A stretch of 64,000 bases of DNA, from contig JAZNXW010000020.1 in assembly GCA_045594085.1 (NCBI GenBank), positions 5,768 to 69,767 of the forward strand, read 5' to 3'. This document shows positions 1 to 64,000 of this stretch, one piece after another. The position numbers and the translations under genes are program-made. The notes under the pieces were generated by a model. The model did no database searches and had not been told where the DNA came from. It saw nothing but the letters and a program-made list of their open reading frames with translations. This DNA comes from Eubacteriales bacterium. GTDB taxonomy: Bacteria > Bacillota > Clostridia > Oscillospirales > CAG-272. How positions within the stretch are numbered: position 1 is the first letter of the stretch; every line of letters begins with the position of its first letter.

Positions 1-505
1 CGAGCACGAGCACGTCGGGACGCATCGCGATGACTCCCGCCATCGCCGCCCGTCTTTTCTGTCCGCCCGAAAGCTCAAACGGAGATTTATCAAGCAGATC
101 CTCGGAAAGTCCGACAAATCTCGCCGCCTCAGCGATACGAGATGCGATTTCATCATCCGAAAGTCCCATATTCTTCGGGCCGAACGCGATATCGGCGCGT
201 ACCGTTTCATCGAAAAGCTGATATTCCGGATACTGCATCACAAGACCGACGCGGAATCTGACGTCGCGTATCTTTTTCGGATCCTCCCAGATGTCGCGTC
301 CGTCGAGATAGACCTTGCCCTCGTCGGGACGAAGGAGCCCGTTGAGCATATTAACGAGCGTCGATTTGCCCGATCCCGTATGTCCCATAAGGCCCGTCAC
401 GATGCCGTCGCGGAACGTGAGCGAGACATTGTCAAGTGCTTTTTTCTCATAAGGAGTACCCGCGCTGTACGTATAGCTTACGTTTTCGATCCTGATCTCA
501 CTCAT
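1..505 (-). CDS. ecfA2: ECF transporter ATPase subunit EcfA2, N-terminal part (3' end of the gene lies beyond the window start)
   Basis: Reverse translation from ATG at 505-503 reads MSEIRIENVSYTYSAGTPYEKKALDNVSLTFRDGIVTGLMGHTGSGKSTL... It has Walker A GHTGSGKST and signature LSGGQKRR. The start overlaps the ecfA1 stop (ATGAGTGA). It is absent from the ORF track because there is no stop in the window. Confidence 0.9.
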   Translation of the reverse strand, partial: MSEIRIENVSYTYSAGTPYEKKALDNVSLTFRDGIVTGLMGHTGSGKSTLVNMLNGLLRPDEGKVYLDGRDIWEDPKKIRDVRFRVGLVMQYPEYQLFDETVRADIAFGPKNMGLSDDEIASRIAEAARFVGLSEDLLDKSPFELSGGQKRRAAMAGVIAMRPDVLVL

Positions 506-1388
506 GGCGCGCTCCTTTCATACGGTCAAGCTCGTTTTTGATGTGTTCCGCCGTCTCTTTAGCAGAAAACACGCCCTTCGGGAAGTCAAATCCGTGACAT
601 GAGAGCTCATAAAGCAGAGCTGTTGATTGCGGAACGTCAAGGCCGATCCGTCTCAGCTCCGCGACGTGCGAGAACACCTCGGCAGGCGTTCCGTCAATGA
701 ACACGCGTCCGTGATCGAGCACGATGATCCTGTCCGCCATCGCCGCCTCGGACATATCGTGAGTGATGTGAATGATCGTGATCCCGAGCTCGCGGTTGAG
801 TCTGCCTATCGTATCCATAACCTCGCCGCGTCCGACGGGATCGAGCATCGCCGTCGATTCGTCAAAGATGATGCACTCGGGCATCATAGCGATGATACCC
901 GCGATGGCAACTCTCTGCTTTTGCCCGCCCGAAAGATGGGATGGCGAATGACGCGCATAATCAGACATTCCGACGGCGGCAAGCGCGCCGTCTACACGTT
1001 TGCGTATCTCCGCAGACGGAACTCCCAGATTTTCGGGACCAAACGCGATATCCTCCTCAACAATCGAGGAGACGATCTGATTGTCCGGATTCTGATGCAC
1101 CATACCGACCTTACGGCGAACAGCAAAAACAGTGTCCGCATCGGGCTCGCCCGCGTGCGACACAAGCTCTCCGTCCACGTAGATCTCGCCGGAATCGGGG
1201 ATGAGTATCATATTCAGTAATTTTGCGAAGGTCGATTTGCCCGATCCGTTGTGGCCGAGCACGGCGACAAAGCTGCCACGCTCTATCTCGAGAGAGACAT
1301 CGGAAAGCGCAGTAACTCTGTCCTCCGTGTCGTATCCGTCGTATGAATACGACAAACCGACTGTTTTGATGAAAATGTCACCGTTCAT
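498..1388 (-). CDS. ecfA1: ECF transporter ATPase subunit EcfA1 (CbiO-type ABC ATPase)
   Basis: 296-aa ORF with Walker A GHNGSGKST, signature LSGGQKQRVAIAG and Walker B IIFDESTAMLD. It lies in tandem with a second EcfA-type gene. Confidence 0.93.
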   Translation of the reverse strand: MNGDIFIKTVGLSYSYDGYDTEDRVTALSDVSLEIERGSFVAVLGHNGSGKSTFAKLLNMILIPDSGEIYVDGELVSHAGEPDADTVFAVRRKVGMVHQNPDNQIVSSIVEEDIAFGPENLGVPSAEIRKRVDGALAAVGMSDYARHSPSHLSGGQKQRVAIAGIIAMMPECIIFDESTAMLDPVGRGEVMDTIGRLNRELGITIIHITHDMSEAAMADRIIVLDHGRVFIDGTPAEVFSHVAELRRIGLDVPQSTALLYELSCHGFDFPKGVFSAKETAEHIKNELDRMKGARHE

Positions 1389-1406
1389 AACGAAATTCCG
1401 TAAAAT

Positions 1407-2276
1407 TTATTTTCTGTAGGTCCACCACGCCGATGCGCCTGCGGGAAGGAGCCCTCCCGTGGAGGTAACGGGGAGTGCAAGCTCGCCCGATTCAAGCACG
1501 CCACCGCGCTTTTCCGCGATCTCAACGCGGAGAATATACTCCATCGTGAGCGGAGAAAGTCCCGTCGTGTACGAGTTGACAAGGAAGAAAAGCGGACGGT
1601 CCGAAAGCAGGCGCGACGTGAGCGCGACGAGCTCGTGAATGCTCTCCTCGAGCTTCCACACCTCGCCCGACGGACCCCTGCCGTACGAGGGCGGATCCAT
1701 AATGATTCCGTCGTATCTGTTTCCGCGTCTGATCTCACGCTCGACAAACTTCTTGCAGTCATCGACGATATATCTTATCGGCGCATTGGCGAGGCCGGAC
1801 AAACGTGCGTTTTCCTTTGCCTCCGCGACCATACCCTTGGATGCGTCGACGTGGCACACGGATGCGCCCGCAGACGCGCAGGCTACAGTAGCACCGCCCG
1901 TATACGCAAACAAATTCAGAACGGACACCTTGCGCTTCTCGCCTCTGATGAGGTTACGCATCTTGTCCCAGTTGACGGCCTGCTCCGGAAAAAGTCCCGT
2001 ATGCTTGAATCCGGTGGGATGGATGCCGAAACGGAGTCCGTCATATTCGATCTCCCAGCGCTCGGGCATAGATTTCGAATCCTTCCATTCACCGCCGCCC
2101 TTGGACGAACGCTTGTAAACGCCGTGCGCCTTTTGCCATTCGGGACGCTTTTTGTCTGTTTTCCATATGATCTGCGGATCGGGACGCACGAGGATGTATT
2201 TACCCCATCTTTCAAGACGCTCTCCGTCCGAGGTATCTATAAGTTCATAATCCTTCCATTTATCGGATTTCCACAT
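1407..2276 (-). CDS. Class I SAM-dependent methyltransferase (RlmI/RlmK/YwbD-like RNA methyltransferase family)
   Basis: 289-aa ORF with SAM-binding motif VLNLFAYTGGATVA and catalytic-type IIMDPPSYGRG. Confidence 0.8.
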   Translation of the reverse strand: MWKSDKWKDYELIDTSDGERLERWGKYILVRPDPQIIWKTDKKRPEWQKAHGVYKRSSKGGGEWKDSKSMPERWEIEYDGLRFGIHPTGFKHTGLFPEQAVNWDKMRNLIRGEKRKVSVLNLFAYTGGATVACASAGASVCHVDASKGMVAEAKENARLSGLANAPIRYIVDDCKKFVEREIRRGNRYDGIIMDPPSYGRGPSGEVWKLEESIHELVALTSRLLSDRPLFFLVNSYTTGLSPLTMEYILRVEIAEKRGGVLESGELALPVTSTGGLLPAGASAWWTYRK

Positions 2277-2301
2277 AAAAAGTCTCCATTTTCTATGTAA
2301 A

Positions 2302-2799
2302 TCAGTTGTTGTAGTATTTTGCGATCAACGATCCGCGCGTGTTCGCGTGACAGATCGCGACAGCGAGTGCGTCTGCTGTATCATCGGGCTTCGGCGGCGC
2401 GGGCAGATGCAAAAACGACGTTACCATCGCGATGACCTGCTGCTTCGTTGCGCGTCCGTAGCCTGTAACGGCACTCTTGACCTGAAGCGGCGTGTATTCA
2501 AACAACTCGAGTCCGCGTTTGCGTGCCGTCATGATTATAACGCCGCGTGCCTCCGCAACTCTGATACCGGTTGTTTGGTTCGTGTTCCAGAAAAGCTCCT
2601 CGACCGCCATCTCGTCGGGATGAAAATGATTTATAATCGTCTCGAAATCGCGGTGCAGCGAAACGAGTCTGTCCTCTGTTTTCATTCCTGCGGGAGTCGT
2701 AGCGGAGCCGTACCCGAGGACACGTATTTTACCTTTATCGTATTCAATCGCACCCCATCCCGCAATAGCAAGTCCGGGGTCAACGCCGAGTATTACCAT
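2302..2799 (-). CDS. ruvC: Crossover junction endodeoxyribonuclease RuvC
   Basis: 165-aa ORF with N-terminal ILGVDPG, the YGRATKQQV region and C-terminal DDTADALAVAICH, all typical of RuvC. Confidence 0.93.
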   Translation of the reverse strand: MVILGVDPGLAIAGWGAIEYDKGKIRVLGYGSATTPAGMKTEDRLVSLHRDFETIINHFHPDEMAVEELFWNTNQTTGIRVAEARGVIIMTARKRGLELFEYTPLQVKSAVTGYGRATKQQVIAMVTSFLHLPAPPKPDDTADALAVAICHANTRGSLIAKYYNN

Positions 2800-3014
2800 T
2801 TAAGTCTCCGTTCATACCGTATGATATGATATAATTAATCAGTATATTATACCACAGTTACCTATACTTGTCAAAGACAATCGGTATTTAATATTTGAAG
2901 AAAGCTTGAACTTTTTGTTATTTCCTGCTGCGCTAACGCATCAAAACGCCACGGACTTGCGTTTTTCGTCAAACTGTGGTATGATATGGTGTAATTATAT
3001 TTGGGGAGCGCATT

Positions 3015-4847
3015 ATGCTTGAAAATATACATTCACCAAGTGATATAAAAAAACTTACATATGAACAGCTCGGTTCCCTCTCGGAGGAGATCCGTTCCGT
3101 CATCATCGATACGGTGTCAAACGGCGGCGGTCATCTCGCATCCAATCTGGGAATCGTTGAAACAACTCTCGCTCTGCACCGCGTATTCTCGACTCCTGAG
3201 GACAAGATCATTTTCGACGTCAGCCATCAGTCGTATGCGCATAAGCTCATAACGGGCAGATACGACCGCTTTCACACTCTCCGCAAATACGGCGGTATCT
3301 CGGGCTTCACCGACAGAAACGAATCTCCTCACGACACGGTAACGGTCGGTCACAGCGGAAGCTCCGTTTCGACAGCACTCGGCATCGCCGAGGCTAACAA
3401 GGCCGCCAAAAACGACAGCTACACAGTAGCCGTCGTCGGTGACGGATCATTCACAAACGGTATGATCTACGAGGCGATCAACACCTGCGCCGACTGCAGA
3501 TCGCTGAATCTGCTTATCGTTCTGAACGACAACGAAATGTCGATCACTAAAAACGTCGGCGGCATGACGCAGTATCTGTCGCGCGTCAGAACGAGCCGAG
3601 GGTACCTCAATCTGAAGCACTCGCTTGAAAGCTTCCTTTCGAAAATCCCTGTCGTCGGCTGGGGCTTCGCACGATTCCTAAAATGGTGGAAGGATATGCT
3701 CAAGAGCATATTCATCAAAGACACTCTTTTCGAAAATCTCGGAATCCCCTACATCGGTCCCGTTGACGGACACGACACCGAAAAGCTTGAGGCTGTATTC
3801 GAGGAAACAAAGAACCGCGGCGGATGCGCTCTCGTCCACGTCATCACCAAAAAGGGCAAGGGCTACGAAAACGCCGAAAACACGCCCGAGCATTACCACT
3901 CAACAGGCAAATTCAACCCCTCCGTCGGCACATCCTCATCGGGATCCGCATCCTTTACGTCTGTTTTCGGTGACATTATGTGCCGCGAGGCAGAAAAGGA
4001 CGATAAGATCTACGCCATAACCGGCGCGATGCGCGACGGAGTCGGTCTCGGACGCTACTCCGAGCTCTATCCCGACCGATACCGCGACGTCGGCATAGCC
4101 GAGGAGCACGCCGTAACCTTCGCGGGCGGACTCGCGCTCGGCGGTATGAATCCCGTCTGCGCGCTCTACTCCACCTTCGCACAGCGAACCTTCGATCAAC
4201 TTTTCCATGACGTATCGCTGCAGGGTGCGCACATCACCCTCGCGCTCGACCATTGCGGTCTTGTCGGAGGCGACGGATACACACATCAAGGCATTTATGA
4301 CGTCTCGATTTTCTCCGTCATACCGAACGTCACCGTATATGCCCCCGAAACGTATGCGGAGCTTGAAAGCTCGCTTCTTGACGCGCTCGGCGGAGACGGA
4401 ATCGGCATTGTTCGTTATCCGAAGGGGAAAGAGATAGACTACGACAGATCCGCGTTCGTCGGAGACGGCGTGAAGTACACTCTGCCCAACACAGACGTTG
4501 ACGCCGTCATTGTGACGTACGGCATCATCACCGCAGAGGCAGTGAAAGCCGCTTCCCTGCTTGCAAACAGATACAAAGTCCGCGTAGTGAAGCTGACGAA
4601 GATCCACCCCATCGATACCTCCTCCGTCGCAAGTCTTACGGACGGTGCGCGCCGCGTCTACGTCCTTTCGGAGGATGCGGTTGCGGGCGGTGTCGGTGAA
4701 AAGCTCGCGTCCGCAATCGAACGTCCCGTTACCGCTGTCGGAATCGGTGACGAATTCATCCCGCACGGCGAAAGATCCGACCTTCTCCGGCGTCTCGGTC
4801 TCGACGCGGAAAGCGTTGTGGACAGAATCGCACATGATCTTGAATAA
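3015..4847 (+). CDS. dxs: 1-deoxy-D-xylulose-5-phosphate synthase
   Basis: 610-aa ORF with GGHLASNLGIVETTLALH, TPP motif GDGSFTNGM...LNDN, and transketolase pyrimidine-binding and C-terminal domains. Confidence 0.96.
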   Translation: MLENIHSPSDIKKLTYEQLGSLSEEIRSVIIDTVSNGGGHLASNLGIVETTLALHRVFSTPEDKIIFDVSHQSYAHKLITGRYDRFHTLRKYGGISGFTDRNESPHDTVTVGHSGSSVSTALGIAEANKAAKNDSYTVAVVGDGSFTNGMIYEAINTCADCRSLNLLIVLNDNEMSITKNVGGMTQYLSRVRTSRGYLNLKHSLESFLSKIPVVGWGFARFLKWWKDMLKSIFIKDTLFENLGIPYIGPVDGHDTEKLEAVFEETKNRGGCALVHVITKKGKGYENAENTPEHYHSTGKFNPSVGTSSSGSASFTSVFGDIMCREAEKDDKIYAITGAMRDGVGLGRYSELYPDRYRDVGIAEEHAVTFAGGLALGGMNPVCALYSTFAQRTFDQLFHDVSLQGAHITLALDHCGLVGGDGYTHQGIYDVSIFSVIPNVTVYAPETYAELESSLLDALGGDGIGIVRYPKGKEIDYDRSAFVGDGVKYTLPNTDVDAVIVTYGIITAEAVKAASLLANRYKVRVVKLTKIHPIDTSSVASLTDGARRVYVLSEDAVAGGVGEKLASAIERPVTAVGIGDEFIPHGERSDLLRRLGLDAESVVDRIAHDLE

Positions 4848-4862
4848 TGCAAAGAGCAAAAC

Positions 4863-4895
4863 AAAAAAATCCGCCCTCCCGGGCGGATTTTTGTT
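4863..4895. terminator. Bidirectional intrinsic terminator between dxs and trkH
   Basis: A-run, then hairpin ATCCGCCC-TCCC-GGGCGGAT, then T-run. Confidence 0.8.
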
Positions 4896-4938
4896 ATTGT
4901 GATTGAAAATATGCGATCGGTGGTCAGCTCCGTCCGCT

Positions 4939-6522
4939 TTATACCTTTTTCCAGGTTCTCGTATTAAACAGTATCAGAACAGGCAAAATTTCAAGTCTGC
5001 CAAGCATCATAATAAATGTCAGGATAACTGTGGAAAAATCATTGTATCCCGCAAAGCTTGAATACGGGCCTACTGCTTCAAATGCCGGTCCGACGTTGGA
5101 TATACAGGCCAGCACTGCCGAAAAATTACTGAAGAATCCGTGCTCTACCTCATAGCTTCCCGCATCCGAAGCAACGGTGACGAGCTGACCGTTTATACCG
5201 TCAAACGACAGCAGGAATATTCCCGCCACGAATATGAAGAAATAAAGCGTGATAAAAGCGAACACGTCGTTGATGGTCTTTTGCTCCAACGTTTTGCCTT
5301 CAAACTTCACCTTCGGCACGTAACGAGGATTGATGAGCTTACGGACGTTGATATAGGCTCCCTTCATTGCCATTATGATACGGGAGACCTTGATACCGCC
5401 TGCTGTGGAGCCTGCCATACCCCCGATGAACATAACAACGACAAGTGAGGTCTTGGCAAGCATAGGCCAAACGTCATAGTCGGTGGTGGTGAAGCCCGCC
5501 GTAGTAATCAACGAGGAGACTTGGAACAGCGAATGTCTGAACGCCTCTTCGGTCGTGTAAACCTGCGGGAACGCTTCAATTTTTCCTACAAGGCTCAAGA
5601 ATACGAACCCAACCGCCGCTACGATTATCAACAGATAACTTCTGAATTCCTCGCTGCGGAGCACATCATTGACCTTACCTATCAAAAGCAGATAATACAA
5701 ACTGAAATTGACGCCGAATAAGATGAGGAAAATCGATACCACGTATTGCGCAAAGGGAGTGAAATATTCGGCGCTGCTCGGGATACAACCGAATCCGCCC
5801 GTTCCGGCACATCCGAAAGATGTAAGAAACGCGTGGAACACCTTATCGTTCCGATAAGCGGTGGCTGCTTCAACGCCAAAATCGTTACACATGGCAGCGT
5901 AATCCGTTATAGGTCCGCAACACATAACAACAATCTGAAGCGCAGTCATACCGAAATAAATGAGGTACAGAATTCGCGTTGTTACCTTCATCTTGGAAAC
6001 GATCTTGCCGACCTGCGGTCCCGGGCTTTCCGCGCGGAGCAGATGCATGGAAGAGCCGTCGTCGCTTTCCGGAATGAAAATCAGCACGAACACAAGGATA
6101 CCCATACCGCCGATCCAATGAGAGAAGCTCCGCCAAAACAGCGTGGAATGAGATACCGCCGTTATATCGGTAATAATGCTTGAGCCGGTAGTTGAAAAGC
6201 CCGACATAATTTCAAAGCAAGCATCCACATAGCTGGGGATATCTCCGTTGATAACAAACGGAATTGCACCGAACAAGGTCATAACGATCCAGACCATTGT
6301 CGTAAGAGCAAAGCCTTCTTTTTGATAAAGATTGTTTCGCTCGGGCTTCGGGATCTGAAGCAACAATCCGATCACCGTCAAGGCGATTATAGGAACCGAA
6401 AATGCTAAAATATTTACAAATGACTCTTTGTAGATAAAGCAGATCGCCAGAGGCGCCAGCATCAGGACAGCCTCCAGAATCATGATCTTACCCAAGATCC
6501 TGCCTAATTTCTTGTATTCCAT
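4939..6522 (-). CDS. trkH: TrkH/KtrB-family potassium uptake membrane subunit
   Basis: 527-aa polytopic protein with four pore-loop glycine motifs (SGFSTTGS, GCAGTGGFG, ITTAGFTT, GSTAGGIKV). It is adjacent to trkA. Confidence 0.92.
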   Translation of the reverse strand: MEYKKLGRILGKIMILEAVLMLAPLAICFIYKESFVNILAFSVPIIALTVIGLLLQIPKPERNNLYQKEGFALTTMVWIVMTLFGAIPFVINGDIPSYVDACFEIMSGFSTTGSSIITDITAVSHSTLFWRSFSHWIGGMGILVFVLIFIPESDDGSSMHLLRAESPGPQVGKIVSKMKVTTRILYLIYFGMTALQIVVMCCGPITDYAAMCNDFGVEAATAYRNDKVFHAFLTSFGCAGTGGFGCIPSSAEYFTPFAQYVVSIFLILFGVNFSLYYLLLIGKVNDVLRSEEFRSYLLIIVAAVGFVFLSLVGKIEAFPQVYTTEEAFRHSLFQVSSLITTAGFTTTDYDVWPMLAKTSLVVVMFIGGMAGSTAGGIKVSRIIMAMKGAYINVRKLINPRYVPKVKFEGKTLEQKTINDVFAFITLYFFIFVAGIFLLSFDGINGQLVTVASDAGSYEVEHGFFSNFSAVLACISNVGPAFEAVGPYSSFAGYNDFSTVILTFIMMLGRLEILPVLILFNTRTWKKV

Positions 6523-6531
6523 AACGCCGCC

Positions 6532-7887
6532 TTACTCGATCACGTCGTTCAGATCGTCAAAGTTTTTGTGGGTTGTTACTACTACGACGTTATCTCCCAG
6601 ACGGATCTCGGAATTACCGTTGGGAATAATGACTTCGTTTTTGCGGATAATGCATGCAATCAGGCAATTCTTTTTCATATTCAATTCCCGAAGAGGCTTA
6701 TCGTAGAAATCCTCTTTTTTGGTTGCGGCAAACTCCAGAGCCTCCACGTTGTTATTGACAAGCTGATACAAGGTCAGAACCTTACTGCCTACCGTGTTGG
6801 CAAGCGCGCGGATATAGCTGATGATCCTGCCTGCAACAACATGCTTCGGAGAAACGTTGTTTTCAATACCAAGCTCATCGAGCATACCGTAAAGGTCGTC
6901 GCTCTTTATCAGAGTAATGGATTTCTTGACCTTCTTCTTTTTCGCGAACATCGAAACGATCATATTTTCTTCGTCAATGCCTGTCAAAGCGACAAAAGCA
7001 TCCATCGCCTCTATGCCCTCCTCGAGCAGCACGTCGTGCTGTGTGCCGTTGCCGCAAATTACGGTTGCACGGGGCAGAAGCTCTGCAAGCTCCTCTGCGA
7101 CATCGGGATCGTCTTCAAGCAGCTTGACGGCATACTTCTTTTTGGACAAGGCATCGGCAAGATAATATCCGATGCGTCTTCCGCCGACAATCATAATATT
7201 TTTCAGGGGCGACTTTACGAGATTCACTTCCGACAGAAAATCACCGAGAGATCTGGCGTCTGCTGTAAAGTGGATCCTGTCTCCCACCTCAATTCTGAAA
7301 TTACCTGAAGGAATTATAACCTCATCTCCTCGCTGTACGGCACAGATAAGAACCTTTGTCGTAAGCTTCTGACCGAGAGATATGAGAGTCTCGCCGACAA
7401 GCAAGCAGCCTTTTTCCGCCACAACCTCGACAAGAGACACTCTTCCGTTTGCAAAATGCTCGATTCCGTTGACAGACGGCAGGTTAATGATATTGAATAT
7501 CTCGTTTGCCATCTCTTGCTCGGGATTGACGATCATTGCGATGCCGAGATCGTCCTTCATCTCCAAGATCTGTTTTCTGTAATCGGGATTGCGCACACGG
7601 GCGATCGTATTCTTTACGCCGTTCTTTTTTGCAACAAGGCAAGCGAACACGTTCAGCTCATCGCTGTTGGTCAAAACGATGGCAAGATCCGCGTCCTTCA
7701 TCTTCGCTTCTTTTTGGATGTCCATACAAGCACCGTTTCCGACAACGCCGAATACGTCGTATTTCTCTATGAGGCTCTCCACCTTGTTTTTCTCTTCATC
7801 AATGATCGTTATGGTGTGTCCCTCACCGGAGAGATTTTTAAGTATTGTCTTGCCTATTGTGCCAAGACCGATAATAACTATTTTCAT
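6532..7887 (-). CDS. trkA: Trk system potassium uptake protein TrkA (tandem RCK domains)
   Basis: 451-aa ORF with two Rossmann GxGxxG motifs (IIGLGTIGK and IVGGRRIGY), each followed by an RCK_C-like segment. Confidence 0.93.
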   Translation of the reverse strand: MKIVIIGLGTIGKTILKNLSGEGHTITIIDEEKNKVESLIEKYDVFGVVGNGACMDIQKEAKMKDADLAIVLTNSDELNVFACLVAKKNGVKNTIARVRNPDYRKQILEMKDDLGIAMIVNPEQEMANEIFNIINLPSVNGIEHFANGRVSLVEVVAEKGCLLVGETLISLGQKLTTKVLICAVQRGDEVIIPSGNFRIEVGDRIHFTADARSLGDFLSEVNLVKSPLKNIMIVGGRRIGYYLADALSKKKYAVKLLEDDPDVAEELAELLPRATVICGNGTQHDVLLEEGIEAMDAFVALTGIDEENMIVSMFAKKKKVKKSITLIKSDDLYGMLDELGIENNVSPKHVVAGRIISYIRALANTVGSKVLTLYQLVNNNVEALEFAATKKEDFYDKPLRELNMKKNCLIACIIRKNEVIIPNGNSEIRLGDNVVVVTTHKNFDDLNDVIE

Positions 7888-7982
7888 TTTGATTCATCTT
7901 CCTTCCCTTAAAAGCTGCTTTCCGCATTTTTTCGAAGAATGTATGTCCCCGCAAGCACCGACACAAGTGCTCTTGGGTGTTT

Positions 7983-9227
7983 TTATTTCTTTTCGCCCTT
8001 GATCTGCTCCCAATACTGTGCCGCGGCGCGCTCGGTCTTATTGTCACCAAAGCGGTAGTATTTCCTGTCCTTCAGCTCATCGGGCAGATACTGCTGGCGG
8101 ACATAATCATTCGGATAGTCGTGAGGGTACTTATATCCCTTGAAAAGAGGTGAGCGCAAGTGATCGGGAATGCTCTGTCCCAGACCAGCATTGACGTCCT
8201 CCATCGCGGCGTTCATCGCGGAATACGCGGTATTGGATTTCGGCGCGGTCGCAAGCATAACTGCCGCGTTGGCAAGCGGAACTCTTGCCTCGGGCATACC
8301 GAGCTGCTTTGCCGCCTCACAGCACGAATACGTTATCATCGCCGCCATCGGATACGCGGCACCGACGTCCTCACTTGCAATAACGAGCAAGCGTCTGCAT
8401 ACGGAAATGATATCTCCGCCCACAAGGAGCCTTGCAACGTAGAAAACAGCCGCATCGGGATCCGATCCGCGAATCGACTTCTGAAGCGCGGACAGAAGAT
8501 CGTAATGTACATCTCCGTCGCGGTCAAAATTGCCGAGAGATGACGGGGACAGCGCATCGAAATCCTCCGACGTCAGCTCACCGTCCGCGATATAAAACGC
8601 ATTTTCGAGAAGCGTGATTCCGTGACGCACGTCGCCTGCGGCATAGTCCGCAAGCTTCGTAAGCACCTCATCAGTTGCCGTTACCTCGCGTCCCTCCGAC
8701 TTACACATATACGAAAGCGCGCGTCGGAGTGCGGGAACAAGCTCCGATGACGGAACCGGACGGAACTCAAACACACTCGAACGTGAGAGAAGCGCCGAAT
8801 AGATGAAATGATACGGATTTTCCGTTGTGGACGCGATCAGAGTGATGCGTCCGTCCTCTATGTATTCAAGCAGAGATTGCTGCTGTTTTTTGTTGAAGTA
8901 CTGTATCTCGTCAAGGTAAAGCAATATGCCGCCCGAACCGAAAATATCGTTTGTACGGGATGCGACCTCCTTGACGTCGGAAAGCGACGCCGTCGTTGCG
9001 TTCAGTCGGTAAAGCGTCATCCCCGAATTCTTCGCGATGATATCCGCCGCCGTCGTCTTACCGGTACCGGGAGGACCGTAAAATATCATATTTGTGATGC
9101 GTCCCGCATCAATAAGGCGGCGGAGCGCGCCTTTTTCTCCGAAAAGGTGGCGCTGACCGACCATATCCTCAAAGCTTTTGGGACGCATAACGTCCGCAAG
9201 CGGTTGATTTTTCATTGTCATCTCCAA
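7983..9227 (-). CDS. rarA: Replication-associated recombination protein A (MgsA/RarA AAA+ ATPase)
   Basis: 414-aa ORF with Walker A GPPGTGKTT, Walker B LLYLDEIQ and a MgsA-type C-terminal helical domain. Confidence 0.93.
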   Translation of the reverse strand: MEMTMKNQPLADVMRPKSFEDMVGQRHLFGEKGALRRLIDAGRITNMIFYGPPGTGKTTAADIIAKNSGMTLYRLNATTASLSDVKEVASRTNDIFGSGGILLYLDEIQYFNKKQQQSLLEYIEDGRITLIASTTENPYHFIYSALLSRSSVFEFRPVPSSELVPALRRALSYMCKSEGREVTATDEVLTKLADYAAGDVRHGITLLENAFYIADGELTSEDFDALSPSSLGNFDRDGDVHYDLLSALQKSIRGSDPDAAVFYVARLLVGGDIISVCRRLLVIASEDVGAAYPMAAMITYSCCEAAKQLGMPEARVPLANAAVMLATAPKSNTAYSAMNAAMEDVNAGLGQSIPDHLRSPLFKGYKYPHDYPNDYVRQQYLPDELKDRKYYRFGDNKTERAAAQYWEQIKGEKK

Positions 9228-9305
9228 TTAACGTTGATTTATATAATTATACAGCCAAGCTCGAAAATAGTAAAGTAAAATCGAAAATAAAATTCCTTTT
9301 TACAA

Positions 9306-9377
9306 AAGCAAAAAAGCCCTCGGAGATCCCATTCTCCGAAGGCGCGGCTGCGAGCGCCGACAAATGGCCCGCAACAT
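9306..9377 (-). ncRNA. Candidate small RNA (about 70 nt), function unknown
   Basis: It follows the promoter at 9382-9411. It has a GGCGC-N8-GCGCC hairpin, then an 11-bp hairpin (9316-9343, one C.A mismatch) followed by U6 (A-run 9310-9315 on the plus strand). There is no ORF. Confidence 0.35.
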
Positions 9378-9381
9378 TTTA

Positions 9382-9411
9382 ATTATAGCATAGGTTCACG
9401 ACGGATTGCAA
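9382..9411 (-). promoter_or_regulatory. Sigma-A-type promoter (TTGCAA-18-TATAAT) on the minus strand
   Basis: The reverse complement of 9406-9411 is TTGCAA and of 9382-9387 is TATAAT, with an 18-nt spacer. Confidence 0.5.
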
Positions 9412-9486
9412 CACTTTTTTGTGCATCTCTTATACTTTCTCCGTTTTTCACAAAAACGAACCGTGAATTTCATACAAAATACCATA

Positions 9487-9515
9487 TTGCAATAGATGCA
9501 AAAATGTGATACAAT
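9487..9515 (+). promoter_or_regulatory. Sigma-A-type promoter with extended -10 (TTGCAA-17-TGaTACAAT)
   Basis: TTGCAA at 9487-9492, a 17-nt spacer ending in TGa, and TACAAT at 9510-9515. Confidence 0.55.
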
Positions 9516-9521
9516 AAAGTC

Positions 9522-9971
9522 ACAGAAAGGAAGGTACAAGCCTATGAAGACTTAACCTTAAACTTTCAGAGAAAAGCGAGGGCCTTAAAAAAGCCGCTTA
9601 AACGAGCTTCCGAATGAAAAAACGGTGATTAAAGTAATTCCGAACAAGTTTTGATCCCACTAATAAAAAGCCGGATCAGAAATCAAAAGGAACAAATAAT
9701 CTTCTTTAGAAAGTAAAACAATTTCGTCTTTTACGGAAAGAAAACTAAAAGAACCGACCAATCAAAAACGAACCTGTGATACGTGATCGAAAGACACAAA
9801 ATCAAACGACAGGATCGAGAAGAAATAAGGTTTCATACGTTTCCGAAAATCGGCTGAGTAAAAGACAGATAAACGAAAGACGAGGAATAAAAAAGATGTT
9901 AGATATCAAGAATCAGGAGTGAGCCTTGATTGCAGTATTTAAGATGCAGTCAAGGCTCACATTGTTTTTGT
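9522..9971 (+). ncRNA. Candidate non-coding transcript of about 450 nt, A/purine-rich, function unknown
   Basis: It is bounded by the promoter at 9487-9515 and the 16-bp-stem terminator at 9919-9971. No ORF of 60 aa or more exists in any frame. The plus strand is strongly A-rich, unlike its surroundings. Confidence 0.4.
9919..9971 (+). terminator. Intrinsic terminator (16-bp stem)
   Basis: GTGAGCCTTGATTGCA-N10-TGCAGTCAAGGCTCAC (one T.G wobble pair) followed by ATTGTTTTTGT. Confidence 0.75.
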
Positions 9972-9982
9972 ATTCTATTCGA

Positions 9983-10005
9983 ACGGCGTGAGCCGTTTTT
10001 TTGTT
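9983..10005 (+). terminator. Second small plus-strand intrinsic terminator
   Basis: ACGGC-GTGA-GCCGT followed by TTTTTTTG. Confidence 0.5.
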
Positions 10006-10010
10006 TGGGA

Positions 10011-10045
10011 AAACAAAAAAGCACTCGCAAATGCAAGTGCTTTTT
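10011..10045 (-). terminator. Terminator of tRNA-Arg (hairpin flanked by A- and T-runs, usable in both directions)
   Basis: GCACTCGC-AAAT-GCAAGTGC (one C.A mismatch), with AAAAAA upstream and TTTTT downstream on the plus strand. Confidence 0.65.
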
Positions 10046-10118
10046 CGCGCCATGCAGGATTCGAACCTGCGACCTACCGGTTCGTAGCCGGGCACTCTAT
10101 CCACTGAGCTAATAGCGC
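10046..10118 (-). tRNA. tRNA-Arg (anticodon ACG)
   Basis: The reverse complement GCGCTATTAGCTCAGTGGATAGAGTGCCCGGCTACGAACCGGTAGGTCGCAGGTTCGAATCCTGCATGGCGCG folds as a cloverleaf. The anticodon loop is CTACGAA and the T-loop is TTCGAAT. CCA is not encoded. Confidence 0.9.
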
Positions 10119-10139
10119 ATCTCTCAATCGAGCTTACCT

Positions 10140-10168
10140 ATAATATCACATAATTTCACGATTGTCAA
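10140..10168 (-). promoter_or_regulatory. Promoter of tRNA-Arg (TTGACA-17-TATTAT, TGn extended -10)
   Basis: The reverse complement of 10163-10168 is TTGACA and of 10140-10145 is TATTAT, with a 17-nt spacer. Confidence 0.6.
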
Positions 10169-10271
10169 GCACATTTTTTTATTTTTTTCATTTAGTCATT
10201 TTTTATATATGCACCGCCGAGCTTGACGGGATTTTCTGTGGATTGCACATCACACTGATGCAAATACACGA

Positions 10272-10300
10272 TTGACATATGCAAAAAAAGCTGATATAAT
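10272..10300 (+). promoter_or_regulatory. Consensus sigma-A promoter (TTGACA-17-TATAAT) of the lysine-riboswitch and dap operon
   Basis: TTGACA at 10272-10277 and TATAAT at 10295-10300. Confidence 0.7.
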
Positions 10301-10328
10301 TAGGAATACCGATAAAATATTGCAATTA

Positions 10329-10486
10329 TAGGATAGAGGCGCGGTGAGTCAAGAGTAGCCTCGGTGTAAAGGCTTTCGCAAAGCCGTTACCGTTCGTAAA
10401 AGGGACCGCCGCCGAAGATGAGTCTGCGAAGCTCATCTGGTCTTTCGGATAATATCCGTCTGACTGTCGCGCAAGCGGAGAGCTAT
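10329..10486 (+). promoter_or_regulatory. Lysine riboswitch (L-box) aptamer
   Basis: It starts with the conserved AGAGGCGC core and ends with GGAGAGCT. Internal ...GTAGCC..GAAAGGG..CCGCCGAAG..CTGG.. blocks are typical of the L-box. It lies directly upstream of lysine biosynthesis genes. Confidence 0.85.
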
Positions 10487-10537
10487 TGTGATTGCGAGCA
10501 CGGGTGCGGCAGTACCCTACTCAAATGACATTAACGG

Positions 10538-10577
10538 CAGCCGACGCGCAAAACGCATTCGGCTGTCTTATTATTTG
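10538..10577 (+). terminator. Probable expression-platform terminator of the L-box
   Basis: CAGCCGA...TCGGCTG hairpin followed by TCTTATTATTTG, lying between the aptamer and the dapA RBS. Confidence 0.55.
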
Positions 10578-10622
10578 TCCGACGGTTGCAGTAAAACGAA
10601 AAACACCGAAAGGATCATCATC

Positions 10623-11513
10623 ATGACAAAAAATCCCATCTTCAAGGGCGCGGCGACCGCACTTATAACTCCTCTTACAGAGTCCGGCATTGATTTCGAT
10701 GCGTTCGGCAGACTCATCGATTGGCAGATCGAGTCCGGCATCGACGCGCTTGTTGTCGCAGGCACAACCGGCGAAGCATCCACGCTCACAGACGATGAGC
10801 ACCGCGACGCCATCCGTTTCTGTGCCGAGCGCACTGCAGGCAGAGTTCCCGTTATCGCGGGCACAGGCTCCAACGACACCGACTACGCGCTTGATCTCAC
10901 ACGCTGCGCGTGTGAAGCCGGCGCAGACGCCGTCCTCGTTGTTACCCCCTACTACAACAAGGCAACACAGAACGGTCTTGTCAAAATGTTCTCCGCCATC
11001 GCGGACGCGTCTACCAAGCCCGTTATCCTTTACAACGTTCCTTCACGTACAGGCGTGAATATCGAGCCCGCGACCTACGCAAAGCTCGCTGACCACGAGA
11101 ATATCGCCGCGTTCAAGGAAGCAAACGGTAACATCTCCAAGATAGTTGAAACAGTTGCTCTCGTAGGCGACAAGCTCGACATCTACTCCGGCAACGACGA
11201 CCAGATCGTTCCCGTCCTTTCTATGGGCGGCGCGGGCGTCATCTCCGTTCTTTCCAACCTCATCCCGCGCGAAACGTCCGAAATCTGCCACCGATTCTTC
11301 AACGGCGACGTGGCAGGCGCGGCAAAGATGCAGTGCGATTATCTCCCCCTCGTCAATGCGCTCTTTTCCGAGGTCAACCCCATTCCCGTTAAGGCTGCCA
11401 TGGCAAAGATGGGCTTCTGCGAGAACTATCTGCGTCTGCCTCTGACCGAAATGGAGGACGCACACGCAGAGGTGCTTTACGCGATCATGCGCCGTCACGG
11501 TCTTATCGCGTAA
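10623..11513 (+). CDS. dapA: 4-hydroxy-tetrahydrodipicolinate synthase
   Basis: The start is taken at ATG 10623 (MTKNPIFKGAATALITP, RBS AAAGGA). The track start at 10488 would read through the riboswitch terminator. It has the GTTGE motif (VVAGTTGEAST). Confidence 0.93.
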   Translation: MTKNPIFKGAATALITPLTESGIDFDAFGRLIDWQIESGIDALVVAGTTGEASTLTDDEHRDAIRFCAERTAGRVPVIAGTGSNDTDYALDLTRCACEAGADAVLVVTPYYNKATQNGLVKMFSAIADASTKPVILYNVPSRTGVNIEPATYAKLADHENIAAFKEANGNISKIVETVALVGDKLDIYSGNDDQIVPVLSMGGAGVISVLSNLIPRETSEICHRFFNGDVAGAAKMQCDYLPLVNALFSEVNPIPVKAAMAKMGFCENYLRLPLTEMEDAHAEVLYAIMRRHGLIA

Positions 11514-11548
11514 AAGCGTCATATATATAAGAAAAGGAATCATATTTT

Positions 11549-12292
11549 ATGAAGATCATTCTCCATGGCGCATCGGGTCGTATGGGCACTATGATGGCAT
11601 CAGCCATCGAAGCCTCCGAGACGGACATCACCGTCGCGCTCGTTTCCCCCGATTACATAACGGACCCCGATGCGGGAACGTACAATTCCCTCGCAGATTG
11701 CGGAGTCACGGCAGATTGCATCGTCGATTTTTCGACTCATACGGCAACTCCCGCCCTGCTTGATTATGCCGTCAGTCACGCTCTTCCCGTCGTTATTGCG
11801 ACAACGGGACACACCGAAGACGAGCTTTGTGCAATCAACGCAGCGGCAAAATCCGTTCCCGTGTTTTTCGCATCGAATATGTCCGTTGGCATCGCAGTGT
11901 TGGTCGAGATGGCAAAAAAAGCTGCCGCCGCGTTCCCTGACGCCGACATCGAGATCGTCGAAGCTCATCACAAGAACAAGCTCGACGCTCCGAGTGGCAC
12001 CGCAAAGACGCTTTTCGAGGCTGTCAGATCCGTGCGCGAGCGCGCGTGGATGAAGCTCGGCAGACACGGACTTGAAAAGCGCACTGAAGACGAGATCGGT
12101 ATGCATTCGATCAGAGCTGCCGCCATCGTCGGACGCCACGAGGTCATCATCGCCACTCCCGGAGAGACCTTGACCCTCACTCACGAGGCGCACGACCGCT
12201 CCCTTTTCGCAAACGGAGCTCTCGCCGCCGCACATTTCATCGGTGCCAAGCCCGCGGGACTTTATTCGATGCCCGATATGCTTGGCGACTGA
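11549..12292 (+). CDS. dapB: 4-hydroxy-tetrahydrodipicolinate reductase
   Basis: 247-aa ORF with N-terminal GASGRMG and signature EAHHKNKLDAPSGTA. Confidence 0.93.
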   Translation: MKIILHGASGRMGTMMASAIEASETDITVALVSPDYITDPDAGTYNSLADCGVTADCIVDFSTHTATPALLDYAVSHALPVVIATTGHTEDELCAINAAAKSVPVFFASNMSVGIAVLVEMAKKAAAAFPDADIEIVEAHHKNKLDAPSGTAKTLFEAVRSVRERAWMKLGRHGLEKRTEDEIGMHSIRAAAIVGRHEVIIATPGETLTLTHEAHDRSLFANGALAAAHFIGAKPAGLYSMPDMLGD

Positions 12293-12317
12293 CAAATAAA
12301 CGAAAAGAGTTATTTAT

Positions 12318-13298
12318 ATGAAAATAGGCATTTACGGATACGGCAACCTCGGACGCGGAGTCGAGGCTGCGATAATGCAGAACCCCGACATGGAGCTTTT
12401 TGCGGTCTTCACGCGCCGTGATCCGGATTCACTCAAAATACGCACGAAAAGCGCGAAAGTCCTCCCTGCCGCCGACGTGACAAGCTACGTCAACGATATC
12501 GACGTTATGATCATCTGCGGCGGATCCGCAACGGATCTTCCCGAAATGACGCCGTATCTGTCACGTCATTTCAACTGCATCGACAGCTTTGACACTCATG
12601 CAATGATCCCGCATCATTTCGCCGCCGTAGATGAAGCGGCGAAGGCAGGCGGCAACGTCTCGCTCATATCCGCGGGATGGGATCCCGGTATGTTCTCGCT
12701 CCTGCGTCTTTACGGCGAAGCCGTGCTTCCCGCAGGCGAAAGCTATACGTTCTGGGGACGCGGAGTCAGCCAGGGACATTCCGACGCGATCAGACGTATT
12801 GACGGCGTCATCGACGCGCGTCAGTACACGGTTCCCGTTGCGTCCGCGCTTGAAGCTGTCAGAAACGGCGAATGCCCCGCGCTCACAACGCGCGAAAAGC
12901 ACACTCGCGAATGCTACGTCGTTGCCGCGCCCGATGCGGATAAAGCGAAAATCGAGCGCGAGATCGTAACGATGCCCAATTATTTCGCCGATTACGACAC
13001 GACCGTTCATTTCATCACGGAAGATGAAATGAAGCACGATCATGCTTCCCTCCCTCACGGCGGCAACGTGATCCGTTCGGGTGTGACCGGTATCGACGGT
13101 TCTTCCCGTCAGACGATCGAATATTCGCTTACGCTTGATTCCAATCCCGAATTCACCGGCTCCGTGCTTGTCGCATATGCACGCGCCGTACACCGTCTGT
13201 CATCGCGTGGCGAGGTTGGTGCACGCACCGTGTTCGATATTGCTCCGGCGGAGCTTTCCATCCACGACGGAGCCTATCTCCGCGAGCATATGCTCTGA
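12318..13298 (+). CDS. ddh: meso-diaminopimelate D-dehydrogenase
   Basis: 326-aa ORF with N-terminal GIYGYGNLGRG Rossmann motif and Ddh-like length and layout. It sits between dapB and lysA. Confidence 0.85.
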   Translation: MKIGIYGYGNLGRGVEAAIMQNPDMELFAVFTRRDPDSLKIRTKSAKVLPAADVTSYVNDIDVMIICGGSATDLPEMTPYLSRHFNCIDSFDTHAMIPHHFAAVDEAAKAGGNVSLISAGWDPGMFSLLRLYGEAVLPAGESYTFWGRGVSQGHSDAIRRIDGVIDARQYTVPVASALEAVRNGECPALTTREKHTRECYVVAAPDADKAKIEREIVTMPNYFADYDTTVHFITEDEMKHDHASLPHGGNVIRSGVTGIDGSSRQTIEYSLTLDSNPEFTGSVLVAYARAVHRLSSRGEVGARTVFDIAPAELSIHDGAYLREHML

Positions 13299-13328
13299 TT
13301 TAGTCAATTGTAGAAAGTTATTTTCGAT

Positions 13329-14633
13329 ATGTTATCCAACAACATCAGCTACACAAAAAGCGGCGAGCTACGCTTCGCCGGCGTAAGCGTCAACGAGCTT
13401 GCGGAAAGCTTCGGAACGCCCCTTTACCTTTACGATGAGCAGCGTATCATCGACAATTGCCTTACATATCAAAACGCAATGAACGCCCATTTCGGTGATG
13501 GAAGCTATCCTATATACGCCGGAAAAGCCGCTTCATTCGGGTACATTTACAAGATTTTGACGTCGCTTTCGATGTCCGCAGACTTTGTTTCGGCAGGCGA
13601 GCTCTACACAGCAAGCCGCGCAGGATTTGATATGTCGCGCGGATTCTTCCACGGAAATGCAAAGACAAACGCCGAAATTGACTTTGCAATCGAGGTCGGC
13701 ACAGGTCATTTCGTCATTGACAACGAGGATGATCTTCGTGCTGTCGCAGACGCGGCGCGACGCCACGGTATACGTCAGCGCGTTCTGCTCCGCATCACGC
13801 CCGGCATCGACCCCCACACATACGAAGCCGTCGCGACGGGCAAGGTAGACTCGAAATTCGGTCTCCCGATCAAAACGGGACAGGCGCAGAAATTTGTCAA
13901 AAAAGCGCTTTGCGAAGACTCGCTTGAGCTCGTCGGCTATCACTGTCACATCGGCTCGCAAGTGTTCGACGATGACGCCGACGTTTATACAGACACGGCA
14001 AAGGTAATGCTCGACTTTGCGTTCGAGATCCGTAACAGCCTCGGATTTTACCCCGAATATCTCAACATTGGCGGCGGATTCGGCGTGCGCTACACCGAAT
14101 CCGATCCTTCCCTCGACATCACCCTCGGAATAAAACGCATCGCTGATTTTATCAAAGCCTATGCCGTCGAAAACGGCGTTTCCGCTCCGAAGATCCTCAT
14201 GGAACCCGGCAGAAGCATCGTTGCCGACGCAGGTATGACCGTATACACAGTTGAGACGGTCAAGCACATCACAGGATATAAATCCTACGTCGCCGTTGAC
14301 GGCGGCATGACCGACAATCCGCGCTACGCGCTTTACCGCTCCGCGTACACAGTTTATCCCGCGACGCATTCGGACGAGGAAATAACCTGTGATCTTGTCG
14401 GCAAGTGCTGTGAGTCCGGCGACATCATACAGCCCGCAGTAACTCTTCCCAAAGCGATCTGCCGCGGCGACAGAGTCGCTGTCGCGACTACGGGAGCGTA
14501 CAACTATTCAATGGCGTCGAATTACAATCGCATACCACGCCCTGCGGTTGTGATGATCAAAAACGGAGAAGGTAAGCTCGCCGTCAGACGCGAAACATAC
14601 GCGGACGTCTACTCGCTCGACGTTATTGACTAA
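13329..14633 (+). CDS. lysA: Diaminopimelate decarboxylase
   Basis: 434-aa ORF with PLP-lysine region YAGKA, IGGGFGVRY and the CESGD motif. Confidence 0.94.
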   Translation: MLSNNISYTKSGELRFAGVSVNELAESFGTPLYLYDEQRIIDNCLTYQNAMNAHFGDGSYPIYAGKAASFGYIYKILTSLSMSADFVSAGELYTASRAGFDMSRGFFHGNAKTNAEIDFAIEVGTGHFVIDNEDDLRAVADAARRHGIRQRVLLRITPGIDPHTYEAVATGKVDSKFGLPIKTGQAQKFVKKALCEDSLELVGYHCHIGSQVFDDDADVYTDTAKVMLDFAFEIRNSLGFYPEYLNIGGGFGVRYTESDPSLDITLGIKRIADFIKAYAVENGVSAPKILMEPGRSIVADAGMTVYTVETVKHITGYKSYVAVDGGMTDNPRYALYRSAYTVYPATHSDEEITCDLVGKCCESGDIIQPAVTLPKAICRGDRVAVATTGAYNYSMASNYNRIPRPAVVMIKNGEGKLAVRRETYADVYSLDVID

Positions 14634-14642
14634 AACCGCATC

Positions 14643-14680
14643 AAAAAACCTCGCAAAACGCTGTTTTGCGAGGTTTTTAT
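14643..14680. terminator. Bidirectional terminator between lysA and the O-antigen-ligase-like gene
   Basis: AAAAAA, then CCTCGCAAAAC-GCT-GTTTTGCGAGG, then TTTTT. Confidence 0.85.
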
Positions 14681-14691
14681 TTGTTTTGATA

Positions 14692-16119
14692 TCACAAGAC
14701 TGCAAGCTCAGTCTCTTTTTCTTCGGCAGGAGCGCCTTTTTTACTATTTTCAGAGCTCACAGATTTGCCCGATGTCAAAGCGTTGCCGTCCTCCATCATA
14801 AGGAAGTACGTGACGGCAAGCGCCGCGTACGGCATCGGACAGAATTCGCCGGGATTCACCTGCGACATAAGGAAAAGTCCGAAATACGAGATCAAGTAAA
14901 GGAAATTCAGCTTGCTTTTGTTTTTGAAGAATATGATAAGTCTTCCGATCCCCTGATAACCGTAAGCTGCGGTGCCGACAAGACCGAGTCCGCCAATGAC
15001 CTGCGCAAACCACATATGGTACCAGTTCATCGCACCCTTGACGGGATTGTATACGTCGGAATTTCCCGTATAACCGATGCCCACACCGAAAACGGGATTC
15101 GTCTTGAAGTCCTTGACCATACGGTAAAGAAGCTTTGTTCTCGCCCTGTCGAAGAAGATCTCGCAGATCTTTTCGATATACTCTTTGAGTGTGAGATCCT
15201 CATCATCCTCCGCGAAGTCCACGCCGCAGAGCTCTGCAACGTAAGGCACCCAGAAGACAAGTCCTATAACCAGACAAAGCACAAGCGCACCGCACACAAG
15301 GAATTTGAGATTCTTTTTACATGACATAAACGCCCAAACTATAAGCAGTATCACAAATTCGATAGATCCCATAAGGATTCCGCCGCGCGATCCCGTAAAT
15401 ACAGTGCAGACGTACATAAGGCACACAGAAAGAATATCTCCGTGACGCTTCGCCGTGTAATAAAGCGGGAACGGCATTGCAAGCATAAGGAACGTAGCAA
15501 GATTGTTGCTTGAACGGAAATAGAGGAACTTGTCCGTAGCACGAAACTGTTCCCAACCCTCGATATAAAATCTCGCAACGCAGAAGCACGCCAGAAGTCC
15601 CACTATGTACATGATCTTCGCGATCTCGTGAGGTGCGTCCTCAGTAAGCTGTGACTTAACAAGCAGATAGAACAGTGCCATTCCGGCACCGAGACCGAAC
15701 ACATAGAAAAGCGCTGTCGGGTAGAAATACTCGGAAGTGGATATAGTACCTACTCCGCCGAGCGTTACAGCCACGGTAACGGCACAGATGCCGTAAAATG
15801 ATTTGCCGATGCGGATCGGTTTTCTGTACTTGACAAAATGGTATATCACCGCGAACACCGGAGGGATAGCCGCCCACGCCTTTGCAAGGAAGGTGTCTGC
15901 CGAGTCATAGCATCGCGTGACAAACACAGCCAGAAGCATAGCCGGAAGCATAGCGTCCGTGAGTCTCGATGACATCACAAGCACCGCAGATACGATAAAC
16001 ACATACAGAACAGCGCCGTTCACCTCCTGATTGAACGAAGCAATCAAAATGGCGAGCAAAATCAATGCTGTCGGGTATATGTAGGTGAATTTTTTGTTTT
16101 TGAATAAACTGTCACACAT
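14692..16119 (-). CDS. O-antigen ligase / Wzy_C-family polytopic membrane protein
   Basis: 475-aa ORF with about 10 or more hydrophobic helices, an FTGSRGG motif in a loop as in the Wzy_C/O-antigen ligase family, and a hydrophilic C-terminal tail. Confidence 0.7.
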   Translation of the reverse strand: MCDSLFKNKKFTYIYPTALILLAILIASFNQEVNGAVLYVFIVSAVLVMSSRLTDAMLPAMLLAVFVTRCYDSADTFLAKAWAAIPPVFAVIYHFVKYRKPIRIGKSFYGICAVTVAVTLGGVGTISTSEYFYPTALFYVFGLGAGMALFYLLVKSQLTEDAPHEIAKIMYIVGLLACFCVARFYIEGWEQFRATDKFLYFRSSNNLATFLMLAMPFPLYYTAKRHGDILSVCLMYVCTVFTGSRGGILMGSIEFVILLIVWAFMSCKKNLKFLVCGALVLCLVIGLVFWVPYVAELCGVDFAEDDEDLTLKEYIEKICEIFFDRARTKLLYRMVKDFKTNPVFGVGIGYTGNSDVYNPVKGAMNWYHMWFAQVIGGLGLVGTAAYGYQGIGRLIIFFKNKSKLNFLYLISYFGLFLMSQVNPGEFCPMPYAALAVTYFLMMEDGNALTSGKSVSSENSKKGAPAEEKETELAVL

Positions 16120-16167
16120 AATAATTCGTCTTTTCAGTCAATCAAGATTCTGCCGCCTGGCAGGACG

Positions 16168-16824
16168 TCATTTTATGGGGATCTGATCGCCGAGATAAGT
16201 CGGCAAAGGCATGAACAACGTGTAGAGGAAATCCTTGTTTCGAGCCGCGATCTCGCGGAGGTCGCGGTAGGTCTGTCCCATATACGTGCGCACGTCGGCG
16301 GAAACGCCGACTGCCTCAAGCCCAAGCTTTTCGGCAACGTACAGCGCGCGGTACAGATGATATTCCTGAGTAACGATAATGATTCTTTCCGCACAGAAAA
16401 TATCACGTGCGCGATAAAGGCTCTCGTACGTAGAAAATCCTGCATAATCAGCGAAGATATCTTCCTCGGAGACACCGTTTTCGAGGCAATAGCGCTCCAT
16501 TGCCTCAGGCTCGTTATACTCAACGCGTGAATTGTCGCCCGAGATCAGTATCTTCGGTGCGGCACCGGATTTATAAAGCTCAACACCCACCTTGAGTCTG
16601 TCCTCAAGCATATCGCTCGGCTCTCCGTCCTCGCGCACACCTGCACCGAGAATGAGGATGCAATCCGCATCGATACGGTCAGCGACGTCATCGGAATCAA
16701 CGATCAGCTCTGAGGCGGCGTTCATTACGATAGCATTTACTGTCAGCGCTGTTGCCAAAAGGATCACTCCAAGCAAAAGCAAGATGATCACAACTATGCA
16801 AATTACCTTCTTTTTGCTTTTCAT
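16168..16824 (-). CDS. SanA/YdcF (DUF218) family membrane-anchored protein
   Basis: 218-aa ORF with an N-terminal TM helix, LILGAGV...SGDN and IIVTQEYHLYRA, all typical of the SanA/DUF218 family. Confidence 0.8.
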   Translation of the reverse strand: MKSKKKVICIVVIILLLLGVILLATALTVNAIVMNAASELIVDSDDVADRIDADCILILGAGVREDGEPSDMLEDRLKVGVELYKSGAAPKILISGDNSRVEYNEPEAMERYCLENGVSEEDIFADYAGFSTYESLYRARDIFCAERIIIVTQEYHLYRALYVAEKLGLEAVGVSADVRTYMGQTYRDLREIAARNKDFLYTLFMPLPTYLGDQIPIK

Positions 16825-16941
16825 GAACCGCCTTTGCCTCCGATATACAATTCATCAAGTTAACATTTTACCACAATATTTTATTATTATCAATACTATT
16901 GCGACAATTTGTACAATTGTTTACAAAAACCCAAAAAACTC

Positions 16942-16970
16942 TTGCCATAACTTTCCGTCCATGATATAAT
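16942..16970 (+). promoter_or_regulatory. Candidate promoter (TTGCCA-17-TGaTATAAT) of the glycosyltransferase/flippase genes
   Basis: TTGCCA at 16942-16947 and TATAAT at 16965-16970, preceded by TGa. Confidence 0.5.
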
Positions 16971-17064
16971 ATTATGATTGCGGATTTGGACGTATCTGCA
17001 TATTTCTTGCAAATTTTGACGATTATATCAACTAATACAACCATAAGCGCAAAAGGAGACTGCT

Positions 17065-19146
17065 GTGGCAAACGCTTCGAAAATAAGCATAATCGTGCCC
17101 GTTTACAATGCGTCCGCATTCCTTAGAGACTGCGTTAACAGCATCCTGCGCGGCACGTACGGATCGTTTGAACTCATCCTTGTCGATGACGGCTCCACCG
17201 ACGAATCGGGAGAGCTTTGCGACAGCTTTGCCGCGCAAGACTGCCGCGTGCGAGTCATCCACACCGAAAACAAGGGGGCCGCAGACGCGCGCAACACTGC
17301 GCTCTCGATCGCAAGCGGAGATTACGTTGCCTTCATTGATGCTGACGACGCCGTTGCCCCCGATTACCTCGAAGTTCTCATTAACGAGATCGAGATCACG
17401 AATGCTGACGCCGCCGCGTGCAATTTCGTGCAGATCGGCAAGGACAGGCGCCGCCTCCCCGTCCACGTGATCCGAAATAGGATCGTCAGCGGCGGTGACG
17501 CCATGTATGATATTGCCATACGGCGTGAATTTTACTGGACGAATGTCTGCTGCAAGCTTTTTCGCGCAGATGCGATAAAAGATCTGCGCTTCCCCGCCCT
17601 TCGCTACGGCGAGGACGGCGCATTTATGTTTGATTTTCTTCTGCGCGGATACACACTCGCGTTGACGAATTATTGCGGCTACGTATATAACGACAACAGC
17701 GCCAGCGTCACGTCTGCGGACGTCTCCGATGTTGACCGCAGATTCGACGAGCTTACGCTCGCGTCGTACAAGCTGGAGGCTTTGCCCGATGCTTATACAA
17801 ACGTTCGCCGTGCATTCATTGATGAATATGCAAGATGCATCCACGGATGTGCCTACGCGATCTCGCTTTCGCGTGCGGTGCACGATCGAGTCTCGGAGCT
17901 GAAAGCGCACATCGACAAGCTCCGTCCCGAGCTCAAGCTCACGGACAGGAAAATCGTGCGTTTAATTCAACTGTACGAATCATCGCCTGATATCTACTCC
18001 GTTTTGGCTCATCTTTACCGCGCAAAGCGCCGTTTCGATGCGTTTTCACCGAAAAAAGCGATCGCCGCGCTCATCCCGACGAAAAACGTCATCCTGCTCG
18101 AGAGCTATCCGTGCTTTTCGGACAGTACAAAATCCGTTTTCGACGAGATGATACGACGCGGTTGGAACAAAAAGTACCGCTTTTATTGGATCACCTCACC
18201 ACATCCGACGCCGGACCTCGACGTTCCGAACGTCAGCTTCGTCAAAGACGGAAGTCTGCGTTTGAAGCTCATCAAGGCGCGCGCACGCGTGCTTATCTCG
18301 GGCAACCGTCCGCTTCCGAAGCTGAAAGAGAATCAGTATTCCGTTTTTATCACGCACGGCGCAGCCATCAAGCGTATGCGTTCATATTCGCTTCCCGACG
18401 GCATTGACGAAATGGCGGTACTGTCTGAGCTGCTGCGCATCTCCGATGCTGTCGCACACGGATTTCCGCCTTCGCATACTTACGCGCTCGGTCTTCCTCG
18501 GAACGACGAGCTGCTGCTTCCGCCTATCGACACGCACGCGCTTTTCCCCGACGCCGTGTTCGACAGACTCGTTTATTGGCTTCCCACCTACCGTCATCAC
18601 AAGATTACGGGTGAGTCCGTCAGCGAGACCCGTATCCCTCTGATACGCTCTCACGAAGATGCAAGGGCGATCAGCGAGGCGGCGAAGGGAAACGGGATCC
18701 TCATCGTCGCAAAGCCTCATTTCGCGGACGATCTTCATCCCGTCACATCAGATGCGCTATCCAATCTTCGTTTCATCGACGATGATTTCCTTTTACGCAA
18801 AAGCGTTGGCAATTATGAGCTTTTGCGCTCCGCGGATGCGCTTTTAACGGACTATTCCTCCGTTTATTTCGATTATCTCGCCCTGGACAGACCGATCGGT
18901 CTTATCTGGGAGGATACAGACGAATACCGCGCCCGCGAGGGCTTCGGCATCGATACTGATTTTTTTATGTCCGCAGGCGAAAAAATATACTCCCGGGATG
19001 AGCTTTACGCTTTCCTCAGACGAATACGCGAAAGCATTGACGCAAAATCAGACGTGCGAAAGCAGATCGCCGACGCCGTACTGCCAAAATCGGAAACGTG
19101 TGCATCCGCACGCGTTGTAGACAGAATAAGCTCAAAGCTCAAATAG
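17065..19146 (+). CDS. Fusion protein: family-2 glycosyltransferase (N-terminal) plus CDP-glycerol glycerophosphotransferase TagB/TagF-like domain (C-terminal)
   Basis: 693-aa ORF with a GTG start after AAAGGAG. The N-terminal part has ISIIVPVYNA...LILVDDGSTD...FIDADD (GT2). The C-terminal part has THGAAIK, GLPRND, WLPTYR and LLTDYSSVYFDYLALDRPI (TagF-type). Confidence 0.85.
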   Translation: MANASKISIIVPVYNASAFLRDCVNSILRGTYGSFELILVDDGSTDESGELCDSFAAQDCRVRVIHTENKGAADARNTALSIASGDYVAFIDADDAVAPDYLEVLINEIEITNADAAACNFVQIGKDRRRLPVHVIRNRIVSGGDAMYDIAIRREFYWTNVCCKLFRADAIKDLRFPALRYGEDGAFMFDFLLRGYTLALTNYCGYVYNDNSASVTSADVSDVDRRFDELTLASYKLEALPDAYTNVRRAFIDEYARCIHGCAYAISLSRAVHDRVSELKAHIDKLRPELKLTDRKIVRLIQLYESSPDIYSVLAHLYRAKRRFDAFSPKKAIAALIPTKNVILLESYPCFSDSTKSVFDEMIRRGWNKKYRFYWITSPHPTPDLDVPNVSFVKDGSLRLKLIKARARVLISGNRPLPKLKENQYSVFITHGAAIKRMRSYSLPDGIDEMAVLSELLRISDAVAHGFPPSHTYALGLPRNDELLLPPIDTHALFPDAVFDRLVYWLPTYRHHKITGESVSETRIPLIRSHEDARAISEAAKGNGILIVAKPHFADDLHPVTSDALSNLRFIDDDFLLRKSVGNYELLRSADALLTDYSSVYFDYLALDRPIGLIWEDTDEYRAREGFGIDTDFFMSAGEKIYSRDELYAFLRRIRESIDAKSDVRKQIADAVLPKSETCASARVVDRISSKLK

Positions 19147-19196
19147 AGCTTCACATCAACAAATTTTGCCGCCATCGGCGGCGAGTGGAGATAAAA

Positions 19197-20741
19197 ATGA
19201 ATAATATTTTTGCCATTCGCTCCGAGCGGCGTGCCGGAGTGATAATATCATACGTTCAGACAGCGCTAAGCATAATCATCGCGCTCTCCTATATGCCAAT
19301 TATGCTCGGCATACTCGGAAAGCACGAATACGGACTTTACCAAACAGTATGCTCAGTTATTGCGACGCTGTCAATCCTCGATCTCGGCTTCACGGGATCA
19401 TACACACATTTCTACTTCCGCCAGAAAAACGAGGGCGGAGAGGACGCCGTTTCGCGTCTTAACGGACTTTTCATCACTGTTTATTCCGTCATTGGCGCGA
19501 CAGCCTTCATCTGCGGAACGTACCTGCTTCGCCATCTCGAGGTCATCTTCGGTGACGGACTTACGGATCTTGAATACGAAAAAGCAGGCACTATGATGCT
19601 TCTGCTTTCCTTCAATCTGCTGACCACGTTCGTGTCGGGCGTCTTTTCTGCCTATATCAGAACGCAGGAAAGATTCGTATTCTCCGAATCCCTCTCCCTG
19701 ATCCGCACTGTCGCGAGTCCGTTCGTTCAGCTTCCTCTCATCACGCTCGGCTTCGGATCCGTCGGTATGACAGTCGCACGCTTCGCCGTCAATCTCGTCT
19801 GCGACATCGCGATCGTCATCTACGCCTTGACAAAGCTCCGCTTCCGCGCTGTCTTTTCCGGTTCCGAACGCGGACTTTTCGGAAAGGTATTCGCGTTCTC
19901 TTCCCTGATCGCGCTCAATATGATCGTTGATCAGATCAACGCCAACATCGACAACGTCATCCTTGCTCGCATCTGCGGCACCGCTGAGGTCGCAGTCAAT
20001 GCCGTCGGCGTTATGATCTGCTCGTACTACACACTTTTCTCGACCTCGATATCCAAGGTCTACACTCCCAAGATCCACCGTCTCGTTCACGACGGAGATC
20101 ACGAAAGAAACGCTGAACGCAACCGTCTGACGGAGTTTTTCACCTCGATCGGACGCATACAGTTTATGATACTCGCGCTCGTTTCATCGGGATTTATCAT
20201 TTTCGGACGCGATTTCATCACACTTTGGGCAGGCAACAGCTTCAAGGACGCGTACGCGGTCTGTGTTCTGCGTATGCTCCCCGCAACAGTTCCGCTGATA
20301 CAAAATGTCGGAATTGAGATCCAGCGCGCACAGCGCCGTCACTATTACCGCGCGTTCGTTTACTCGGGAATGGCATTCGCTAACGTCGTTATGACACTTC
20401 TGCTCGCGCATCGTTTCGGCTCCGTCGGTGCCGCATTCGCAACAGGTACGGCGACTCTGTTCGCAAACGGACTGATAATGAACTACATCTACCACAAGAA
20501 GATCAACATCGACGTACTCCGCTTTTGGCGCAGCATTCTCTCGCTTTTAAAGGGAATGATCGTGCCGTTCACGCTCGGCGCGCTCGCGTTCATCTTTGTA
20601 GACTTCACGTCGTGGATCACGCTCGGACTCGGCATCGTCGCATACAGCACCGTGTACGTCTTTTTCGTTTGGAGATTCTCCGCGAACGAAGATGAAAAGC
20701 AGCACATCATCTCGATGTTCGGGAAGAAAAAGACTGTATAA
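19197..20741 (+). CDS. Polysaccharide/teichoic-acid flippase (Wzx-like, MOP superfamily)
   Basis: The start is taken at ATG 19197 (MNNIFAIRSERRAGVI...), giving about 514 aa with 12-14 predicted TM helices. It follows the glycosyltransferase gene. Confidence 0.8.
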   Translation: MNNIFAIRSERRAGVIISYVQTALSIIIALSYMPIMLGILGKHEYGLYQTVCSVIATLSILDLGFTGSYTHFYFRQKNEGGEDAVSRLNGLFITVYSVIGATAFICGTYLLRHLEVIFGDGLTDLEYEKAGTMMLLLSFNLLTTFVSGVFSAYIRTQERFVFSESLSLIRTVASPFVQLPLITLGFGSVGMTVARFAVNLVCDIAIVIYALTKLRFRAVFSGSERGLFGKVFAFSSLIALNMIVDQINANIDNVILARICGTAEVAVNAVGVMICSYYTLFSTSISKVYTPKIHRLVHDGDHERNAERNRLTEFFTSIGRIQFMILALVSSGFIIFGRDFITLWAGNSFKDAYAVCVLRMLPATVPLIQNVGIEIQRAQRRHYYRAFVYSGMAFANVVMTLLLAHRFGSVGAAFATGTATLFANGLIMNYIYHKKINIDVLRFWRSILSLLKGMIVPFTLGALAFIFVDFTSWITLGLGIVAYSTVYVFFVWRFSANEDEKQHIISMFGKKKTV

Positions 20742-20767
20742 AAAAGGCACCCAAAAGGGTGCCTTTT
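20742..20767 (+). terminator. Terminator hairpin after the flippase gene; copy 1 of a 26-bp direct repeat
   Basis: AAAAGGCACCC-AAAA-GGGTGCCTTTT. It is identical to 20914-20939. Confidence 0.7.
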
Positions 20768-20897
20768 AAGCGAGTAAAGACCTTTCCTCGGGAATCTGAA
20801 CCCGGGAAAAGCGGCACAGCCGCATTTCCTCTCTTAAACGCGTCAAAACAAGCGATTTGCATTAGTCTCCGACGCGTTTAAGGGCGTTTTCATCAAT

Positions 20898-20955
20898 CCT
20901 CGCCTCCATAGAGAAAAGGCACCCAAAAGGGTGCCTTTTCTCTATGGAGGCGAGG
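20898..20955. repeat. Perfect 27-bp inverted repeat (4-nt loop) containing the tmRNA terminator and the last 11 nt of tmRNA
   Basis: CCTCGCCTCCATAGAGAAAAGGCACCC-AAAA-GGGTGCCTTTTCTCTATGGAGGCGAGG. The inner part (20914-20939) is copy 2 of the 26-bp repeat and acts as the ssrA terminator on the minus strand. Confidence 0.85.
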
Positions 20956-21293
20956 GGAATCGAACCCCTGTCCGAAAACCCATCCACTTCACTTTCTACG
21001 GGCGTAGATCACCTACGTTATCTCCCGTCTCCCGCGCGGATGATCGCGCTCGGGAGGCGGCAGCACTTTAATGCGTGGTCGTTTCAAGTGCGAAAACGCG
21101 ACTCACGTGCACCACGGTAGTCACGCCCGCACCGAGGTCGTGGTCCCCCTCGGTGAAGACGCGCCGCACTTAGGCAGCGAGAGCTAAATCGTCGTTAGCG
21201 TTTAATTTTAAAATAGGGCCGGATTAAAGAGCTTTCCCCATGCTCTGCCCGCTTATGAAACTTCAAGATCCCCGTCGAAACCTTTACGCCCCC
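20945..21293 (-). ncRNA. ssrA: tmRNA (SsrA)
   Basis: The minus-strand 5' end is GGGGGCGTAAAGGTTTCGACGGGGATC and the 3' end is GGGGTTCGATTCCCCTCGCCTCCA. The internal tag frame ...GCT AAC GAC GAT TTA GCT CTC GCT GCC TAA encodes ...ANDDLALAA. smpB is nearby. Confidence 0.93.
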
Positions 21294-21318
21294 GTATATG
21301 AACGGGGCGAACACCCCG

Positions 21319-21996
21319 TTACACACTGATTGCGTTTGCGCGTTCAAGGTAATCTCTGCAATAATCAATAACACACTCCGTCGCGGATGCAACAAAATCC
21401 GTCATTTGCTCCGGCGTCATATAGATATACGGATCATCTTCGTCGCGGCTGTACGGCTCACTGTAAAAGCTGACGATACGGCAAATCGTTTCGCGAACAA
21501 GCTCCGTCGGAACAAAGTCTATCATTCTTTCGTTAAAGTCCGTGTACTCCGACAGCACCGCAAGCGGTGCAAAATCAGGAAAATCACGCACAAACAACCG
21601 GTCGAGATCGTACCAATCGTGCTTGACGGCGGTTACGTAGTCGAGCTTCGTCGAAAATGAGCCGCCGAAGCGGCACTTTGTGGGGTAATATACCTCCTGC
21701 GCCCAGAGTCTGTCCGTTAAAAGATGCGAAAGATAGCCGAGACGGAAGAAAAAGTTGTCCGCGTCCGCTGTTTTCATCTGTTCGGAATCAAATCTGTGCG
21801 GATCAACGACTCCGTCCTCGGACGTTTTGAAATGCGTCACCGTTTTCGGCGGCGTATACGAAAGTCCGTCCGCATTCATCCGTCCCGAATCCGGCGCGAT
21901 GTTACCGATGATAAAATCATCGTAAGCTTTGCCCGAAAGACCGTACTTTTTCGCTATCACATCTGCCGCACGCAGATGCACCATCCAGGATGCCAC
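21319..21996 (-). CDS. Metal-dependent hydrolase, zinc-dependent phospholipase C-like family (functional call tentative)
   Basis: 225-aa ORF. N-terminal SWMVHLRAAD...GNIAPDSG resembles the His/Asp metal-ligand pattern of small bacterial Zn-PLC-like proteins. This is recalled from memory and has not been checked. Confidence 0.5.
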   Translation of the reverse strand: MASWMVHLRAADVIAKKYGLSGKAYDDFIIGNIAPDSGRMNADGLSYTPPKTVTHFKTSEDGVVDPHRFDSEQMKTADADNFFFRLGYLSHLLTDRLWAQEVYYPTKCRFGGSFSTKLDYVTAVKHDWYDLDRLFVRDFPDFAPLAVLSEYTDFNERMIDFVPTELVRETICRIVSFYSEPYSRDEDDPYIYMTPEQMTDFVASATECVIDYCRDYLERANAISV

Positions 21997-22001
21997 AGTC
22001 T

Positions 22002-22484
22002 TTACTCCGCGTATTTACCGCGTCCCTTGACGTAACGCTCCATCGTACGCTCCGCGTTACGCTTTGCGTCGTCGTCGCGCTTATCGTAGAGCTTTTTACC
22101 CTTACAAAGACCGACCTTCATCTTCACTCTCGAGCCCGAAAAATACAGTGACAGCGGGATGAGGGTATATCCGTCTTGAGTGACCTTGCCGAACAGCTTA
22201 TTGATCTCACGCTTGTGCATCAGGAGCTTTTTCGGACGAAGCGGATCGCGATTGAATATATTTCCCTTTTCATAGGGACTTATATGAAACCCATACGCGA
22301 AAAGCTCGCCGCCCTCGATGCGGCAGTACGAATCCTTGAGATTGGTCTTACCTTCACGGAGACTTTTGACCTCCGTGCCGAAAAGTGCGATCCCCGCTTC
22401 GTATGTGTCTTCTATGAAATATTCGTGGCGTGCGGCGCGGTTTTCCGCAATCTGCTTGCCGTCCGTTTTCTTCTTTTCTGCCAC
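22002..22484 (-). CDS. smpB: SsrA-binding protein SmpB
   Basis: 160-aa ORF with IAENRAARHEYFIEDTYEAGIALFGTEVKSLR... and a basic C-terminal tail, which is canonical for SmpB. Confidence 0.95.
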   Translation of the reverse strand: MAEKKKTDGKQIAENRAARHEYFIEDTYEAGIALFGTEVKSLREGKTNLKDSYCRIEGGELFAYGFHISPYEKGNIFNRDPLRPKKLLMHKREINKLFGKVTQDGYTLIPLSLYFSGSRVKMKVGLCKGKKLYDKRDDDAKRNAERTMERYVKGRGKYAE

Positions 22485-22593
22485 TGCGGTGACCTCCTTT
22501 CCTGTCGGTGACCTATATTATATACAAAACTCACGTCTTTGTCAAGGCGGAGGCAAAAGACGACAAAAATCGAGCAATACTTCAGCTTTGGGA

Positions 22594-22622
22594 TTGCCGA
22601 CGGTGGCGAAATGTGATATAAT
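22594..22622 (+). promoter_or_regulatory. Candidate promoter (TTGCCG-17-TGaTATAAT)
   Basis: TTGCCG at 22594-22599 and TATAAT at 22617-22622, about 50 nt upstream of the DUF2284-like gene. Confidence 0.45.
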
Positions 22623-22674
22623 CAAGTATAGATGATAACAGAGTTGCCGCCGATGCGGCAGAACGGAGAATAAA

Positions 22675-23187
22675 ATGGCAGACTTCTCAAAATATACGGA
22701 GCTTGCGCTCCGAATGGGGGCTACAGACGCTGTACAGTTCAACATATCCGACATTTGCTTTGACAGCCGCACTCTTCTCAAGTGTATGTACGGCTGTGAC
22801 GACTGGGGCAAGAATCACACCTGCCCTTCACGTCCCGGCTCTCCGTCAATGGCTGAATACCGCGAGATGTTATCGCGCTACAGCGGAGGCATCATCGTAC
22901 ACACGCACGAAAAGAGCCTTTCGCAGAAGATCTCTTTCAAGATTGAGGGAGAGGCGTTCCGCGACGGCTATTATTTCGCGTTCTCCCTTTCCGATTGCGC
23001 GCTTTGCAAGGAATGTGCCGCTGTTGAAAACGCGCCGTGCAGATTCATGCACATGGCACGTCCCGCGTTCCATTCGGTCGGCATCGATGTATTCAAGACT
23101 GTAAGACAGCTCGGTCTGCCGATATCCACCCTCGTGGATGCAGACAACGAAGAGCAGAACTGGTATTCCGCTGTATTTATCGAGTGA
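22675..23187 (+). CDS. Cys-rich predicted metal-binding protein (DUF2284-like)
   Basis: 170-aa ORF with CMYGCDDWGKNHTCP and CALCKEC...C cysteine clusters, as in the DUF2284 family. Confidence 0.65.
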   Translation: MADFSKYTELALRMGATDAVQFNISDICFDSRTLLKCMYGCDDWGKNHTCPSRPGSPSMAEYREMLSRYSGGIIVHTHEKSLSQKISFKIEGEAFRDGYYFAFSLSDCALCKECAAVENAPCRFMHMARPAFHSVGIDVFKTVRQLGLPISTLVDADNEEQNWYSAVFIE

Positions 23188-23268
23188 TTTATGAGAGTGA
23201 AACTTTTCTCGAAAAGTTTCACTCTCGCGCTCTCATTTCAAAAGCTTTCAACTATAAGGAGGTACAAT

Positions 23269-23940
23269 ATGAAAATACAGATTAGTGATAATTTGATAAA
23301 GCATTATTTGCGTAATGTCTATTTCATAAACGGACACAGCTACGCAGGTAAGTCGACGATGGTTCGGATGCTTTCCGAGCGCTACGATATGATCTTCTGC
23401 GGCGAAAATTATCACGACGCGTTTCCGCGTGAGAAGCTGTCACGTTGGAAACAACCCGGGCTTTGCTATTTCGACACTATGCGCAGTTGGGAAGAATGGC
23501 TCAACATGACTCCGGAGGAGCATTACAACTGGATGGAAAACGTCTCTCAGGAGTGCATTGAAGTCGAAATACTTGAACTTCTGAAGCTCGCCTCCGACGA
23601 CAAAAAAGTGATCGTCGACACGAACATTCCACCCAATGTACTGCGCGAGATTTCATCATACAACAACGTAGCAATAATGCTGTGCGATCCACCCGACATT
23701 TGCGCCACACGTTTCTTTGATCGCGATGATCCCGACAAAAAATTCATGATGGATCAGATAATGAGATGCCCGGATCCCGAGGCAACGCTCAAAAATTTCA
23801 ATTCCTGGGCGCTATATCATCCGCCGATTGAGACGGACTGGGCACACACGGGATTTTTCACCTACACACGTTCGGATTTTGAAACAGATACGCGCGAAGA
23901 AGTCCTCAACATTCTCGCAACACATTTCGGATTGAAGTGA
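23269..23940 (+). CDS. P-loop NTPase/kinase-like protein, function unknown
   Basis: The start is taken at ATG 23269 after AAGGAGG. It has Walker A GHSYAGKST and is about 223 aa. Confidence 0.6.
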   Translation: MKIQISDNLIKHYLRNVYFINGHSYAGKSTMVRMLSERYDMIFCGENYHDAFPREKLSRWKQPGLCYFDTMRSWEEWLNMTPEEHYNWMENVSQECIEVEILELLKLASDDKKVIVDTNIPPNVLREISSYNNVAIMLCDPPDICATRFFDRDDPDKKFMMDQIMRCPDPEATLKNFNSWALYHPPIETDWAHTGFFTYTRSDFETDTREEVLNILATHFGLK

Positions 23941-24007
23941 AATGCCCCTGCGACCGACGTCGATGATTTACCAAGCATAACCTCCGCATCCTGTGATGAG
24001 GATGCAC

Positions 24008-24036
24008 AAAAAAGCACCGAAAAATCGGTGCTTTTT
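24008..24036. terminator. Bidirectional terminator
   Basis: AAAAAA, then AGCACCGA-AAAA-TCGGTGCT, then TTTT. Confidence 0.8.
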
Positions 24037-24037
24037 C

Positions 24038-25606
24038 TTATTTTCCTTCGTCGGAAAGCGCCGTTGTGGCACGGACCGTCACCATTCTGTCGTAGCACGC
24101 GAACATGCCGTCAACAGCTTCGGTATCTGGCTTCTTTGTAAAGAGGCTGACAACGGGCACAACAACGAGTCCCGTCACCATCGAAAGCACGCCCGCATTG
24201 ATGGGAGACGTGAAGTAGGGGCTGATGAATACGTTTCCCGTGAAGCTGCATGCCATATTCGCGCACATAATGCCGATTCCCGTCACGAAGCTTGCCCAAA
24301 CAGCTGCCTTCGTTGTCTTTTTCCAGTAAAGTGCGTAGAGGAACGGGGCGAGGAATGCACCGGCAAGCGCACCCCACGAAATTCCCATGAGCTGTGCGAT
24401 AAACGTCACTGATGACTTCGCCTGGATGATTGCAAGAACTGACGACACAGCGATAAAAAACGCGACGAGAACGCGGATTATGGAAAGCTGTGTGCGTTCG
24501 GACGGCTTCGTTTCGGAAGCGGGAACGATGATATCAAGCGTGAAGGTCGATCCGGACGTAAGCACGAGAGAGGACAGAGTTGACATTGAGGCTGACAGCA
24601 CGAGAATAACAACGATTCCGATAAGGATATCGGGCAGGCTTTCGACCATTTTTACGATGATACTGTCATAGACAGGAGTACCGGACGCGGAGTATTCGAT
24701 CACGTCAGCATACAGACGGCCGAAGCCGCCGAGGAAGTAGCATCCGCCTGCAACGACGAATGCAAAAACGGTCGAAATAACAGTTCCCTTTCCGATGGAG
24801 CTTTCGTCCTTGATCGCGTAGAATTTGCCCACCATCTGAGGAAGTCCCCACGTACCGAGAGAAGTGAGGAGCACGACGCCGAGCAAGTATACGGGCTCAG
24901 GGCCGAAGAACGAGACGAACGCGCCGCTGAGCTCGGGATCAGCCTCCGAGGGAATCTGCGAAAGAGATCTGAACGCTTCTGTAAATCCGCCGTTTCCGTT
25001 AAGTACCGCAACAACAACGGCGACGATACCGAAGAGCATAATGATTCCCTGAATGAAATCGTTGACGGCGCTCGCCATATATCCGCCCGCAAGGACGTAT
25101 ACGCCCGTAAGCACCGCCATAGCAAGTACGCACCAAACGTAATCTATGCCGAATGCCATCTCAAAAAGGCGTGAAAGTCCGTTATAAAGCGAAGCGGTAT
25201 ACGGGATGAGGAACACGAAAATGATTACGGAGGCGGCAATGCGAAGTCCTTTTGATCCGAAGCGCGAACCGAAAAAATCGGGCATTGTAGAGCTGTCGAG
25301 GTACTGAGTCATAAGACGTGTACGTCTGCCTAGGATGACCCATGCGAGAAGCGATCCGATCAGCGCGTTGCCTATGCCGATCCACGTTGCAGAGGCACCG
25401 TAACGCCATCCGAACTGTCCGGCATATCCGATGAAGATAACAGCGGAAAAATACGACGTTCCGTATGCGAAGGATGTGAGCCACGGTCCGACGTTGCGTC
25501 CGCCGAGCACAAAGCCCTTGACGTCAGAGGAGTGACGTCGGCACCAAAGACCGACACCGACCGTAACCGCAAAGAAAACTACAAGCAAAATGATTTTTAC
25601 TGCCAT
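24038..25606 (-). CDS. Sodium:solute symporter family (SSF) transporter, PutP/PanF-like; substrate unknown
   Basis: 522-aa ORF with about 13 TM helices and an N-terminal GGRNVGPWLTSFAYGTSYFSA region typical of SSF. Confidence 0.85.
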   Translation of the reverse strand: MAVKIILLVVFFAVTVGVGLWCRRHSSDVKGFVLGGRNVGPWLTSFAYGTSYFSAVIFIGYAGQFGWRYGASATWIGIGNALIGSLLAWVILGRRTRLMTQYLDSSTMPDFFGSRFGSKGLRIAASVIIFVFLIPYTASLYNGLSRLFEMAFGIDYVWCVLAMAVLTGVYVLAGGYMASAVNDFIQGIIMLFGIVAVVVAVLNGNGGFTEAFRSLSQIPSEADPELSGAFVSFFGPEPVYLLGVVLLTSLGTWGLPQMVGKFYAIKDESSIGKGTVISTVFAFVVAGGCYFLGGFGRLYADVIEYSASGTPVYDSIIVKMVESLPDILIGIVVILVLSASMSTLSSLVLTSGSTFTLDIIVPASETKPSERTQLSIIRVLVAFFIAVSSVLAIIQAKSSVTFIAQLMGISWGALAGAFLAPFLYALYWKKTTKAAVWASFVTGIGIMCANMACSFTGNVFISPYFTSPINAGVLSMVTGLVVVPVVSLFTKKPDTEAVDGMFACYDRMVTVRATTALSDEGK

Positions 25607-25625
25607 AACGGCCTCCGTTACAGTT

Positions 25626-25661
25626 AAAATAAAATAAGCCCCGGCGTGAGCGCCGCGGCTT
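25626..25661 (-). terminator. Leader (attenuator-type) terminator upstream of the symporter gene
   Basis: On the minus strand: AAGCCGCGGCG-CUCA-CGCCGGGGCUU followed by AUUUUAUUUU, ending about 20 nt before the RBS GGAGG of the symporter. Confidence 0.6.
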
Positions 25662-25804
25662 GCAGTCCTTTTGGGGTATATCTTTTATGATATAAGTCTC
25701 CGTGCACGCTCAAATAACCCCGCTTACGTAATAAGCGCGGTAATAATACGCGAGATACACGAAACAAGTTCTCATAAACGACACCTCGGATTAAGGTTTA
25801 TTCT

Positions 25805-25833
25805 ATTTTAGCACTATTGTCATCGTTTGTAAA
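25805..25833 (-). promoter_or_regulatory. Candidate promoter (TTTACA-17-TAAAAT) for the symporter leader
   Basis: The reverse complement of 25828-25833 is TTTACA and of 25805-25810 is TAAAAT. Confidence 0.45.
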
Positions 25834-25866
25834 TAGTTTTTTGCAATTTCAAGAACAAAATGTTGC

Positions 25867-25905
25867 AAAAGCTCCCGCTTGCGAAATGCAAACGGGAGCT
25901 TTTTT
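25867..25905. terminator. Terminator downstream of the CotH-family gene
   Basis: AGCTCCCG...CGGGAGCT hairpin with an inner TTGC/GCAA, flanked by AAAA and TTTTTT. Confidence 0.75.
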
Positions 25906-25910
25906 ATCGT

Positions 25911-28900
25911 TTAATCAAGCGTGAAATAATAATAGTTGGAAACTACTGTATCATAGTTGCCGTGATCGCTGTGAGCCTCATCGATGATATACTCATGAGC
26001 GGAATTTTCAGCATATACCGTGATGCAGTTATAACCGTCGGAATCAAGCACGGAAGAATCAACGCTGACGGTGACAGTCTTGCCCTTCACCTCTGCCTCG
26101 ATCATTGTTGTGCCGTTGATCTGAAGCACAACGTATTTGATCTCGTCGTCGTTGACGGCGATCTTGATCTCAGACTGCTTTGTGCGGTAGGAAACATCCG
26201 TGACATTGAGTTTATCGGACGCGTGGTACACGCCGAGCGAATCGACGAGACTTTCAACGCTTACGAACTGCTCGTCGAGCCAAGCCATACGAGTATAGAT
26301 AAACTCCTTCATTCTTTCCGTTTCCGTATCGAAGTTTAGGCCGTAAGTAAGCTGACTTGCCCATTTCGCATCGTTTGCCAGTGCGGCGTCGCGCATATAT
26401 CCAATGTAATCATCCATAATGCCGCCCTTGCCGATGAGATCCTCGATCTCATTATCGCGAAGCTCGTGCCATCTTTCCCACACCTTGACAAGGAAGTACG
26501 GATCGCGGATGAGAAGGCAGTTCCACTGCTCCTCCTGATAGTACTGCTCGACCATAAAGTCGGTGCATCTGCAATGCCACTCAGTGGGACGCCACGTGTT
26601 GCCGTTCCAAAGGACGTTGCCCCACGCCCAGTCGAAATCCCATTGAGGTCCGATATAGGCGAGTCCATCGACGTCCTTATATACGAAGAAGCTGTTCTTC
26701 ATCGTATCCCAGTTCATTATAAACTCGCAGAAGATGAAGTTGTTTACGAGGCTCTCCATATCGAAAAGCTCGGAATAGTGCAAGCCGTCGTTGAGATCGT
26801 CCGTATACTCGACCTGTTCATACATCCAGTTCCAACGGTCGAAAACTACCGCGCGGTAATGCTCATCGCTGTTTCTGAAGAAGAAATCGTCACTATGGAT
26901 AGCGTATTCGAAGGACTGAATATACTTATATGTATAATCGTAAAGCGGAGTTGACGTAAACGAATCGATACCGTAGCCTTCGGGAGCAGGTGTATTGAAA
27001 TAGAGAGGCTGTGAATATGCGGTGTAGGTTTTCGCAAGATTGGAATCGCTGAAGCTCCAGAAATCCATCTCAAGAAGGAATCCGCCGGTTTGCTCGGGAA
27101 GCTCCGGGAGTCCCCACTCCGTAAAGACGTACGTTGTCTTCTTGAGCTTGATCTCTCCCGTTGACATCCACGACCAATCCTCCATCATCAGCTCGAGAAG
27201 ATCGTTTTCAAGCTGAGTCGCATCTGCGTATCCGATCTCGCCCGCTTCAAGCTTCGCTTCTGCGATGGTCTCGGCGGCAGTTTCGGCGTATTCCTCCCAA
27301 TCAAAGACGTCAACTCTCGTTTCGTCTACTCTGACATGCTCGGAAAGCTGATATACGCCCTGATATGTGCCGTTATAAATGAGCACGACGTTCATCGACG
27401 CCATGTACACGTCCGTACCTATCGCATTCGAGAAATCCTGAAGCAGAACGTTTCTCATAAGTGTCGGGTCGCGTCCGTTTGCAAGCAGACACCAATGCTT
27501 GTTCGCGCCCTCCTCATCGATTCCGAGAAGATTCGCCTTTTTGTCAAGCTTAAGCTTGAACGGCTTTTTCGCCAGGGCTGCGGTGGAATTTCCGCGGAGT
27601 CTGATTCCGGCATCGCCGGAATAGAGATAATCCGCATATTTATCGGATGCGCAAACCTTCATTTCTACATCTGTATAAGATGAAGCGTTGACGGATGAAA
27701 ACTTTTTGCTGCTGTCAAGATAGATTATAGGCAAATAGCTATAATAGATTGAAATGTCGTCGTATCCGTCTGCTTCGACGGTGACGAGGCTTTCAACATC
27801 GGATGCGTTGAGTGTTATATACGGGACGTCAGTCTTTTCGACACGTTTGGCGCCCGTAGCCATATCTGTGATGATCCATTTGAAGGAATAACCTTCGGGA
27901 TAGCCTCCCACCTCGATCGGTTTATCAGCCTCGACGTATTCGGTGATAAAATATCCCTTTTTAGATGAGACCACTCTCATATTATAGATTTTTGTATAAG
28001 AGCCGCTCGTCGCTGTGAGCTTGACGTCCACGTAGCCCTCTTCGGGCTGTTTAACGACCGCATTCGATCCCGAGATCGAAATAACGTCCGTATTATCCGA
28101 TTCCCACAGGACTTTAATTCCCGCCGCTGTGGAAGGCAAACGGAAATTATTTTTGATTTTGGTTTCATCCTCGCTTCCGGAGAAGGAGATCGTTGTCAGA
28201 TCAAGCACAGAGAAACCGGGATGCTCAACAACCTCCGCTATAAGCGGATAAATTCCGCTTGTTACATTCCAAAGTCCCGACATCTGAAGGGTTCCGTCGC
28301 GAAGCTTTGTCGCAGGCATGGCTTCGCCCATATTATCGCGGGAAACGCCCATTTTTTCAAGGAAATAAAGATTCGACATCACCTTTGCCGTGTGATCGCC
28401 CGACGCCATAGCAAACGTAAGCCCGCCTTCAAACTTTGCAGACGCAACGGACAAAACGTAGCGGAACGTTCCGAGTGCACTGTCGCGTATACGTCCGATG
28501 ATACCGCCGCAGGTATTCCATCCGGCGTTATCGGCGGTTACCTCAATATTGCAGAACACATCCTCAATGTGGATGTTATTATTGGATACAGTGCCCGTCT
28601 TTTGCGTACGGCACTGACCAATCATGCCGCCGACACCGAGGCTTCCGGATCCGGTGAAGCTGACGGACCCCGAGAGAAGCGAGATGCCCGAGATCTCAGC
28701 AAATCCGTTTACCTGACCCGCAAGCGCGCCGACACCTGTTCCCGCTGTTGACGAAAGCGTTATATTAACGTCTTTGAGGACTACATTCTTGATGACAGCG
28801 GCATTCTTCTTCGTTTTACCGCCGACAGATCCGAACAGCCCCCAGAAAGAATTATTCTGTGTCGTTTCTTCTATCGTAAGTCCGCTGATTACGTGATTTC

Positions 28901-29303
28901 GTCCGTCAAACGTACCGCTGAAAACGCCGTCGCCCGAGAATACGCCCGAATCCGGTGAATTTCCGATGGGAGTCCAGGATTCTATCTCTGAAAGGTCGAT
29001 ATCTATAACCAGAACGTAATCGCCGTTAAGCGGATATTTGGGATCAACTCCGATCTTGGCAAGCTCCTGCGCAGACTTGATCGCGATACCGTCAACTCTG
29101 TCAGCATCATCGTCAATAACGGGAACGTACTCAGTAACGGCATCCGTCTCGGGCGCATCCGTTGTCTGACCGCTGTTGTCGGGAAGTCCGATCGGCAGAT
29201 CGGGTTCTTTTTCGCAGGACGAAAGCATCGCTGTCAGAAGCAAAGCCGCCGTCACCGTTGCAGCTCTCCCGATTATTATACCGAACTTGTTTTTCTTGCT
29301 CAT
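25911..29303 (-). CDS. Large exported lipoprotein with GLUG-like repeat region, Ig-like domain and CotH kinase-family domain
   Basis: The start is taken at ATG 29303 (MSKKNKFGIII...LLTAMLSSC lipobox, RBS GGAGAGAG). It has FWGLFGS.../GALAGQ/GGMIGQ GLUG-like motifs. The CotH signature is RLRGNSTAALAKKPFKLKLDKK...WCLLANGRDPTLMRN. Confidence 0.8.
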   Translation of the reverse strand: MSKKNKFGIIIGRAATVTAALLLTAMLSSCEKEPDLPIGLPDNSGQTTDAPETDAVTEYVPVIDDDADRVDGIAIKSAQELAKIGVDPKYPLNGDYVLVIDIDLSEIESWTPIGNSPDSGVFSGDGVFSGTFDGRNHVISGLTIEETTQNNSFWGLFGSVGGKTKKNAAVIKNVVLKDVNITLSSTAGTGVGALAGQVNGFAEISGISLLSGSVSFTGSGSLGVGGMIGQCRTQKTGTVSNNNIHIEDVFCNIEVTADNAGWNTCGGIIGRIRDSALGTFRYVLSVASAKFEGGLTFAMASGDHTAKVMSNLYFLEKMGVSRDNMGEAMPATKLRDGTLQMSGLWNVTSGIYPLIAEVVEHPGFSVLDLTTISFSGSEDETKIKNNFRLPSTAAGIKVLWESDNTDVISISGSNAVVKQPEEGYVDVKLTATSGSYTKIYNMRVVSSKKGYFITEYVEADKPIEVGGYPEGYSFKWIITDMATGAKRVEKTDVPYITLNASDVESLVTVEADGYDDISIYYSYLPIIYLDSSKKFSSVNASSYTDVEMKVCASDKYADYLYSGDAGIRLRGNSTAALAKKPFKLKLDKKANLLGIDEEGANKHWCLLANGRDPTLMRNVLLQDFSNAIGTDVYMASMNVVLIYNGTYQGVYQLSEHVRVDETRVDVFDWEEYAETAAETIAEAKLEAGEIGYADATQLENDLLELMMEDWSWMSTGEIKLKKTTYVFTEWGLPELPEQTGGFLLEMDFWSFSDSNLAKTYTAYSQPLYFNTPAPEGYGIDSFTSTPLYDYTYKYIQSFEYAIHSDDFFFRNSDEHYRAVVFDRWNWMYEQVEYTDDLNDGLHYSELFDMESLVNNFIFCEFIMNWDTMKNSFFVYKDVDGLAYIGPQWDFDWAWGNVLWNGNTWRPTEWHCRCTDFMVEQYYQEEQWNCLLIRDPYFLVKVWERWHELRDNEIEDLIGKGGIMDDYIGYMRDAALANDAKWASQLTYGLNFDTETERMKEFIYTRMAWLDEQFVSVESLVDSLGVYHASDKLNVTDVSYRTKQSEIKIAVNDDEIKYVVLQINGTTMIEAEVKGKTVTVSVDSSVLDSDGYNCITVYAENSAHEYIIDEAHSDHGNYDTVVSNYYYFTLD

Positions 29304-29488
29304 AGTCTCTCTCCGCTTAATATAATTTCGCCGGATAACGATATTAATACAATTATATATCAAGGGCAAGTCAAATACAAGACAAAATTAATGTTTTTTG
29401 TGATATATTACCGTAGTTGTTGCAATTTAACGCACTTTTATGGTATGATATATACGAAACTGTACAAGTGCGCATCAAGGAGGTCTTT

Positions 29489-31834
29489 ATGAGAAAAACG
29501 ATTGATCTTAAAAGCTGGAAATTCAAGCTCGGTCACGTTTCGGACGGTTGGTATCGAGGCGGCGACGAACGCGGATGGGAAGACGTTCGCATACCGCACG
29601 ACTGGGCAATAAGCCGCGGATTTTCGAAGGAAAATTCAAGCGGCACAGGCTACGTCATCGGCGGCGAAGGCTGGTACCGCACACGCTTTTACTGCAAGCC
29701 CGAACAGGGACAGCGTGTACGTATCACCTTCTACGGAGTCTACAACAACTCCAAGGTATGGTGTAACTCCAACTATCTCGGCAAGCGCCCCTTCGGATAC
29801 AGCACGTTCACTTACGACATAACCGAATTTCTCGCCCCCGACGGTGACAACGAGATAAGCGTTCAGGTGCTCCACACCGAAACCGCAGATTCGCGTTGGT
29901 ATACGGGTTCGGGTATCACGCGTCCCGTCACCGTAACAGTTACCGGCGAGCCTTACATAGATGATTTCGGCGTATTCGTCACAACACCCGAGGTGTCGGC
30001 GGACGCCGCGGTTATAAACGTCAAAACCGCCACCGTCGGCAGCGGTGAGATCAAAAACACCATCATCAACGCAGACGGCAACGTCGTTGCCGTGCTCAGC
30101 GGTGCGGACGCATCCGTAACCCTTCCCTCTCCCGAGCTTTGGGAGTTCGGTCACCCGTATCTGTACACGCTCAAAACCGAAATTTTCGCAAACGGAACGG
30201 TCACGGACTGCACCGAAACCAAATTCGGCATCCGCAGTCTCCGTTTCGATCCTGACCACGGCTTCTTCTGCAACGGAAAGCACACTAAGCTCCGCGGAGT
30301 ATGTCTGCATCACGACGCGGGCGCACTCGGTGCCGCCGTTCCGAAGGAGGTTTGGAGACGCAGACTCACAAACATTATGAAATGCGGCACGAATGCCGTA
30401 CGTACGAGCCACAATCCGCCCGATACAACGCTTCTGGACCTCTGCGACGAGCTCGGTCTTTACGTTATGGACGAGGCGTTCGACGAATGGGAAGCCCCGA
30501 AGAACAAGTGGTGGCAGGGACATAACGTCCGTCCGCCCAAGCTCAACGGCTATTACGAGGACTTCATCGAATGGGGGGAGCGTGACCTCAAGACGATGGT
30601 GCTTCGCGACCGCAATCACCCGTGTGTCATTATGTGGAGCGTCGGCAACGAGGTCGATTACCCGAACGATCCGTACGTTTATTCGGGATTCGATATGATG
30701 ACAGGCAACAACGACGCAGGCAAGAGCGAGGATGAACGCCGTTACGACGTAAACCGTCCCGACGCGCACCGACTGACAGAGATCGCAAAGCGTCTCGTCG
30801 GCTGGGTAAAGGACGTTGACAAGTCCCGTCCCGTTACGTCAGCGCTTGCATATCCCGAAATGTCAGTGCGCATCGGCTATATGCAGGCACTCGACGTTGC
30901 AGGCTACAACTACAAAGAACAGTTTTATGAAGAGCATCACCGCGAGTTCCCGAATGCCTTCATTTACGGATCCGAAAACAGCCACAGTGCCGAGGCGTGG
31001 GAGGCTGTGCGCGATCACGAATACATTTGCGGTCAGTTCCTTTGGACAGGCATCGACTACCTCGGTGAAGCACAGGGCTGGCCCGTGCGCGGCTTCGGTG
31101 CAGGTCTGCTTGACCTCGCGGGATTTGAGACGATGCGCTTCTATCAGCGAGAAATGATGTGGACGGACTGCATATCAGGCGTTCTTCACACCTTCTATCC
31201 GCCAAAAAACCGTCCGTCACGCCATCCTGAACGCGGTCCGCGTGTTCCCGAGGCATTCTGCTTCACAAACGGCGCTTCCGCTGAGCTTTTCTGCGGCGGA
31301 CGCTCTCTCGGAGTTATGACTCCCGAGCATTATATGTGCCGTTGGAACATTGAAAATGAGTCTTCCGACGCCGAGTTCAAGGCTGTAATCACATCCGCGG
31401 ACGGAATTTCCGTTGACGTATACCGTGCATCCTCGGGCGCGCCCGCGTCTATGACAGCGATTCCGTGGGATTCCACCTTCTGCGGCGATGTTTATACAGT
31501 AACCGACGAGGTATGCCAGCTCGAGATCCGTCTTTATGACAGGGACGGCGCGCCCGTCGTTAATGCGGCTCGCGGCGGAATGTGGGGACCTCAGCCCGAA
31601 ATAAAGGATCCGCATCGCCCCGACGTCAGAGTCACCGTTATCGGCGGAGAATTTATGGCAATGGAAAACGCCGACATCCGCGATCTTACCTCCTACAGCG
31701 AGCATCACAGAACAGTCAACAACGGACGCTTGCTCGTCTACGTGCGCGGAGAAAGCGGCAAAACGGCGGAGATCCATCTTGATCTGCCCGATCTGCCTGA
31801 GCTTTCGCGCACGGTAAAAGTACGCTTCGATTAA
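29489..31834 (+). CDS. Glycoside hydrolase family 2 (beta-galactosidase/beta-glucuronidase-like)
   Basis: The start is taken at ATG 29489 after AAGGAGG. It has NAVRTSHNPP and the acid/base motif MWSVGNE, with the sugar-binding / Ig-like / TIM-barrel order typical of GH2. Confidence 0.88.
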   Translation: MRKTIDLKSWKFKLGHVSDGWYRGGDERGWEDVRIPHDWAISRGFSKENSSGTGYVIGGEGWYRTRFYCKPEQGQRVRITFYGVYNNSKVWCNSNYLGKRPFGYSTFTYDITEFLAPDGDNEISVQVLHTETADSRWYTGSGITRPVTVTVTGEPYIDDFGVFVTTPEVSADAAVINVKTATVGSGEIKNTIINADGNVVAVLSGADASVTLPSPELWEFGHPYLYTLKTEIFANGTVTDCTETKFGIRSLRFDPDHGFFCNGKHTKLRGVCLHHDAGALGAAVPKEVWRRRLTNIMKCGTNAVRTSHNPPDTTLLDLCDELGLYVMDEAFDEWEAPKNKWWQGHNVRPPKLNGYYEDFIEWGERDLKTMVLRDRNHPCVIMWSVGNEVDYPNDPYVYSGFDMMTGNNDAGKSEDERRYDVNRPDAHRLTEIAKRLVGWVKDVDKSRPVTSALAYPEMSVRIGYMQALDVAGYNYKEQFYEEHHREFPNAFIYGSENSHSAEAWEAVRDHEYICGQFLWTGIDYLGEAQGWPVRGFGAGLLDLAGFETMRFYQREMMWTDCISGVLHTFYPPKNRPSRHPERGPRVPEAFCFTNGASAELFCGGRSLGVMTPEHYMCRWNIENESSDAEFKAVITSADGISVDVYRASSGAPASMTAIPWDSTFCGDVYTVTDEVCQLEIRLYDRDGAPVVNAARGGMWGPQPEIKDPHRPDVRVTVIGGEFMAMENADIRDLTSYSEHHRTVNNGRLLVYVRGESGKTAEIHLDLPDLPELSRTVKVRFD

Positions 31835-31851
31835 AGTAAAGGAAACACAAC

Positions 31852-32277
31852 GTGAGCTTCAAATACACCCCCGATTTTCTCTCCGACATCAAATATGTCG
31901 CCATCTTTGCGCGTTACCGCGGAAAATGGATATACTGCTATCACAAGCGCCGCGGCAGCTATGAGCATCCCGGCGGTCATGTTGAGCGCGGAGAAACGGC
32001 AATTGATGCCGCAAAGCGCGAGCTGTACGAGGAAACGGGCGTGACGGATGCTGTCATCAAGCCCGTTTGGGATTACGTTCACGTTTTCCCGAACGGCAAA
32101 CACAGGCACAACGGACGCGTATATTTTGCCGAGGTCACATCGATCGGGGAGCTTCCCGAAACGAGTGAGATGGACCACATAATCCTATCGGACACGGTTC
32201 CCGACAATTTTACATACGACACCGACATCGAAGCATCCGATATCATTTCGGTCAAACGAATGATGAAAATTGAATAA
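31852..32277 (+). CDS. NUDIX hydrolase
   Basis: 141-aa ORF with a GTG start and the Nudix box GGHVERGETAIDAAKRELYEETG. Confidence 0.88.
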   Translation: MSFKYTPDFLSDIKYVAIFARYRGKWIYCYHKRRGSYEHPGGHVERGETAIDAAKRELYEETGVTDAVIKPVWDYVHVFPNGKHRHNGRVYFAEVTSIGELPETSEMDHIILSDTVPDNFTYDTDIEASDIISVKRMMKIE

Positions 32278-32278
32278 C

Positions 32279-32311
32279 AAAAAAACGCTGAGCGTGCGCT
32301 CAGCGTTTTTT
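32279..32311. terminator. Bidirectional terminator
   Basis: AAAAAAA, then CGCTGAGCG-TG-CGCTCAGCG, then TTTTTT. Confidence 0.85.
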
Positions 32312-32316
32312 CATAT

Positions 32317-33171
32317 TTATTCACTCCCCACCCAAACATCCTTTCCGTCGGATGAGACCGTCACGCTTTTGCCGAAATCTGTTCTCCCCACCGTCACTCC
32401 GTGGCTGTCGAGGCGTGAGATCACCTCCGAATGAGGATGACCGTAATCATTGTCCTGTCCGCACGAGATAACGGCTATAACGGGACGTACACACTCCAAA
32501 AACGCTTCCGAAGTTGCGGTATTTGATCCGTGATGACCGACCTTGAGCACGTCCGCCTCCAAAAGATTGCCTGCCTTTTCGACAAGACGCGTCTCCGCTT
32601 CGCCCTCGCAGTCACCTGTAAACAAAAACGAGGCCTCCCCATACGTAAGCTTGGCGATGACGGAATCAAGATTTGCGTCGCCCGTCAGTTCAAACGGCGC
32701 GAGCACGTCGAGCGTCAACTCACCAAACGCAAACGAGTCGCCTGACGTCGCCTCGAAAACCGTGATTCCCGCGGCCGTTACCGCATCGACAAGATCAAGA
32801 TAGCATCTGTCGTCAGAATCCGAGTCGGGCATCACGATGCATCCGACCTCAAACCGCTCTGCGACAAGATCGGCTCCGCCTATGTGATCCTCGTGCGGAT
32901 GCGAAAGCACCATGCAGTCGATTTTTTCGATCCCGAGCCGGTCAAGATACGCAGCAAGCTTCTCCTCGCTTTCGTTTGTGCCCGCATCGAATAGGATCAT
33001 GACGTCATTAAGGACGGCAAGCGCCGCATCGCCTTGACCGACGTTGAAATAGTACACTGTCAAAACGCCGTCGTCGGCATTTGCGGCGAAGCGATCTTCC
33101 TCGCACGCGCACAAAATCAGCACAGCGGCGATCAAAAGAGCCAAAACGGCATTTCTCACGTTCATAATCAC
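32317..33171 (-). CDS. Exported MBL-fold metallo-hydrolase (ComEC C-terminal-domain-like)
   Basis: 284-aa ORF with a lipoprotein-type signal (LILCAC), the HPHEDHIGG (HxHxDH) motif and a later VGHHGS. Confidence 0.8.
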   Translation of the reverse strand: MIMNVRNAVLALLIAAVLILCACEEDRFAANADDGVLTVYYFNVGQGDAALAVLNDVMILFDAGTNESEEKLAAYLDRLGIEKIDCMVLSHPHEDHIGGADLVAERFEVGCIVMPDSDSDDRCYLDLVDAVTAAGITVFEATSGDSFAFGELTLDVLAPFELTGDANLDSVIAKLTYGEASFLFTGDCEGEAETRLVEKAGNLLEADVLKVGHHGSNTATSEAFLECVRPVIAVISCGQDNDYGHPHSEVISRLDSHGVTVGRTDFGKSVTVSSDGKDVWVGSE

Positions 33172-33220
33172 CTCATAAAGAACACGGGAAAAGGCTCATA
33201 TACGCCTTTTCCCGTCTTTA

Positions 33221-33838
33221 TCATTTATCAAGCTGGTCGCAGTACGCCTTGATGACAGCGGCAGCGCCCTTCGCCGTGATCGTGCTTGTGTCGATCACAA
33301 GATCGTAAAGATCGGGTCGTCCCCATTTCTGACCTGTGTAGTGGCTGTAATAAGCTGCGCGCTTTTTGTCCGTCTTGACGCAGAGATCTCTCGCCTTATT
33401 CAAGGAAAGGCTATGTCTTTCCGCGACTCTTTCCGCTCTCACGTCGAGGTCCGCCTGCAGGAACACGGACACCTTGTTGTTGTGATCACGCAAGACGTAG
33501 TCCGCACAGCGTCCGACGATAATACAGGGTGACTTATCGGCAAGCTCCTTAATGATATTGGACTGAAGGATAAAAAGCTTGTCGCTGATGGGCATATTGT
33601 AGGGCGTTGTTACGGCACTGTAATCAACAGAGCCGACAGCAAGCGTATAGAGCAGACTCGACTGCGCCTTTTCGTCATAGCTTTTGACGATGTCCTCTTT
33701 CATTCCGCTTTTGTCAGCGGAAAGCGTGATAAGCTCTCTTTCGTAGCACGGGATGCCGAGAAGCTCGGAGAGCACCTCACCCGTAAATCTTCCTGACGCA
33801 CCGTACTGGCGCGCTATGGTAATTACTCTGTTCGACAC
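33221..33838 (-). CDS. Cytidylate kinase-like family protein
   Basis: 205-aa ORF. ITIARQYGASGR P-loop variant plus YERELI..., typical of the cytidylate_kin2 family. Confidence 0.75.
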   Translation of the reverse strand: MSNRVITIARQYGASGRFTGEVLSELLGIPCYERELITLSADKSGMKEDIVKSYDEKAQSSLLYTLAVGSVDYSAVTTPYNMPISDKLFILQSNIIKELADKSPCIIVGRCADYVLRDHNNKVSVFLQADLDVRAERVAERHSLSLNKARDLCVKTDKKRAAYYSHYTGQKWGRPDLYDLVIDTSTITAKGAAAVIKAYCDQLDK

Positions 33839-33867
33839 TGTGATTCCTCCTTATTTTTCTATGAAAT

Positions 33868-34536
33868 TCATATATATTCGATTTTCGGGGTAATATCCGC
33901 AAAACAGGCAGGCACAGCGAACGCGATTGCGTATTCTTCGCCGTCAGAGCCCGTTACGGTAAAGGTGCGAAGAGCGCACGGGAGATTCCGCGCCTCTGTA
34001 TCGACGGAGACGAGCGGACGTGTAATCCCCTCGCCCGTATATTTGAGATACGCTTCTTTTTTCGTCCACATAGCGTAAAATTCCGCCACAGGATCGCGTG
34101 AGGAGTCGATTTTTGCCGTCTCCGCATCAGTGAATGCGCGGCGCATTATGCGATTTTTCCTGTCTTCTCCGCGTGAACGGTCGATCCGCTCAACGTCAAT
34201 GCCGACCTCGCCCTCCGCGTCTGTTGCGACGATCCCGACCGCAAGCATTCCGCTGTGACTGACGTTGAAGGTAACGTCACTTCGATCGGTCAAATACGGC
34301 TTACCGTGACGCCCGAGCGCGATCGTTTCGCCCTCCACCGAAGCGTCAAGCAGAAGCGATCCGCGCACGTAATCACCGAGAATGATCTCGCGCCGTCTTT
34401 TTTCGTTTACGCAGCCCGAAAGTTTTTCGCTCGCGTAATCCGAAGGCTTGAACTCGCGCTCCGCGGCTGTCGCCGCGTCCGCGATCTTTATCAGTATCAA
34501 ATTATTCCTCGCACATATAAGGATATTCGACCGCAT
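33868..34536 (-). CDS. 4'-phosphopantetheinyl transferase (Sfp-type)
   Basis: GKPYL...FNVSHSG...GIDVERI...WTKKEAYLKYTGEG motifs. The annotated ATG overlaps the pruA 3' end by 35 nt, so the true start may lie slightly downstream. Confidence 0.8.
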   Translation of the reverse strand: MRSNILICARNNLILIKIADAATAAEREFKPSDYASEKLSGCVNEKRRREIILGDYVRGSLLLDASVEGETIALGRHGKPYLTDRSDVTFNVSHSGMLAVGIVATDAEGEVGIDVERIDRSRGEDRKNRIMRRAFTDAETAKIDSSRDPVAEFYAMWTKKEAYLKYTGEGITRPLVSVDTEARNLPCALRTFTVTGSDGEEYAIAFAVPACFADITPKIEYI

Positions 34537-36130
34537 AAATCGGCACGAAATTTTCCTTGATGCATCGCGGGCTTACCCAACGGTAGAGGTTGAGCGCGCT
34601 TCCCGCCTTGTCGTTCGTGCCGGAGGCTCTTCCGCCGCCGAACGGCTGCTGCCCCACTACGGCACCGGTAGGCTTATCGTTGATGTAGAAGTTACCTGCC
34701 GTGTTGGTGAGCGCCTTTTCCATATGCTGAATTACGGAACGCTCTCTCGCAAAGATCGCGCCGGTAAGTCCGTAGGGAGACGCGGTATCGCAGATCTTGA
34801 GTGTTTCATCGAGCTTATCGTCATCGTAAACGTAAACGGTGAGGACGGGTCCGAATATCTCCTTGACCATAGATTCATAATCGGGAGTTTTCGCCTCTAT
34901 AAGCGTGGGATATACGAAATATCCGACGGAATCGTCATAATGACCGAAGACTACCTCTGCATCCTCGGATGCATTTGCACGATCTATGTAGCCCTTGATA
35001 TTTTCGAAGGAATTTCTGTCGATGACAGCGCCCATAAACGTGGAGAAGTCAGCAACGTCGCCAACCTTGAGGCGCTTAACGATATCGGACACCTTTTCCT
35101 TGACCTCGCTCCAGATGGACGCGGGAACAAACGCACGGGATGCGGCGGAGCATTTCTGCCCCTGATACTCATACGCACCTCTTACCATAGCTGCCGCGAG
35201 TGCATCAACGTCTGCTGATGCGTGCGCAAAGATGAAGTCCTTTCCGCCCGTCTCGCCTACGAGACGCGGATAAGATTCGTAATTCTTGATGTTTTCGCTA
35301 ACTGTCTTCCAAACACCGGAGAAAACCTCTGTGGAGCCGGTGAAGTGGAATCCCGCCATCTTGGGATGCGTGAGGATATACTTGCTGACCTCGGATCCGC
35401 GGCAAGGAATGAAGTTGATAACGCCTTCGGGAAGTCCCGCTTCGCGGAGGACCTCCATAATAACGTAGTTCGAGAGAACTGCCGTAGAGGAAGGCTTCCA
35501 GAGGACTGTATTGCCCATAATCGCAGGTGCGCAGGGGAGATTTCCGCCGATCGAGGTAAAGTTGAAGGGCGAGATAGCCATTACAAAGCCGTCAAGAGGA
35601 CGGTATTCAACTCTGTTCCAGACTCCTCTTGTGCTGTTCGGCTGCTGCTGATAGATAGTCTCGGCACAGTGCACGTTGAAGCGGAAGAAATCCGCGAGCT
35701 CACAAGCGGAATCGATCTCTGCCTGGAAAACGGTCTTACTCTGACCGAGCATCGTTGCGGCATTGATCTTGTCGCGGTAAGGCCCTGCGATAAGATCTCC
35801 CGCCTTAAGGAAGATCGCGGCGCGGTGCTCCCACGAGATCTTGTCCCACTCTGCCTTTGCGGCGATAGCGGCGTCTACTGCGGCAAGAAGCTCGTCTTTT
35901 CCCGCAACGCAATAGCGCGCGAGGACGTGCTTATGATTATGAGGCATAACGATCTGTGCATATGTATCTGTGTAAACTTCCTTTCCGCCGATGATGAGCG
36001 GTATTGTAACCACCTCTGCGGACTGACGTGCAAGCTCCGCTTTGAGGCTTGCTCTTTCGGGGGAACCGGGCAGATAGCCCTTGATGGGTTCATTCTGAGG
36101 GGCAGGTACGGAAAAGATTCCGGATTTCAT
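34502..36130 (-). CDS. pruA: L-glutamate gamma-semialdehyde (1-pyrroline-5-carboxylate) dehydrogenase
   Basis: 542-aa aldehyde dehydrogenase with ETGGKDF and catalytic Cys in GQKCSAASR. The N-terminal SVPAPQNEPIKGYLPGSPER is typical of PruA/RocA. Confidence 0.88.
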   Translation of the reverse strand: MKSGIFSVPAPQNEPIKGYLPGSPERASLKAELARQSAEVVTIPLIIGGKEVYTDTYAQIVMPHNHKHVLARYCVAGKDELLAAVDAAIAAKAEWDKISWEHRAAIFLKAGDLIAGPYRDKINAATMLGQSKTVFQAEIDSACELADFFRFNVHCAETIYQQQPNSTRGVWNRVEYRPLDGFVMAISPFNFTSIGGNLPCAPAIMGNTVLWKPSSTAVLSNYVIMEVLREAGLPEGVINFIPCRGSEVSKYILTHPKMAGFHFTGSTEVFSGVWKTVSENIKNYESYPRLVGETGGKDFIFAHASADVDALAAAMVRGAYEYQGQKCSAASRAFVPASIWSEVKEKVSDIVKRLKVGDVADFSTFMGAVIDRNSFENIKGYIDRANASEDAEVVFGHYDDSVGYFVYPTLIEAKTPDYESMVKEIFGPVLTVYVYDDDKLDETLKICDTASPYGLTGAIFARERSVIQHMEKALTNTAGNFYINDKPTGAVVGQQPFGGGRASGTNDKAGSALNLYRWVSPRCIKENFVPIYAVEYPYMCEE

Positions 36131-36173
36131 AATTTATCCTCCATTAATGTTAGATTATCTGTTTCGGTGCGGA

Positions 36174-36749
36174 TCAGAACCGCATTTCGGCAAATCCCGT
36201 CAGTATCATCGCGATGATACCCGCGGTAACGAGCAGGATCGGTATTCCCCTCATCGGCGATGGCAGATTTGCCTTGATGATCCTTTCCTTGATGCTTACA
36301 AAAAGCGCAAACGAAAGGATGACGCTCACGGTTGCCAGAAGCGACGCGGTCAAAGCGTCGGTGAGTCCCGCCGTGCTGACGGCAGACTCGTAAATGATGC
36401 CGGCGCTTGCCGTATTCACGGCAAAAACGGGTGCAAGCAGCTTCAGCTCCGCGTAAACGTCGGGTTTCAGCCTATGCAGTGCTAAAAGCATACCGCTCAT
36501 AACGAAAAACGTCACTATCGGTATAATAATTATAAGCGTATCTCGCGGATTTGGCAAGACGTATCGGGCGGTCAAAACAACAATTATCTCCGAAATCAAG
36601 GTTGAAATGAAGAAAAACAAGCCCGATATGCCCATTTTACGCACGTCATCGGTGAGCTTGTCCAGTTCATCGGCACCGTACATAGACACAAAAAGCGCAT
36701 TTTCCGCAAGCAATACAGTATAAAGCGTTATGAGAAGGTCAACGGTCAT
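36174..36749 (-). CDS. RnfA-like membrane subunit (divergent, cysteine-free)
   Basis: 191-aa ORF with six hydrophobic helices. The C-terminal KERIIKANLPSPMRGIPILLVTAGIIAMILTGF matches the RnfA/NqrE pattern (RERL..a.vP..f.G.pi.LitAGlmalaF.GF). The RBS is GGAGGTG. Confidence 0.7.
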   Translation of the reverse strand: MTVDLLITLYTVLLAENALFVSMYGADELDKLTDDVRKMGISGLFFFISTLISEIIVVLTARYVLPNPRDTLIIIIPIVTFFVMSGMLLALHRLKPDVYAELKLLAPVFAVNTASAGIIYESAVSTAGLTDALTASLLATVSVILSFALFVSIKERIIKANLPSPMRGIPILLVTAGIIAMILTGFAEMRF

Positions 36750-37332
36750 CTTCCGTCACCTCCTTTGATCTCTGTTCCTTTCGTTCCGCTATAGAAACGA
36801 AAATAAAATTGACAGCCGCGACGGTAAATCCGATCAGGATCAGCGTCACGGAGGGCGATGCCGCAAACGGAACGTAACAGCCAATCGCAAAACGCACGAA
36901 CGCAAGTACTGTCAGAATAAGTGCATACATCAGCGATGTAAGCGTTGCACGCACCACGGAGTGCGCGATCTGCTCGTCCTTTTTCGGCACACACGAAAGC
37001 ACGATTCCGCTGACAGCGGCAACAAGAAGCGACGTTGCGAGCGTATCTGCCGTTTCCGTCACAAAACGAGATGCCGCGGACGCGCCTGCAGCCATCACTC
37101 CCGACGAAACGGTAATATAAACGGTCCACACTCCGAAGCGTCCCGACACAAGCGATGTAAACGCCGCCGCGGTCGATGCCAAAACAACAGCGATCAAAAC
37201 CAAGCCCGCGCAAATAACGGCATTTTTTACATCAGCCGTTGCAATAACGGCGGCACAGACGCCTCCCGTAGCGAAAAACAGCACGTTTTTCTCTATCAGA
37301 GTCTCTCGAAGGAGCTTTTTCATATCCGTCAC
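36739..37332 (-). CDS. RnfE-like membrane subunit (divergent)
   Basis: 197-aa ORF with a GTG start overlapping the upstream stop (GTGA). It is polytopic, sits in the rnfE position between the G-position gene and the rnfA-like gene, and begins with KNVLFFATGGVCAAV, resembling NN..l.q.LGLCP. Confidence 0.6.
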   Translation of the reverse strand: MTDMKKLLRETLIEKNVLFFATGGVCAAVIATADVKNAVICAGLVLIAVVLASTAAAFTSLVSGRFGVWTVYITVSSGVMAAGASAASRFVTETADTLATSLLVAAVSGIVLSCVPKKDEQIAHSVVRATLTSLMYALILTVLAFVRFAIGCYVPFAASPSVTLILIGFTVAAVNFIFVSIAERKEQRSKEVTEDDR

Positions 37333-38126
37333 GGTGCCACCTCACTTTGATCGGCAGCGCCCGTCGTTTCTTCAACGGGTGTGGTGTCATCGGACGTTGT
37401 ATCATCGGATGTTGTGTCGTCGGACGTTGTGTCGTCGGACGTTGTGTCGTCGGACGTTGTATCGTCGGACGTTGTATCGTCGGACGTTGTATCGTCGGAC
37501 GTTGTATCGTCGGACGTTGTGTCATCGGACGTTGTATCGTCGGACGTTGTGTCATCGGACGTTGTGTCGTCGGACGTTGTGTCATCGGACGTTGTATCGT
37601 CGGACGTTGTGTCATCGGACGTTGTATCGTCGGACGTTGTGTCGTCGGATGTGGTGTCGTCGGGGTCAGGCTCGGGCCAGAATTCCTCCGGTGCACGCTC
37701 GATCGTCGTTTCGTATGTTGTTGTTTCTTCCGGATCCGTTATGCCGAGTTTTCCTCCTGCTGACAGCTTTTTTGTGTCCTCGGGATCTTTTTTGTCCGTT
37801 GTCTCGTCATCGGAGGTGTCACTTGACACTTCGTCGGATGTATCATCCGACGTATCCGTTTGAGTATCACCTTCGGTTTCCGTATCGGATTCGGGCGGCG
37901 CAGACGTATCGGCAGAGGGGTCTGACTCTGAATTGTCTACAGACACGGAATCCTCCGTGTCGGGGCGCGGCGTATTCGTTTCACCGCTGTCCGTAACACC
38001 CGGTACAGAATCCTCACCCGTATCATACGCGGCAAATCCCGATGCGATGACCGTTATCACCAGCATGATCGCCGCGACGGCGGAGGGAATCGCCACCGAA
38101 AGTATCTTTTTTGATTTTTCGTTCAT
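37329..38126 (-). CDS. Membrane-anchored, highly acidic D/T/S/E-rich repeat protein in the rnfG position (no FMN-binding domain recognisable)
   Basis: 265-aa ORF with a single N-terminal TM helix (ILSVAIPSAVAAIMLVITVIASGFAAY), an acidic low-complexity region, then 18 x DDTTS plus DDTTP. Its start overlaps the rnfD stop (ATGA) and it has RBS GGAGGTG. Confidence 0.75.
   Translation of the reverse strand: MNEKSKKILSVAIPSAVAAIMLVITVIASGFAAYDTGEDSVPGVTDSGETNTPRPDTEDSVSVDNSESDPSADTSAPPESDTETEGDTQTDTSDDTSDEVSSDTSDDETTDKKDPEDTKKLSAGGKLGITDPEETTTYETTIERAPEEFWPEPDPDDTTSDDTTSDDTTSDDTTSDDTTSDDTTSDDTTSDDTTSDDTTSDDTTSDDTTSDDTTSDDTTSDDTTSDDTTSDDTTSDDTTSDDTTSDDTTPVEETTGAADQSEVAP
37377..37661. repeat. Tandem repeat, 15-bp unit x 19 (GGACGTTGTRTCRTC on the plus strand), encoding DDTTS on the minus strand
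   Basis: The period was counted directly from the sequence. The only variation between units is at synonymous third-codon positions (G/A, C/T), plus the terminal DDTTP unit. Confidence 0.95.
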
Positions 38127-39127
38127 TCCGACACCTCCGTTTCTTCGGATGTGTCTTTTGAAACATCAGCGGCCGCATGTGCATCACGCCTGCTTCCGCC
38201 GAAGCGCGCGGGAGTCGTGATCTTATCAATGACTCCGACGAAAAGGTTCGCCAAAAGAACCGCGTAAGCAACTCCCTCGGGAGCCGATCCGTAGTATCTC
38301 AAAAGCACTGTAACAGCACCGATCAAAGCACCGTAAATCAGCTTTCCGAAAGGACGCATCGGGGAGGTGACCGGATCTGTCGCCATAAAGAATGCGACAA
38401 GGAACAGACCGCCTGACGTAAGCTCTGCGAGCACAAACATCATTCCGCTTGCATTTTGCGAGAAGAACACTGTCAGCGCCGCAACGCTTCCGATGACAGC
38501 GATTGGGATCTGCCAGCCGATTATGCCGCGGACAAGCAGATAAATACCTCCGATCAGTATCAGAACCGTCGATATCTCTCCGATCGATCCGGCAGAGTTA
38601 CCGACGAGCATATCGTAAAGTGAGGTCTCCGGCAGCAGTCCCTCTTTCAAGGACACGAGCGGAGTTGCGCCCGTCACTGCGTCGGTAAAGGGGACCGCCG
38701 AAAGTGCAAGCTTTTCAGGGAAAGCGAGCTTCAAGAAGACGTAGCCCGCGAGAGCGGGATTTACAAAATTTCCGCCGAGTCCGCCGAATGTGCACTTGAC
38801 TACGCCGACGGCAAAAACAGCGCCGACAGCGGGAATGTACAGCGGAACTGTCACAGGGAGAGCGAGCGCGAGCAGAAGTCCCGTAACTACAGCCGAAAGG
38901 TCAAGCACAGTGATGTACTTTTTCGTCACAAACGTGATGATCGTTTCCGTCAGCACGGACGCGAGCACCGACACTGCAATGATGGAAAGCGCACGTGCAC
39001 CAAACGCGTACACGCCCCACAAAACAACCGGCAACAGCGCTATTATTACGTCCGCCATTATGTTTCTGACGTTATCGGGATGCTTTATATAAGGAGCGCG
39101 CTTAATGGAGGGGGCGGTAACGTTCAT
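38123..39127 (-). CDS. rnfD: RnfD/NqrB-family membrane subunit
   Basis: 334-aa polytopic ORF with the DAVTGATPL (S/TGAT flavinylation-type) motif, GSIGEIS and FFMATDPVTSP, all typical of RnfD. The start overlaps the rnfC stop (ATGA). Confidence 0.88.
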   Translation of the reverse strand: MNVTAPSIKRAPYIKHPDNVRNIMADVIIALLPVVLWGVYAFGARALSIIAVSVLASVLTETIITFVTKKYITVLDLSAVVTGLLLALALPVTVPLYIPAVGAVFAVGVVKCTFGGLGGNFVNPALAGYVFLKLAFPEKLALSAVPFTDAVTGATPLVSLKEGLLPETSLYDMLVGNSAGSIGEISTVLILIGGIYLLVRGIIGWQIPIAVIGSVAALTVFFSQNASGMMFVLAELTSGGLFLVAFFMATDPVTSPMRPFGKLIYGALIGAVTVLLRYYGSAPEGVAYAVLLANLFVGVIDKITTPARFGGSRRDAHAAADVSKDTSEETEVSE

Positions 39128-40443
39128 TCCTTCACCTCCGAAGCGGATTCTGCGGCATCAAGCTTGATTCTGCGTATGTATTCCGTGATCGGGACCTTGC
39201 CGGGACAAACGTACGCGCACGAACCGCATTCCTCGCACAAAAGTGCGCCGTTTTTGATAGCTTTTTCATATTTTTCCTCAACCGACAGCTTATAAAGCGT
39301 ACTCGGCACGAGTCTCATCGGGCAAACGGAAACGCATCTTCCGCAGCGTATGCACGCCGCAGGCTCGGGATAGCGGTCCGTCTCCTTTTCCGTGAAAAGA
39401 AGAAGTGCCGATGTCGTCTTTGTAACGACGCCTTCGAGATTTTCCATCTCGATTCCCGTCATAGGACCGCCCTCGATGATGCGCACGGGCTCGGAGGTCA
39501 CGCCGCCCGCAAAGGCAACGAGATCCGAAAACGGAGTTCCGATCGGCACCATGACGTTTTTCGTTTCCTTGACAGCGCTTCCGCCGACAGTCACGGCGAC
39601 TGCCGTATACGGCACACCTGACGCAAAGGCGGAGAAAATATTCGCCGCTGATGACGCGCTGAAAATGACAGCTCCCGCATCGAGAGGAGTCTTCCCTTCG
39701 CCAAGCTCACGCCCCATTACGGCATATATCAGCTCTCGCGGAGCCCCCGCCGGATATTTCGCCCTCACGGGAGTGACCGTGACAAGCTTATCCTTACGCG
39801 TAAGCGCGACCAGCTTTTTTATGAGTTCGGTTTTATTTTCACCGACAGCAATGACTCCACGGCGAAGCTTGAGTGCCTTGAGTATGATTTTAAGTCCGTT
39901 AACAACGGCTACAGGATTCTCAAGCGCGATCCTGTATCCGCCCGCAACGTATGGCTCATCGAAAACGCAGTTTACAATGCAGTATTCCGCGCGCTCGGTC
40001 GAGTCTCGCAGCAAGAGATGCGAGGGCGTTCCGTCCGGCTCGCACACACCGGAATTACGAACAGCGGAGATGATTTCGTCAGGCTCGCAGTCCGCGAGCT
40101 TTTTTTCGCATTTTTCAACTGCCGTTGAAAGCGTATACTGCATATCGTTCGCGATCTCGACAAAGAGTGTGCGCCTGCCGTCGGGCAAGATCGTTTCATC
40201 GACAGCGGTAACGGTGCCGGAAACAGGTGTGTGCACCGCAATTGCGTCATCGTTTGCGGGCGCACCGATAATGTCACCTCGCAAAACGTGCATACCGACC
40301 TCTGCTGTCGGAATTGCCGGCTTACCCTTTGACTGAAGCATAGGTATGCGTAAACGCTTTGGAGGATCTATGCGCTCCGTTTTTGCATTTTGCGTTTTTT
40401 TATTGTCACTGAAATATATACCGCCGCGAAAAACGTACGCCAT
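39124..40443 (-). CDS. rnfC: RnfC-like subunit (two 4Fe-4S motifs retained; nucleotide/FMN loop apparently degenerate)
   Basis: The start is taken at ATG 40443 (MAYVFRGGIYF, RBS GGAGGTG). The longer track ORF would run into the tRNA promoter. It has an RnfC N-terminal barrel region (IPMLQSKGKPA...VHTPVSGTV), GGPMTG, CIRCGRCVSVCP and CEECGSCAYVCP. Confidence 0.85.
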   Translation of the reverse strand: MAYVFRGGIYFSDNKKTQNAKTERIDPPKRLRIPMLQSKGKPAIPTAEVGMHVLRGDIIGAPANDDAIAVHTPVSGTVTAVDETILPDGRRTLFVEIANDMQYTLSTAVEKCEKKLADCEPDEIISAVRNSGVCEPDGTPSHLLLRDSTERAEYCIVNCVFDEPYVAGGYRIALENPVAVVNGLKIILKALKLRRGVIAVGENKTELIKKLVALTRKDKLVTVTPVRAKYPAGAPRELIYAVMGRELGEGKTPLDAGAVIFSASSAANIFSAFASGVPYTAVAVTVGGSAVKETKNVMVPIGTPFSDLVAFAGGVTSEPVRIIEGGPMTGIEMENLEGVVTKTTSALLLFTEKETDRYPEPAACIRCGRCVSVCPMRLVPSTLYKLSVEEKYEKAIKNGALLCEECGSCAYVCPGKVPITEYIRRIKLDAAESASEVKE

Positions 40444-40615
40444 TATAAACACCTCCATAAAGCAGTATCCCATCCTCCTTTTTATTATATAATATCGGAG
40501 CGTTTTTTTCAAGTGTTTCATAAAAACAGCCATATTGATTATAATAGTGACATGAAAGGCAAAAATGCGTCGAAAAATTTTCGGATAAAAAATTTTATTT
40601 TTTGAAAAATAGGTG

Positions 40616-40644
40616 TTGACAAGAGGCAAATCCTTTGTTATAAT
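40616..40644 (+). promoter_or_regulatory. Consensus sigma-A promoter (TTGACA-17-TATAAT) with an A/T-rich UP-like region, driving tRNA-Met and tRNA-Glu
   Basis: TTGACA at 40616-40621 and TATAAT at 40639-40644. The upstream sequence is AAAAATTTTCGGATAAAAAATTTTATTTTTTGAAAAAT. Confidence 0.75.
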
Positions 40645-40673
40645 AATCAAGCTGCGAAAAAACAGTAACGCGT

Positions 40674-40747
40674 GGCGGAATAGCTCAGTTGGCTAGAGCA
40701 ACCGGTTCATACCCGGTAGGTCATGGGTTCAAGTCCAATTTCCGCTA
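40674..40747 (+). tRNA. tRNA with CAT anticodon (probably elongator tRNA-Met; lysidine-modified tRNA-Ile2 cannot be excluded)
   Basis: GGCGGAATAGCTCAGTTGGCTAGAGCAACCGGTTCATACCCGGTAGGTCATGGGTTCAAGTCCAATTTCCGCTA folds as a cloverleaf. It has a G1.U72 wobble and one G.A mismatch in the T-stem. Confidence 0.8.
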
Positions 40748-40750
40748 CAC

Positions 40751-40822
40751 GGCCCGTTGGTCAAGCGGTTAAGACACCGCCCTTTCACGGCGGTAACACG
40801 AGTTCGATTCTCGTACGGGTCA
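40751..40822 (+). tRNA. tRNA-Glu (anticodon TTC)
   Basis: GGCCCGTTGGTCAAGCGGTTAAGACACCGCCCTTTCACGGCGGTAACACGAGTTCGATTCTCGTACGGGTCA. The anticodon loop is CTTTCAC. It is close to my recollection of the Bacillus-type tRNA-Glu sequence (unverified). Confidence 0.92.
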
Positions 40823-40861
40823 AAAAAATAGAGCCCCCAATTTTGGGGCTCTATTTTTTTA
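40822..40861 (+). terminator. Terminator of the tRNA operon
   Basis: ATAGAGCCCC-N7-GGGGCTCTAT followed by TTTTTTT. Confidence 0.85.
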
Positions 40862-40964
40862 TCTTGTTTCGCTAATCGAACTCGGGGAAGTTCGCAGGTG
40901 ACAGACTTATTCGCTGAACAAGCCCGAACTTCTGCAGCATTCGAGCTTTGCGAGAATGTTGTCT

Positions 40965-41019
40965 CGATATCTCGTACGGGTCAAAAAATAGAGCCCCCTG
41001 ATTGGGGGCTCTATTTTTT
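40965..41019. repeat. Imperfect direct repeat of the tRNA-Glu 3' end plus its terminator (copy B of 40805-40860); also works as terminator for the convergent oxidoreductase gene
   Basis: CGATATCTCGTACGGGTCAAAAAATAGAGCCCCCTGATTGGGGGCTCTATTTTTT compared with CGATTCTCGTACGGGTCAAAAAAATAGAGCCCCCAATTTTGGGGCTCTATTTTTTT. Confidence 0.85.
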
Positions 41020-41048
41020 ATTTTGTTTGAATTTCAAGCCGATGCCCG

Positions 41049-42161
41049 TCAGTCAAGGATGCCGTGAACGCAGGATCTGTTCATGATCGGCGTCTTGTCA
41101 AATCGCGACATGATCTCAATGTGACGGTTTTCCTCGCTGCTCTTTGTGAAGCTTTCCATTATCTCAAGAACGTGATAGGTCATATCTACGTTTGCACGGA
41201 AGCCTCTGCCCGTCCTGAGCGCTTTTGCCATATCCGCAAGACCCAACGCGCGGCTGTTGTCTTTATAATCAAACGTGAGAGGAATCTCTCGGACCGTTCC
41301 ATCTTCGGGACGGAGAAGCTTGATGGGACCACCGAACGTATTGGGATCGGGCACGAAAAGAGTGCCCTCGGAGCCGTAAATCTCAAGTCTCGCCTGGTAG
41401 GGATAGTGAACGTCGAAGGTCGTAAAGAGCGTGCCTATTACGCCGCCCTCAAACTGCATCGTTCCCGTGATATACGTGGGTACGTCAACGTCCACGACCT
41501 CACCGAAATGAGGTCTGCTTGTGATCGTTCTTGTGGGGAAGCTCTTTTTCGTCATCGCGGAAACGCTTTCGACATTGCCGAGCAGGTTCACGAGAGCTGT
41601 GAGGTAGTACGGTCCCATATCGAACATAGGTCCGCCGCCGTACTTATAATAGAACTCGGGATCAGGATGCCACGATTCGTGTCCGCGGCATATCATAAAG
41701 CCCGCAGCACCGACGGGAGTGCCTATATATCCATCCTCAATTAGCTTGCGGCAGGTCTGTATGCCTGCTCCGAGGAAGGTGTCGGGCGCGCCGCCGAGCA
41801 TAAGTCCCAGCTTTTTGCTGAGCTCGATAAGCTCTGTTCCTTCGTGGAGAGATGCCGCCAGGGGCTTTTCCGAATAAACGTGCTTGCCCGCAAGGAGCGC
41901 CGCCTTGGTTACGTCGTAATGCTCGTAGGGGCGGGTGAGATTGAGGACGATATCGACCTCAGGATCGGCGAAAAGCTGATACATATCATCATAAAGCTTC
42001 GGGATCGGGTAATTCGCAACTGCGTTCTCGGCGCGCTCACGGATAAGGTCGCAAACGCCGATTATCTCGATCTCCTTGAACGTTTCCGTTATGTTTTTCA
42101 GATATATTCCGCTGATGGCGCCAACGCCGACTATGCCTATCTTTACTGTATCCATAATCAC
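41049..42161 (-). CDS. Gfo/Idh/MocA family oxidoreductase
   Basis: 370-aa ORF with an N-terminal Rossmann motif VKIGIVGVGAISG and the typical EKPLA motif (YSEKPLA). Confidence 0.88.
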   Translation of the reverse strand: MIMDTVKIGIVGVGAISGIYLKNITETFKEIEIIGVCDLIRERAENAVANYPIPKLYDDMYQLFADPEVDIVLNLTRPYEHYDVTKAALLAGKHVYSEKPLAASLHEGTELIELSKKLGLMLGGAPDTFLGAGIQTCRKLIEDGYIGTPVGAAGFMICRGHESWHPDPEFYYKYGGGPMFDMGPYYLTALVNLLGNVESVSAMTKKSFPTRTITSRPHFGEVVDVDVPTYITGTMQFEGGVIGTLFTTFDVHYPYQARLEIYGSEGTLFVPDPNTFGGPIKLLRPEDGTVREIPLTFDYKDNSRALGLADMAKALRTGRGFRANVDMTYHVLEIMESFTKSSEENRHIEIMSRFDKTPIMNRSCVHGILD

Positions 42162-42185
42162 TGTCTCCTTTTTCGGAACGTTGGA

Positions 42186-42908
42186 TCAATACATTTTTGC
42201 ATTGTTCTGGAAGCGATCGGTGGTGAGACCGTTATCGATCGCGTACTGCTTGCCCTCTGCTGCCCATTTCATGCCTCGACGCATAATCACCTCCGCATTG
42301 GGAGACTTGTCGAAAACGTCGTCGTGATGACCGAGGGACGTGTAGAAGACTCTGCCGTTGCCCCAGAATTTTGTCCATGCGACGGGCATATCAACGACCT
42401 TATTTGAAATGTGATAGTAATTGACAAGCGGGAAACGTGTGGTGGCAAGCACCTCAATGGCAGGGTCGATGTGCAGATAATAGTGCTCGCTGCACACCTC
42501 AAAGTCCTCCAGCCCCTCTGTGATGGGACTTGATCCGTGATTGATGTTTACCGTGTAGTTTTGTCCGTCGCCTCCGGGATGGCTCACCCACTGACCGCCG
42601 GTGATGAACTGCCATTCCGTATTCTGGCGGAAGGAATCGCACATACCGCCGTGACAGCCCGCAAGTCCCGTTCCCTTGCCTATCGCATAGGAAAGGTTCT
42701 GCACGTAATGCCACGGAAGATCACCCATTGTCCAGCACGCCACGATCAGATCGTATTCCGCAAGCTTTTCGCGGTCCGCAAGGCAGTCGAGCGTGTCGTA
42801 TATTTCCGCCTCGTAGCCCTCTTCGCGCATAATGCGGGCAAAACGGGCAGACGTCAGCTTGGGCTCGTGTCCATCCCAGCCGCCTTGAAAGATCAATACT
42901 TTTTTCAT
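42186..42908 (-). CDS. ThuA-domain protein (trehalose-utilisation-like, class I glutamine amidotransferase-like fold)
   Basis: 240-aa ORF with KVLIFQGGWDGHEP... and HHD...; the layout is typical of ThuA family proteins. Confidence 0.75.
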   Translation of the reverse strand: MKKVLIFQGGWDGHEPKLTSARFARIMREEGYEAEIYDTLDCLADREKLAEYDLIVACWTMGDLPWHYVQNLSYAIGKGTGLAGCHGGMCDSFRQNTEWQFITGGQWVSHPGGDGQNYTVNINHGSSPITEGLEDFEVCSEHYYLHIDPAIEVLATTRFPLVNYYHISNKVVDMPVAWTKFWGNGRVFYTSLGHHDDVFDKSPNAEVIMRRGMKWAAEGKQYAIDNGLTTDRFQNNAKMY

Positions 42909-42945
42909 TGTGTTCCTCCTTGATATTTTTCAGTGTATTTTACGG

Positions 42946-44004
42946 TCAAATATAACAGGAAACGGCTCCGCCGTTTTCAGCAGATGCGAACACCATATCA
43001 ATGATATTCATAACGCGCAGGCACTGCTCGGGCTTGACGATCAGCTCCTCCGTGCCGTTCAGCACGCCGACAATGTTTTTGTAATATTCGCTCCAATCAG
43101 GTCTTTCGTCCGGCAGGTCGAGCACAGACGTGGTATGCGCGGGACGGGGCGCCATCGTTCTCGTCGGTCCCGCGGAGGTATAAACGATGTCATCCTCCCA
43201 CTGCATTGCTTCCGCATTTTCCGCAAGCTTCACAATGCGGCCCTTGCAGTCCCAGTTTTCAACCACAGCCGTTCCCGCCGTGCAGGATACGTGCCAACGC
43301 GGATGGTTAACAAAGCAGTTTGTGGAGAATTCCATTATTGCGGAGACGTCGTTTTCAAACCGTATCATCAGCTTTACGTTGTCGTCAACGTCGCCGGAGA
43401 ATACGGTCTTGAGATGTCCCGAAACAGACACGACCTTTGAAGGAACGAGGAAAAGAAGCTGGTCGAGAAGATGAACGCCCCAGTCCAGAAGCATTCCTCC
43501 GCCGTTTTCCTTATACCCCCTCCAGCCGAACATAGCGCCTCTTGAGCCCTGAACACGTGATTCAATGAAATAAGGCTCGCCGATGACCTTGCTTTCGAGG
43601 ACCTTTTTTACGATTCTGTAGTCTCTGTCCCAGCGTCGATTCTGATGCACCGTGAAAAGCTTTCCCGTTTCCGCCGCAACAGTCATGATCTCCTCTAACT
43701 CGGCGGAATTCATCGTTACAGGCTTTTCACACACAACATTCTTGCCCGCTCGGAGCGCTTTTATTGCATAATCCTTGTGAAAATTATTGGGGACCGCAAT
43801 AGTAACTATGTCAATTGCGGGATCTGACAAAAGCTCCTCCGCGGAGCCGTAGGAATAAAGTCCGTTTGCTTCGATTTTTTCTTTGATTTCAGGGCGAATA
43901 TCGTACGCGCCCGTCACATTGATCTCGGGTACGTTCGCCTTTAACGATGAGTGGTGCCAACCGCCCATGCCGCCGTATCCGATCAGTGCAAGATTATATT
44001 TCAT
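42946..44004 (-). CDS. Gfo/Idh/MocA family oxidoreductase
   Basis: The start is taken at ATG 44004 (MKYNLALIGYGGMGGWH, RBS AGGAAGGTGA). It has the CEKPV motif. Confidence 0.88.
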   Translation of the reverse strand: MKYNLALIGYGGMGGWHHSSLKANVPEINVTGAYDIRPEIKEKIEANGLYSYGSAEELLSDPAIDIVTIAVPNNFHKDYAIKALRAGKNVVCEKPVTMNSAELEEIMTVAAETGKLFTVHQNRRWDRDYRIVKKVLESKVIGEPYFIESRVQGSRGAMFGWRGYKENGGGMLLDWGVHLLDQLLFLVPSKVVSVSGHLKTVFSGDVDDNVKLMIRFENDVSAIMEFSTNCFVNHPRWHVSCTAGTAVVENWDCKGRIVKLAENAEAMQWEDDIVYTSAGPTRTMAPRPAHTTSVLDLPDERPDWSEYYKNIVGVLNGTEELIVKPEQCLRVMNIIDMVFASAENGGAVSCYI

Positions 44005-44146
44005 ACAAATTTCACCTTCCTTTCGGCTGTTTCCTTGTTGACATTGTACCATTTGATGGTATATAATGTCTAACAAATAAAGCTCACAACACTACTCAAT
44101 TATTGCTCTGTTTCGCATCACGAAAATCAGACGCAAGGGAGATGCC

Positions 44147-44947
44147 ATGCCACTGCCTTTTCACGAAACAAAAACGAAGCCCGAAGCCTGGACAACCTCA
44201 AAAATTGACTTTCCTCCTCATCTTCACGGATGTCCGGAACTCGTTTACGTCAGCTCAGGTGCGCTCACTGTCTGCATCGACTCAAAGGAATATACTCTTC
44301 AAAAGGGTGATCTTGCCGTTATTCTGCCGAACATCATTCATTCGTATCAGTCCGTATCGCCATCCGAGGAAACGGAGATTTACTTTATGATATGCGGCAA
44401 GCTTTCGCAGAACGCTTTGCTGAAAAAATATGCGGGAGCTTACGTTGAAAATCCCGTTTCGCCCATTGAGTCATTCCATCCCGATGTCGGGTATATGTTT
44501 TTTGCGCTTTACGAGGAGATAACGGAATCGCCCTCCTCTCACATAATCGACAACTATTTTCAGCTTTTGTGGATGAGACTTCTTCCCTCTCTTCGCGTAT
44601 CAAGCCGATCCCGTGAGCCCGCATCAGACCTTGCCGTTTCGTCGCTCATTTATATTTCGGAGCATTTCCGTGAGCCGATCACACTTGATGTGCTTTCGCG
44701 CGAGCTCGGAATCTGCAGATTTTATCTGTCACGCATTTTTTCTCACGTGCTACACGTTGGCTTCTGCGAATACGTCAACACGCTTCGCATCAACTACTCA
44801 AAAGAGCTTTTGCTTTCGTCCGATCTCGGCATCCTTGACATCGGAATGCGATCGGGATTCCAAAGTCAGCAAAGCTTCAACCGTGTTTTCAAGGAGATGT
44901 GCGGAACAACGCCTGCAGCTTACAGAAAAAGATCCTCCGGCCGTTGA
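44147..44947 (+). CDS. AraC-family transcriptional regulator (cupin sensor plus HTH_18)
   Basis: 266-aa ORF with an N-terminal cupin-like PPHLHGCPELVYV and a C-terminal AraC HTH (GFQSQQSFNRVFKEMCGTTPAAYRK). It is divergent from the oxidoreductase/ThuA operon. Confidence 0.9.
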   Translation: MPLPFHETKTKPEAWTTSKIDFPPHLHGCPELVYVSSGALTVCIDSKEYTLQKGDLAVILPNIIHSYQSVSPSEETEIYFMICGKLSQNALLKKYAGAYVENPVSPIESFHPDVGYMFFALYEEITESPSSHIIDNYFQLLWMRLLPSLRVSSRSREPASDLAVSSLIYISEHFREPITLDVLSRELGICRFYLSRIFSHVLHVGFCEYVNTLRINYSKELLLSSDLGILDIGMRSGFQSQQSFNRVFKEMCGTTPAAYRKRSSGR

Positions 44948-44966
44948 AACGTGCGCTCATTCAAAC

Positions 44967-44998
44967 AAAAAACCTCCCGTACGGGAGGTTTTTATTTT
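44967..44998. terminator. Bidirectional terminator
   Basis: AAAAAA, then CCTCCC-GTAC-GGGAGG, then TTTTTATTTT. Confidence 0.8.
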
Positions 44999-45010
44999 GC
45001 GGTCACATTT

Positions 45011-45967
45011 TTATTCCGCTCCAAGCAGCTCAAGTATCTCCGCCGCAAGAAGCTCCGCAAAACTTTGACGCCAATCGGCGGAGTTAAGCTTTGCCGCATC
45101 GTCCGTATTCGTTGCGTATCCCGTTTCTATCAGCAGTGACGGAAAATCCGCCCATCTTGTGACAGTATACGCATCGGTCGGTCCCTTCGCGATAGTTACG
45201 GAATCGTTATCGAGCACGTCTCGGATGCTGTCCGTAAACTCGGTCAGAAGCTCTGTGTACGGACTTCCCTCGTAATAAAACATCTCATATCTGCTTATCT
45301 CGGGATATCCGACAATGCTGTTGACGTGTATCGACACAAAAAAGTCTATGGGAGTTTCTTTGTTCACCGCATTGGCATAAATGACGCGCTCGTACGCGGA
45401 GAATATGTTGTTGTCGATGATACGTCCGCTGTCATATTCCAAGCCGTATTTATCCGACATACTCCTTATTTCCGATGCTGACGGAAATACTTTTCCGTCG
45501 TGAGTAAGAATAACCGTTACGTTATGCTTCGAAAGCTCTGCGCTTACGCGCTCAACAATGTCAAGCGTTATCACAGCTTCGACGTCATCCAAGAGCTCCG
45601 TACTGCATCCGACGTCATCAAATCCGTGACCTGCGTCAAGGCAGATCACGATCCCGCCGTCCGTATCGTCTACCGAGGGCGGAAGTGCGCTGTCCGTCGT
45701 TGCATCATCCGTTGTTTTGTCATCGGTACCAGATTCATCTGATGTGTCTCTCGATGACGTATCATCCGAGAGCGACTCCTCTTCAGTGCCGCTTTCCGTG
45801 CAAGTAGTATCCGCAAGAGCGTTTGTGTCGGTTGTTTCCGCATCGGTACCTTTTCCCGTTTCGTGATCCTTCACAAACAATGCAAGCATAACTATAACCG
45901 CCGCGACGATCAGCATCGCCGCGATCGGAATTATGTAATTGACTTTTGATTTCTTTTTCATTTTCAT
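45011..45967 (-). CDS. N-acetylmuramoyl-L-alanine amidase (Amidase_3) with N-terminal TM anchor and acidic T/D/S-rich linker
   Basis: The start is probably ATG 45967 (MKMKKKSKVNYIIPIAAMLIV...). It has CLDAGHGFDDVG and a later IETGYATN motif typical of Amidase_3. Confidence 0.85.
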   Translation of the reverse strand: MKMKKKSKVNYIIPIAAMLIVAAVIVMLALFVKDHETGKGTDAETTDTNALADTTCTESGTEEESLSDDTSSRDTSDESGTDDKTTDDATTDSALPPSVDDTDGGIVICLDAGHGFDDVGCSTELLDDVEAVITLDIVERVSAELSKHNVTVILTHDGKVFPSASEIRSMSDKYGLEYDSGRIIDNNIFSAYERVIYANAVNKETPIDFFVSIHVNSIVGYPEISRYEMFYYEGSPYTELLTEFTDSIRDVLDNDSVTIAKGPTDAYTVTRWADFPSLLIETGYATNTDDAAKLNSADWRQSFAELLAAEILELLGAE

Positions 45968-45996
45968 ATTTGTTCCGTAATATATATTTAAACGCA

Positions 45997-46803
45997 TCAG
46001 CGTCGGCGCAATTCCCAAAACGCGACCGCACTCGCCGCGGCTACGTTTAATGAATCCACTCCGTGCATCATCGGGATGCGCACAGTGTAATCGCAGTCCT
46101 CCACCGTTGACGCGGCAAGTCCGTCTCCTTCAGTGCCGAGCACGACGGCAAGTCTTTCCTCGAGGCGCAGATCTGGTGAATCTACAGCCACCGAATCGTC
46201 ATCGAGCGCCATCGCGGCAAGCTTAAAGCCCTCCGACTTCAGCTCCGACATCCAATTTTCGTCCGCACAAGTCCACGGTATCTGAAACACGGTTCCCATG
46301 CTGACTCTCGCGGCGCGTCTGTACAAGGGATCGCTGCATCCGGGAGTCAATATGACTGCATCCATTCCGAGAGCGGCGGCTGAGCGGAAGATCGCACCGA
46401 CGTTCGTCGGATTCATCACCGAATCGAGCACGGCAACACGTGCCTTGCCGTTTATGATCTGCGACACGGGCAAAGGCGCGGGGCGCCTCATCGCACACAG
46501 GAGTCCTCTTGTCAGCTTGTAGCCCGTCAGCTCCGTCAAGACGTCAAACGGCGCCGTATATACGGGCACGTCTCCGACGCGCTCGAGCACATCCGCTGAC
46601 TCACCCTTGATGTGACGTTCCTCAACGAGGATGGATTCGGGCACGTATCCTGCGTCAAGCGCTCGGATAATGACCTTGGGGCTTTCGGCAATGAACAGCT
46701 TATGCTCAATTCCGTGTCCCGATGCAAGCTGAGTTTCCGTCAGCCTTGCATACACGTCAAGCTCGGGGGCGGAGAGGCTATCTATTTTTATGATGTTCGA
46801 CAT
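45997..46803 (-). CDS. TrmH/SpoU-family RNA 2'-O-methyltransferase
   Basis: The start is probably ATG 46803 (MSNIIKIDSL). It has a SpoU substrate-binding N-terminal region, NVGAIFRSAAALG, LGTEGDGL and IPMMHGVDSLNVA. Confidence 0.88.
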   Translation of the reverse strand: MSNIIKIDSLSAPELDVYARLTETQLASGHGIEHKLFIAESPKVIIRALDAGYVPESILVEERHIKGESADVLERVGDVPVYTAPFDVLTELTGYKLTRGLLCAMRRPAPLPVSQIINGKARVAVLDSVMNPTNVGAIFRSAAALGMDAVILTPGCSDPLYRRAARVSMGTVFQIPWTCADENWMSELKSEGFKLAAMALDDDSVAVDSPDLRLEERLAVVLGTEGDGLAASTVEDCDYTVRIPMMHGVDSLNVAAASAVAFWELRRR

Positions 46804-46822
46804 AAGCTCACCTTTTTCGGCA

Positions 46823-47473
46823 TCATTTCCACACAAACTTATAATTTATCGCTTCGCCGCCGTCAACGAGGATATTTTGCCCCGTGCAGAACTTATTCGT
46901 GACGGTCAAAAAGTACGCCCACTCCGCGATCTCCTCCGTCGTTGCCCATCTTTTCAGCGGAGTCTCGTCCATAATCTGCGCCCAAAGCTCCGGATCCGTC
47001 ATAACGCACTCGTTCAGCGGAGTCAGAACTCCGCCGGGATCGAGACTGTTACACGTCGCGCCGTATGCGGCAACTCGAATCGCGACGTTTTTCGTATACG
47101 ACAAAACACCGCCCTTGCTTGCACAGTATTCGGGGAATTCCGATCCCGTATGTGCGCTCGCCGATCCGATATTAAGAATCGATTTTATTCCGTCGCGCAC
47201 GCCGTATTTTTCGGTTACGGTTATAAGCGCCTTCAAATTGATGTCTATGTCAGCCTCGTTTTGCGTGCCTGCGTTATTTATGAGCACGTCAACGTCATCC
47301 ACCTGCGGCAGATGCTCCGTATCACGAACGTCGCACACGCAATGCGTATAGCTGTCGTGGGCGATGCCGGCGGGCTGTCTGTCGATGCCGATGACGGTGT
47401 GTCCCTTTTTGAGGAACAGCTCCGCCGTCGCTTTTCCTATTCCCTGCGACGTTCCCGTTATCAATATCTTCAT
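46823..47473 (-). CDS. Short-chain dehydrogenase/reductase (SDR)
   Basis: 216-aa ORF with TGTSQGIGKA (TGxxxGIG), NNAG and YCASK (YxxxK). Confidence 0.9.
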   Translation of the reverse strand: MKILITGTSQGIGKATAELFLKKGHTVIGIDRQPAGIAHDSYTHCVCDVRDTEHLPQVDDVDVLINNAGTQNEADIDINLKALITVTEKYGVRDGIKSILNIGSASAHTGSEFPEYCASKGGVLSYTKNVAIRVAAYGATCNSLDPGGVLTPLNECVMTDPELWAQIMDETPLKRWATTEEIAEWAYFLTVTNKFCTGQNILVDGGEAINYKFVWK

Positions 47474-48228
47474 TGCTTCGATTCCCTTTCAATATAGTCA
47501 ACATATTCCTTGCCGACAGACTCCGACTTCCATCTCAGCGTGATCCTATAGCCTATCGGAGAGAACGCGATCTCCATCAAGAGCTCCGCGACGGCGCCCG
47601 TCAGGGCGCACATCGTGCACTGGAGCACCGTCCAATGAAATCCATCCCAGAAGACAGGCGCCAACACAACGAACACTATCACCGAGAAGATAAAATTATC
47701 AAAAAACTGACCGATAAACGTCGAAACGTACGATCGCATCGCATACGCGAGCTTGCCGTCCGGATTGCTTCGGAAGCATTTGCCTATCATCCAGTTGAGC
47801 GAATTGTTTATGAGTGCCGACGCAAGGAACGCCGTTGTGCTTCCGAGAAGTATGAACCACGTTCCGCGGAAAATTCCGTCAAACGCGCTGTAATCGTTTG
47901 CATTCGATGGGATCGCGCTCGCCACAAAAAAGATGAGGCAGGTCAGCAGATTTATCATCGCCGCAAGCACCGATATAAGATTGGACGCTTTGGGGCCGAA
48001 GTGCTTCGTTATGATATCCATGCACATAAAGGACAGCCACGAGATCAGGATTCCGCCGTCAAGTGCGATCCAGTCAAGGCTCAGTAAAGTCTTATTCGCA
48101 AGCAGATTCATACAAATGACGCTCACCACAAACAGCGTCACAACAGTGGCAGGTATCGACCTCAGCAATATATTCAATTCGGCAAGCTCGCCTCGGAGCC
48201 TTGCCTTTAACGTATTCTTTTCTGACAT
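47470..48228 (-). CDS. yhhQ: Queuosine-precursor transporter (YhhQ/DUF165, VUT family)
   Basis: 252-aa polytopic ORF whose sequence pattern (LDGGILISWLSFMCMDIITKHFGPK...FIGQFFDNFIF) is typical of YhhQ. Confidence 0.82.
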   Translation of the reverse strand: MSEKNTLKARLRGELAELNILLRSIPATVVTLFVVSVICMNLLANKTLLSLDWIALDGGILISWLSFMCMDIITKHFGPKASNLISVLAAMINLLTCLIFFVASAIPSNANDYSAFDGIFRGTWFILLGSTTAFLASALINNSLNWMIGKCFRSNPDGKLAYAMRSYVSTFIGQFFDNFIFSVIVFVVLAPVFWDGFHWTVLQCTMCALTGAVAELLMEIAFSPIGYRITLRWKSESVGKEYVDYIERESKQ

Positions 48229-48270
48229 ATTAACCGTTTATTTTGCCTTTCGGGAAAGATCTCTCGCATA

Positions 48271-48299
48271 ATTATAGCGTATAATTTCAAATAATTCAA
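48271..48299 (-). promoter_or_regulatory. Candidate promoter (TTGAAT-17-TATAAT) of yhhQ
   Basis: The reverse complement of 48294-48299 is TTGAAT and of 48271-48276 is TATAAT. Confidence 0.5.
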
Positions 48300-48395
48300 T
48301 TAACTTTGCATTATAATCGCCAATTTGCGTCAAAAAACGGGATAATGAGAGCATTATCGTCCGCGGACGGGCTTATTCACACCTTACGTGGGCGC

Positions 48396-48425
48396 AAAAA
48401 AGCACCGCTCTCGCGGTGCTTTTTT
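48396..48425. terminator. Terminator downstream of the ABC fusion gene
   Basis: AAAAAA, then AGCACCGC-TCTC-GCGGTGCT, then TTTTT. Confidence 0.85.
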
Positions 48426-48429
48426 ACTT

Positions 48430-51198
48430 TTATCTGTCTCTTATTGCATCTATGGGGCGCTTCGACGCGATCTTCTTCACAGGGATGAAGCTCGAAATTG
48501 CCGCAACGCCGACGGAAATGACGAACAGCAGGAATATCTGCCTGATTCCGAAGGTAAGGACTGTTATGAGAAGTCCCACGTCCTCGCGTATCACGCTGTT
48601 GATGATGGCTGTCAGGATACACGTTGCCACCGCCGAAAGCACGAAATTGATCATCGCGATGATGAAGCTTTCAGAGAAGAAGATACGGAACACGTCGTTG
48701 CTGCGCGAGCCGATCGCACGGAGAATTCCTATCTCCTGCTTCTTGTAAGCTATACTCGTTCCGATGAAGTTTGCGAGCATAACGGACGCAAACAGAGCAA
48801 ATCCGAAGCCGATCCAGAAGAATACGGCGGAAAGCATCTCGAACGTTTCGTCTACCATATCAAGCTCGTAGGTCACGGAGTTCTGCAAAGGATATCTGAT
48901 GTTTGAATCCTCGCTGTAGCAATACTCGACGAGAGTTTTTATATCGGAGCGCTTCTCGGGCATAACGCCGACGGCGAAACTGTAGGTTCCGTTCGATTCC
49001 GCGGTGACCTTGTTATATAGTTCATCCCAGACGTAGACGCTTGCGGGCGACTCGCCTGCGACGGGATCGTATACATTGTCTATGACGCCGACAACTCGGC
49101 AGCCCTCGAATTCAACGTATTCGTCACACGCGTTGCCGTAAGCGTAAAATTCAAGCTCAAAGAGTGAGGAATAATCCGTTTTATAGATGAGATTTCCGTT
49201 TTCGTCGGTTTCGGGCTCGACGGATTCATCTATAAACGACATTGACGAACCGACACGGTCCACGGTAACGACGATCTCGTTTTCGGCAAGAGAGCCGGGC
49301 GCCTTGCCGTCCGCCCAGATGACGCGGTCGGGATCAAGATCGCTGTAGCTGCCGATTCTGTCCGGATTTATCTCAGCATAATTCTCACCGCTGTCGTGGT
49401 AAAACCACATATATGAGGTGCTGAACGGATACGTCTTGTATCCTGACTCAACCATAGCGTCAACGGCACCGTCGCACACGATCAAAAGATTGTGGAAGCT
49501 GTAGTTCTGGGCGTAGCGGAGCTCGTTAAAAAGGAAATAATCAACGAACTGATCTGCCGTGGAATCCCCCTCCGCTTCCTCGGTGAGCGATTCGTAACGG
49601 GAAAGGTCGAATTCTGTGTCGATAACGCCTACAATGGTGTATTCTGTCTCACAGAAGACGAGCTTTTTGCCGATCATATCGCCGTCGGAGGTGATCTTTT
49701 CGTAATGTACCGTTTCGGCTCCGTTTTCGTCAACGGTAACGTCTGTGAGAAAACCGCCGATCTTGAATGTCTCACAGATGTAGGACGTGATTGCGATCTC
49801 GTCCTCCTTTGCGGGCATTCTGCCTGCTGTGACGTCGTATCCGAGGTTGCGGACGTCATCCTCCGTCATCTCGGAAAAGCCCGATGCCGCCACGGAATGA
49901 ATGACGTAATCTCCGTTTGTGAAGAGATCTTGATCTGACGAGGTGTACGCGCTGAAATCGAGAAGCCCCGTATCGGGAACGTAGACACCCTTAACGTCAA
50001 TGCCCGTTCCGTTTTTTATTGAATCGAGGTCCTCGTCCGTGAGCTTGTAGCCCCACGTGCGCCAATAGCTGTCGATTCCCTCACCGATGCGCTTCGCTTT
50101 TGCCATAGACGCATAATTTATGTTTGTGTCGATAATTGAGCTCGTGCACGTCTCGATATGATTGTATGCGCTGAACGTGTCAACGAGCGCAAAAAGCGTA
50201 AACGCGACGACGGACAAAAGTATCGTCAAAACAAGACGGAATTTCTTGTGCTTGAGTCCGCCTGCGCCGATCTTGAACGCAGACTTCATCGGAAGCTTTG
50301 ATTTGATGAGTTTGAACGCGGACGGATCGTGAGGTTTGATAACCGATTCGTCCGTTTTGCGGAACTTTTTGCTTCTGCCCGCAAAGCGTATCATAGCCTT
50401 CCCCGAAAGACTGTCCATATATGCGTTGATGGCAACTCTGTCCTCCTCGGTGAGGTGATATCCCATCGGAATCTTTACTGTATCTCCCTCATACTCAAGC
50501 TCGACGACGTTTTCGTCTGCCGTTCTGTCATATTCAACGTCATCGATAACGCTTCCGTCTGCAAGCTCGATAATTCTGTCCGCATAGTGCTCCGCGTACT
50601 CGCGGTCGTGTGAGACTACGATAACGAGCTTATCGGATGCGAGCTTCTTGAGCGTATCAAATACCTGCTTGCCCGTGTTGGAGTCAAGAGCACCGGTCGG
50701 TTCGTCTGCCATAATGATCTCGGGATTTTTGACAAGCGCTCGCGCGATGGCAACTCGCTGAAGCTGACCGCCTGAAAGCTCATTCGGTCTGCGATTGCCG
50801 TAGCCGGAAAGATCGACCCGCTCGAGTATCTCGTTTATCAGCTCGTCTGTGGCTTTTTTCCCCTGAAGCTCAAGCGCAAGTGCGATATTTGCGCCGACAG
50901 TAAACTCGGGGAGCACGTTATATTCCTGGAAAATAAATCCGACGTATGTGTTTCTGTATGAGTCGAAGCGCGACTGCGTAAAGTCACGGCTGGAAACTCC
51001 CTTGATGAGGATCTCGCCGTCATCGTAGCTGTCAAGTCCGCCGAGCAGATTCAGAAGCGTAGACTTACCGGATCCCGACTTACCGAGCAGAAAAATCATT
51101 CCCTTTTCGGGAAATTTGAGCGTGACTCCGTTAAGTGCGGTGACAGGCACGCCTTTTTTCGGTTTATATATCTTTGTCAGATTCTTTATTTCAAGCAT
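48430..51198 (-). CDS. Fused ABC transporter: MacB/LolD-type ATPase (N-terminal) plus FtsX-type permease with a large extracytoplasmic domain
   Basis: The start is taken at ATG 51198 (MLEIKNLTKIY, RBS GGAGG). It has Walker A GKSGSGKST, LSGGQLQRVAIARAL and IIMADEPTGALD. The C-terminal FtsX helices contain ...GILRAIGSRSNDV.... Confidence 0.9.
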   Translation of the reverse strand: MLEIKNLTKIYKPKKGVPVTALNGVTLKFPEKGMIFLLGKSGSGKSTLLNLLGGLDSYDDGEILIKGVSSRDFTQSRFDSYRNTYVGFIFQEYNVLPEFTVGANIALALELQGKKATDELINEILERVDLSGYGNRRPNELSGGQLQRVAIARALVKNPEIIMADEPTGALDSNTGKQVFDTLKKLASDKLVIVVSHDREYAEHYADRIIELADGSVIDDVEYDRTADENVVELEYEGDTVKIPMGYHLTEEDRVAINAYMDSLSGKAMIRFAGRSKKFRKTDESVIKPHDPSAFKLIKSKLPMKSAFKIGAGGLKHKKFRLVLTILLSVVAFTLFALVDTFSAYNHIETCTSSIIDTNINYASMAKAKRIGEGIDSYWRTWGYKLTDEDLDSIKNGTGIDVKGVYVPDTGLLDFSAYTSSDQDLFTNGDYVIHSVAASGFSEMTEDDVRNLGYDVTAGRMPAKEDEIAITSYICETFKIGGFLTDVTVDENGAETVHYEKITSDGDMIGKKLVFCETEYTIVGVIDTEFDLSRYESLTEEAEGDSTADQFVDYFLFNELRYAQNYSFHNLLIVCDGAVDAMVESGYKTYPFSTSYMWFYHDSGENYAEINPDRIGSYSDLDPDRVIWADGKAPGSLAENEIVVTVDRVGSSMSFIDESVEPETDENGNLIYKTDYSSLFELEFYAYGNACDEYVEFEGCRVVGVIDNVYDPVAGESPASVYVWDELYNKVTAESNGTYSFAVGVMPEKRSDIKTLVEYCYSEDSNIRYPLQNSVTYELDMVDETFEMLSAVFFWIGFGFALFASVMLANFIGTSIAYKKQEIGILRAIGSRSNDVFRIFFSESFIIAMINFVLSAVATCILTAIINSVIREDVGLLITVLTFGIRQIFLLFVISVGVAAISSFIPVKKIASKRPIDAIRDR

Positions 51199-51349
51199 AA
51201 ACATCCTCCGTTTCAAAAAAGTGTGTTACTCCGGGTAGTACACTTATATAATACAGCCGCGGGCAGCATATGTCAACAAAAAATTTTAGTATTAAGGAAA
51301 TCTTAACATTCGCGTGTGATGCACTGTGCACCGCCGCGCTTTACCCGCA

Positions 51350-51380
51350 CAAAAAAGGCACGCGTTTCCGCGTGCCTTTT
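51350..51380 (-). terminator. Terminator of the GH51 gene
   Basis: GGCACGCG-TTTC-CGCGTGCC with AAAAAA on the plus strand, giving a T-run on the minus strand. Confidence 0.8.
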
Positions 51381-51386
51381 CCAATA

Positions 51387-54236
51387 TCATTGCTCCGATT
51401 TTATCCTGATAACGGTGACCGAATATTTCGGCACCGTATAATTGAACTGCTCGGAGACGCCGTCGAGCTCGAAGCTCGTCATGCTGACGTCCTCCTCGGC
51501 GCCGAGTATGTTATCGTTCTTCAAACTCGTACCCGCAACAAGATCAACCTCCGCCGTAGAGGAAACGTCGGTAAGTCCCACAATGTCGATTGCAAAGGTC
51601 TTTACCTTACCCGTCACGTTGACAAGCTTGATGATGATGTCACCCGTCTCGTCCGTGCTGACTACGTGATACGCGTCAGCGTCGGCGGAATCTCTGATAG
51701 TGTAATCGATGTACAGCTTATCGTTGATGTAGCATTTGACGTTAAAATCTGTTACAACGATCTTGAGAGTGTACGTACGTCCGTTAATAACGGAGAAGCT
51801 GCGCTCAGTACCGACGAGCGGATCTGTCTTTGCTCCGTCCTTGACCTGCTGCAGGCAGGTGACGGTATTGTTCCATCCGCCGATGTTCCAGAAATAGTTA
51901 TTGTCCTTGTCACCGACAGAGAACGGAATCAGGAATCCCTCGGATCCGCCCGTCTTGGTCACGTCAACCGTAAAGGTATAGTTAGTCCAATTTCTGTTAC
52001 CGAAATACATAACTGTACCGGTCGTTCCGTATTTGTCGGTATTCGTTGTAGTTGACGTCTGCATCAATGCGCCCTTTTTGACGCTCCATGCGCCGTCGGA
52101 TACCTTCGTCCATTCGTCAAGTGAAGATTTGTCATCAAACGTATCCTCTGCGAGAACCTTGCCCGTTTCATTATCCACGATCTTTACGTTGTCAAACTTC
52201 GCAGATGTGCTCCACGTTCCCACTCCGACCTTACCTACAAAGCCGTCCTCTTCCCTTTCGGCACCGACAAGCTCGGATTCGATCAGCTCCGTGCCCGCAT
52301 TCGTAAGGAAGATCTTCTGAACGTAATAGTTGATTGACGATGTTACTGTGTGATTATTGAACCAAATGAGGTCGGGCGCCCAGTGAAGTCCCGTGAGGTT
52401 ACCGAACAGAGGCGCATACGCCGCCATTCTGACGATGTCTCCGTTGCGTTCGAGTCCCGTCATATACGCCGCCTCGGCAAGTGCCGCCTTGAGAGTATTT
52501 GATCTTGCCGCATATTCACCGAGGAACACCTGTATTCCTCCGCCGAAGATCGTATCCGTAAACGAATCGCGGGAATAATTGTCCTCGTCGTAGTAGTCTG
52601 CGTTTTCAAAGAACCACTCGGGCTCGTTATAGTAGTGATGATCGATGGCGCCCGCAAAATCCTCGATATTCTTATCGGGATTTGCCTTCATCCACTTCTC
52701 CGCGTATTCGTAAGCCGCCATGTAATGCCATCCGCTGTCGCCGTCATCAACGCCTGCGGAGAACATAAGCTCAACTCCCTCAAACAGTTCGGGATCCGCC
52801 GCCTTCGCTTCCGCAAAAGCGTCCACGAACGCCTCGTAATGCTTAAAGAAATCGTTGCCCCACTGCTCGTTACCGATACCTATGTATTTGAGCTCAAACG
52901 GTTCCTCATGTCCCATCGCGATACGGACCGCACCCCATTCGGTGTCCGCGCCGCCGCGGCAGAACTCTACGAGATCGAGCGCATCCTTGATGAATCTTTC
53001 CATCTCGTCAGAGCCGAGAGGTGCAAGCTCGCCTGAGGACTGACCCATGCACGCAACACCCGCGTTAAGCACAGGGACGCCTATCGCGCCGATGTCCTCT
53101 GCGAGCAGGAAATACTCATAAAAACCGAGTCCGTAAGTCATATACACGGGATGCTGGTCATCGGTGAGTCCTTCGTTAGTCCAAAGATTGAAACCGAGCG
53201 TTCTTGCGGCGACGTCGCCGTAGGTTCCGTTCCAAGAATAAGGATCGCCGTTTTCATCAGCACCGACGGAATCCTTCCAATTGTACGCAGTATCAAGAGT
53301 CATGCCCTCGATGATACATCCGCCGGGGAATCTGAGGAATGCAGGCTCGAGCGCCTCGAGCTTTTCTGCAAGATCCGCTCTGAGTCCGTTTTCTCTGCCC
53401 TTATATGTATCCTCGGGGAACAACGAGATCATATCGAACGCGGCTTTGCCCGCGTCGATCGTCACGCGCAGTCTCACTCCGGAGTAATTCGTTGCATTTG
53501 ACGTAAGCGTGAGTTCATATTTCGTCCATTCGGAAGTAACGGAGTCTATTTTGCCTTCCGCAAGCAGAGTGTTTCCGCGTGCGATGCTGACGTACACGGG
53601 ACCCGTGTAGCCATCGATGCCGCGAACGTAAACGGAAAATTTATAATTTTTGCCCTTTTCAACGGAAATACCGTCAAGGAATCCCACGTTTTCAATGCCC
53701 GCAGGTGCATTGGAGGTATTTTCGATGACCATATAGTTCGGATTGTTGTCGTTCAGCGAGCCATCGGGATTTTTGGTCACGACATTTGCCTTGACATCAC
53801 CGACGTTGAGCCAGCCGTGCTTTTCGTCACCGTCCGCGTACTCGGTAAACTCAAACGAACGGTTCTTCACCATCTCGGCGTAAAGTCCGCCGTCTGCGGC
53901 AAAATTTATATCCTCAAGGAATATGCCGAACAGAAGATCGCTGATGTCGTGTACTCTGACTGCGGCATTGATTCCGATCGTATAGTTAGCATTTTCGGGA
54001 TCGTATTTCGCGATCTCACCCGCCTCACCGAATACCGCCGTCTTCTTATCGACCGTCGGCTCCGGATCTTTTCCGGCGTCCGTCTCCGCGTCTGTTTGCG
54101 CTTCCGTATCCGATTCCGTATTTGCAGCTTCGCCGGTAACTTGATCCGTATCTACAACCTCGCCGTTGCCGCAAGCCGTCAGCACAGTCATGGCGAACAC
54201 AAGCAAAAGGGCGATCATACTCCGCAATGCTTTCAT
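51387..54236 (-). CDS. Exported multi-domain alpha-L-arabinofuranosidase (GH51-like catalytic domain with N- and C-terminal carbohydrate-binding/lectin-like domains)
   Basis: The start is taken at ATG 54236 (MKALRSMIALLLVFAMTVLTAC lipobox, RBS GGAGGA). It has LRFPGGCIIEG and IGIGNEQWG, which are GH51 signatures. Confidence 0.8.
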   Translation of the reverse strand: MKALRSMIALLLVFAMTVLTACGNGEVVDTDQVTGEAANTESDTEAQTDAETDAGKDPEPTVDKKTAVFGEAGEIAKYDPENANYTIGINAAVRVHDISDLLFGIFLEDINFAADGGLYAEMVKNRSFEFTEYADGDEKHGWLNVGDVKANVVTKNPDGSLNDNNPNYMVIENTSNAPAGIENVGFLDGISVEKGKNYKFSVYVRGIDGYTGPVYVSIARGNTLLAEGKIDSVTSEWTKYELTLTSNATNYSGVRLRVTIDAGKAAFDMISLFPEDTYKGRENGLRADLAEKLEALEPAFLRFPGGCIIEGMTLDTAYNWKDSVGADENGDPYSWNGTYGDVAARTLGFNLWTNEGLTDDQHPVYMTYGLGFYEYFLLAEDIGAIGVPVLNAGVACMGQSSGELAPLGSDEMERFIKDALDLVEFCRGGADTEWGAVRIAMGHEEPFELKYIGIGNEQWGNDFFKHYEAFVDAFAEAKAADPELFEGVELMFSAGVDDGDSGWHYMAAYEYAEKWMKANPDKNIEDFAGAIDHHYYNEPEWFFENADYYDEDNYSRDSFTDTIFGGGIQVFLGEYAARSNTLKAALAEAAYMTGLERNGDIVRMAAYAPLFGNLTGLHWAPDLIWFNNHTVTSSINYYVQKIFLTNAGTELIESELVGAEREEDGFVGKVGVGTWSTSAKFDNVKIVDNETGKVLAEDTFDDKSSLDEWTKVSDGAWSVKKGALMQTSTTTNTDKYGTTGTVMYFGNRNWTNYTFTVDVTKTGGSEGFLIPFSVGDKDNNYFWNIGGWNNTVTCLQQVKDGAKTDPLVGTERSFSVINGRTYTLKIVVTDFNVKCYINDKLYIDYTIRDSADADAYHVVSTDETGDIIIKLVNVTGKVKTFAIDIVGLTDVSSTAEVDLVAGTSLKNDNILGAEEDVSMTSFELDGVSEQFNYTVPKYSVTVIRIKSEQ

Positions 54237-54425
54237 AAATTCCTCCGCTTTTTTCGGATCTTTCATCCGAAAATCATATTTCATTAATTTATGATAACAC
54301 ACAAGTGCCGCAAAATCAATCTTTTTGGCAAAGTTGAGGCTGTACCTCGGACGTTTTTTCTGTTATAATGATAAAAACGTTCATAAAAAGGAGTCCGCAC
54401 TGTATTCTGCGGAGTATAATATCAA

Positions 54426-55184
54426 ATGCAACCCGTACTTTTGACAGCTCTCGGAGTCGGCGGCGCAACCGTGATCGGTGCGCTTTTCGGATTCATATTC
54501 AAAAAAATATCCCACAAATTCTCCGACATTGTCCTCTCATTCGCCGCAGGCGTTATGCTTGCAGCCGCCGTGATCGGACTCGTACTTCCGTCACTTGATT
54601 ACGGCGGAAGATTTGCACTTCCCGTAACGGTCGCGGGCGTCTTCTGCGGTGCACTTTGCGTCAACGTGATCGACCGCATCGTGCCTCATCTGCACAAGCT
54701 GACGGGAGGCGACGGAGAAGCGCATCCCGAAAGTCAGGAACGGCTGAGCAAGGTGCTCTTATTCGTCATCGCGATCGCCATACACAATCTGCCCGAGGGA
54801 ATCGCCGCGGGAGTAGGCTTCGGAACGGGTAACACCGCAGAAGCGCTCACGATCGCAGGAGGAATCGCACTGCAAAACATCCCCGAGGGCATGGTCATCA
54901 TCGGTCCGATGCTCGCGTCGGGCATAAGCCGCGGACGCACCCTCGCCATCGCCGCCGCAACGGGCGTGATCGAGGTCGTAGGAACTCTGCTCGGTTACTT
55001 TGCTGTCAGCATCTCATCCGCAATACTTCCCTTCGCGCTTGCCTTTGCAGGCGGAACCATGCTCTACGTCATCAGCGACGAAATGATCCCCGAAACGCAC
55101 GCGCACGGTGCCGAACGCGGCGCGACGTATTCGCTTCTCGTCGGATTCTGCCTGATGCTCGTCTTTGACGTTATGCTCGGATAA
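54426..55184 (+). CDS. ZIP-family divalent metal transporter (ZupT-like)
   Basis: 252-aa ORF with 8 TM helices, IAIHNLPEGIAAG and ALQNIPEG motifs. Confidence 0.88.
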   Translation: MQPVLLTALGVGGATVIGALFGFIFKKISHKFSDIVLSFAAGVMLAAAVIGLVLPSLDYGGRFALPVTVAGVFCGALCVNVIDRIVPHLHKLTGGDGEAHPESQERLSKVLLFVIAIAIHNLPEGIAAGVGFGTGNTAEALTIAGGIALQNIPEGMVIIGPMLASGISRGRTLAIAAATGVIEVVGTLLGYFAVSISSAILPFALAFAGGTMLYVISDEMIPETHAHGAERGATYSLLVGFCLMLVFDVMLG

Positions 55185-55190
55185 AAGAAA

Positions 55191-55222
55191 ACAAAAAGCT
55201 CCTCGTGCGAGGAGCTTTTTTT
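55191..55222. terminator. Bidirectional terminator between the ZIP gene and the P-type ATPase gene
   Basis: AAAAA, then GCTCCTC-GTGC-GAGGAGC, then TTTTTTT. Confidence 0.85.
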
Positions 55223-55226
55223 GTTT

Positions 55227-57839
55227 TTATCTGTTTTTCAGATGTCCGATGAGCTTACCGATCTCCATCACAACGAGCGGGACAAAAATAAGTCCGAGTC
55301 CGATGAGGTAAAGCTGCCAAGGAAGAGTTACAAGTTTGAATGCGATTCCGACGGGCGTGAAGAGCACGAGCGCAACGAGAAGAGTGGACGTGATCGCGGC
55401 AAGATTGAGGGTTTTGTTGCCGAACGGTCCGATACGGAAGAGCGAATGCTCGCTTCTCATATTGAACGCCTGAACGACCTGCGAAAGCGCAAGAATCATA
55501 AACGCGAGCGTCTGTCCGCCCTCGAGCGTACCCGTCACAATTTCACCGAGCTTGAAGCCGATGAGAGTGATCAGCGCGAACATACAGCCCTGAAGCACAA
55601 CACGAACGCCAAGCCCGCCTGCGAAGATACCTTCGTTTTTCGGTTTCGGCTTTTTGTCCATAACGTCGGCTTCGACAGCCTCCATACCGAGCGCGATGGC
55701 GGGAAGCGAGTCTGTCACGAGATTGATCCAGAGAAGCTGCATCGAAAGAAGCGGAGTTTTGTGCCAGAGAAGCATTGCGGCGAACACGGTAATAACCTCG
55801 CCGATGTTGGTTCCGAGCAGGAATCCGACAACCTTTTTGATATTCGAATAGATTCCTCTGCCCTCGCGGACTGCATCAACGATTGTGGCAAAATTGTCAT
55901 CAGTGAGCGTCATATCGGACGCGCCCTTGGCGACATCGGTGCCGGTGATACCCATTGCACAGCCGATATCTGCGGCTTTGAGCGCGGGAGCGTCGTTGAC
56001 ACCGTCACCGGTCATGGATACGACCTGACCTTTTCTCTGCCAAGCCTTGACTATGCGGATCTTATTTTCGGGCGAAACGCGCGCATAAACGCTGATTTCC
56101 TCGACCTGCTCATCGAGCTCACGGTCTGTCATGGCGTCAAGCTCCGCACCGGTGATGGCGCGGTCGCCGTCGAGAAGGATACCGAGCTCACGTGCGATTG
56201 CAGACGCGGTCACAACGTGGTCGCCCGTTATCATAACGGGCTTGATGCCCGCGCGGCGGCAGATGGCAACAGCCTCCTTCGCCTCGGGACGCGGCGGGTC
56301 GATCATACCCACAAGTCCCATAAACGTGAGACCGGATTCGAGCTCCTCGGAGGTGAGCTCCTCGGGGATAGAATCTATCTTTTTATATGCAACCGCAAGC
56401 ACGCGAAGAGCATCGCGGCTCATTGCTTCGGTCATTTCCTTTGCCGTGCCAAGATCTCCCGAGATACAGCGCGGAGCCATCATATCAAATGCGCCCTTGA
56501 CTATAACGACGTTTTCACCGTCGATAAGGTTGACAGTTGTCATCAGCTTACGGTCCGAATCGAACGGGATCTCCGCAAGTCTGGGATGCTTTTTGTTGAT
56601 GTCCTCTTTGGGAAGTCCGTTTTTATGAGCTGCGAGGACTATGGCAGTCTCAGTCGGGTCGCCTATATGCTGTTCCTCGTTATCGTGGAACACAACGGAG
56701 CCATCACAGCAAAGCGACGCGTACATAAGGAGATTTTTGACGTCATCGGTACAGTCGGATGTGATCGATTCGGGGGCAGAGGCGCCGTCAACGTAAGCCT
56801 TAACGAGAGTCATTCTGTTCTGAGTGAGCGTACCCGTCTTATCGGAGCAGATGACGGACGCACTTCCGAGCGTTTCAACAGCGGGAAGACGTCGGATAAG
56901 CGCATTTTTCTTGACCATACGCTGTACGCCGATGGAAAGCACAATCGTTACGATCGCGGGAAGTCCCTCGGGAATAGCGGAAACAGCGAGAGAGACCGCT
57001 GTCATAAATATCTCAAGAACGGGGATTCCGTTTGCAAGGCCAACGACAAAAATGATAGCGCAGGCGAGTATTGCGACAATACCGAGATACTTGCCAAGCT
57101 GTGCGAGCTTGTGCTGAAGAGGAGTCTGTCCCTCTCCTTCACCGTCGAGCAGGTTCGCGATCTTACCCATTTCGGTATCCATGCCGATAGCGGTAACAAC
57201 GGCTACAGCCGTACCGTACGTTATCGAACAACCGGAGAATACCATATTCGTTCTGTCACCGATAGGTGCCTTATCGTCGACCTCCGCGTTCGCATCCTTC
57301 TCGGACGGAACAGACTCACCCGTGAGCGCGGATTCCTCGGACTTGAGGCTGACGCTGTGCAAGAGTCTTGCGTCTGCGGGTACAAAATCTCCCGCCTCAA
57401 GGCGGATGATATCACCGGGAACGAGCTCGGATGCGTCGATGATCTTTTCTTCACCGTCACGGATAACGCGTGCGTGAGGCGCGGACATATTCTTCAGCGC
57501 ATCAAGAGCTTTTTCGGCTTTCCCCTCTTGGTAAACGCCCATGACCGCGTTAAGTATGACGATGAACAGTATGAGCGCGGGCTCGAAAAGCTCGCCCCAA
57601 TTCTTTTCAACGCACACAACGACAAACGAAATGATCGCCGCCGCGATCAGGATAAGGATCATAACGTCCTTGAACTGATCGAGAAAACGCTCGAGTGTCG
57701 TTTTTTTCTTTTTTTCCTTAAGTTTGTTTTCGCCGTATTTTTCTTGTCTGACACGAACCTCCTCGAACGACAGTCCTCGGGTCTGTTCTGTCTGAAGCTC
57801 AGCGAGGGCTTCTTCTTTTGATTTGCTGTGCAGTAACAC
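55227..57839 (-). CDS. Cation-transporting P-type ATPase (P2A/PMCA-SERCA-like, Ca2+/Mn2+ type)
   Basis: 870-aa ORF with a GTG start after GGAGGA. It has CSDKTGTLT, MITGDH, MTGDGVNDAPALK and an N-terminal cation-ATPase domain (LSFEEVRVRQEKYGENKL). Confidence 0.93.
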   Translation of the reverse strand: MLLHSKSKEEALAELQTEQTRGLSFEEVRVRQEKYGENKLKEKKKKTTLERFLDQFKDVMILILIAAAIISFVVVCVEKNWGELFEPALILFIVILNAVMGVYQEGKAEKALDALKNMSAPHARVIRDGEEKIIDASELVPGDIIRLEAGDFVPADARLLHSVSLKSEESALTGESVPSEKDANAEVDDKAPIGDRTNMVFSGCSITYGTAVAVVTAIGMDTEMGKIANLLDGEGEGQTPLQHKLAQLGKYLGIVAILACAIIFVVGLANGIPVLEIFMTAVSLAVSAIPEGLPAIVTIVLSIGVQRMVKKNALIRRLPAVETLGSASVICSDKTGTLTQNRMTLVKAYVDGASAPESITSDCTDDVKNLLMYASLCCDGSVVFHDNEEQHIGDPTETAIVLAAHKNGLPKEDINKKHPRLAEIPFDSDRKLMTTVNLIDGENVVIVKGAFDMMAPRCISGDLGTAKEMTEAMSRDALRVLAVAYKKIDSIPEELTSEELESGLTFMGLVGMIDPPRPEAKEAVAICRRAGIKPVMITGDHVVTASAIARELGILLDGDRAITGAELDAMTDRELDEQVEEISVYARVSPENKIRIVKAWQRKGQVVSMTGDGVNDAPALKAADIGCAMGITGTDVAKGASDMTLTDDNFATIVDAVREGRGIYSNIKKVVGFLLGTNIGEVITVFAAMLLWHKTPLLSMQLLWINLVTDSLPAIALGMEAVEADVMDKKPKPKNEGIFAGGLGVRVVLQGCMFALITLIGFKLGEIVTGTLEGGQTLAFMILALSQVVQAFNMRSEHSLFRIGPFGNKTLNLAAITSTLLVALVLFTPVGIAFKLVTLPWQLYLIGLGLIFVPLVVMEIGKLIGHLKNR

Positions 57840-57903
57840 TTGCAGATCCTCCGTAAAAATATTATTTGCGGTTCGTTCTGTGTCCGTTTCGGGAGCTTTT
57901 GCT

Positions 57904-57945
57904 AAAAAAACGGACTCATATATAACCGCAGGTCATATATGAGTC
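57904..57945 (-). terminator. Leader terminator upstream of the P-type ATPase gene
   Basis: On the minus strand: GACUCAUAUAU-N11-AUAUAUGAGUC followed by CGUUUUUUU, located about 65 nt before the start codon. Confidence 0.65.
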
Positions 57946-57961
57946 TCGCAAATTAAAACAA

Positions 57962-58025
57962 AACCGGACCTTTCGGTCGTGATGTTGGCTTGCTACGGCT
58001 GTGCCGTTCGCTACTCCCTCATAGG
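57962..58025 (-). promoter_or_regulatory. Structured leader element of unknown class (partial resemblance to the yybP-ykoY Mn2+ riboswitch L1 signature)
   Basis: The minus-strand sense is GAGGGAGUAGCGAACGGCACAGCCGUAGCAAGCCAACAUCACGACCGAAAGGUCCGG. GGGAGUAGCG and AGCAAG blocks flank a hairpin, but the second helical leg expected for yybP-ykoY is not evident. Confidence 0.3.
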
Positions 58026-58031
58026 AATTTT

Positions 58032-58060
58032 ATCATACCACAAATCTTCTCGGATTGCAA
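58032..58060 (-). promoter_or_regulatory. Promoter (TTGCAA-17-TGgTATGAT) of the ATPase leader
   Basis: The reverse complement of 58055-58060 is TTGCAA and of 58032-58037 is TATGAT, preceded by TGg. Confidence 0.55.
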
Positions 58061-58166
58061 TATCAGACGGTCAAATTTTAACAATTATTAATTTTTGCAT
58101 CCGATCGCGATTTTAATATTTCTCAAACATTTCGCAAACAACAAAAAAACATCGGAGAAATATAAT

Positions 58167-58580
58167 ATGCCCGTAAGTGAAAAACAGCACAAAGAAAGGC
58201 ACAGGCAAAAGAAAATGAACAGAAACGATCAGGAATATCTCGTACAGAAGATCCGTACACAGTACACGGAAAAGGAAGCAACGGAGCTCGACGCGCTCCG
58301 CACACTCGATGCAAAGGTAAAGCGTCCCGCAAACGTATTCGCATACACCTTCGGCTCGATCGGCGCTATCGTTATGGGAAGCGGTATGAGTCTCGTAATG
58401 ACCGACATCGGCTCCATGCTCGGCATGACCGAAACAATGATCCCCGGCATCGTGATCGGTATTGTCGGTATGCTTATGGCTATCATCAACTATCCTATCT
58501 ACAAGGGCATCCTCGGCGCAAGAAAGAAGAAATTCGCCGGCAAAATCATGGATCTCAGCAACAAAATTCTCAACAAATAA
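58167..58580 (+). CDS. Small membrane protein, function unknown (basic N-terminal helix plus two TM helices)
   Basis: The start is taken at ATG 58167 after GGAGAA, giving 137 aa. The TM segments are FAYTFGSIGAIVMGSGMSLVM and IPGIVIGIVGMLMAIINYPIY. Confidence 0.6.
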   Translation: MPVSEKQHKERHRQKKMNRNDQEYLVQKIRTQYTEKEATELDALRTLDAKVKRPANVFAYTFGSIGAIVMGSGMSLVMTDIGSMLGMTETMIPGIVIGIVGMLMAIINYPIYKGILGARKKKFAGKIMDLSNKILNK

Positions 58581-58607
58581 TCAAATCAAGCAAAGGAGAA
58601 AAGAATA

Positions 58608-58916
58608 ATGGGTATCAAAGCATTTTTTAAGAAGGCATTCGGTGACATGAAGGAATCCGCAAAGGCACAGCACGAGGTTGACAAGGCTGAATTTGCCGCT
58701 GCAAAGGCAGAAGCAAAAGCAAACTTTGAGGAAAACAGAGGTCACAACACCTATGCGAAGGCAAAAGCCGACGCTAAGAAGAGCTGGGATGATGCTCACA
58801 TGAGCCCTGCTGAGAGAGCCGAAAAGGCTCCGGCAGAACGCGACGAAAAGATCGCGGAAGCAAAAGCAAGAACCGAAGCGGCAAACGAACGCTACGACGC
58901 AGCAAAGAAAAAGTAA
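58608..58916 (+). CDS. Small K/A/E-rich helical protein, function unknown
   Basis: 102-aa ORF with RBS AAAGGAGAA. It has no TM segment and a low-complexity charged composition. Confidence 0.55.
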   Translation: MGIKAFFKKAFGDMKESAKAQHEVDKAEFAAAKAEAKANFEENRGHNTYAKAKADAKKSWDDAHMSPAERAEKAPAERDEKIAEAKARTEAANERYDAAKKK

Positions 58917-58986
58917 AAGCAAACGGATCAGCGAGGCGCACAGTCTCGCTTTTCCCGCTTAAAAAAGAACAAAAAAGGAGTAGAAA

Positions 58987-59889
58987 ATGAACGCTATTGA
59001 AATAAGAAATCTTTCTAAAAGCTTTCGCGGTATGTATGCGGTAGATCATCTTAATATGACTGTTCCTGTCGGAGCGATCTACGGATTCATCGGCGAAAAC
59101 GGTTCGGGTAAATCAACGACCGAGAAGCTCATCTGCGGTCACCTCGTTTCCGATGAAGGCGAGATCAAGCTTTTCGGACGCGATCACGATGACCCAGGCG
59201 TCCGTGTGAGAGTCGGCGCACTCATCGAAAATGCAGGATGCTTCCCCGGATCAAGTGTATATCAGAATCTCATGATGCAGTGTATAAATCTCGGCATTGA
59301 AAATCGTGACGAGGAGATCCGCCGAGTTCTCGAAATCGTCCGTATGGAAGACAATGCAAATATCAAGTTCAAGAGTTGTTCTCTCGGCATGAAACAGAGG
59401 ATCGGCATTGCTATGGCTCTGCTCGGTGATCCGGCTTTGCTTATTCCGGACGAGCCTATTAACGGTCTGGACACCGACGGTATGCGCATTATGCGTGAAA
59501 TTCTTGTAGATATTACGCAAAAGTATGGCTGTACTGTTCTCATTTCCTCACACATACTCGGTGAGCTTGAAAAGATCGCCACCCATTACGGCATTATCCG
59601 TCAGGGAAAGATGATCATGGAGCTGTCCGCCAAAGAAATGGACTCAAGAGCGCAGGTTTTTGTTTCTCTGAAGACAAAGGATATGAAGGGTGCTCAGGCA
59701 GTCTTGGCGGACAAATTTGCGGACGTCCGTTTCGAGGGCGAATACATCCGTGTTTATGACGTGGACGATACTGCCGCTATCGTAGATTTTTTGATGAAAA
59801 ACGGTCATGTTGTCAGCGAGATCAAAAAGAATAAGATCGGTCTCGAAGAATACTACATTGAACTGATGTCGCAGAAGGAGAGAAAGTAA
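58987..59889 (+). CDS. ABC transporter ATP-binding protein (ABC-2/bacitracin-lantibiotic-exporter type), module 1
   Basis: 300-aa ORF with Walker A GENGSGKST, signature CSLGMKQRIGIAMAL and Walker B LLIPDEPINGLD. Confidence 0.92.
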   Translation: MNAIEIRNLSKSFRGMYAVDHLNMTVPVGAIYGFIGENGSGKSTTEKLICGHLVSDEGEIKLFGRDHDDPGVRVRVGALIENAGCFPGSSVYQNLMMQCINLGIENRDEEIRRVLEIVRMEDNANIKFKSCSLGMKQRIGIAMALLGDPALLIPDEPINGLDTDGMRIMREILVDITQKYGCTVLISSHILGELEKIATHYGIIRQGKMIMELSAKEMDSRAQVFVSLKTKDMKGAQAVLADKFADVRFEGEYIRVYDVDDTAAIVDFLMKNGHVVSEIKKNKIGLEEYYIELMSQKERK

Positions 59890-59890
59890 T

Positions 59891-60730
59891 ATGACTCGTG
59901 AACTCAAATTTGAATCTCCGAGCTTCGGAAAAAGGCTGAAGGGAATGCTCGGCGTGGATTTTTACCGTCTTTTTCACACGCCGTTGTTCTATATTTTTGT
60001 TCTGATAGCGGCAATTATCCCTGCAATGATCCTTGGTACTACGGGAATGGAAAATCCGCAAACAGGCGTGGTCGCTCCTCCGCTTTATACAAACACGTGG
60101 AACATCATTGCAGCAGACAGTCCGCTTTATGTAATCAATGAGATCGGTGAATACGCCAATATGAACATGGTATTCATTTTTGGCGGTATCATGGTGTCCA
60201 TATTCATCGGTCACGATTATAAATCGGGCTACGTAAAGCAGCTTTTCACAACACACGCAAAGAAGCAGGACTATATGATCTCAAAGACCGTTGTCTGTGC
60301 TTTTGCAATGGCTTGTATGTGCATATCCTACCTCCTTGCCTCCATTGGCGCAGGCTTTGTTGCGGGAACCTCCTTTGAAGTGAATATCGGTTCGTTGGTT
60401 CTTGCAATTCTCGGTAAAATTGTTATGAGCCTCGGTTGGGCAAGCCTTTACACCTTCCTCAACATAATTTTCAGAAGATATTTCGGCATTTCCATTGCCT
60501 CATCTTTCTTCTTCGGTACAGGCATACTGATTATTGGTGCGGCCGCCATCGTTGAAGGTCTGTCGCTTCCTTCAAGCTTCCTCAATATCTTCCTTTACGG
60601 TTCTTCCGTAAATGCGTGCCTTACGAGCAATATCGGTACGCTCATCATTTGCCTTGTTGTATCGCTGGCTTGGACGGTTATTTATAATCTTGCAGGTACG
60701 CACATTCTCAATAAGAGCGACGTGTATTAA
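59891..60730 (+). CDS. ABC-2-type permease, module 1
   Basis: 279-aa ORF with 6 TM helices and a large first extracytoplasmic loop. The start abuts the ATPase stop. Confidence 0.8.
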   Translation: MTRELKFESPSFGKRLKGMLGVDFYRLFHTPLFYIFVLIAAIIPAMILGTTGMENPQTGVVAPPLYTNTWNIIAADSPLYVINEIGEYANMNMVFIFGGIMVSIFIGHDYKSGYVKQLFTTHAKKQDYMISKTVVCAFAMACMCISYLLASIGAGFVAGTSFEVNIGSLVLAILGKIVMSLGWASLYTFLNIIFRRYFGISIASSFFFGTGILIIGAAAIVEGLSLPSSFLNIFLYGSSVNACLTSNIGTLIICLVVSLAWTVIYNLAGTHILNKSDVY

Positions 60731-60744
60731 GGAGGCGGCACAAG

Positions 60745-61644
60745 ATGAATGCAGTTGAAATTAAAAATCTATCTAAAAACTTCGGCCCGAAACAGGCTGT
60801 TTGCGGCCTGGATATGACCGTTCCGATGGGTGCCATCTACGGTTTTATCGGTGAAAACGGTTCCGGTAAATCCACCACAGAAAAAATGATCTGCGGACTT
60901 ATCCCCACGAGCGGCGGCTCGATCAAGCTGTACGGCAAGGATTACACGGATCAGTCGGTTAGAGCCAAGGTCGGCGTACTGATTGAATCTCCCGGTTGCT
61001 TTCCCGGACTTACCGTTTGGGATAATATGATGCTTCAGGCGGCAAATCTGTCGATCCCCGACGCAGAAAAAGAGGTCGTCAAGGTGCTCAAAACAGTAAG
61101 AATGGAGGGCGCCGCAGGCAACAAGTACAAGAACTGCTCCCTCGGCATGAAGCAGAGAGTCGGCATTGCAATGGCACTCCTCGGCAATCCCACGCTTCTC
61201 GTGCTTGATGAACCGTTAAACGGACTTGACGCCGACGGCATGCGCATTATGCGTGAGGTATTTCTCGATGTGGTGAGCGATGGCAAGCGCAGTATTATTG
61301 TATCTTCCCATCTTCTTGGTGAACTGCAGAAGGTTGCGACGCATTATGGCATTATCCGTCACGGAAAAATGATCGTGGAAATGACGGCGGACGAGCTTGA
61401 CGCAAGCTGCCGCACTTACGTTGCCCTTCAGTCGGGCGAAATGAATCGTACCAAAATGCTTCTCGGCTGCAAATATTCCCGTGTGGAGGAAGATGAAGCA
61501 GGTTACATTCGTGTGTACGATCTGACCACCCCGGAAAAGATCGTAAAATATCTCTACGAAAACGGTATCCCGGCTACAGAAATAAAAACCGACAAGATCG
61601 GGCTTGAGGAATACTACATCGATCTTATGAAGGGAGGCAAATAA
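60745..61644 (+). CDS. ABC transporter ATP-binding protein, module 2 (paralogue of 58987-59889)
   Basis: 299-aa ORF with the same motif set (GENGSGKST, CSLGMKQRVGIAMAL, LLVLDEPLNGLD). It is colinear with module 1 over its full length. Confidence 0.92.
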   Translation: MNAVEIKNLSKNFGPKQAVCGLDMTVPMGAIYGFIGENGSGKSTTEKMICGLIPTSGGSIKLYGKDYTDQSVRAKVGVLIESPGCFPGLTVWDNMMLQAANLSIPDAEKEVVKVLKTVRMEGAAGNKYKNCSLGMKQRVGIAMALLGNPTLLVLDEPLNGLDADGMRIMREVFLDVVSDGKRSIIVSSHLLGELQKVATHYGIIRHGKMIVEMTADELDASCRTYVALQSGEMNRTKMLLGCKYSRVEEDEAGYIRVYDLTTPEKIVKYLYENGIPATEIKTDKIGLEEYYIDLMKGGK

Positions 61645-61646
61645 CA

Positions 61647-62456
61647 ATGGAAAACGCAGTAAAATTTGAATCCGTCAGCTTTGGAAAAAGACTTGGCAGT
61701 ATGCTGAAGGTCGATTTTCGCAGAATGTGGAGATCAAGACTCTTCTACATTTTGATCGCCTGCGCGCTCGTTATGCCGATCCTTATGACGGTAATGATGG
61801 CTATGATGGACGGCTCCGTTTCAGTTAATCCGCAGACCGGCGAAGAATCTGTGATGGTAGGTCCCGAAAACACTTGGCAAAACATCGGTACACTTCCCGG
61901 CGGCGAAGCCATGGGCGGAAACGATGTATTTATGATGTGCAACATCAATATGATGTTTATGGCGGTTGCCGTTTTCATCTGCCTGTTTGTTTCGGATGAT
62001 TTCAGAAGCGGATATGCAAAAAATTTGTTCACGGTCCGTGCAAAAAAGGGCGATTACGTCATTTCCAAAACACTTGCAGGCTTTGTTTGCGGAGCTTTTA
62101 TGCTGATCGCTTACTTTATCGGTGCTATGCTCGGCGGTGCGATTGCGGGACTTTCCTTTGATCTGCACGGCTTGAATGCGGGAAGTATCGTGCTGTGTAT
62201 GATCGCAAAGATCTTCCTGATGCTCGTGTTTGTTGCCATCGACGTGATCGTAAGCGTTGGTGCAAAGCAGAAGGCGTGGCTTTGTCTCTGCGGCTCTCTC
62301 GGTGCGGGAATGCTGCTCTTTATGATGGTATCTATGATCACCCCTCTTGGCTCTACATTAATGAACGTTATCCTCTGCCTTGCAGGTGGCGTATTGTTCA
62401 GTGCAGGACTCGGTGCTATCAGTACAAAAATATTGGCAAAAACAAGCTTGGTATAA
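61647..62456 (+). CDS. ABC-2-type permease, module 2 (paralogue of 59891-60730)
   Basis: 269-aa ORF. Its N-terminal KFESVSFGKRLGSMLKVDFRRMW parallels LKFESPSFGKRLKGMLGVDFYRLF of module 1. It has 6 TM helices. Confidence 0.8.
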   Translation: MENAVKFESVSFGKRLGSMLKVDFRRMWRSRLFYILIACALVMPILMTVMMAMMDGSVSVNPQTGEESVMVGPENTWQNIGTLPGGEAMGGNDVFMMCNINMMFMAVAVFICLFVSDDFRSGYAKNLFTVRAKKGDYVISKTLAGFVCGAFMLIAYFIGAMLGGAIAGLSFDLHGLNAGSIVLCMIAKIFLMLVFVAIDVIVSVGAKQKAWLCLCGSLGAGMLLFMMVSMITPLGSTLMNVILCLAGGVLFSAGLGAISTKILAKTSLV

Positions 62457-62460
62457 TTAA

Positions 62461-62497
62461 CAAGGCAACGCTCTTTCGCGTTGCCTTGCTTTATTTG
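62461..62497 (+). terminator. Terminator after ABC module 2
   Basis: CAAGGCAACGC-TCTTTC-GCGTTGCCTTG followed by CTTTATTTG. Confidence 0.75.
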
Positions 62498-62591
62498 GGA
62501 ATCAACATTAAAAAAATCAAAACGTAAACAAAACTTTAACATTTGGGTGATATACTGTATAATGAATTAAAGTATACGCGGAGGTAATGCT

Positions 62592-63263
62592 ATGTTTAAG
62601 ATATTGGTTGTTGAGGATGACAGAGAGCTGAACCGAACAGTCTGCTCATTTTTAAATCACAACGGCTACGAAGCCGTCGGATGCCTTAATGCAAACGAAG
62701 CCTACGACGCGCTTTATTCCAATATGTTTGATCTTATAGTTTCCGACATTATGATGCCGAGAGTTGACGGATTTGAGTTTGCCCGGAACGTGCGCGAGCT
62801 TAACGATGACATACCGATCCTGTTTATGACTGCCCGCGACGATATTGCCTCCAAGCAGAAAGGCTTCCGCATCGGCGTAGATGATTACATGGTCAAGCCC
62901 ATCGACCTTGACGAGCTGTTTTTACGCATCGGCGCACTTCTTCGCCGTGCCAAGATCGCATCAAGCCGCAAGCTCGAGATAGGCAGCTTCACTATGGACG
63001 CGGACGAGCACACCGCATACCTTGACGGCGACGAGATCCCGATGACAAACCGCGAATTCAGCATACTCTATAAGTTCCTCTCGTATCCGAAAAAGACCTT
63101 TACTCGCACACAGCTTATGGACGAATTCTGGGATGCCGACACCGAAACGGCACCGAGAGCCGTTGACGTTTATATGACCAAGCTCCGCGGAAAGCTCGCA
63201 AATTGTAAGGATTTTGAGATCGTGACCGTTCACGGGCTTGGATATAAGGCGGTGATAAAGTGA
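62592..63263 (+). CDS. OmpR/PhoB-family response regulator
   Basis: 223-aa ORF with a receiver domain (VVEDD...LIVSDIMMPRVDG...) and a winged-helix Trans_reg_C domain (...VHGLGYKAV). Confidence 0.93.
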   Translation: MFKILVVEDDRELNRTVCSFLNHNGYEAVGCLNANEAYDALYSNMFDLIVSDIMMPRVDGFEFARNVRELNDDIPILFMTARDDIASKQKGFRIGVDDYMVKPIDLDELFLRIGALLRRAKIASSRKLEIGSFTMDADEHTAYLDGDEIPMTNREFSILYKFLSYPKKTFTRTQLMDEFWDADTETAPRAVDVYMTKLRGKLANCKDFEIVTVHGLGYKAVIK

Positions 63264-64000
63264 AGCAAAGTTACAGAATTAAAAGCTTTCTGAAATGGCT
63301 CAATCATTATTTTGTATTCTTTTTGCTTGTTGCTTTTGTTATTACTTGCTGTACAATGCTGTTCGTATCAGCGCTCGGAGAATCTTTAGGCATTGATTTT
63401 ACCGATGCACATATCGCTGCCGCAGCAAAGCTGACTTTTTGGAATGTTGCACTTTTGAGCCTTATTTTTACGATTATTGATTCGCTTCGCCGAAAGTTTA
63501 CAGTGGAACGTCCGGTAAAGCGTATTGCCGATGCGGCAGAAAAAATCATACAAGGCGACTTTTCAGTCCGTGTAAAACCGCAAAGCAAATTCGGCACGGA
63601 TGAAACCTTCAATCAGGTTATAGACTGTTTCAATAAAATGGCAGAAGAACTCGGTAGCGTGGAAACATTGCGCACGGATTTCATTGCCAACGTATCCCAC
63701 GAAATGAAAACACCCCTTGCTGTTATGCAAAACTACGGAACGCTCCTGCAGGCTCCCGGTCTGTCCGAGGACAAGCGGATCGAATACGCCAAGGGCGTTA
63801 CGGACGGCTCTCGCCGCATGGCTGATATGATGACAAACATACTCAAGCTGAACCGTCTCGAAAATCAGAAGATTTATACGCAAGCGACCGAGTTTGATCT
63901 CGGAGAGCAACTTTGCGAATGCCTTTTGCAATACGAAAGCGTATGGGAAAAGGCAGATATTGAAATAGATACCGACATCGCAGAAAGCGTTACTGTAAAA
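63260..64000 (+). CDS. Sensor histidine kinase, N-terminal part (continues beyond the window end)
   Basis: GTG at 63260 overlaps the response-regulator stop (GTGA). I translated the frame by hand to the window end without finding a stop. It has two TM helices with a short loop, a HAMP-like region, and the H-box ANVSHEMKTPL. Confidence 0.88.
   Translation, partial: MKQSYRIKSFLKWLNHYFVFFLLVAFVITCCTMLFVSALGESLGIDFTDAHIAAAAKLTFWNVALLSLIFTIIDSLRRKFTVERPVKRIADAAEKIIQGDFSVRVKPQSKFGTDETFNQVIDCFNKMAEELGSVETLRTDFIANVSHEMKTPLAVMQNYGTLLQAPGLSEDKRIEYAKGVTDGSRRMADMMTNILKLNRLENQKIYTQATEFDLGEQLCECLLQYESVWEKADIEIDTDIAESVTVK

Follow-up and report, generated by a model that had tools for sequence, protein, structure and literature searches.

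Leaders related to that of vmlR sense lincosamides, streptogramin A or pleuromutilins. The vmlR leader of Bacillus subtilis, with the upstream open reading frame (uORF) MIN, and that of Listeria lmo0919 both carry a three-codon uORF led by a Shine-Dalgarno sequence (SD), and the encoded residues are variable. A 30S toeprint is seen at +16 of the vmlR uORF, and the stalled ribosome remodels the RNA downstream (PMC9226507). The uORF peptides of this type (MIN, MDN, MDK and MRK) differ between species (PMC9226507). An ABCF resistance gene is gated by the vmlR leader, which is 219 nt long and has the uORF within its anti-antiterminator.

In the leader-peptide attenuators of cat-86 (MVKTDKISS), cmlA (MSTSKNAD) and trpL, a short ORF overlaps a hairpin. 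In Bacillus, the 5′ end of an RNA can be shielded from 5′-exonuclease by a stabiliser of the SD type or by a ribosome stalled on the leader. The STAB-SD of cryIIIA, the SP82 polypurine stabiliser and the ermC leader have a near-perfect complement of the 16S 3′ end only a few nt from their 5′ end, and such stabilisers precede real coding sequences. RNAIII/hld, SR1/SR1P and SgrS/SgrT are regulatory RNAs with small frames of 26-43 codons whose peptides have known functions. OLE, ROOL, GOLLD, raiA, HEARO, 6S, tmRNA, SRP and RNase P are RNAs of several hundred nucleotides in Firmicutes, encoded by free-standing genes and with comparatively supported helices; none of these large or housekeeping Rfam RNAs is known to have conserved SD-led mini-ORFs at both ends. 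To the best of our knowledge, no RNA has been described in which two conserved micro-frames that load ribosomes lie on either side of a folded, non-coding body.

The window (the whole 64,000-nt stretch of DNA analysed here) appears to contain the gene of such an RNA. As read from the sequence, its architecture is a strong promoter, SD1 with ORF1, two domains (I and II) closed by helices P1 and P2, respectively, SD2 with ORF2 ending in terminator T1, and a second terminator T2 (Table 1). The gap between rarA and tRNA-Arg (9228-10045) lacks any ORF as long as 60 aa, as a preliminary description of this DNA had stated. The same description proposed an orphan, strongly A-rich transcription unit in the gap, and 9487-9971 does read as a discrete unit from promoter to terminator. 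At 44.8% A, 9522-9921 has the highest 400-nt value of the 64 kb (maximum elsewhere 41.2%). The plus strand of this interval is rich in A and purines, with an AT skew of +0.40, and its composition is unlike that of the flanks. The size of the RNA is that of the regulatory and large RNAs above; its frames, probably translated, have only 3 and 8-10 codons.

Table 1. Features of the RNA gene and its surroundings (positions in the window)
Feature	Position	Strand	Description
rarA	7983-9227	-	Flanks gap
Minus-strand unit, ~70 nt	9306-9375	-	Predicted; putative transcription from P(-) into terminator
Terminator of minus-strand unit	9343-9316 plus U-run	-	Terminator scan
P(-), divergent promoter	9382-9411	-	-35 TTGCAA 9411-9406, 18-nt spacer, extended -10 TGCTATAAT; promoter scan, 10/12 matches with TG
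P(-) -10 hexamer	9387-9382	-	Part of the extended -10
Inverted repeat TTCAC-N11-GTGAA	9447-9467	not assigned	Within conserved upstream box
RNA gene including backup terminator	9487-10005	+	Transcript body ~450 nt, putative TSS
P(+) promoter	9487-9515	+	-35 TTGCAA 9487-9492, spacer 17, extended -10 TGTGATACAAT 9505-9515
SD1, extended SD	9525-9534	+	GAAAGGAAGG; ~3 nt from putative 5′ end
ORF1, 3 codons	9544-9555	+	ATG AAG ACT TAA (MKT*); conserved frame length
Helix P1	9562-9573 with 9702-9714	+	MFE fold; closes domain I, 9575-9699
Hairpin of domain I	9649-9657/9673-9681	+	Covaries within genus
Helix P2	9724-9734 with 9858-9869	+	UCGUCUUUUAC with GUAAAAGACAGA; 11 bp, one bulge; closes domain II, 9735-9857
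SD2	9875-9886	+	GAAAGACGAGGA; core GAGGA 9882-9886
ORF2, 8 codons	9896-9922	+	ATG TTA GAT ATC AAG AAT CAG GAG TGA (MLDIKNQE*); conserved frame
T1 hairpin and U-rich tail	9919-9971	+	16 bp, 9919-9934/9945-9960
T2, second GC-rich terminator	9981-10005	+	Stem 9981-9998 plus U-run; terminator scan
tRNA-Arg	10045-10119	-	Flanks gap; opposite strand to RNA gene

Of 401 genomes of the same family, 107 gave BLAST matches, and these carriers represent 46 of 97 genera. A covariance model, R1, was built from the 3′ core (3′ strand of P2, SD2, ORF2 and T1) with the genus of the window left out. Its sole match in the window, at 9855-9974 on the plus strand, covers the full length of the model (1-123) with 84.8 bits and E = 1.3e-17. 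Within the same family R1 matched 105 of 401 genomes; across the order, one of gut Clostridia, it matched 67 of 401, with at least 10 other families represented. The RNA is absent from three quarters of the same-family genomes, and its function must therefore be dispensable. An exact-pattern scan returned at least 120 stretches, and all named carriers are uncultured gut metagenome-assembled genomes (MAGs). The window has every trait of the family: the promoter with SD1 and a three-codon ORF, P1 and P2, the ORF2 stop within T1, and T2. As judged by these sequence comparisons, an RNA family exists and 9487-10005 is a member of it. The preliminary description had named homologues in relatives as a check, and both BLAST and R1 recover a conserved family.

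Covariance-model scans matched no Rfam family, in agreement with the earlier view that the RNA is not OLE, ROOL or GOLLD. The comparison covered 4227 families, including raiA, 6S, riboswitches and sRNAs. With Rfam 15, only the tRNA passed in the window, all other matches lying at least 17 bits below threshold; 14 homologous loci gave no match at the gathering threshold, and one homologous locus (L038) gave nothing at E < 0.7. A weak SpF41 match was traced to tRNA-Arg plus its terminator. A literature search found no description of the family. To look for antisense targets, six conserved blocks were compared as reverse complements with the 2.0-Mb assembly by BLAST, and only chance 10-12-mers matched.

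A decayed Lys/Arg-rich gene, one of the origins first suggested, found no support: all six frames contain 7-11 stops, and their X-masked translations gave no Pfam match at E ≤ 1. Relatives from more than 40 genera likewise have no long ORF. More generally, we consider it scarcely credible that the element is the remnant of a protein gene, mobile element or prophage beside tRNA-Arg. Integration often occurs at tRNA genes, and the element does lie past the 3′ end of one; its composition departs from that of the flanks. However, the same ORF-free architecture recurs in 83 distinct elements, the element is single copy in the genome, a scan of viral contigs for the signature pattern gave 0 matches, and in other genomes the RNA is not next to a tRNA. 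Inspection of the sequence also led us to reject an alternative genetic code, as stops of several kinds break the frame from ATG 9544, close relatives differ by 1-nt indels, and the flanking genes are normal under table 11.

The preliminary description saw little stable secondary structure by eye. Folding contradicts this: the 454-nt transcript folds at -104.4 kcal/mol, with a z-score of -5.03 relative to dinucleotide shuffles, and 0 of 100 shuffles folded as well. Over 34 pairs, 91% are paired across homologues compared with 40-52% when the partner is slid. Covariation over the tested pairs is 0.367 versus ~0.1, and 0 of 500 shuffles matched the observed values. The P1 strands form duplexes with a median energy of -23.0 kcal/mol for cognate and -12.7 kcal/mol for non-cognate combinations (p = 2e-18). 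In P2, 8 pairs are 90-93% paired and 7 of them have changed on both sides (RNAalifold and pair counts, 68 sequences). The terminator noted earlier is present as the T1 hairpin and U-tract, and 19 of its 20 pairs show compensatory changes across 68 sequences. The RNA is structured, and the long-range helices P1 and P2 and the terminator T1 are supported comparatively. Between relatives the RNA body differs by 1-nt and irregular indels of any length, not by the multiples of three expected of a coding gene. Domain II is variable and here does not have the UUCUC-loop-GAGAA hairpin that most other genera carry.

Recurring short words had also been pointed out. TTCCGAA does cluster locally, with 3 copies in 9608-9847 compared with 20 in the full window on both strands; as functional repeats the words were rejected, since TTCCGAA is confined to this genus and sits in different helices.

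The explanation first preferred, an unstructured sponge for an RNA-binding protein of the CsrA, Hfq or ProQ type with a preference for A-rich sequence or GGA motifs, is very improbable given the structure seen in the z-score, the covariation and the P1 duplex test. The purine- and A-rich plus strand would suit such a role, as would AG-rich tracts such as GAAAGAGAGGA, which are similar to the AG-repeat preference reportedly shown by B. subtilis Hfq. However, only two GGA-type motifs are conserved, SD1 and SD2, both of them placed as SDs; the other GGA motifs are not conserved, and repeated hairpin-loop GGA units are absent. Of the original notion of an unstructured protein- or ribosome-binding RNA, the ribosome-binding part is upheld by two extended SDs with conserved mini-ORFs, and the unstructured part falls away.

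At the 5′ end of the RNA, the promoter originally read as TTGCAA-17-TGTGATACAAT at 9487-9515 was recovered by a promoter scan (9/12 matches with TG), and its -35 and extended -10 elements are conserved among homologues from dozens of genera. Transcription would begin near 9522. SD1 is unchanged throughout the genus and has the family consensus GAAAgGaAGGUAC; its predicted accessibility is moderate (pairing probability 0.52). SD1 and SD2 each lie 9-10 nt 5′ of a conserved AUG with a conserved frame. ORF1 has exactly three sense codons in 89 of 97 modules (83 distinct elements). Its residues vary, giving at least 36 different peptides, among them MKT, MYN, MYK and MRK, and all three stop codons are in use. 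The spacer from the ORF1 stop to P1 measures 0-9 nt in 58 of 71 elements (range across elements 0 to 19 nt, mode 5) and 6 nt in the genome of the window. Both mini-ORFs are evidently under coding-type constraint, because frame length and stop are kept while the letters change.

The resemblance of this end to vmlR extends from the SD-led three-codon frame with variable residues to its surroundings, since in both cases the frame lies directly against an RNA helix and a terminator hairpin follows further downstream (PMC9226507). There is no sequence similarity to vmlR, however, and ORF1 is just 5′ of a helix that closes a ~300-nt folded body, with no regulated gene downstream. In common with the STAB-SD elements, the anti-SD complement AGAAAGGAAGG starts ~3 nt past the putative TSS. 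By analogy, SD1 would be expected to act as a 5′ stabiliser, with ribosome or 30S binding blocking 5′-to-3′ decay. In contrast to the known stabilisers, SD1 would serve an RNA body that does not code for protein, and it is linked to a conserved three-codon frame.

At the 3′ end, the GAGGA of SD2 is invariant in the family, and the predicted accessibility of SD2 is again moderate (pairing probability 0.40). ORF2 has about 8-10 codons in the family, and of 75 elements scored, 74 have 24 or 27 nt from AUG to stop. The stop codon (UGA 63, UAA 5, UAG 1) occupies positions 2-4 of the T1 stem, and the opposite stem arm changes in compensation. The T1 stem sequence GUGAsCCUUGAU is conserved. A 6-nt pairing that is an alternative to T1, AUCAAG with CUUGAU, was read by eye and is lost where ACC replaces AUC. 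A second terminator lies 20-60 nt past T1 in nearly all of 22 homologous loci inspected; the T2 sequence is not conserved. Like the cat-86, cmlA and trpL leaders, ORF2 is a frame of about nine codons with its own SD, placed for a ribosome to melt the downstream hairpin. In cat and cmlA that hairpin sequesters the SD of the following gene, whereas T1 is a terminator followed by T2, and no gene is controlled. The layout appears to be new, in that no described RNA is known to combine a three-codon frame ending against a helix with a nine-codon frame ending inside a terminator stem.

The ORF2 peptide (MLDIKSEQK-like, a nonapeptide; MLDIKNQE here) could itself be the product, with the RNA as its mRNA and the domains as a sensor 5′ untranslated region. 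The conserved start, frame and stop, the invariant N-terminus MLD(I/T)K and the invariance of SD2 are consistent with this. However, codons 1-5 are nucleotide-invariant save one ATC/ACC site, with no synonymous substitutions in more than 40 genera, which points to constraint at the RNA level; because synonymous changes are absent, these codons are no less likely to serve at the RNA level than through the peptide. Residues 6-9 are variable and co-vary with the stem, and there is little precedent for a functional cytosolic peptide of 9 aa. In the genome of the window, a 10-bp alternative pairing of SD2 with 9723-9732, near-isoenergetic there, may mask SD2 as a sensor would require. This masking is not kept in the family, where pairing of the P2 5′ strand with SD2 has a median of -6.3 kcal/mol compared with -14.2 kcal/mol for P2, and a family-wide SD2-masking switch was rejected. 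A peptide product is thus possible but unlikely.

The genes around the RNA bear on whether it regulates in cis. In 36 of 68 loci the next gene downstream has the same orientation as the RNA; in the other 32 it has the opposite one, as tRNA-Arg does in the window. The functions of the neighbours are diverse. Since the flanking genes vary in identity and orientation, the RNA is not a leader of a conserved downstream gene. A ribosome-dependent attenuator of the vmlR, cat-86, cmlA or erm type, sensing antibiotics or translation stress, could nevertheless gate read-through and have been orphaned here. Such a device would have the SD-led three-codon uORF of vmlR and, as its 9-codon ORF running into the terminator, a likeness of the cat/cmlA-type leaders. 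In 6 of the 68 loci, T1 is followed at a distance of 69-260 nt by a co-oriented flavodiiron gene, and a rubredoxin or rubrerythrin gene lies downstream in others. However, in L043, where the flavodiiron gene was inspected, this gene comes with its own promoter-like TTGACA-17-TAAAAT as read by eye, and a second terminator follows T1 almost everywhere. The 300-400 nt between ORF1 and T1 far exceed the separation in known attenuators. Linkage to resistance genes is absent, and the neighbour families listed include neither ABCF nor erm. We consider an orphaned attenuator decidedly improbable.

The upstream 130 bp are conserved as well and include the divergent promoter P(-), whose consensus TGTGATATAAT plus a -35 element is kept in 79 upstream regions from many genera. 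In three relatives (L002, L003 and L006) a gene for an XRE-HTH membrane protein replaces the putative minus-strand unit. The family consensus of the upstream box is ACAAAAAAT-nn-TTGTnAA-n-TTTTTACAA, ending ~10 nt 5′ of the -35 element. The inverted repeat within it is a candidate site for a regulator or a UP-element. The box is also similar to a Rex or CRP half-site pair, one base short, a likeness that we take as a lead only.

Our preferred explanation, to which we would give an even chance, is that 9487-10005 is a free-standing structured-RNA gene whose product acts in trans, and that ribosome loading at both ends sets its stability and end structures. Ribosomes would load at both ends of a folded, otherwise non-coding RNA. 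An initiating ribosome at the 5′ end, its leading edge at about +16, would cover nearly the whole 22-nt leader and halt short of P1; in the window the AUG is at 9544, +16 corresponds to 9559 and the first pair of P1 is at 9562. The ribosome on the leader would shield the 5′ end against 5′-exonuclease, and its two translocations up to the ORF1 stop would loosen the base of P1. At the 3′ end, T1 would have to be unwound by any ribosome that arrives at the ORF2 stop, and translation of ORF2 would transiently free the conserved 3′ arm. T1 would consequently be leaky under brisk translation, which would explain the ever-present T2. Domains I and II would carry the trans-acting function, for example protein or RNA binding. 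It would follow from loading at both ends that the half-life and end conformation of the RNA report ribosome supply or arrest. Points against this explanation are the only moderate predicted accessibility of both SDs, the variable spacer between ORF1 and P1, the lack of synonymous change in ORF2 codons 1-5, the chance matches alone from the antisense search and the absence of the RNA from three quarters of same-family genomes.

A more specific version, in which the ribosome-gated RNA regulates the redox or oxygen-stress response in strict anaerobes, is doubtful at best. A regulator on the Rex/CRP-like upstream box would drive the very strong promoter, and mini-ORF occupancy would set the lifetime of the RNA and expose or hide the domains that act in trans. 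This would account for the position of flavodiiron, rubredoxin and rubrerythrin genes immediately 3′ of the RNA in several clades. If correct, the RNA would be a sensor linking translational status to stress regulation, with no gene regulated in cis.

Oscillospirales-type Clostridia of the gut are dominant in rumen and hindgut communities, and hardly any of their regulatory RNAs have been characterised; the family described here may rank among their more widespread undescribed RNAs. In hundreds of MAG species, a gap of 0.5-0.8 kb that recurs as "empty" can be annotated with the covariance model, and the RNA offers a natural test case for ribosome-mediated 5′ stabilisation. Should the proposed gating by ribosomes hold, the sensor logic of leader peptides and uORFs would extend from cis leaders to a free-standing RNA.

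The gap between rarA and the tRNA-Arg gene contains no ORF of 60 amino acids or more, and the further features listed for it in the preliminary description were recovered. A consensus scan found the promoter, the plus strand of 9522-9921 is rich in A and purines (44.8% A, 64% purine), a hairpin terminator closes the stretch, and the word TTCCGAA occurs three times in 240 nt as against 20 times in the entire window on both strands. The A content of 9522-9921 (+) is the highest among 400-nt stretches of the 64 kb, where the maximum elsewhere is 41.2%. The earlier observation was thus real, except in its impression that stable secondary structure is scarce: at 454 nt, the RNA has a folding energy of -104.4 kcal/mol, 5 standard deviations better than dinucleotide shuffles. 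An unstructured RNA acting as a protein sponge is very improbable.

The suggestion that the stretch is a decayed gene fared no better. Each of the six frames of 9510-9975 contains 7-11 stops, and there was no Pfam match at E <= 1. We extracted 83 distinct full-length elements of 241-663 nt (median 421), with 31-44% A and 15% C. All of them are ORF-free, and their middles differ by indels of any length. A protein-gene remnant is ruled out by the stops, the lack of a Pfam match and the ORF-free elements, and we give almost no credence to a pseudogene or mobile remnant of any kind. The signature pattern of the family was not found on viral contigs.

Features of the RNA and its surroundings
Feature	Position	Strand	Remarks
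rarA	7983-9227	-	One flank of the gap
Minus-strand terminator	9343-9316	-	11 bp; ~35 nt past the divergent promoter, just upstream of rarA
Divergent promoter	-35 9411-9406, -10 9387-9382	-	Extended -10, consensus TGTGATATAAT; near-consensus; kept across genera
Upstream box	9447-9467		ACAAAAAAT-nn-TTGTnAA-n-TTTTTACAA, here TTCAC-N11-GTGAA; conserved; ends ~10 nt before -35
Promoter P(+)	9487-9515	+	TTGCAA-17-TGTGATACAAT; consensus scan; transcription start inferred near 9522
SD1	9525-9534	+	GAAAGGAAGG; near-perfect complement of 16S 3' end
ORF1	9544-9555	+	ATG AAG ACT TAA; conserved 3-codon frame
Helix P1	9562-9573 with 9702-9714	+	Closes domain I; duplex energy test
Helix P2	9724-9734 with 9858-9869	+	UCGUCUUUUAC with GUAAAAGACAGA; closes domain II; pair counts, 68 sequences
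SD2	9882-9886	+	Core GAGGA
ORF2	9896-9922	+	MLDIKNQE*; family consensus MLDIKSEQK*
Terminator T1	9919-9934 / 9945-9960	+	16-bp hairpin and U-rich tail
Terminator T2	9981-9998	+	GC-rich; after T1
tRNA-Arg	10045-10119	-	Other flank of the gap

The BLAST check for relatives, using 9480-9975 as query, recovered homologous blocks in genomes of the genus and the family. In the genus, 6-7 of 18 genomes contain the full block (74-81% identity), and both ends were matched in 107 of 401 genomes of the family, representing 46 of 97 genera. An exact-pattern scan (GAGGA-N6-9-GATGTTAGATAYCAAGA, one genome per species) returned at least 120 stretches. Among the matches listed, the carriers are all metagenome-assembled genomes from ruminant, bird and other animal guts, labelled Clostridia, Oscillospiraceae, Acutalibacteraceae, Eubacteriales, Ca. 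Flemingiibacterium or Ca. Avispirillum. A covariance model of the 3' core, R1, was built from 55 sequences with the genus of the window excluded; its sole true match in the window is 9855-9974 (84.8 bits, E = 1.3e-17). R1 was positive in 105 of 401 same-family genomes and in 67 of 401 genomes sampled across the order, the latter spread over ten or more further families. A single copy is usual, and the R1 search found tandem copies ~590 nt apart in a few genomes. Two or three complete 3' cores spaced ~550-590 nt apart at G042:C45:2107-3404 and G137:C8:2105-2774 show that whole-element tandem duplication occurs.

Apart from the tRNA, neither the window nor 14 homologous loci nor one typical member matches a family in Rfam, and such an RNA is described neither in Rfam 15 nor in the literature searched. 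A sub-threshold match to the Streptococcus sRNA SpF41 at 10013-10114 (-), at 35 bits (gathering score 52), was rejected, being the tRNA-Arg and its terminator hairpin.

P2 and T1 are supported by covariation. P2 is 90-93% paired, and seven of its eight pairs show two-sided changes (e.g. CG 49, UA 13, UG 4 in 68 sequences). T1 spans 20 alignment pairs that are 95.7% paired, 19 of them varying on both sides; despite this variation the sequence of the stem, GUGACCCUUGAU, is kept to an unusual degree. Over the whole 34-pair structure, 91.2% of cells are paired, compared with 40-52% when the partner is slid by 1-3 columns, and the covariation score is 0.367 versus 0.08-0.12. None of 500 shuffles reached any observed measure. 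Domain II contains a UUCUC-NUUA-GAGAA hairpin and a GUGUUU box in most genera; the genus of the window lacks both, its insert being longer and richer in A. In nearly all of 22 loci inspected, T1 is followed within 20-60 nt by another terminator, unrelated in sequence.

The region of P1 resisted global alignment, and so this helix was tested by duplex energy in place of column-wise covariation, pairing the 50 nt past the ORF1 stop with the 45 nt before P2. The medians were -23.0 kcal/mol for cognate and -12.7 kcal/mol for non-cognate pairs (Mann-Whitney p = 2e-18), and 86% of cognate versus 57% of non-cognate duplexes lay at or below -12 kcal/mol. The first P1 pair follows the ORF1 stop by 0-9 nt in 58 of 71 elements (mode 5).

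ORF1 is conserved in length and not in residues: 89 of 97 SD-ORF1 modules have three sense codons (six have two), yet they encode more than 36 different peptides (MYN, MYK, MKT, MRK and others). The stops are TAA in 69, TGA in 22 and TAG in six. The module is doubled in tandem in 14 of 83 elements.

At the other end, ORF2 measures 24 or 27 nt from AUG to stop in all but one of the 75 elements scored, and its codons 1-5 (ATG TTA GAT ATC AAG) are nucleotide-invariant save for one ATC/ACC site. The stop occupies positions 2-4 of the T1 stem (UGA 63, UAA 5, UAG 1), and each variant is matched by a compensating change in the 3' arm, so that this column is under two constraints, one as a stop codon and one as a base pair. 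A micro-peptide gene preceded by a long sensory 5' UTR would account for the conserved frame and N-terminus of ORF2. However, codons 1-5 are wholly without synonymous change, and no SD2-masking alternative is conserved. In G000, the genome bearing the window, and there only, 9723-9732 can form 10 bp with 9875-9884 across SD2 (-11.9 versus -13.7 kcal/mol for P2); across the family this pairing has a median of -6.3 kcal/mol. We regard the micro-peptide gene as unlikely. In G000 the P2 5' strand is made complementary to SD2 by a one-base insertion (GAAAGACGAGG, compared with GAAAGCGAGG in relatives); for this reason the energy-minimised fold of G000 masks SD2 and does not form the conserved P2.

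The ~130 bp 5' of the -35 element is also kept across genera. The divergent promoter leads directly into a terminator in most genomes. What this promoter would transcribe (within 9306-9411 (-) in the window) is not conserved, being a terminator alone or a neighbouring gene. In three same-genus species (loci L002:536-1306 (-), L003:1271-2038 and L006) a gene for a 256-residue XRE-HTH protein with C-terminal membrane segments lies between rarA and the module, directly under this promoter; the window and another genome, G014, lack this gene. L002 has a second XRE-HTH gene on the far side of the RNA. The upstream box, in the form TTGT(G/T/A)AA-N-TTTTTACAA (9447-9486 and homologous regions), resembles a Rex/CRP-type inverted repeat, one base short. 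The same region contains an A-tract, a candidate UP element.

Genera differ in the genes flanking the RNA. Of the next downstream genes, 36 share the strand of the RNA and 32, like the tRNA in the window, lie opposite; for the upstream gene the figures are 39 and 27. The changing neighbours and mixed orientation rule out a leader of the downstream gene, and the orientations make an orphaned attenuator improbable as well, even though same-strand flavodiiron genes lie downstream in six of 68 loci. These six, 69-260 nt past T1, fall in two clades (65-95% identity). Other neighbours are rubredoxin (three) and rubrerythrin (two) downstream, and MATE (six) and MFS (three) transporters among 66 upstream genes. 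All these neighbour counts, flavodiiron included, are inflated by conserved synteny. The loci named for flavodiiron, rubredoxin, rubrerythrin or MATE neighbours are L043, L053, L070, L078, L089 and L132 (downstream), and L020 and L117. Taken with the Rex/CRP-like box, the oxygen-detoxification genes that adjoin the RNA in several clades hint at a role in redox stress, which we consider doubtful; these genes and the MATE neighbours could reflect a functional link to oxygen stress or mere clade synteny.

From promoter to terminator the RNA is a structured unit that stands by itself, and coding-type constraint acts on its two micro-frames. It is very probably a genuine member of a family with this architecture. 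Ribosomes probably engage both ORF1 and ORF2, judging from the sequence. Precedents exist for the parts, namely a three-codon uORF, an SD stabiliser and a leader ORF entering a hairpin. To our knowledge, there is no precedent for the three united on a free-standing structured RNA. In Bacillus mRNAs, strong SD sites and stalled leader ribosomes guard against 5'-to-3' decay.

ORF1 followed by P1 resembles the B. subtilis vmlR leader, where a 30S subunit on a three-codon uORF, with residues that differ among species, leaves a +16 toeprint and the helix next to it is remodelled by an initiating ribosome that has stalled (PMC9226507). The corresponding position from AUG 9544 is 9559, and P1 starts at 9562. 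An initiating ribosome on ORF1 would fill the room between the 5' end (22-nt leader) and P1 with P1 unmelted, and in its two steps onward to the stop it would fray no more than the base of P1. Such a geometry is what a ribosome-dependent 5' stabiliser should show. The three-codon length would also bar the ribosome from the folded body. A ribosome on AUG 9896 would likewise fit just before T1 (first pair 9919), and at the ORF2 stop it would have to open most of the T1 5' arm. T1 would therefore be leaky under co-transcriptional translation, giving a reason for the backup terminator T2; once the RNA is mature, the conserved 3' arm would be released for a short time with every round of translation. 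This stabiliser and gating mechanism is put forward tentatively, and for the single statement that joins a structured RNA gene of this family to ribosome gating we judge the chances to be even. Our best reading is of an RNA that acts in trans and whose lifetime, like the conformations of its ends, would depend on ribosome supply or arrest.

Follow-up and report, generated by a model that had tools for sequence, protein, structure and literature searches.

A B-less, cofactor-depleted Rnf-like operon in uncultured gut-type Clostridia

Layout and flanks of the operon

The 64-kb stretch of DNA analysed here (hereafter the window) carries on its minus strand an operon of five genes (36174-40443) in the order rnfC-rnfD-X-rnfE-rnfA, as read from the ORF list and the sequence. 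X occupies the rnfG position, and a prime marks the four Rnf homologues. The four junctions overlap by 4, 4, 4 and 11 nt along the operon: ATGA at 39124-39127 (rnfC'/rnfD'), ATGA at 38123-38126 (rnfD'/X), GTGA at 37329-37332 (X/rnfE') and 11 nt at 36739-36749 (rnfE'/rnfA'). The C, D, X and A genes each have GGAGGTG ahead of the start codon, and the E gene has GAGGTGG. A preliminary description had reported five coupled genes with these overlaps, GGAGGTG-type ribosome binding sites and a C-D-[G]-E-A order; we recovered the same junctions, found such a site at all five starts, and the order is borne out by the RnfC, RnfD and Rnf-Nqr family matches given below. Because the genes are translationally coupled, the five proteins probably assemble together.

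A promoter-like site, TTGAAA-17-TATAAT (40484-40512, minus strand; 11 of 12 consensus matches in a consensus scan, a pattern match only), lies 41 nt before the start codon of rnfC', within a 230-bp AT-rich spacer that separates rnfC' from a divergent tRNA-Met. On the downstream side pruA (L-glutamate gamma-semialdehyde dehydrogenase; 34502-36130, minus strand; TIGR01236, 800 bits) starts 43 nt past the rnfA' stop codon. A pattern scan detected no terminator-like site between rnfA' and pruA. The first strong terminator-like hairpin downstream (33184-33215, minus strand; 12-bp stem with seven GC pairs, again a pattern match only) sits after a cytidylate-kinase-like (cmk-like) gene, and pruA is probably co-transcribed with the Rnf-like genes. 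It also neighbours rnfA' in L014, a more distant Firmicute lineage, and in every locus of the window's own family that reaches that far.

Retained and lost sites in the five proteins

RnfC' (439 aa; 39124-40443, minus strand) begins with an ATG, and its start is fixed by the sequence MAYVFRGG, which opens the protein in every relative. It scores 339 bits with TIGR01945 (cut-off 246), matches Pfam RnfC_N, Complex1_51K, SLBB and Fer4, and aligns over nearly its whole length with Clostridium tetanomorphum RnfC (7zc6_C, E 1e-70). The C-terminal ferredoxin domain of canonical Rnf is present, with two CxxCxxCxxxCP [4Fe-4S] motifs, CIRCGRCVSVCP and CEECGSCAYVCP (residues 364-375 and 403-414; 39202-39354, minus strand, with regex matches at 39354 and 39237). 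All eight of their cysteines are conserved without exception across the window family, L014 and L016, which are three divergent lineages. The FMN/NADH-loop region is remodelled (residues 112-159; 39967-40110, minus strand). The motifs GxGGAxFPT, NxAECEPY, YPxGxE[KR]QLI and QNV[GD]T are invariant in the reference RnfCs of 7zc6, 9eri, L017 and L018, whereas motif comparison shows all four of these NuoF-type FMN/NADH motifs replaced in seven of seven family members; in RnfC' the sequence CEPDGT--PS stands in place of GxGGAxFPT and NCVFDEPY in place of NxAECEPY. The same region carries four new cysteines, C112, C119, C134 and C159, invariant in all seven family members, plus C155; with the exception of C155, these columns hold no cysteine in 7zc6 and 9eri. 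The NADH end of the electron path thus appears to be altered in RnfC'.

RnfD' (334 aa; 38123-39127, minus strand) is a well-conserved RnfD, with 348 bits for PF03116, 276 bits for TIGR01946 (cut-off 207) and a full-length match to 7zc6_D (E 3e-68). The threonines that bear covalent FMN have been identified as Thr153 in C. tetanomorphum and Thr156 in Acetobacterium woodii (PMC9588780, PMC11889175). Both align with T155 of RnfD', the last residue of a TGAT motif (residues 152-155; 38663-38674, minus strand) that corresponds to TTAT in 7zc6_D. All seven family members keep this threonine, whereas L014, L016 and a further locus, L015, have lost it. The riboflavin-ligand motifs NPAL and FMATD are conserved and E185 is kept, with N90 changed to Ala. 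As far as alignments can tell, RnfD' has the threonine for covalent FMN as well as the Asn and Asp that bind riboflavin in a canonical RnfD. Its N-terminal arm resembles the canonical arm, which docks into RnfC.

X (265 aa; 37329-38126, minus strand) consists of an N-terminal TM helix, a short conserved motif and a polyanionic tail. It matches no Pfam family even at E<=10, including FMN_bind, and no [ST]GA[ST] flavinylation motif was found in it. In the AlphaFold2 model of its first 160 residues there is a single helix (residues 3-32), and the rest is coil; the net charge of the ectodomain is -74. X had been described previously as a TM anchor plus acidic low-complexity sequence lacking FMN_bind. 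The absence of FMN_bind stands, but the description missed a block of about 35 residues (residues ~119-152; 37671-37772, minus strand) with the sequence K-L-S-A-G-G-K-L-G-I-T-D-P-E-E-T-T-T-Y-E-T-T-I-E-R-A-P-E-E-F-W-P-E. In the alignment of seven family members it is the sole conserved block beyond the TM helix, present in 7/7, and its ERAPE..WP part is nearly invariant across the family. A 15-nt tandem repeat of 18.7 copies (37384-37663, unstranded; Tandem Repeats Finder score 441, 91% matches) encodes (TTSDD)n, with 18 exact copies of TTSDD in X. Metagenome contigs of the same species break at this repeat. The X proteins of L014 and L016 also have acidic low-complexity tails.

RnfE' (197 aa; 36739-37332, minus strand; GTG start) is a highly diverged membrane protein of the RnfE/NqrD type, which scores 26.4 bits with Pfam Rnf-Nqr (cut-off 23.8) and matches NqrD with an E of 0.004. 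Its AlphaFold2 model is of low confidence (pLDDT 58); with this model, 15 of the 17 top PDB fold matches are NqrD, RnfE, NqrE or RnfA, mostly at TM 0.5-0.6. RnfA' (191 aa; 36174-36749, minus strand) is a diverged RnfA with 36 bits for Pfam Rnf-Nqr and a full-length profile match to PDB RnfA 9eri_A (E 2e-12). Together with RnfD', these two proteins were expected from the preliminary description to belong to the Rnf/Nqr families, and the Pfam, PDB-profile and fold matches given above place them there.

In canonical Rnf the membrane [2Fe-2S] cluster is held by RnfA C25 and C113 and by RnfE C25/26 and C108/109 (PMC9588780, PMC11889175). None of these four cysteines is conserved in RnfA'/RnfE'. RnfA' has no cysteine at all, with D27 at the Cys25 column and T113 at the Cys113 column. 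In RnfE' the first column holds Cys in the window sequence only and Ala or Ser in nine relatives, the second is Gly, and both are unconserved across the family. D27 opens the motif D27-E-L-D-x-L-T-x-D35 (36645-36671, minus strand), located by a HMMER alignment of FLGICPFLG versus lyGideldk. G25, D27, E28, L29, L32, T33 and D35 of RnfA' are invariant in nine sequences. The change of Cys25 to Asp also occurs in L014 and L016, making three lineages in total; invariance of the whole DELDxLTxD motif is confined to the window family. The Na+-path residues E88, T110, T111 and Y105 described in PMC11889175 are not kept in RnfA'.

Missing subunits, conservation and distribution

RnfB is the polyferredoxin subunit and the ferredoxin entry site of canonical Rnf, and ApbE is the flavin transferase required for flavinylation of RnfD. 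A six-frame search of the 64 kb for CxxCxxCxxxC found only the two motifs in RnfC', and no rnfB-type motif. Pfam analysis, composed of our own scans and precomputed annotation for 25911-33171, covered every called ORF of the window except two short ones and detected no Fer4/FeS polyferredoxin, FMN_bind or ApbE outside the operon; ApbE was likewise absent from the Pfam-scanned ORFs of the window as a whole. RnfB is missing from the relatives' loci too (window-family loci, L014 and L016). In contrast, the proteobacterial rsx loci L017 and L018, retrieved identically as a control, show RnfB and FMN_bind. The earlier claim that rnfB is lacking, with pruA following after 43 bp, therefore holds: neither the Pfam nor the six-frame motif search found an rnfB fused or nearby.

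Seven related assemblies besides the window, produced by different assemblers, have all five ORFs intact and the overlaps conserved. The same B-less C-D-X-E-A layout, for which a survey of relatives had been proposed, occurs in these seven and in two more distant Firmicute lineages, L014 (with pruA adjoining) and L016; L015 keeps D-E-A and has no RnfC. The window family is rare, with 19 distant matches among 1.84 billion representative proteins, three matching genomes in a pattern search of 185,579 species genomes, and none in the JGI metagenomes. We found no description of such a B-less, cofactor-depleted Rnf-like family in the literature.

We estimated dN/dS at about 0.1 for both C' and D', at 0.15-0.33 for E' and A', and at 0.2-0.4 for the N-terminal half of X; dS is near saturation (about 1-2), which makes these values approximate. 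The dN of C' and D' is 0.09-0.23 versus 0.02-0.07 for the neighbouring pruA and cmk-like genes. Constraint on C' and D' is thus relaxed, as they are evolving several-fold faster than these neighbours. Taken by its sequence record, the operon is still maintained by natural selection in a small group of uncultured gut-type Clostridia.

Interpretation and comparison with known systems

Judged from the encoded proteins, the complex cannot catalyse ferredoxin:NAD+ oxidoreduction via the canonical U-shaped electron path. The ferredoxin-entry half appears dismantled, with no RnfB, no A/E [2Fe-2S] cysteines and no FMN-binding domain at the G position. What seems to be retained are the RnfC' [4Fe-4S] motifs, the RnfD N-terminal arm, the riboflavin ligands and, in the window family, the covalent-FMN threonine. 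The preliminary description had proposed a non-standard, repurposed or degenerate Rnf, and this proposal is strengthened by the additional losses of the A/E [2Fe-2S] cysteines, the RnfC FMN/NADH motifs and several RnfA Na+-path residues. The roles suggested there, as a scaffold, an ion channel or a partner for a different redox module, are hypothetical. Most electron-carrying sites have been lost, yet selection maintains the genes; the complex must therefore now do something different from the textbook reaction. The reading we favour, with moderate confidence, is that the operon encodes a lineage-specific, non-canonical Rnf derivative, under selection and presumably still produced, of whose redox chain only a C-D stub is left. 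As to its mechanism we are more tentative: the complex could perhaps carry single electrons along a short, linear wire. A low-potential donor in the cytoplasm, for example ferredoxin, would pass electrons to the iron-sulfur centres of RnfC', which may include a putative new Cys4 metal site at the former FMN position; riboflavin would receive them next and hand them on to the FMN of RnfD', which faces outward. The other three proteins, RnfA', RnfE' and X, would form a remodelled structural or cation-handling shell.

A somewhat unlikely alternative is that the complex no longer performs redox chemistry and now serves as a cation channel, secondary transporter or membrane scaffold. RnfA' and RnfE' would then form an hourglass in which fixed carboxylates replace the cluster, X would gather cations on the outer side with its polyanionic tail, and the iron-sulfur clusters of RnfC' would be structural only. 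In A. woodii Rnf the RnfA/E hourglass binds Na+ beside the reduced [2Fe-2S] cluster, whose negative charge drives Na+ translocation along this route (PMC11889175). Consistent with this alternative, an Asp takes the place of Cys25 in three lineages, in the window family within an invariant DELDxLTxD motif; the X ectodomain is highly charged, and X has acidic tails in L014 and L016 too. Since L014, L016 and L015 are without the RnfD threonine and L015 is without RnfC, the pattern further suggests that what the wider clade has in common may be a role other than redox. However, RnfA' lacks the canonical Na+-path residues, the RnfD threonine is present throughout the window family, and the eight invariant iron-sulfur cysteines together with the new conserved cysteines of RnfC' exceed a purely structural need.

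We consider it very improbable that the operon is a decaying, functionless relic heading to pseudogenisation, or an assembly artefact that dropped rnfB. The fast evolution of the Rnf-like genes relative to pruA and the cmk-like gene, and the rarity of the family, would agree with decay, but the intact ORFs and conserved overlaps recur across assemblies made with different assemblers, dN/dS is well below 1 in every gene, and the new invariant motifs indicate gain besides loss. Nor was rnfB lost at a contig break, because pruA abuts rnfA' in L014 and in every window-family locus reaching it. Hardly credible is a canonical Rnf whose RnfB and RnfG are encoded elsewhere and supplied in trans: the position of rnfB does differ among taxa (PMC4014512), but added B and G subunits could not restore the A'/E' [2Fe-2S] ligands or the RnfC' FMN/NADH motifs, and the G position is already filled by the conserved, coupled gene X.

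The C-D stub that we favour can be set against four known systems. With canonical Rnf (C. tetanomorphum 7ZC6, A. woodii 9ERI) the operon shares the C-D-G-E-A order and translational coupling, RnfC and RnfD scores above NCBIfam cut-offs, the RnfA/RnfE fold in A' and E', two [4Fe-4S] motifs in C, the flavinylation threonine and riboflavin ligands in D, and an N-terminal membrane anchor in X with the remainder predicted outside the cell. It differs in lacking RnfB, in having a polyanionic repeat tail and no FMN-binding domain at the G position, in the unconserved [2Fe-2S] cysteines of RnfA'/RnfE' and the lost Na+-path residues of RnfA', and in the cysteine-rich patch that replaces the FMN/NADH motifs in RnfC'. 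PrdC, the RnfC-like electron-transfer protein of proline reductase, is also an RnfC homologue outside canonical Rnf with a proline-metabolism neighbourhood (here pruA), whereas rnfC' shares its operon with genes for RnfD, E and A homologues. We ruled out RnfC' as a PrdC, with 121 bits for TIGR04481 against a cut-off of 490 and no prd genes in the window.

A two-subunit Nqr/Rnf-like complex has been described (Huang et al., 2024, PMC11334425, and an earlier survey of flavinylation cited there). It pairs an RnfD-like domain that lacks the threonine and is fused to a PF00175 NAD-binding domain with a flavinylated RnfG/NqrC-like subunit, and electrons have been proposed to cross it linearly, from the cytoplasm to the outer face. 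Both are simplified derivatives of the Rnf/Nqr core in which the U-shaped path is abandoned, but the window operon has five subunits, an RnfC-type cytoplasmic subunit, no flavinylated G, and a D that keeps its threonine. Assignment to the two-subunit type was ruled out, as RnfD' (334 aa) contains PF03116 only and has no FMN_bind partner.

According to one hypothesis, an rnf operon was duplicated, lost rnfB and gave rise to Na+-NQR (Reyes-Prieto et al., 2014, PMC4014512). The window operon, likewise of the rnfCDGEA type, has no rnfB either, and the FMN/NADH site is gone from RnfC' just as it is from NqrA. In contrast to Na+-NQR, it has no NqrF-like FAD/[2Fe-2S] input subunit, and no NqrF-type (FAD, [2Fe-2S], NADH-binding) protein was found in the operon or among the Pfam-scanned window ORFs. 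The cluster cysteines persist in NqrD/E and FMN in NqrC, both of which are lost here, whereas RnfC' retains the [4Fe-4S] motifs that NqrA lacks; the nqrA, B, D and E equivalog scores of the operon proteins are far below cut-offs. In lacking rnfB and the FMN/NADH site of RnfC, the operon resembles the first steps postulated for the rnf-to-nqr transition, here reached independently, in Firmicutes.

Gene layout and family assignment

The cluster lies on the minus strand and comprises rnfC' (39124-40443, 439 aa), rnfD' (38123-39127, 334 aa), X (37329-38126, 265 aa), rnfE' (36739-37332, 197 aa), and rnfA' (36174-36749, 191 aa), the primes marking diverged Rnf homologues and X being the gene in the rnfG position. 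In the ORF list and the sequence, rnfE' starts with GTG and the other four with ATG. The junctions from rnfC' to rnfA' are ATGA, ATGA, GTGA, and an 11-nt overlap; GGAGGTG is found upstream of four of the five starts and GAGGTGG upstream of the fifth. The preliminary description had proposed five coupled genes in the order C-D-[G]-E-A, with pruA following after 43 bp. The ORF list and the minus-strand sequence agree with this order, and pruA (TIGR01236, 800 bits) begins 43 nt past rnfA'. A pattern match detected a promoter-like TTGAAA-17-TATAAT 41 nt 5' of rnfC', and from there no same-strand terminator-like hairpin was found until 33215-33184, 3' of a cytidylate-kinase-like gene, which suggests that the five genes are probably co-transcribed with pruA and the two genes beyond it. 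On the other side of the cluster, two tRNA genes point away from it.

Several other features of the window were recorded. Two near-identical hairpins with 16-bp stems (AAAAAATAGAGCCCCC...GGGGGCTCTATTTTTT) lie 160 nt apart at 40822-40860 and 40983-41019, directly past a tRNA-Met and tRNA-Glu pair, and may represent either a terminator that was duplicated or a small palindromic element present twice. The genes at 41049-44947 (GFO/IDH/MocA oxidoreductase, ThuA-like protein, second GFO/IDH/MocA oxidoreductase, and divergent AraC-type regulator) resemble a module for sugar oxidation, with no relation to the Rnf-like cluster. A lysine riboswitch (Rfam RF00168, 63 bits) sits directly 5' of an operon of dapA, dapB, diaminopimelate dehydrogenase, and a lysA-like decarboxylase (10326-14633), and a tmRNA (tag ANDDLALAA) is found near smpB with a zinc-dependent phospholipase-C-like gene in between (20942-22484). 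Cation-linked transporters (sodium:solute symporter family protein, TrkH/TrkA, and P-type cation ATPase) are encoded at 24038-25606, 4939-7887, and 55227-57839; given pruA, the symporter is possibly a proline carrier.

RnfC' scores 339 bits against TIGR01945 (cut-off 246) and RnfD' 276 bits against TIGR01946 (cut-off 207), and both match the solved clostridial subunits almost full length (E 1e-70 and 3e-68). RnfA' is far more diverged than these two (Pfam, 36 bits); a profile of nine members of its family matches A. woodii RnfA end to end (E 2e-12). RnfE' is just above the Pfam cut-off (26.4 vs. 23.8 bits) with a weak NqrD match. Its AlphaFold2 model was built from 10 sequences at low confidence (pLDDT 58) and used solely for the identity of the top fold matches: 15 of the first 17 in the PDB are NqrD, RnfE, NqrE, or RnfA, with TM mostly 0.5-0.6. 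Alignment of the RnfE' and RnfA' profiles by hhalign gave a probability of 1.5%, below significance. The Rnf assignment made earlier is upheld by the TIGR01945, TIGR01946, and Pfam matches of C', D', A', and E'. Annotation pipelines label the first two genes RnfC and RnfD, and therefore metabolic reconstructions would credit these gut-type Clostridia MAGs with Rnf-based energy conservation, which the cluster is almost certainly unable to perform.

Missing subunits and altered cofactor sites

In six frames of the 64 kb, no CxxCxxCxxxC motif was found besides the two in RnfC'. Pfam scans of the other window ORFs, together with precomputed annotation for 25911-33171, detected no polyferredoxin, FMN_bind, ApbE, or NqrF-like protein. 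The absence of rnfB reported from first inspection holds in both searches, and so does that of FMN_bind from X, which has no Pfam match even at E<=10, no meaningful NCBIfam match, and no [ST]GA[ST] flavinylation motif. The N-terminus of X is rich in Lys and is followed by a single hydrophobic helix (residues 5-36); the remaining 232 residues carry a net charge of -74 and include 18 exact TTSDD copies from a 15-nt tandem array. A single-sequence AlphaFold2 prediction of the first 160 residues gave one (transmembrane) helix and coil; by the positive-inside rule the tail would lie outside the cell, like the RnfG domain. Between variable acidic repeats the sole conserved block is a motif of ~35 residues, K-L-S-A-G-x-K-L-x-I-x-D-P..E-T-T-T-Y-E-T-T-[IV]-[ED]-R-A-P-E-x-x-W-P-E, and the conserved C-terminal Glu-Val comes from codons that double as the next gene's Shine-Dalgarno sequence. 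An FMN_bind remnant seen by eye in X of two distant relatives, L014 and L016 (VIVGVNGEGSVVGVNI...), was rejected because neither Pfam (E<=10) nor a phmmer search of the PDB returned a match; descent of X from RnfG therefore rests on position and topology. Metagenome contigs of the same species (L001-L006, L019) stop at or within the TTSDD array (37384-37663), so that short-read assemblies do not fix its copy number. Related assemblies carry other acidic repeats at this site (TD repeats in L007, DTTPA in L013), and turnover of the array seems fast.

In the Rnf structures of C. tetanomorphum (7zc6) and A. woodii (9eri), the membrane [2Fe-2S] cluster is held by four invariant cysteines (RnfA C25 and C113; RnfE C25/26 and C108/109), a threonine of RnfD carries FMN while Asn and Asp bind riboflavin, and RnfC has a NuoF-like FMN/NADH site (PMC9588780; PMC11889175). 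RnfA' has zero cysteines, and its ligand columns hold Asp27 and Thr113. In RnfE' only the window sequence has Cys at the first ligand position, where nine relatives have Ala or Ser; Gly occupies the second position. Residues of A. woodii RnfA assigned to the Na+ path (E88, T110, T111, and Y105; PMC11889175) are also absent from RnfA', and a new conserved motif, DELDxLTxD, occupies the former cluster site.

RnfC' has replacements at all four motifs that do not vary among four reference RnfCs: in the window family GxGGAxFPT has become CEPDGT--PS, NxAECEPY has become NCVFDEPY, YPxGxE[KR]QLI has become YPAGxxRELI, and QNV[GD]T has become FSAxS. Both [4Fe-4S] motifs are intact. In the region of the replaced motifs, C112, C119, C134, and C159 are family-invariant and absent from the aligned 7zc6 and 9eri sequences; C155 is also family-invariant, with a cysteine there in A. 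woodii too. RnfD' retains TGAT (with the FMN threonine), NPAL, FMATD, and the arm that docks RnfC, and Asn90 is changed to Ala. At residue 112 of RnfD' (window 38792-38794), adjoining the GGLG motif, canonical VVKQ(F/C)FGG reads VVKC(T/A)FGG in the window family and L014, a conserved Gln-to-Cys change. As judged from these alignments, degeneration exceeds the preliminary description, with the A'/E' ligands and the RnfC' motifs also lost.

Conservation, selection, and distribution

All five ORFs recur with identical overlaps in seven related assemblies (L007-L013); wherever the assembled sequence extends far enough, rnfA' is followed by pruA. In pairwise comparisons with the window, dN/dS is ~0.1 for C' and D', 0.15-0.33 for E' and A', 0.2-0.4 for the alignable N-terminal half of X, and ~0.03 for pruA; these values are rough with dS near saturation, but each lies well under 1. 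Compared with pruA, the Rnf-like genes evolve several-fold faster (dN 0.09-0.23 vs. 0.02-0.05). Newly conserved features are DELDxLTxD of RnfA', the cysteine patch of RnfC', and the ~35-residue motif of X. These comparisons indicate that the cluster is under purifying selection and not decaying. Adjacency to pruA is conserved; since unrelated genes further downstream are conserved as well and the adjacency is absent from L016, inherited synteny is indistinguishable from a functional link.

Members of the family are rare. Word-indexed searching of 5.8 billion proteins recovered roughly ten for A' and roughly ten for E', and exhaustive HMMER searching of 1.84 billion representatives with the E' profile returned a single cluster at E<=1e-30 plus 18 weaker matches, which include further cysteine-poor RnfE-like proteins. 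Scanning 185,579 species genomes by pattern detected three MAGs, labelled 'uncultured Lachnospiraceae' by their depositors, and two scans of JGI metagenomes with RnfC' and RnfA' family alignments gave no match.

Gene contexts of the weaker matches include L014, L015, and L016. The C-D-X-E-A layout, which the preliminary description proposed looking for in relatives, is also present in L014 (Firmicutes MAG GCA_021205025.1; X of 313 aa, with pruA, ACPS, and cmk-like genes downstream as in the window) and L016 (X of 496 aa, adjoining dnaA and dnaN). Both share the Cys25-to-Asp change in RnfA' and the RnfC [4Fe-4S] motifs, and have lost the RnfD threonine. The RnfC FMN/NADH loop departs most from the canonical form in the window family; L014 has a degraded version and L016 a nearly canonical one. 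In L015 (AT-rich metagenome contig, 5312-9217), RnfD is fused to ~570 residues of Lys/Glu-rich low complexity and followed by cysteine-less RnfE- and RnfA-like genes, with no RnfC, RnfB, or RnfG. Neither rnfB nor FMN_bind was found in these three loci; this is not an annotation artefact, because two Steroidobacter-type proteobacterial loci fetched in the same way (L017 and L018) show both.

The latter (L017:1-8669, L018:3810-8678) are rsxA-B-C-D-G-E-nth operons with RnfB and an FMN_bind RnfG, and L017 has a 1324-aa ORF with no Pfam domain between rnfC and rnfD. Their RnfA lacks both [2Fe-2S] cysteines (TNS, not TNC) and their RnfE the second one (VNI), which rules them out as canonical controls for the A/E ligands; they are valid for annotation and RnfC motifs. 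They may represent a second, independent kind of cysteine-poor Rnf in Proteobacteria.

Possible function and comparison with known systems

In canonical Rnf, electrons pass from ferredoxin through RnfB, the [2Fe-2S] cluster of A/E, FMN of G, FMN of D, riboflavin, [4Fe-4S] of C, and FMN of C to NAD+. As read from the predicted proteins, the first three stations and the last one are missing here, the A/E ligands and RnfC motifs included, which bears out the earlier statement that the cluster cannot work as a standard Rnf. The segment predicted to remain is [4Fe-4S] of C, riboflavin, and FMN of D. We tentatively favor a short linear wire in which the iron-sulfur centres of RnfC' would take electrons from a cytoplasmic one-electron donor, perhaps by way of a putative new Cys4 site, and pass them to the outward-facing flavin of RnfD'; A', E', and X would form a remodelled shell.

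The main alternative, which we rate slightly lower, is that the complex is redox-dead and now handles cations or acts as a scaffold. It agrees with the carboxylates found where the cluster used to sit, with the polyanionic X tail, and with distant relatives having lost the RnfD threonine (and, in L015, RnfC). If the missing subunits were provided in trans, the lost ligands would still not be repaired. Pseudogenisation or assembly error is contradicted by intact ORFs and overlaps in seven assemblies, low dN/dS, and new conserved motifs.

A broader proposal, which we consider improbable, is a new class of Rnf/Nqr-derived membrane machine, independent of the rnf-to-nqr transition, in which one half of the electron loop (RnfB, the A/E [2Fe-2S] cluster, and G FMN) would have been deleted and the RnfC FMN/NADH site would have become a Cys4 metal or iron-sulfur centre. 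It would be a linear conduit from the cytoplasmic donor through iron-sulfur clusters and riboflavin to covalent FMN at the outer face of a Gram-positive cell, with the carboxylate-lined A'/E' and the polyanionic tether handling cations. A selected five-subunit complex lacking most cofactor sites raises the question of which Rnf/Nqr parts serve beyond electron transfer; the Asp in place of a membrane iron-sulfur ligand and the cysteine patch in place of the flavin site are concrete leads.

No account of a B-less, cysteine-less C-D-X-E-A arrangement emerged from literature searches on Rnf clusters that are incomplete or lack rnfB. The cluster fails four defining features of canonical Rnf and is therefore not filed as an Rnf complex. 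Nor is it Na+-NQR, as it lacks NqrF, the NqrC flavin, and the D/E cysteines. The two-subunit Nqr/Rnf-like system (PMC11334425) was rejected as its identity, as was PrdC for RnfC'. In the proposed origin of Na+-NQR, the earliest changes are that rnfB disappears and that the RnfC/NqrA subunit loses cofactors (PMC4014512). The cluster mirrors both losses; in contrast to that scheme, its cofactor sites were stripped and no new input module was recruited, making it a natural example of the remnant after an Rnf operon loses rnfB.
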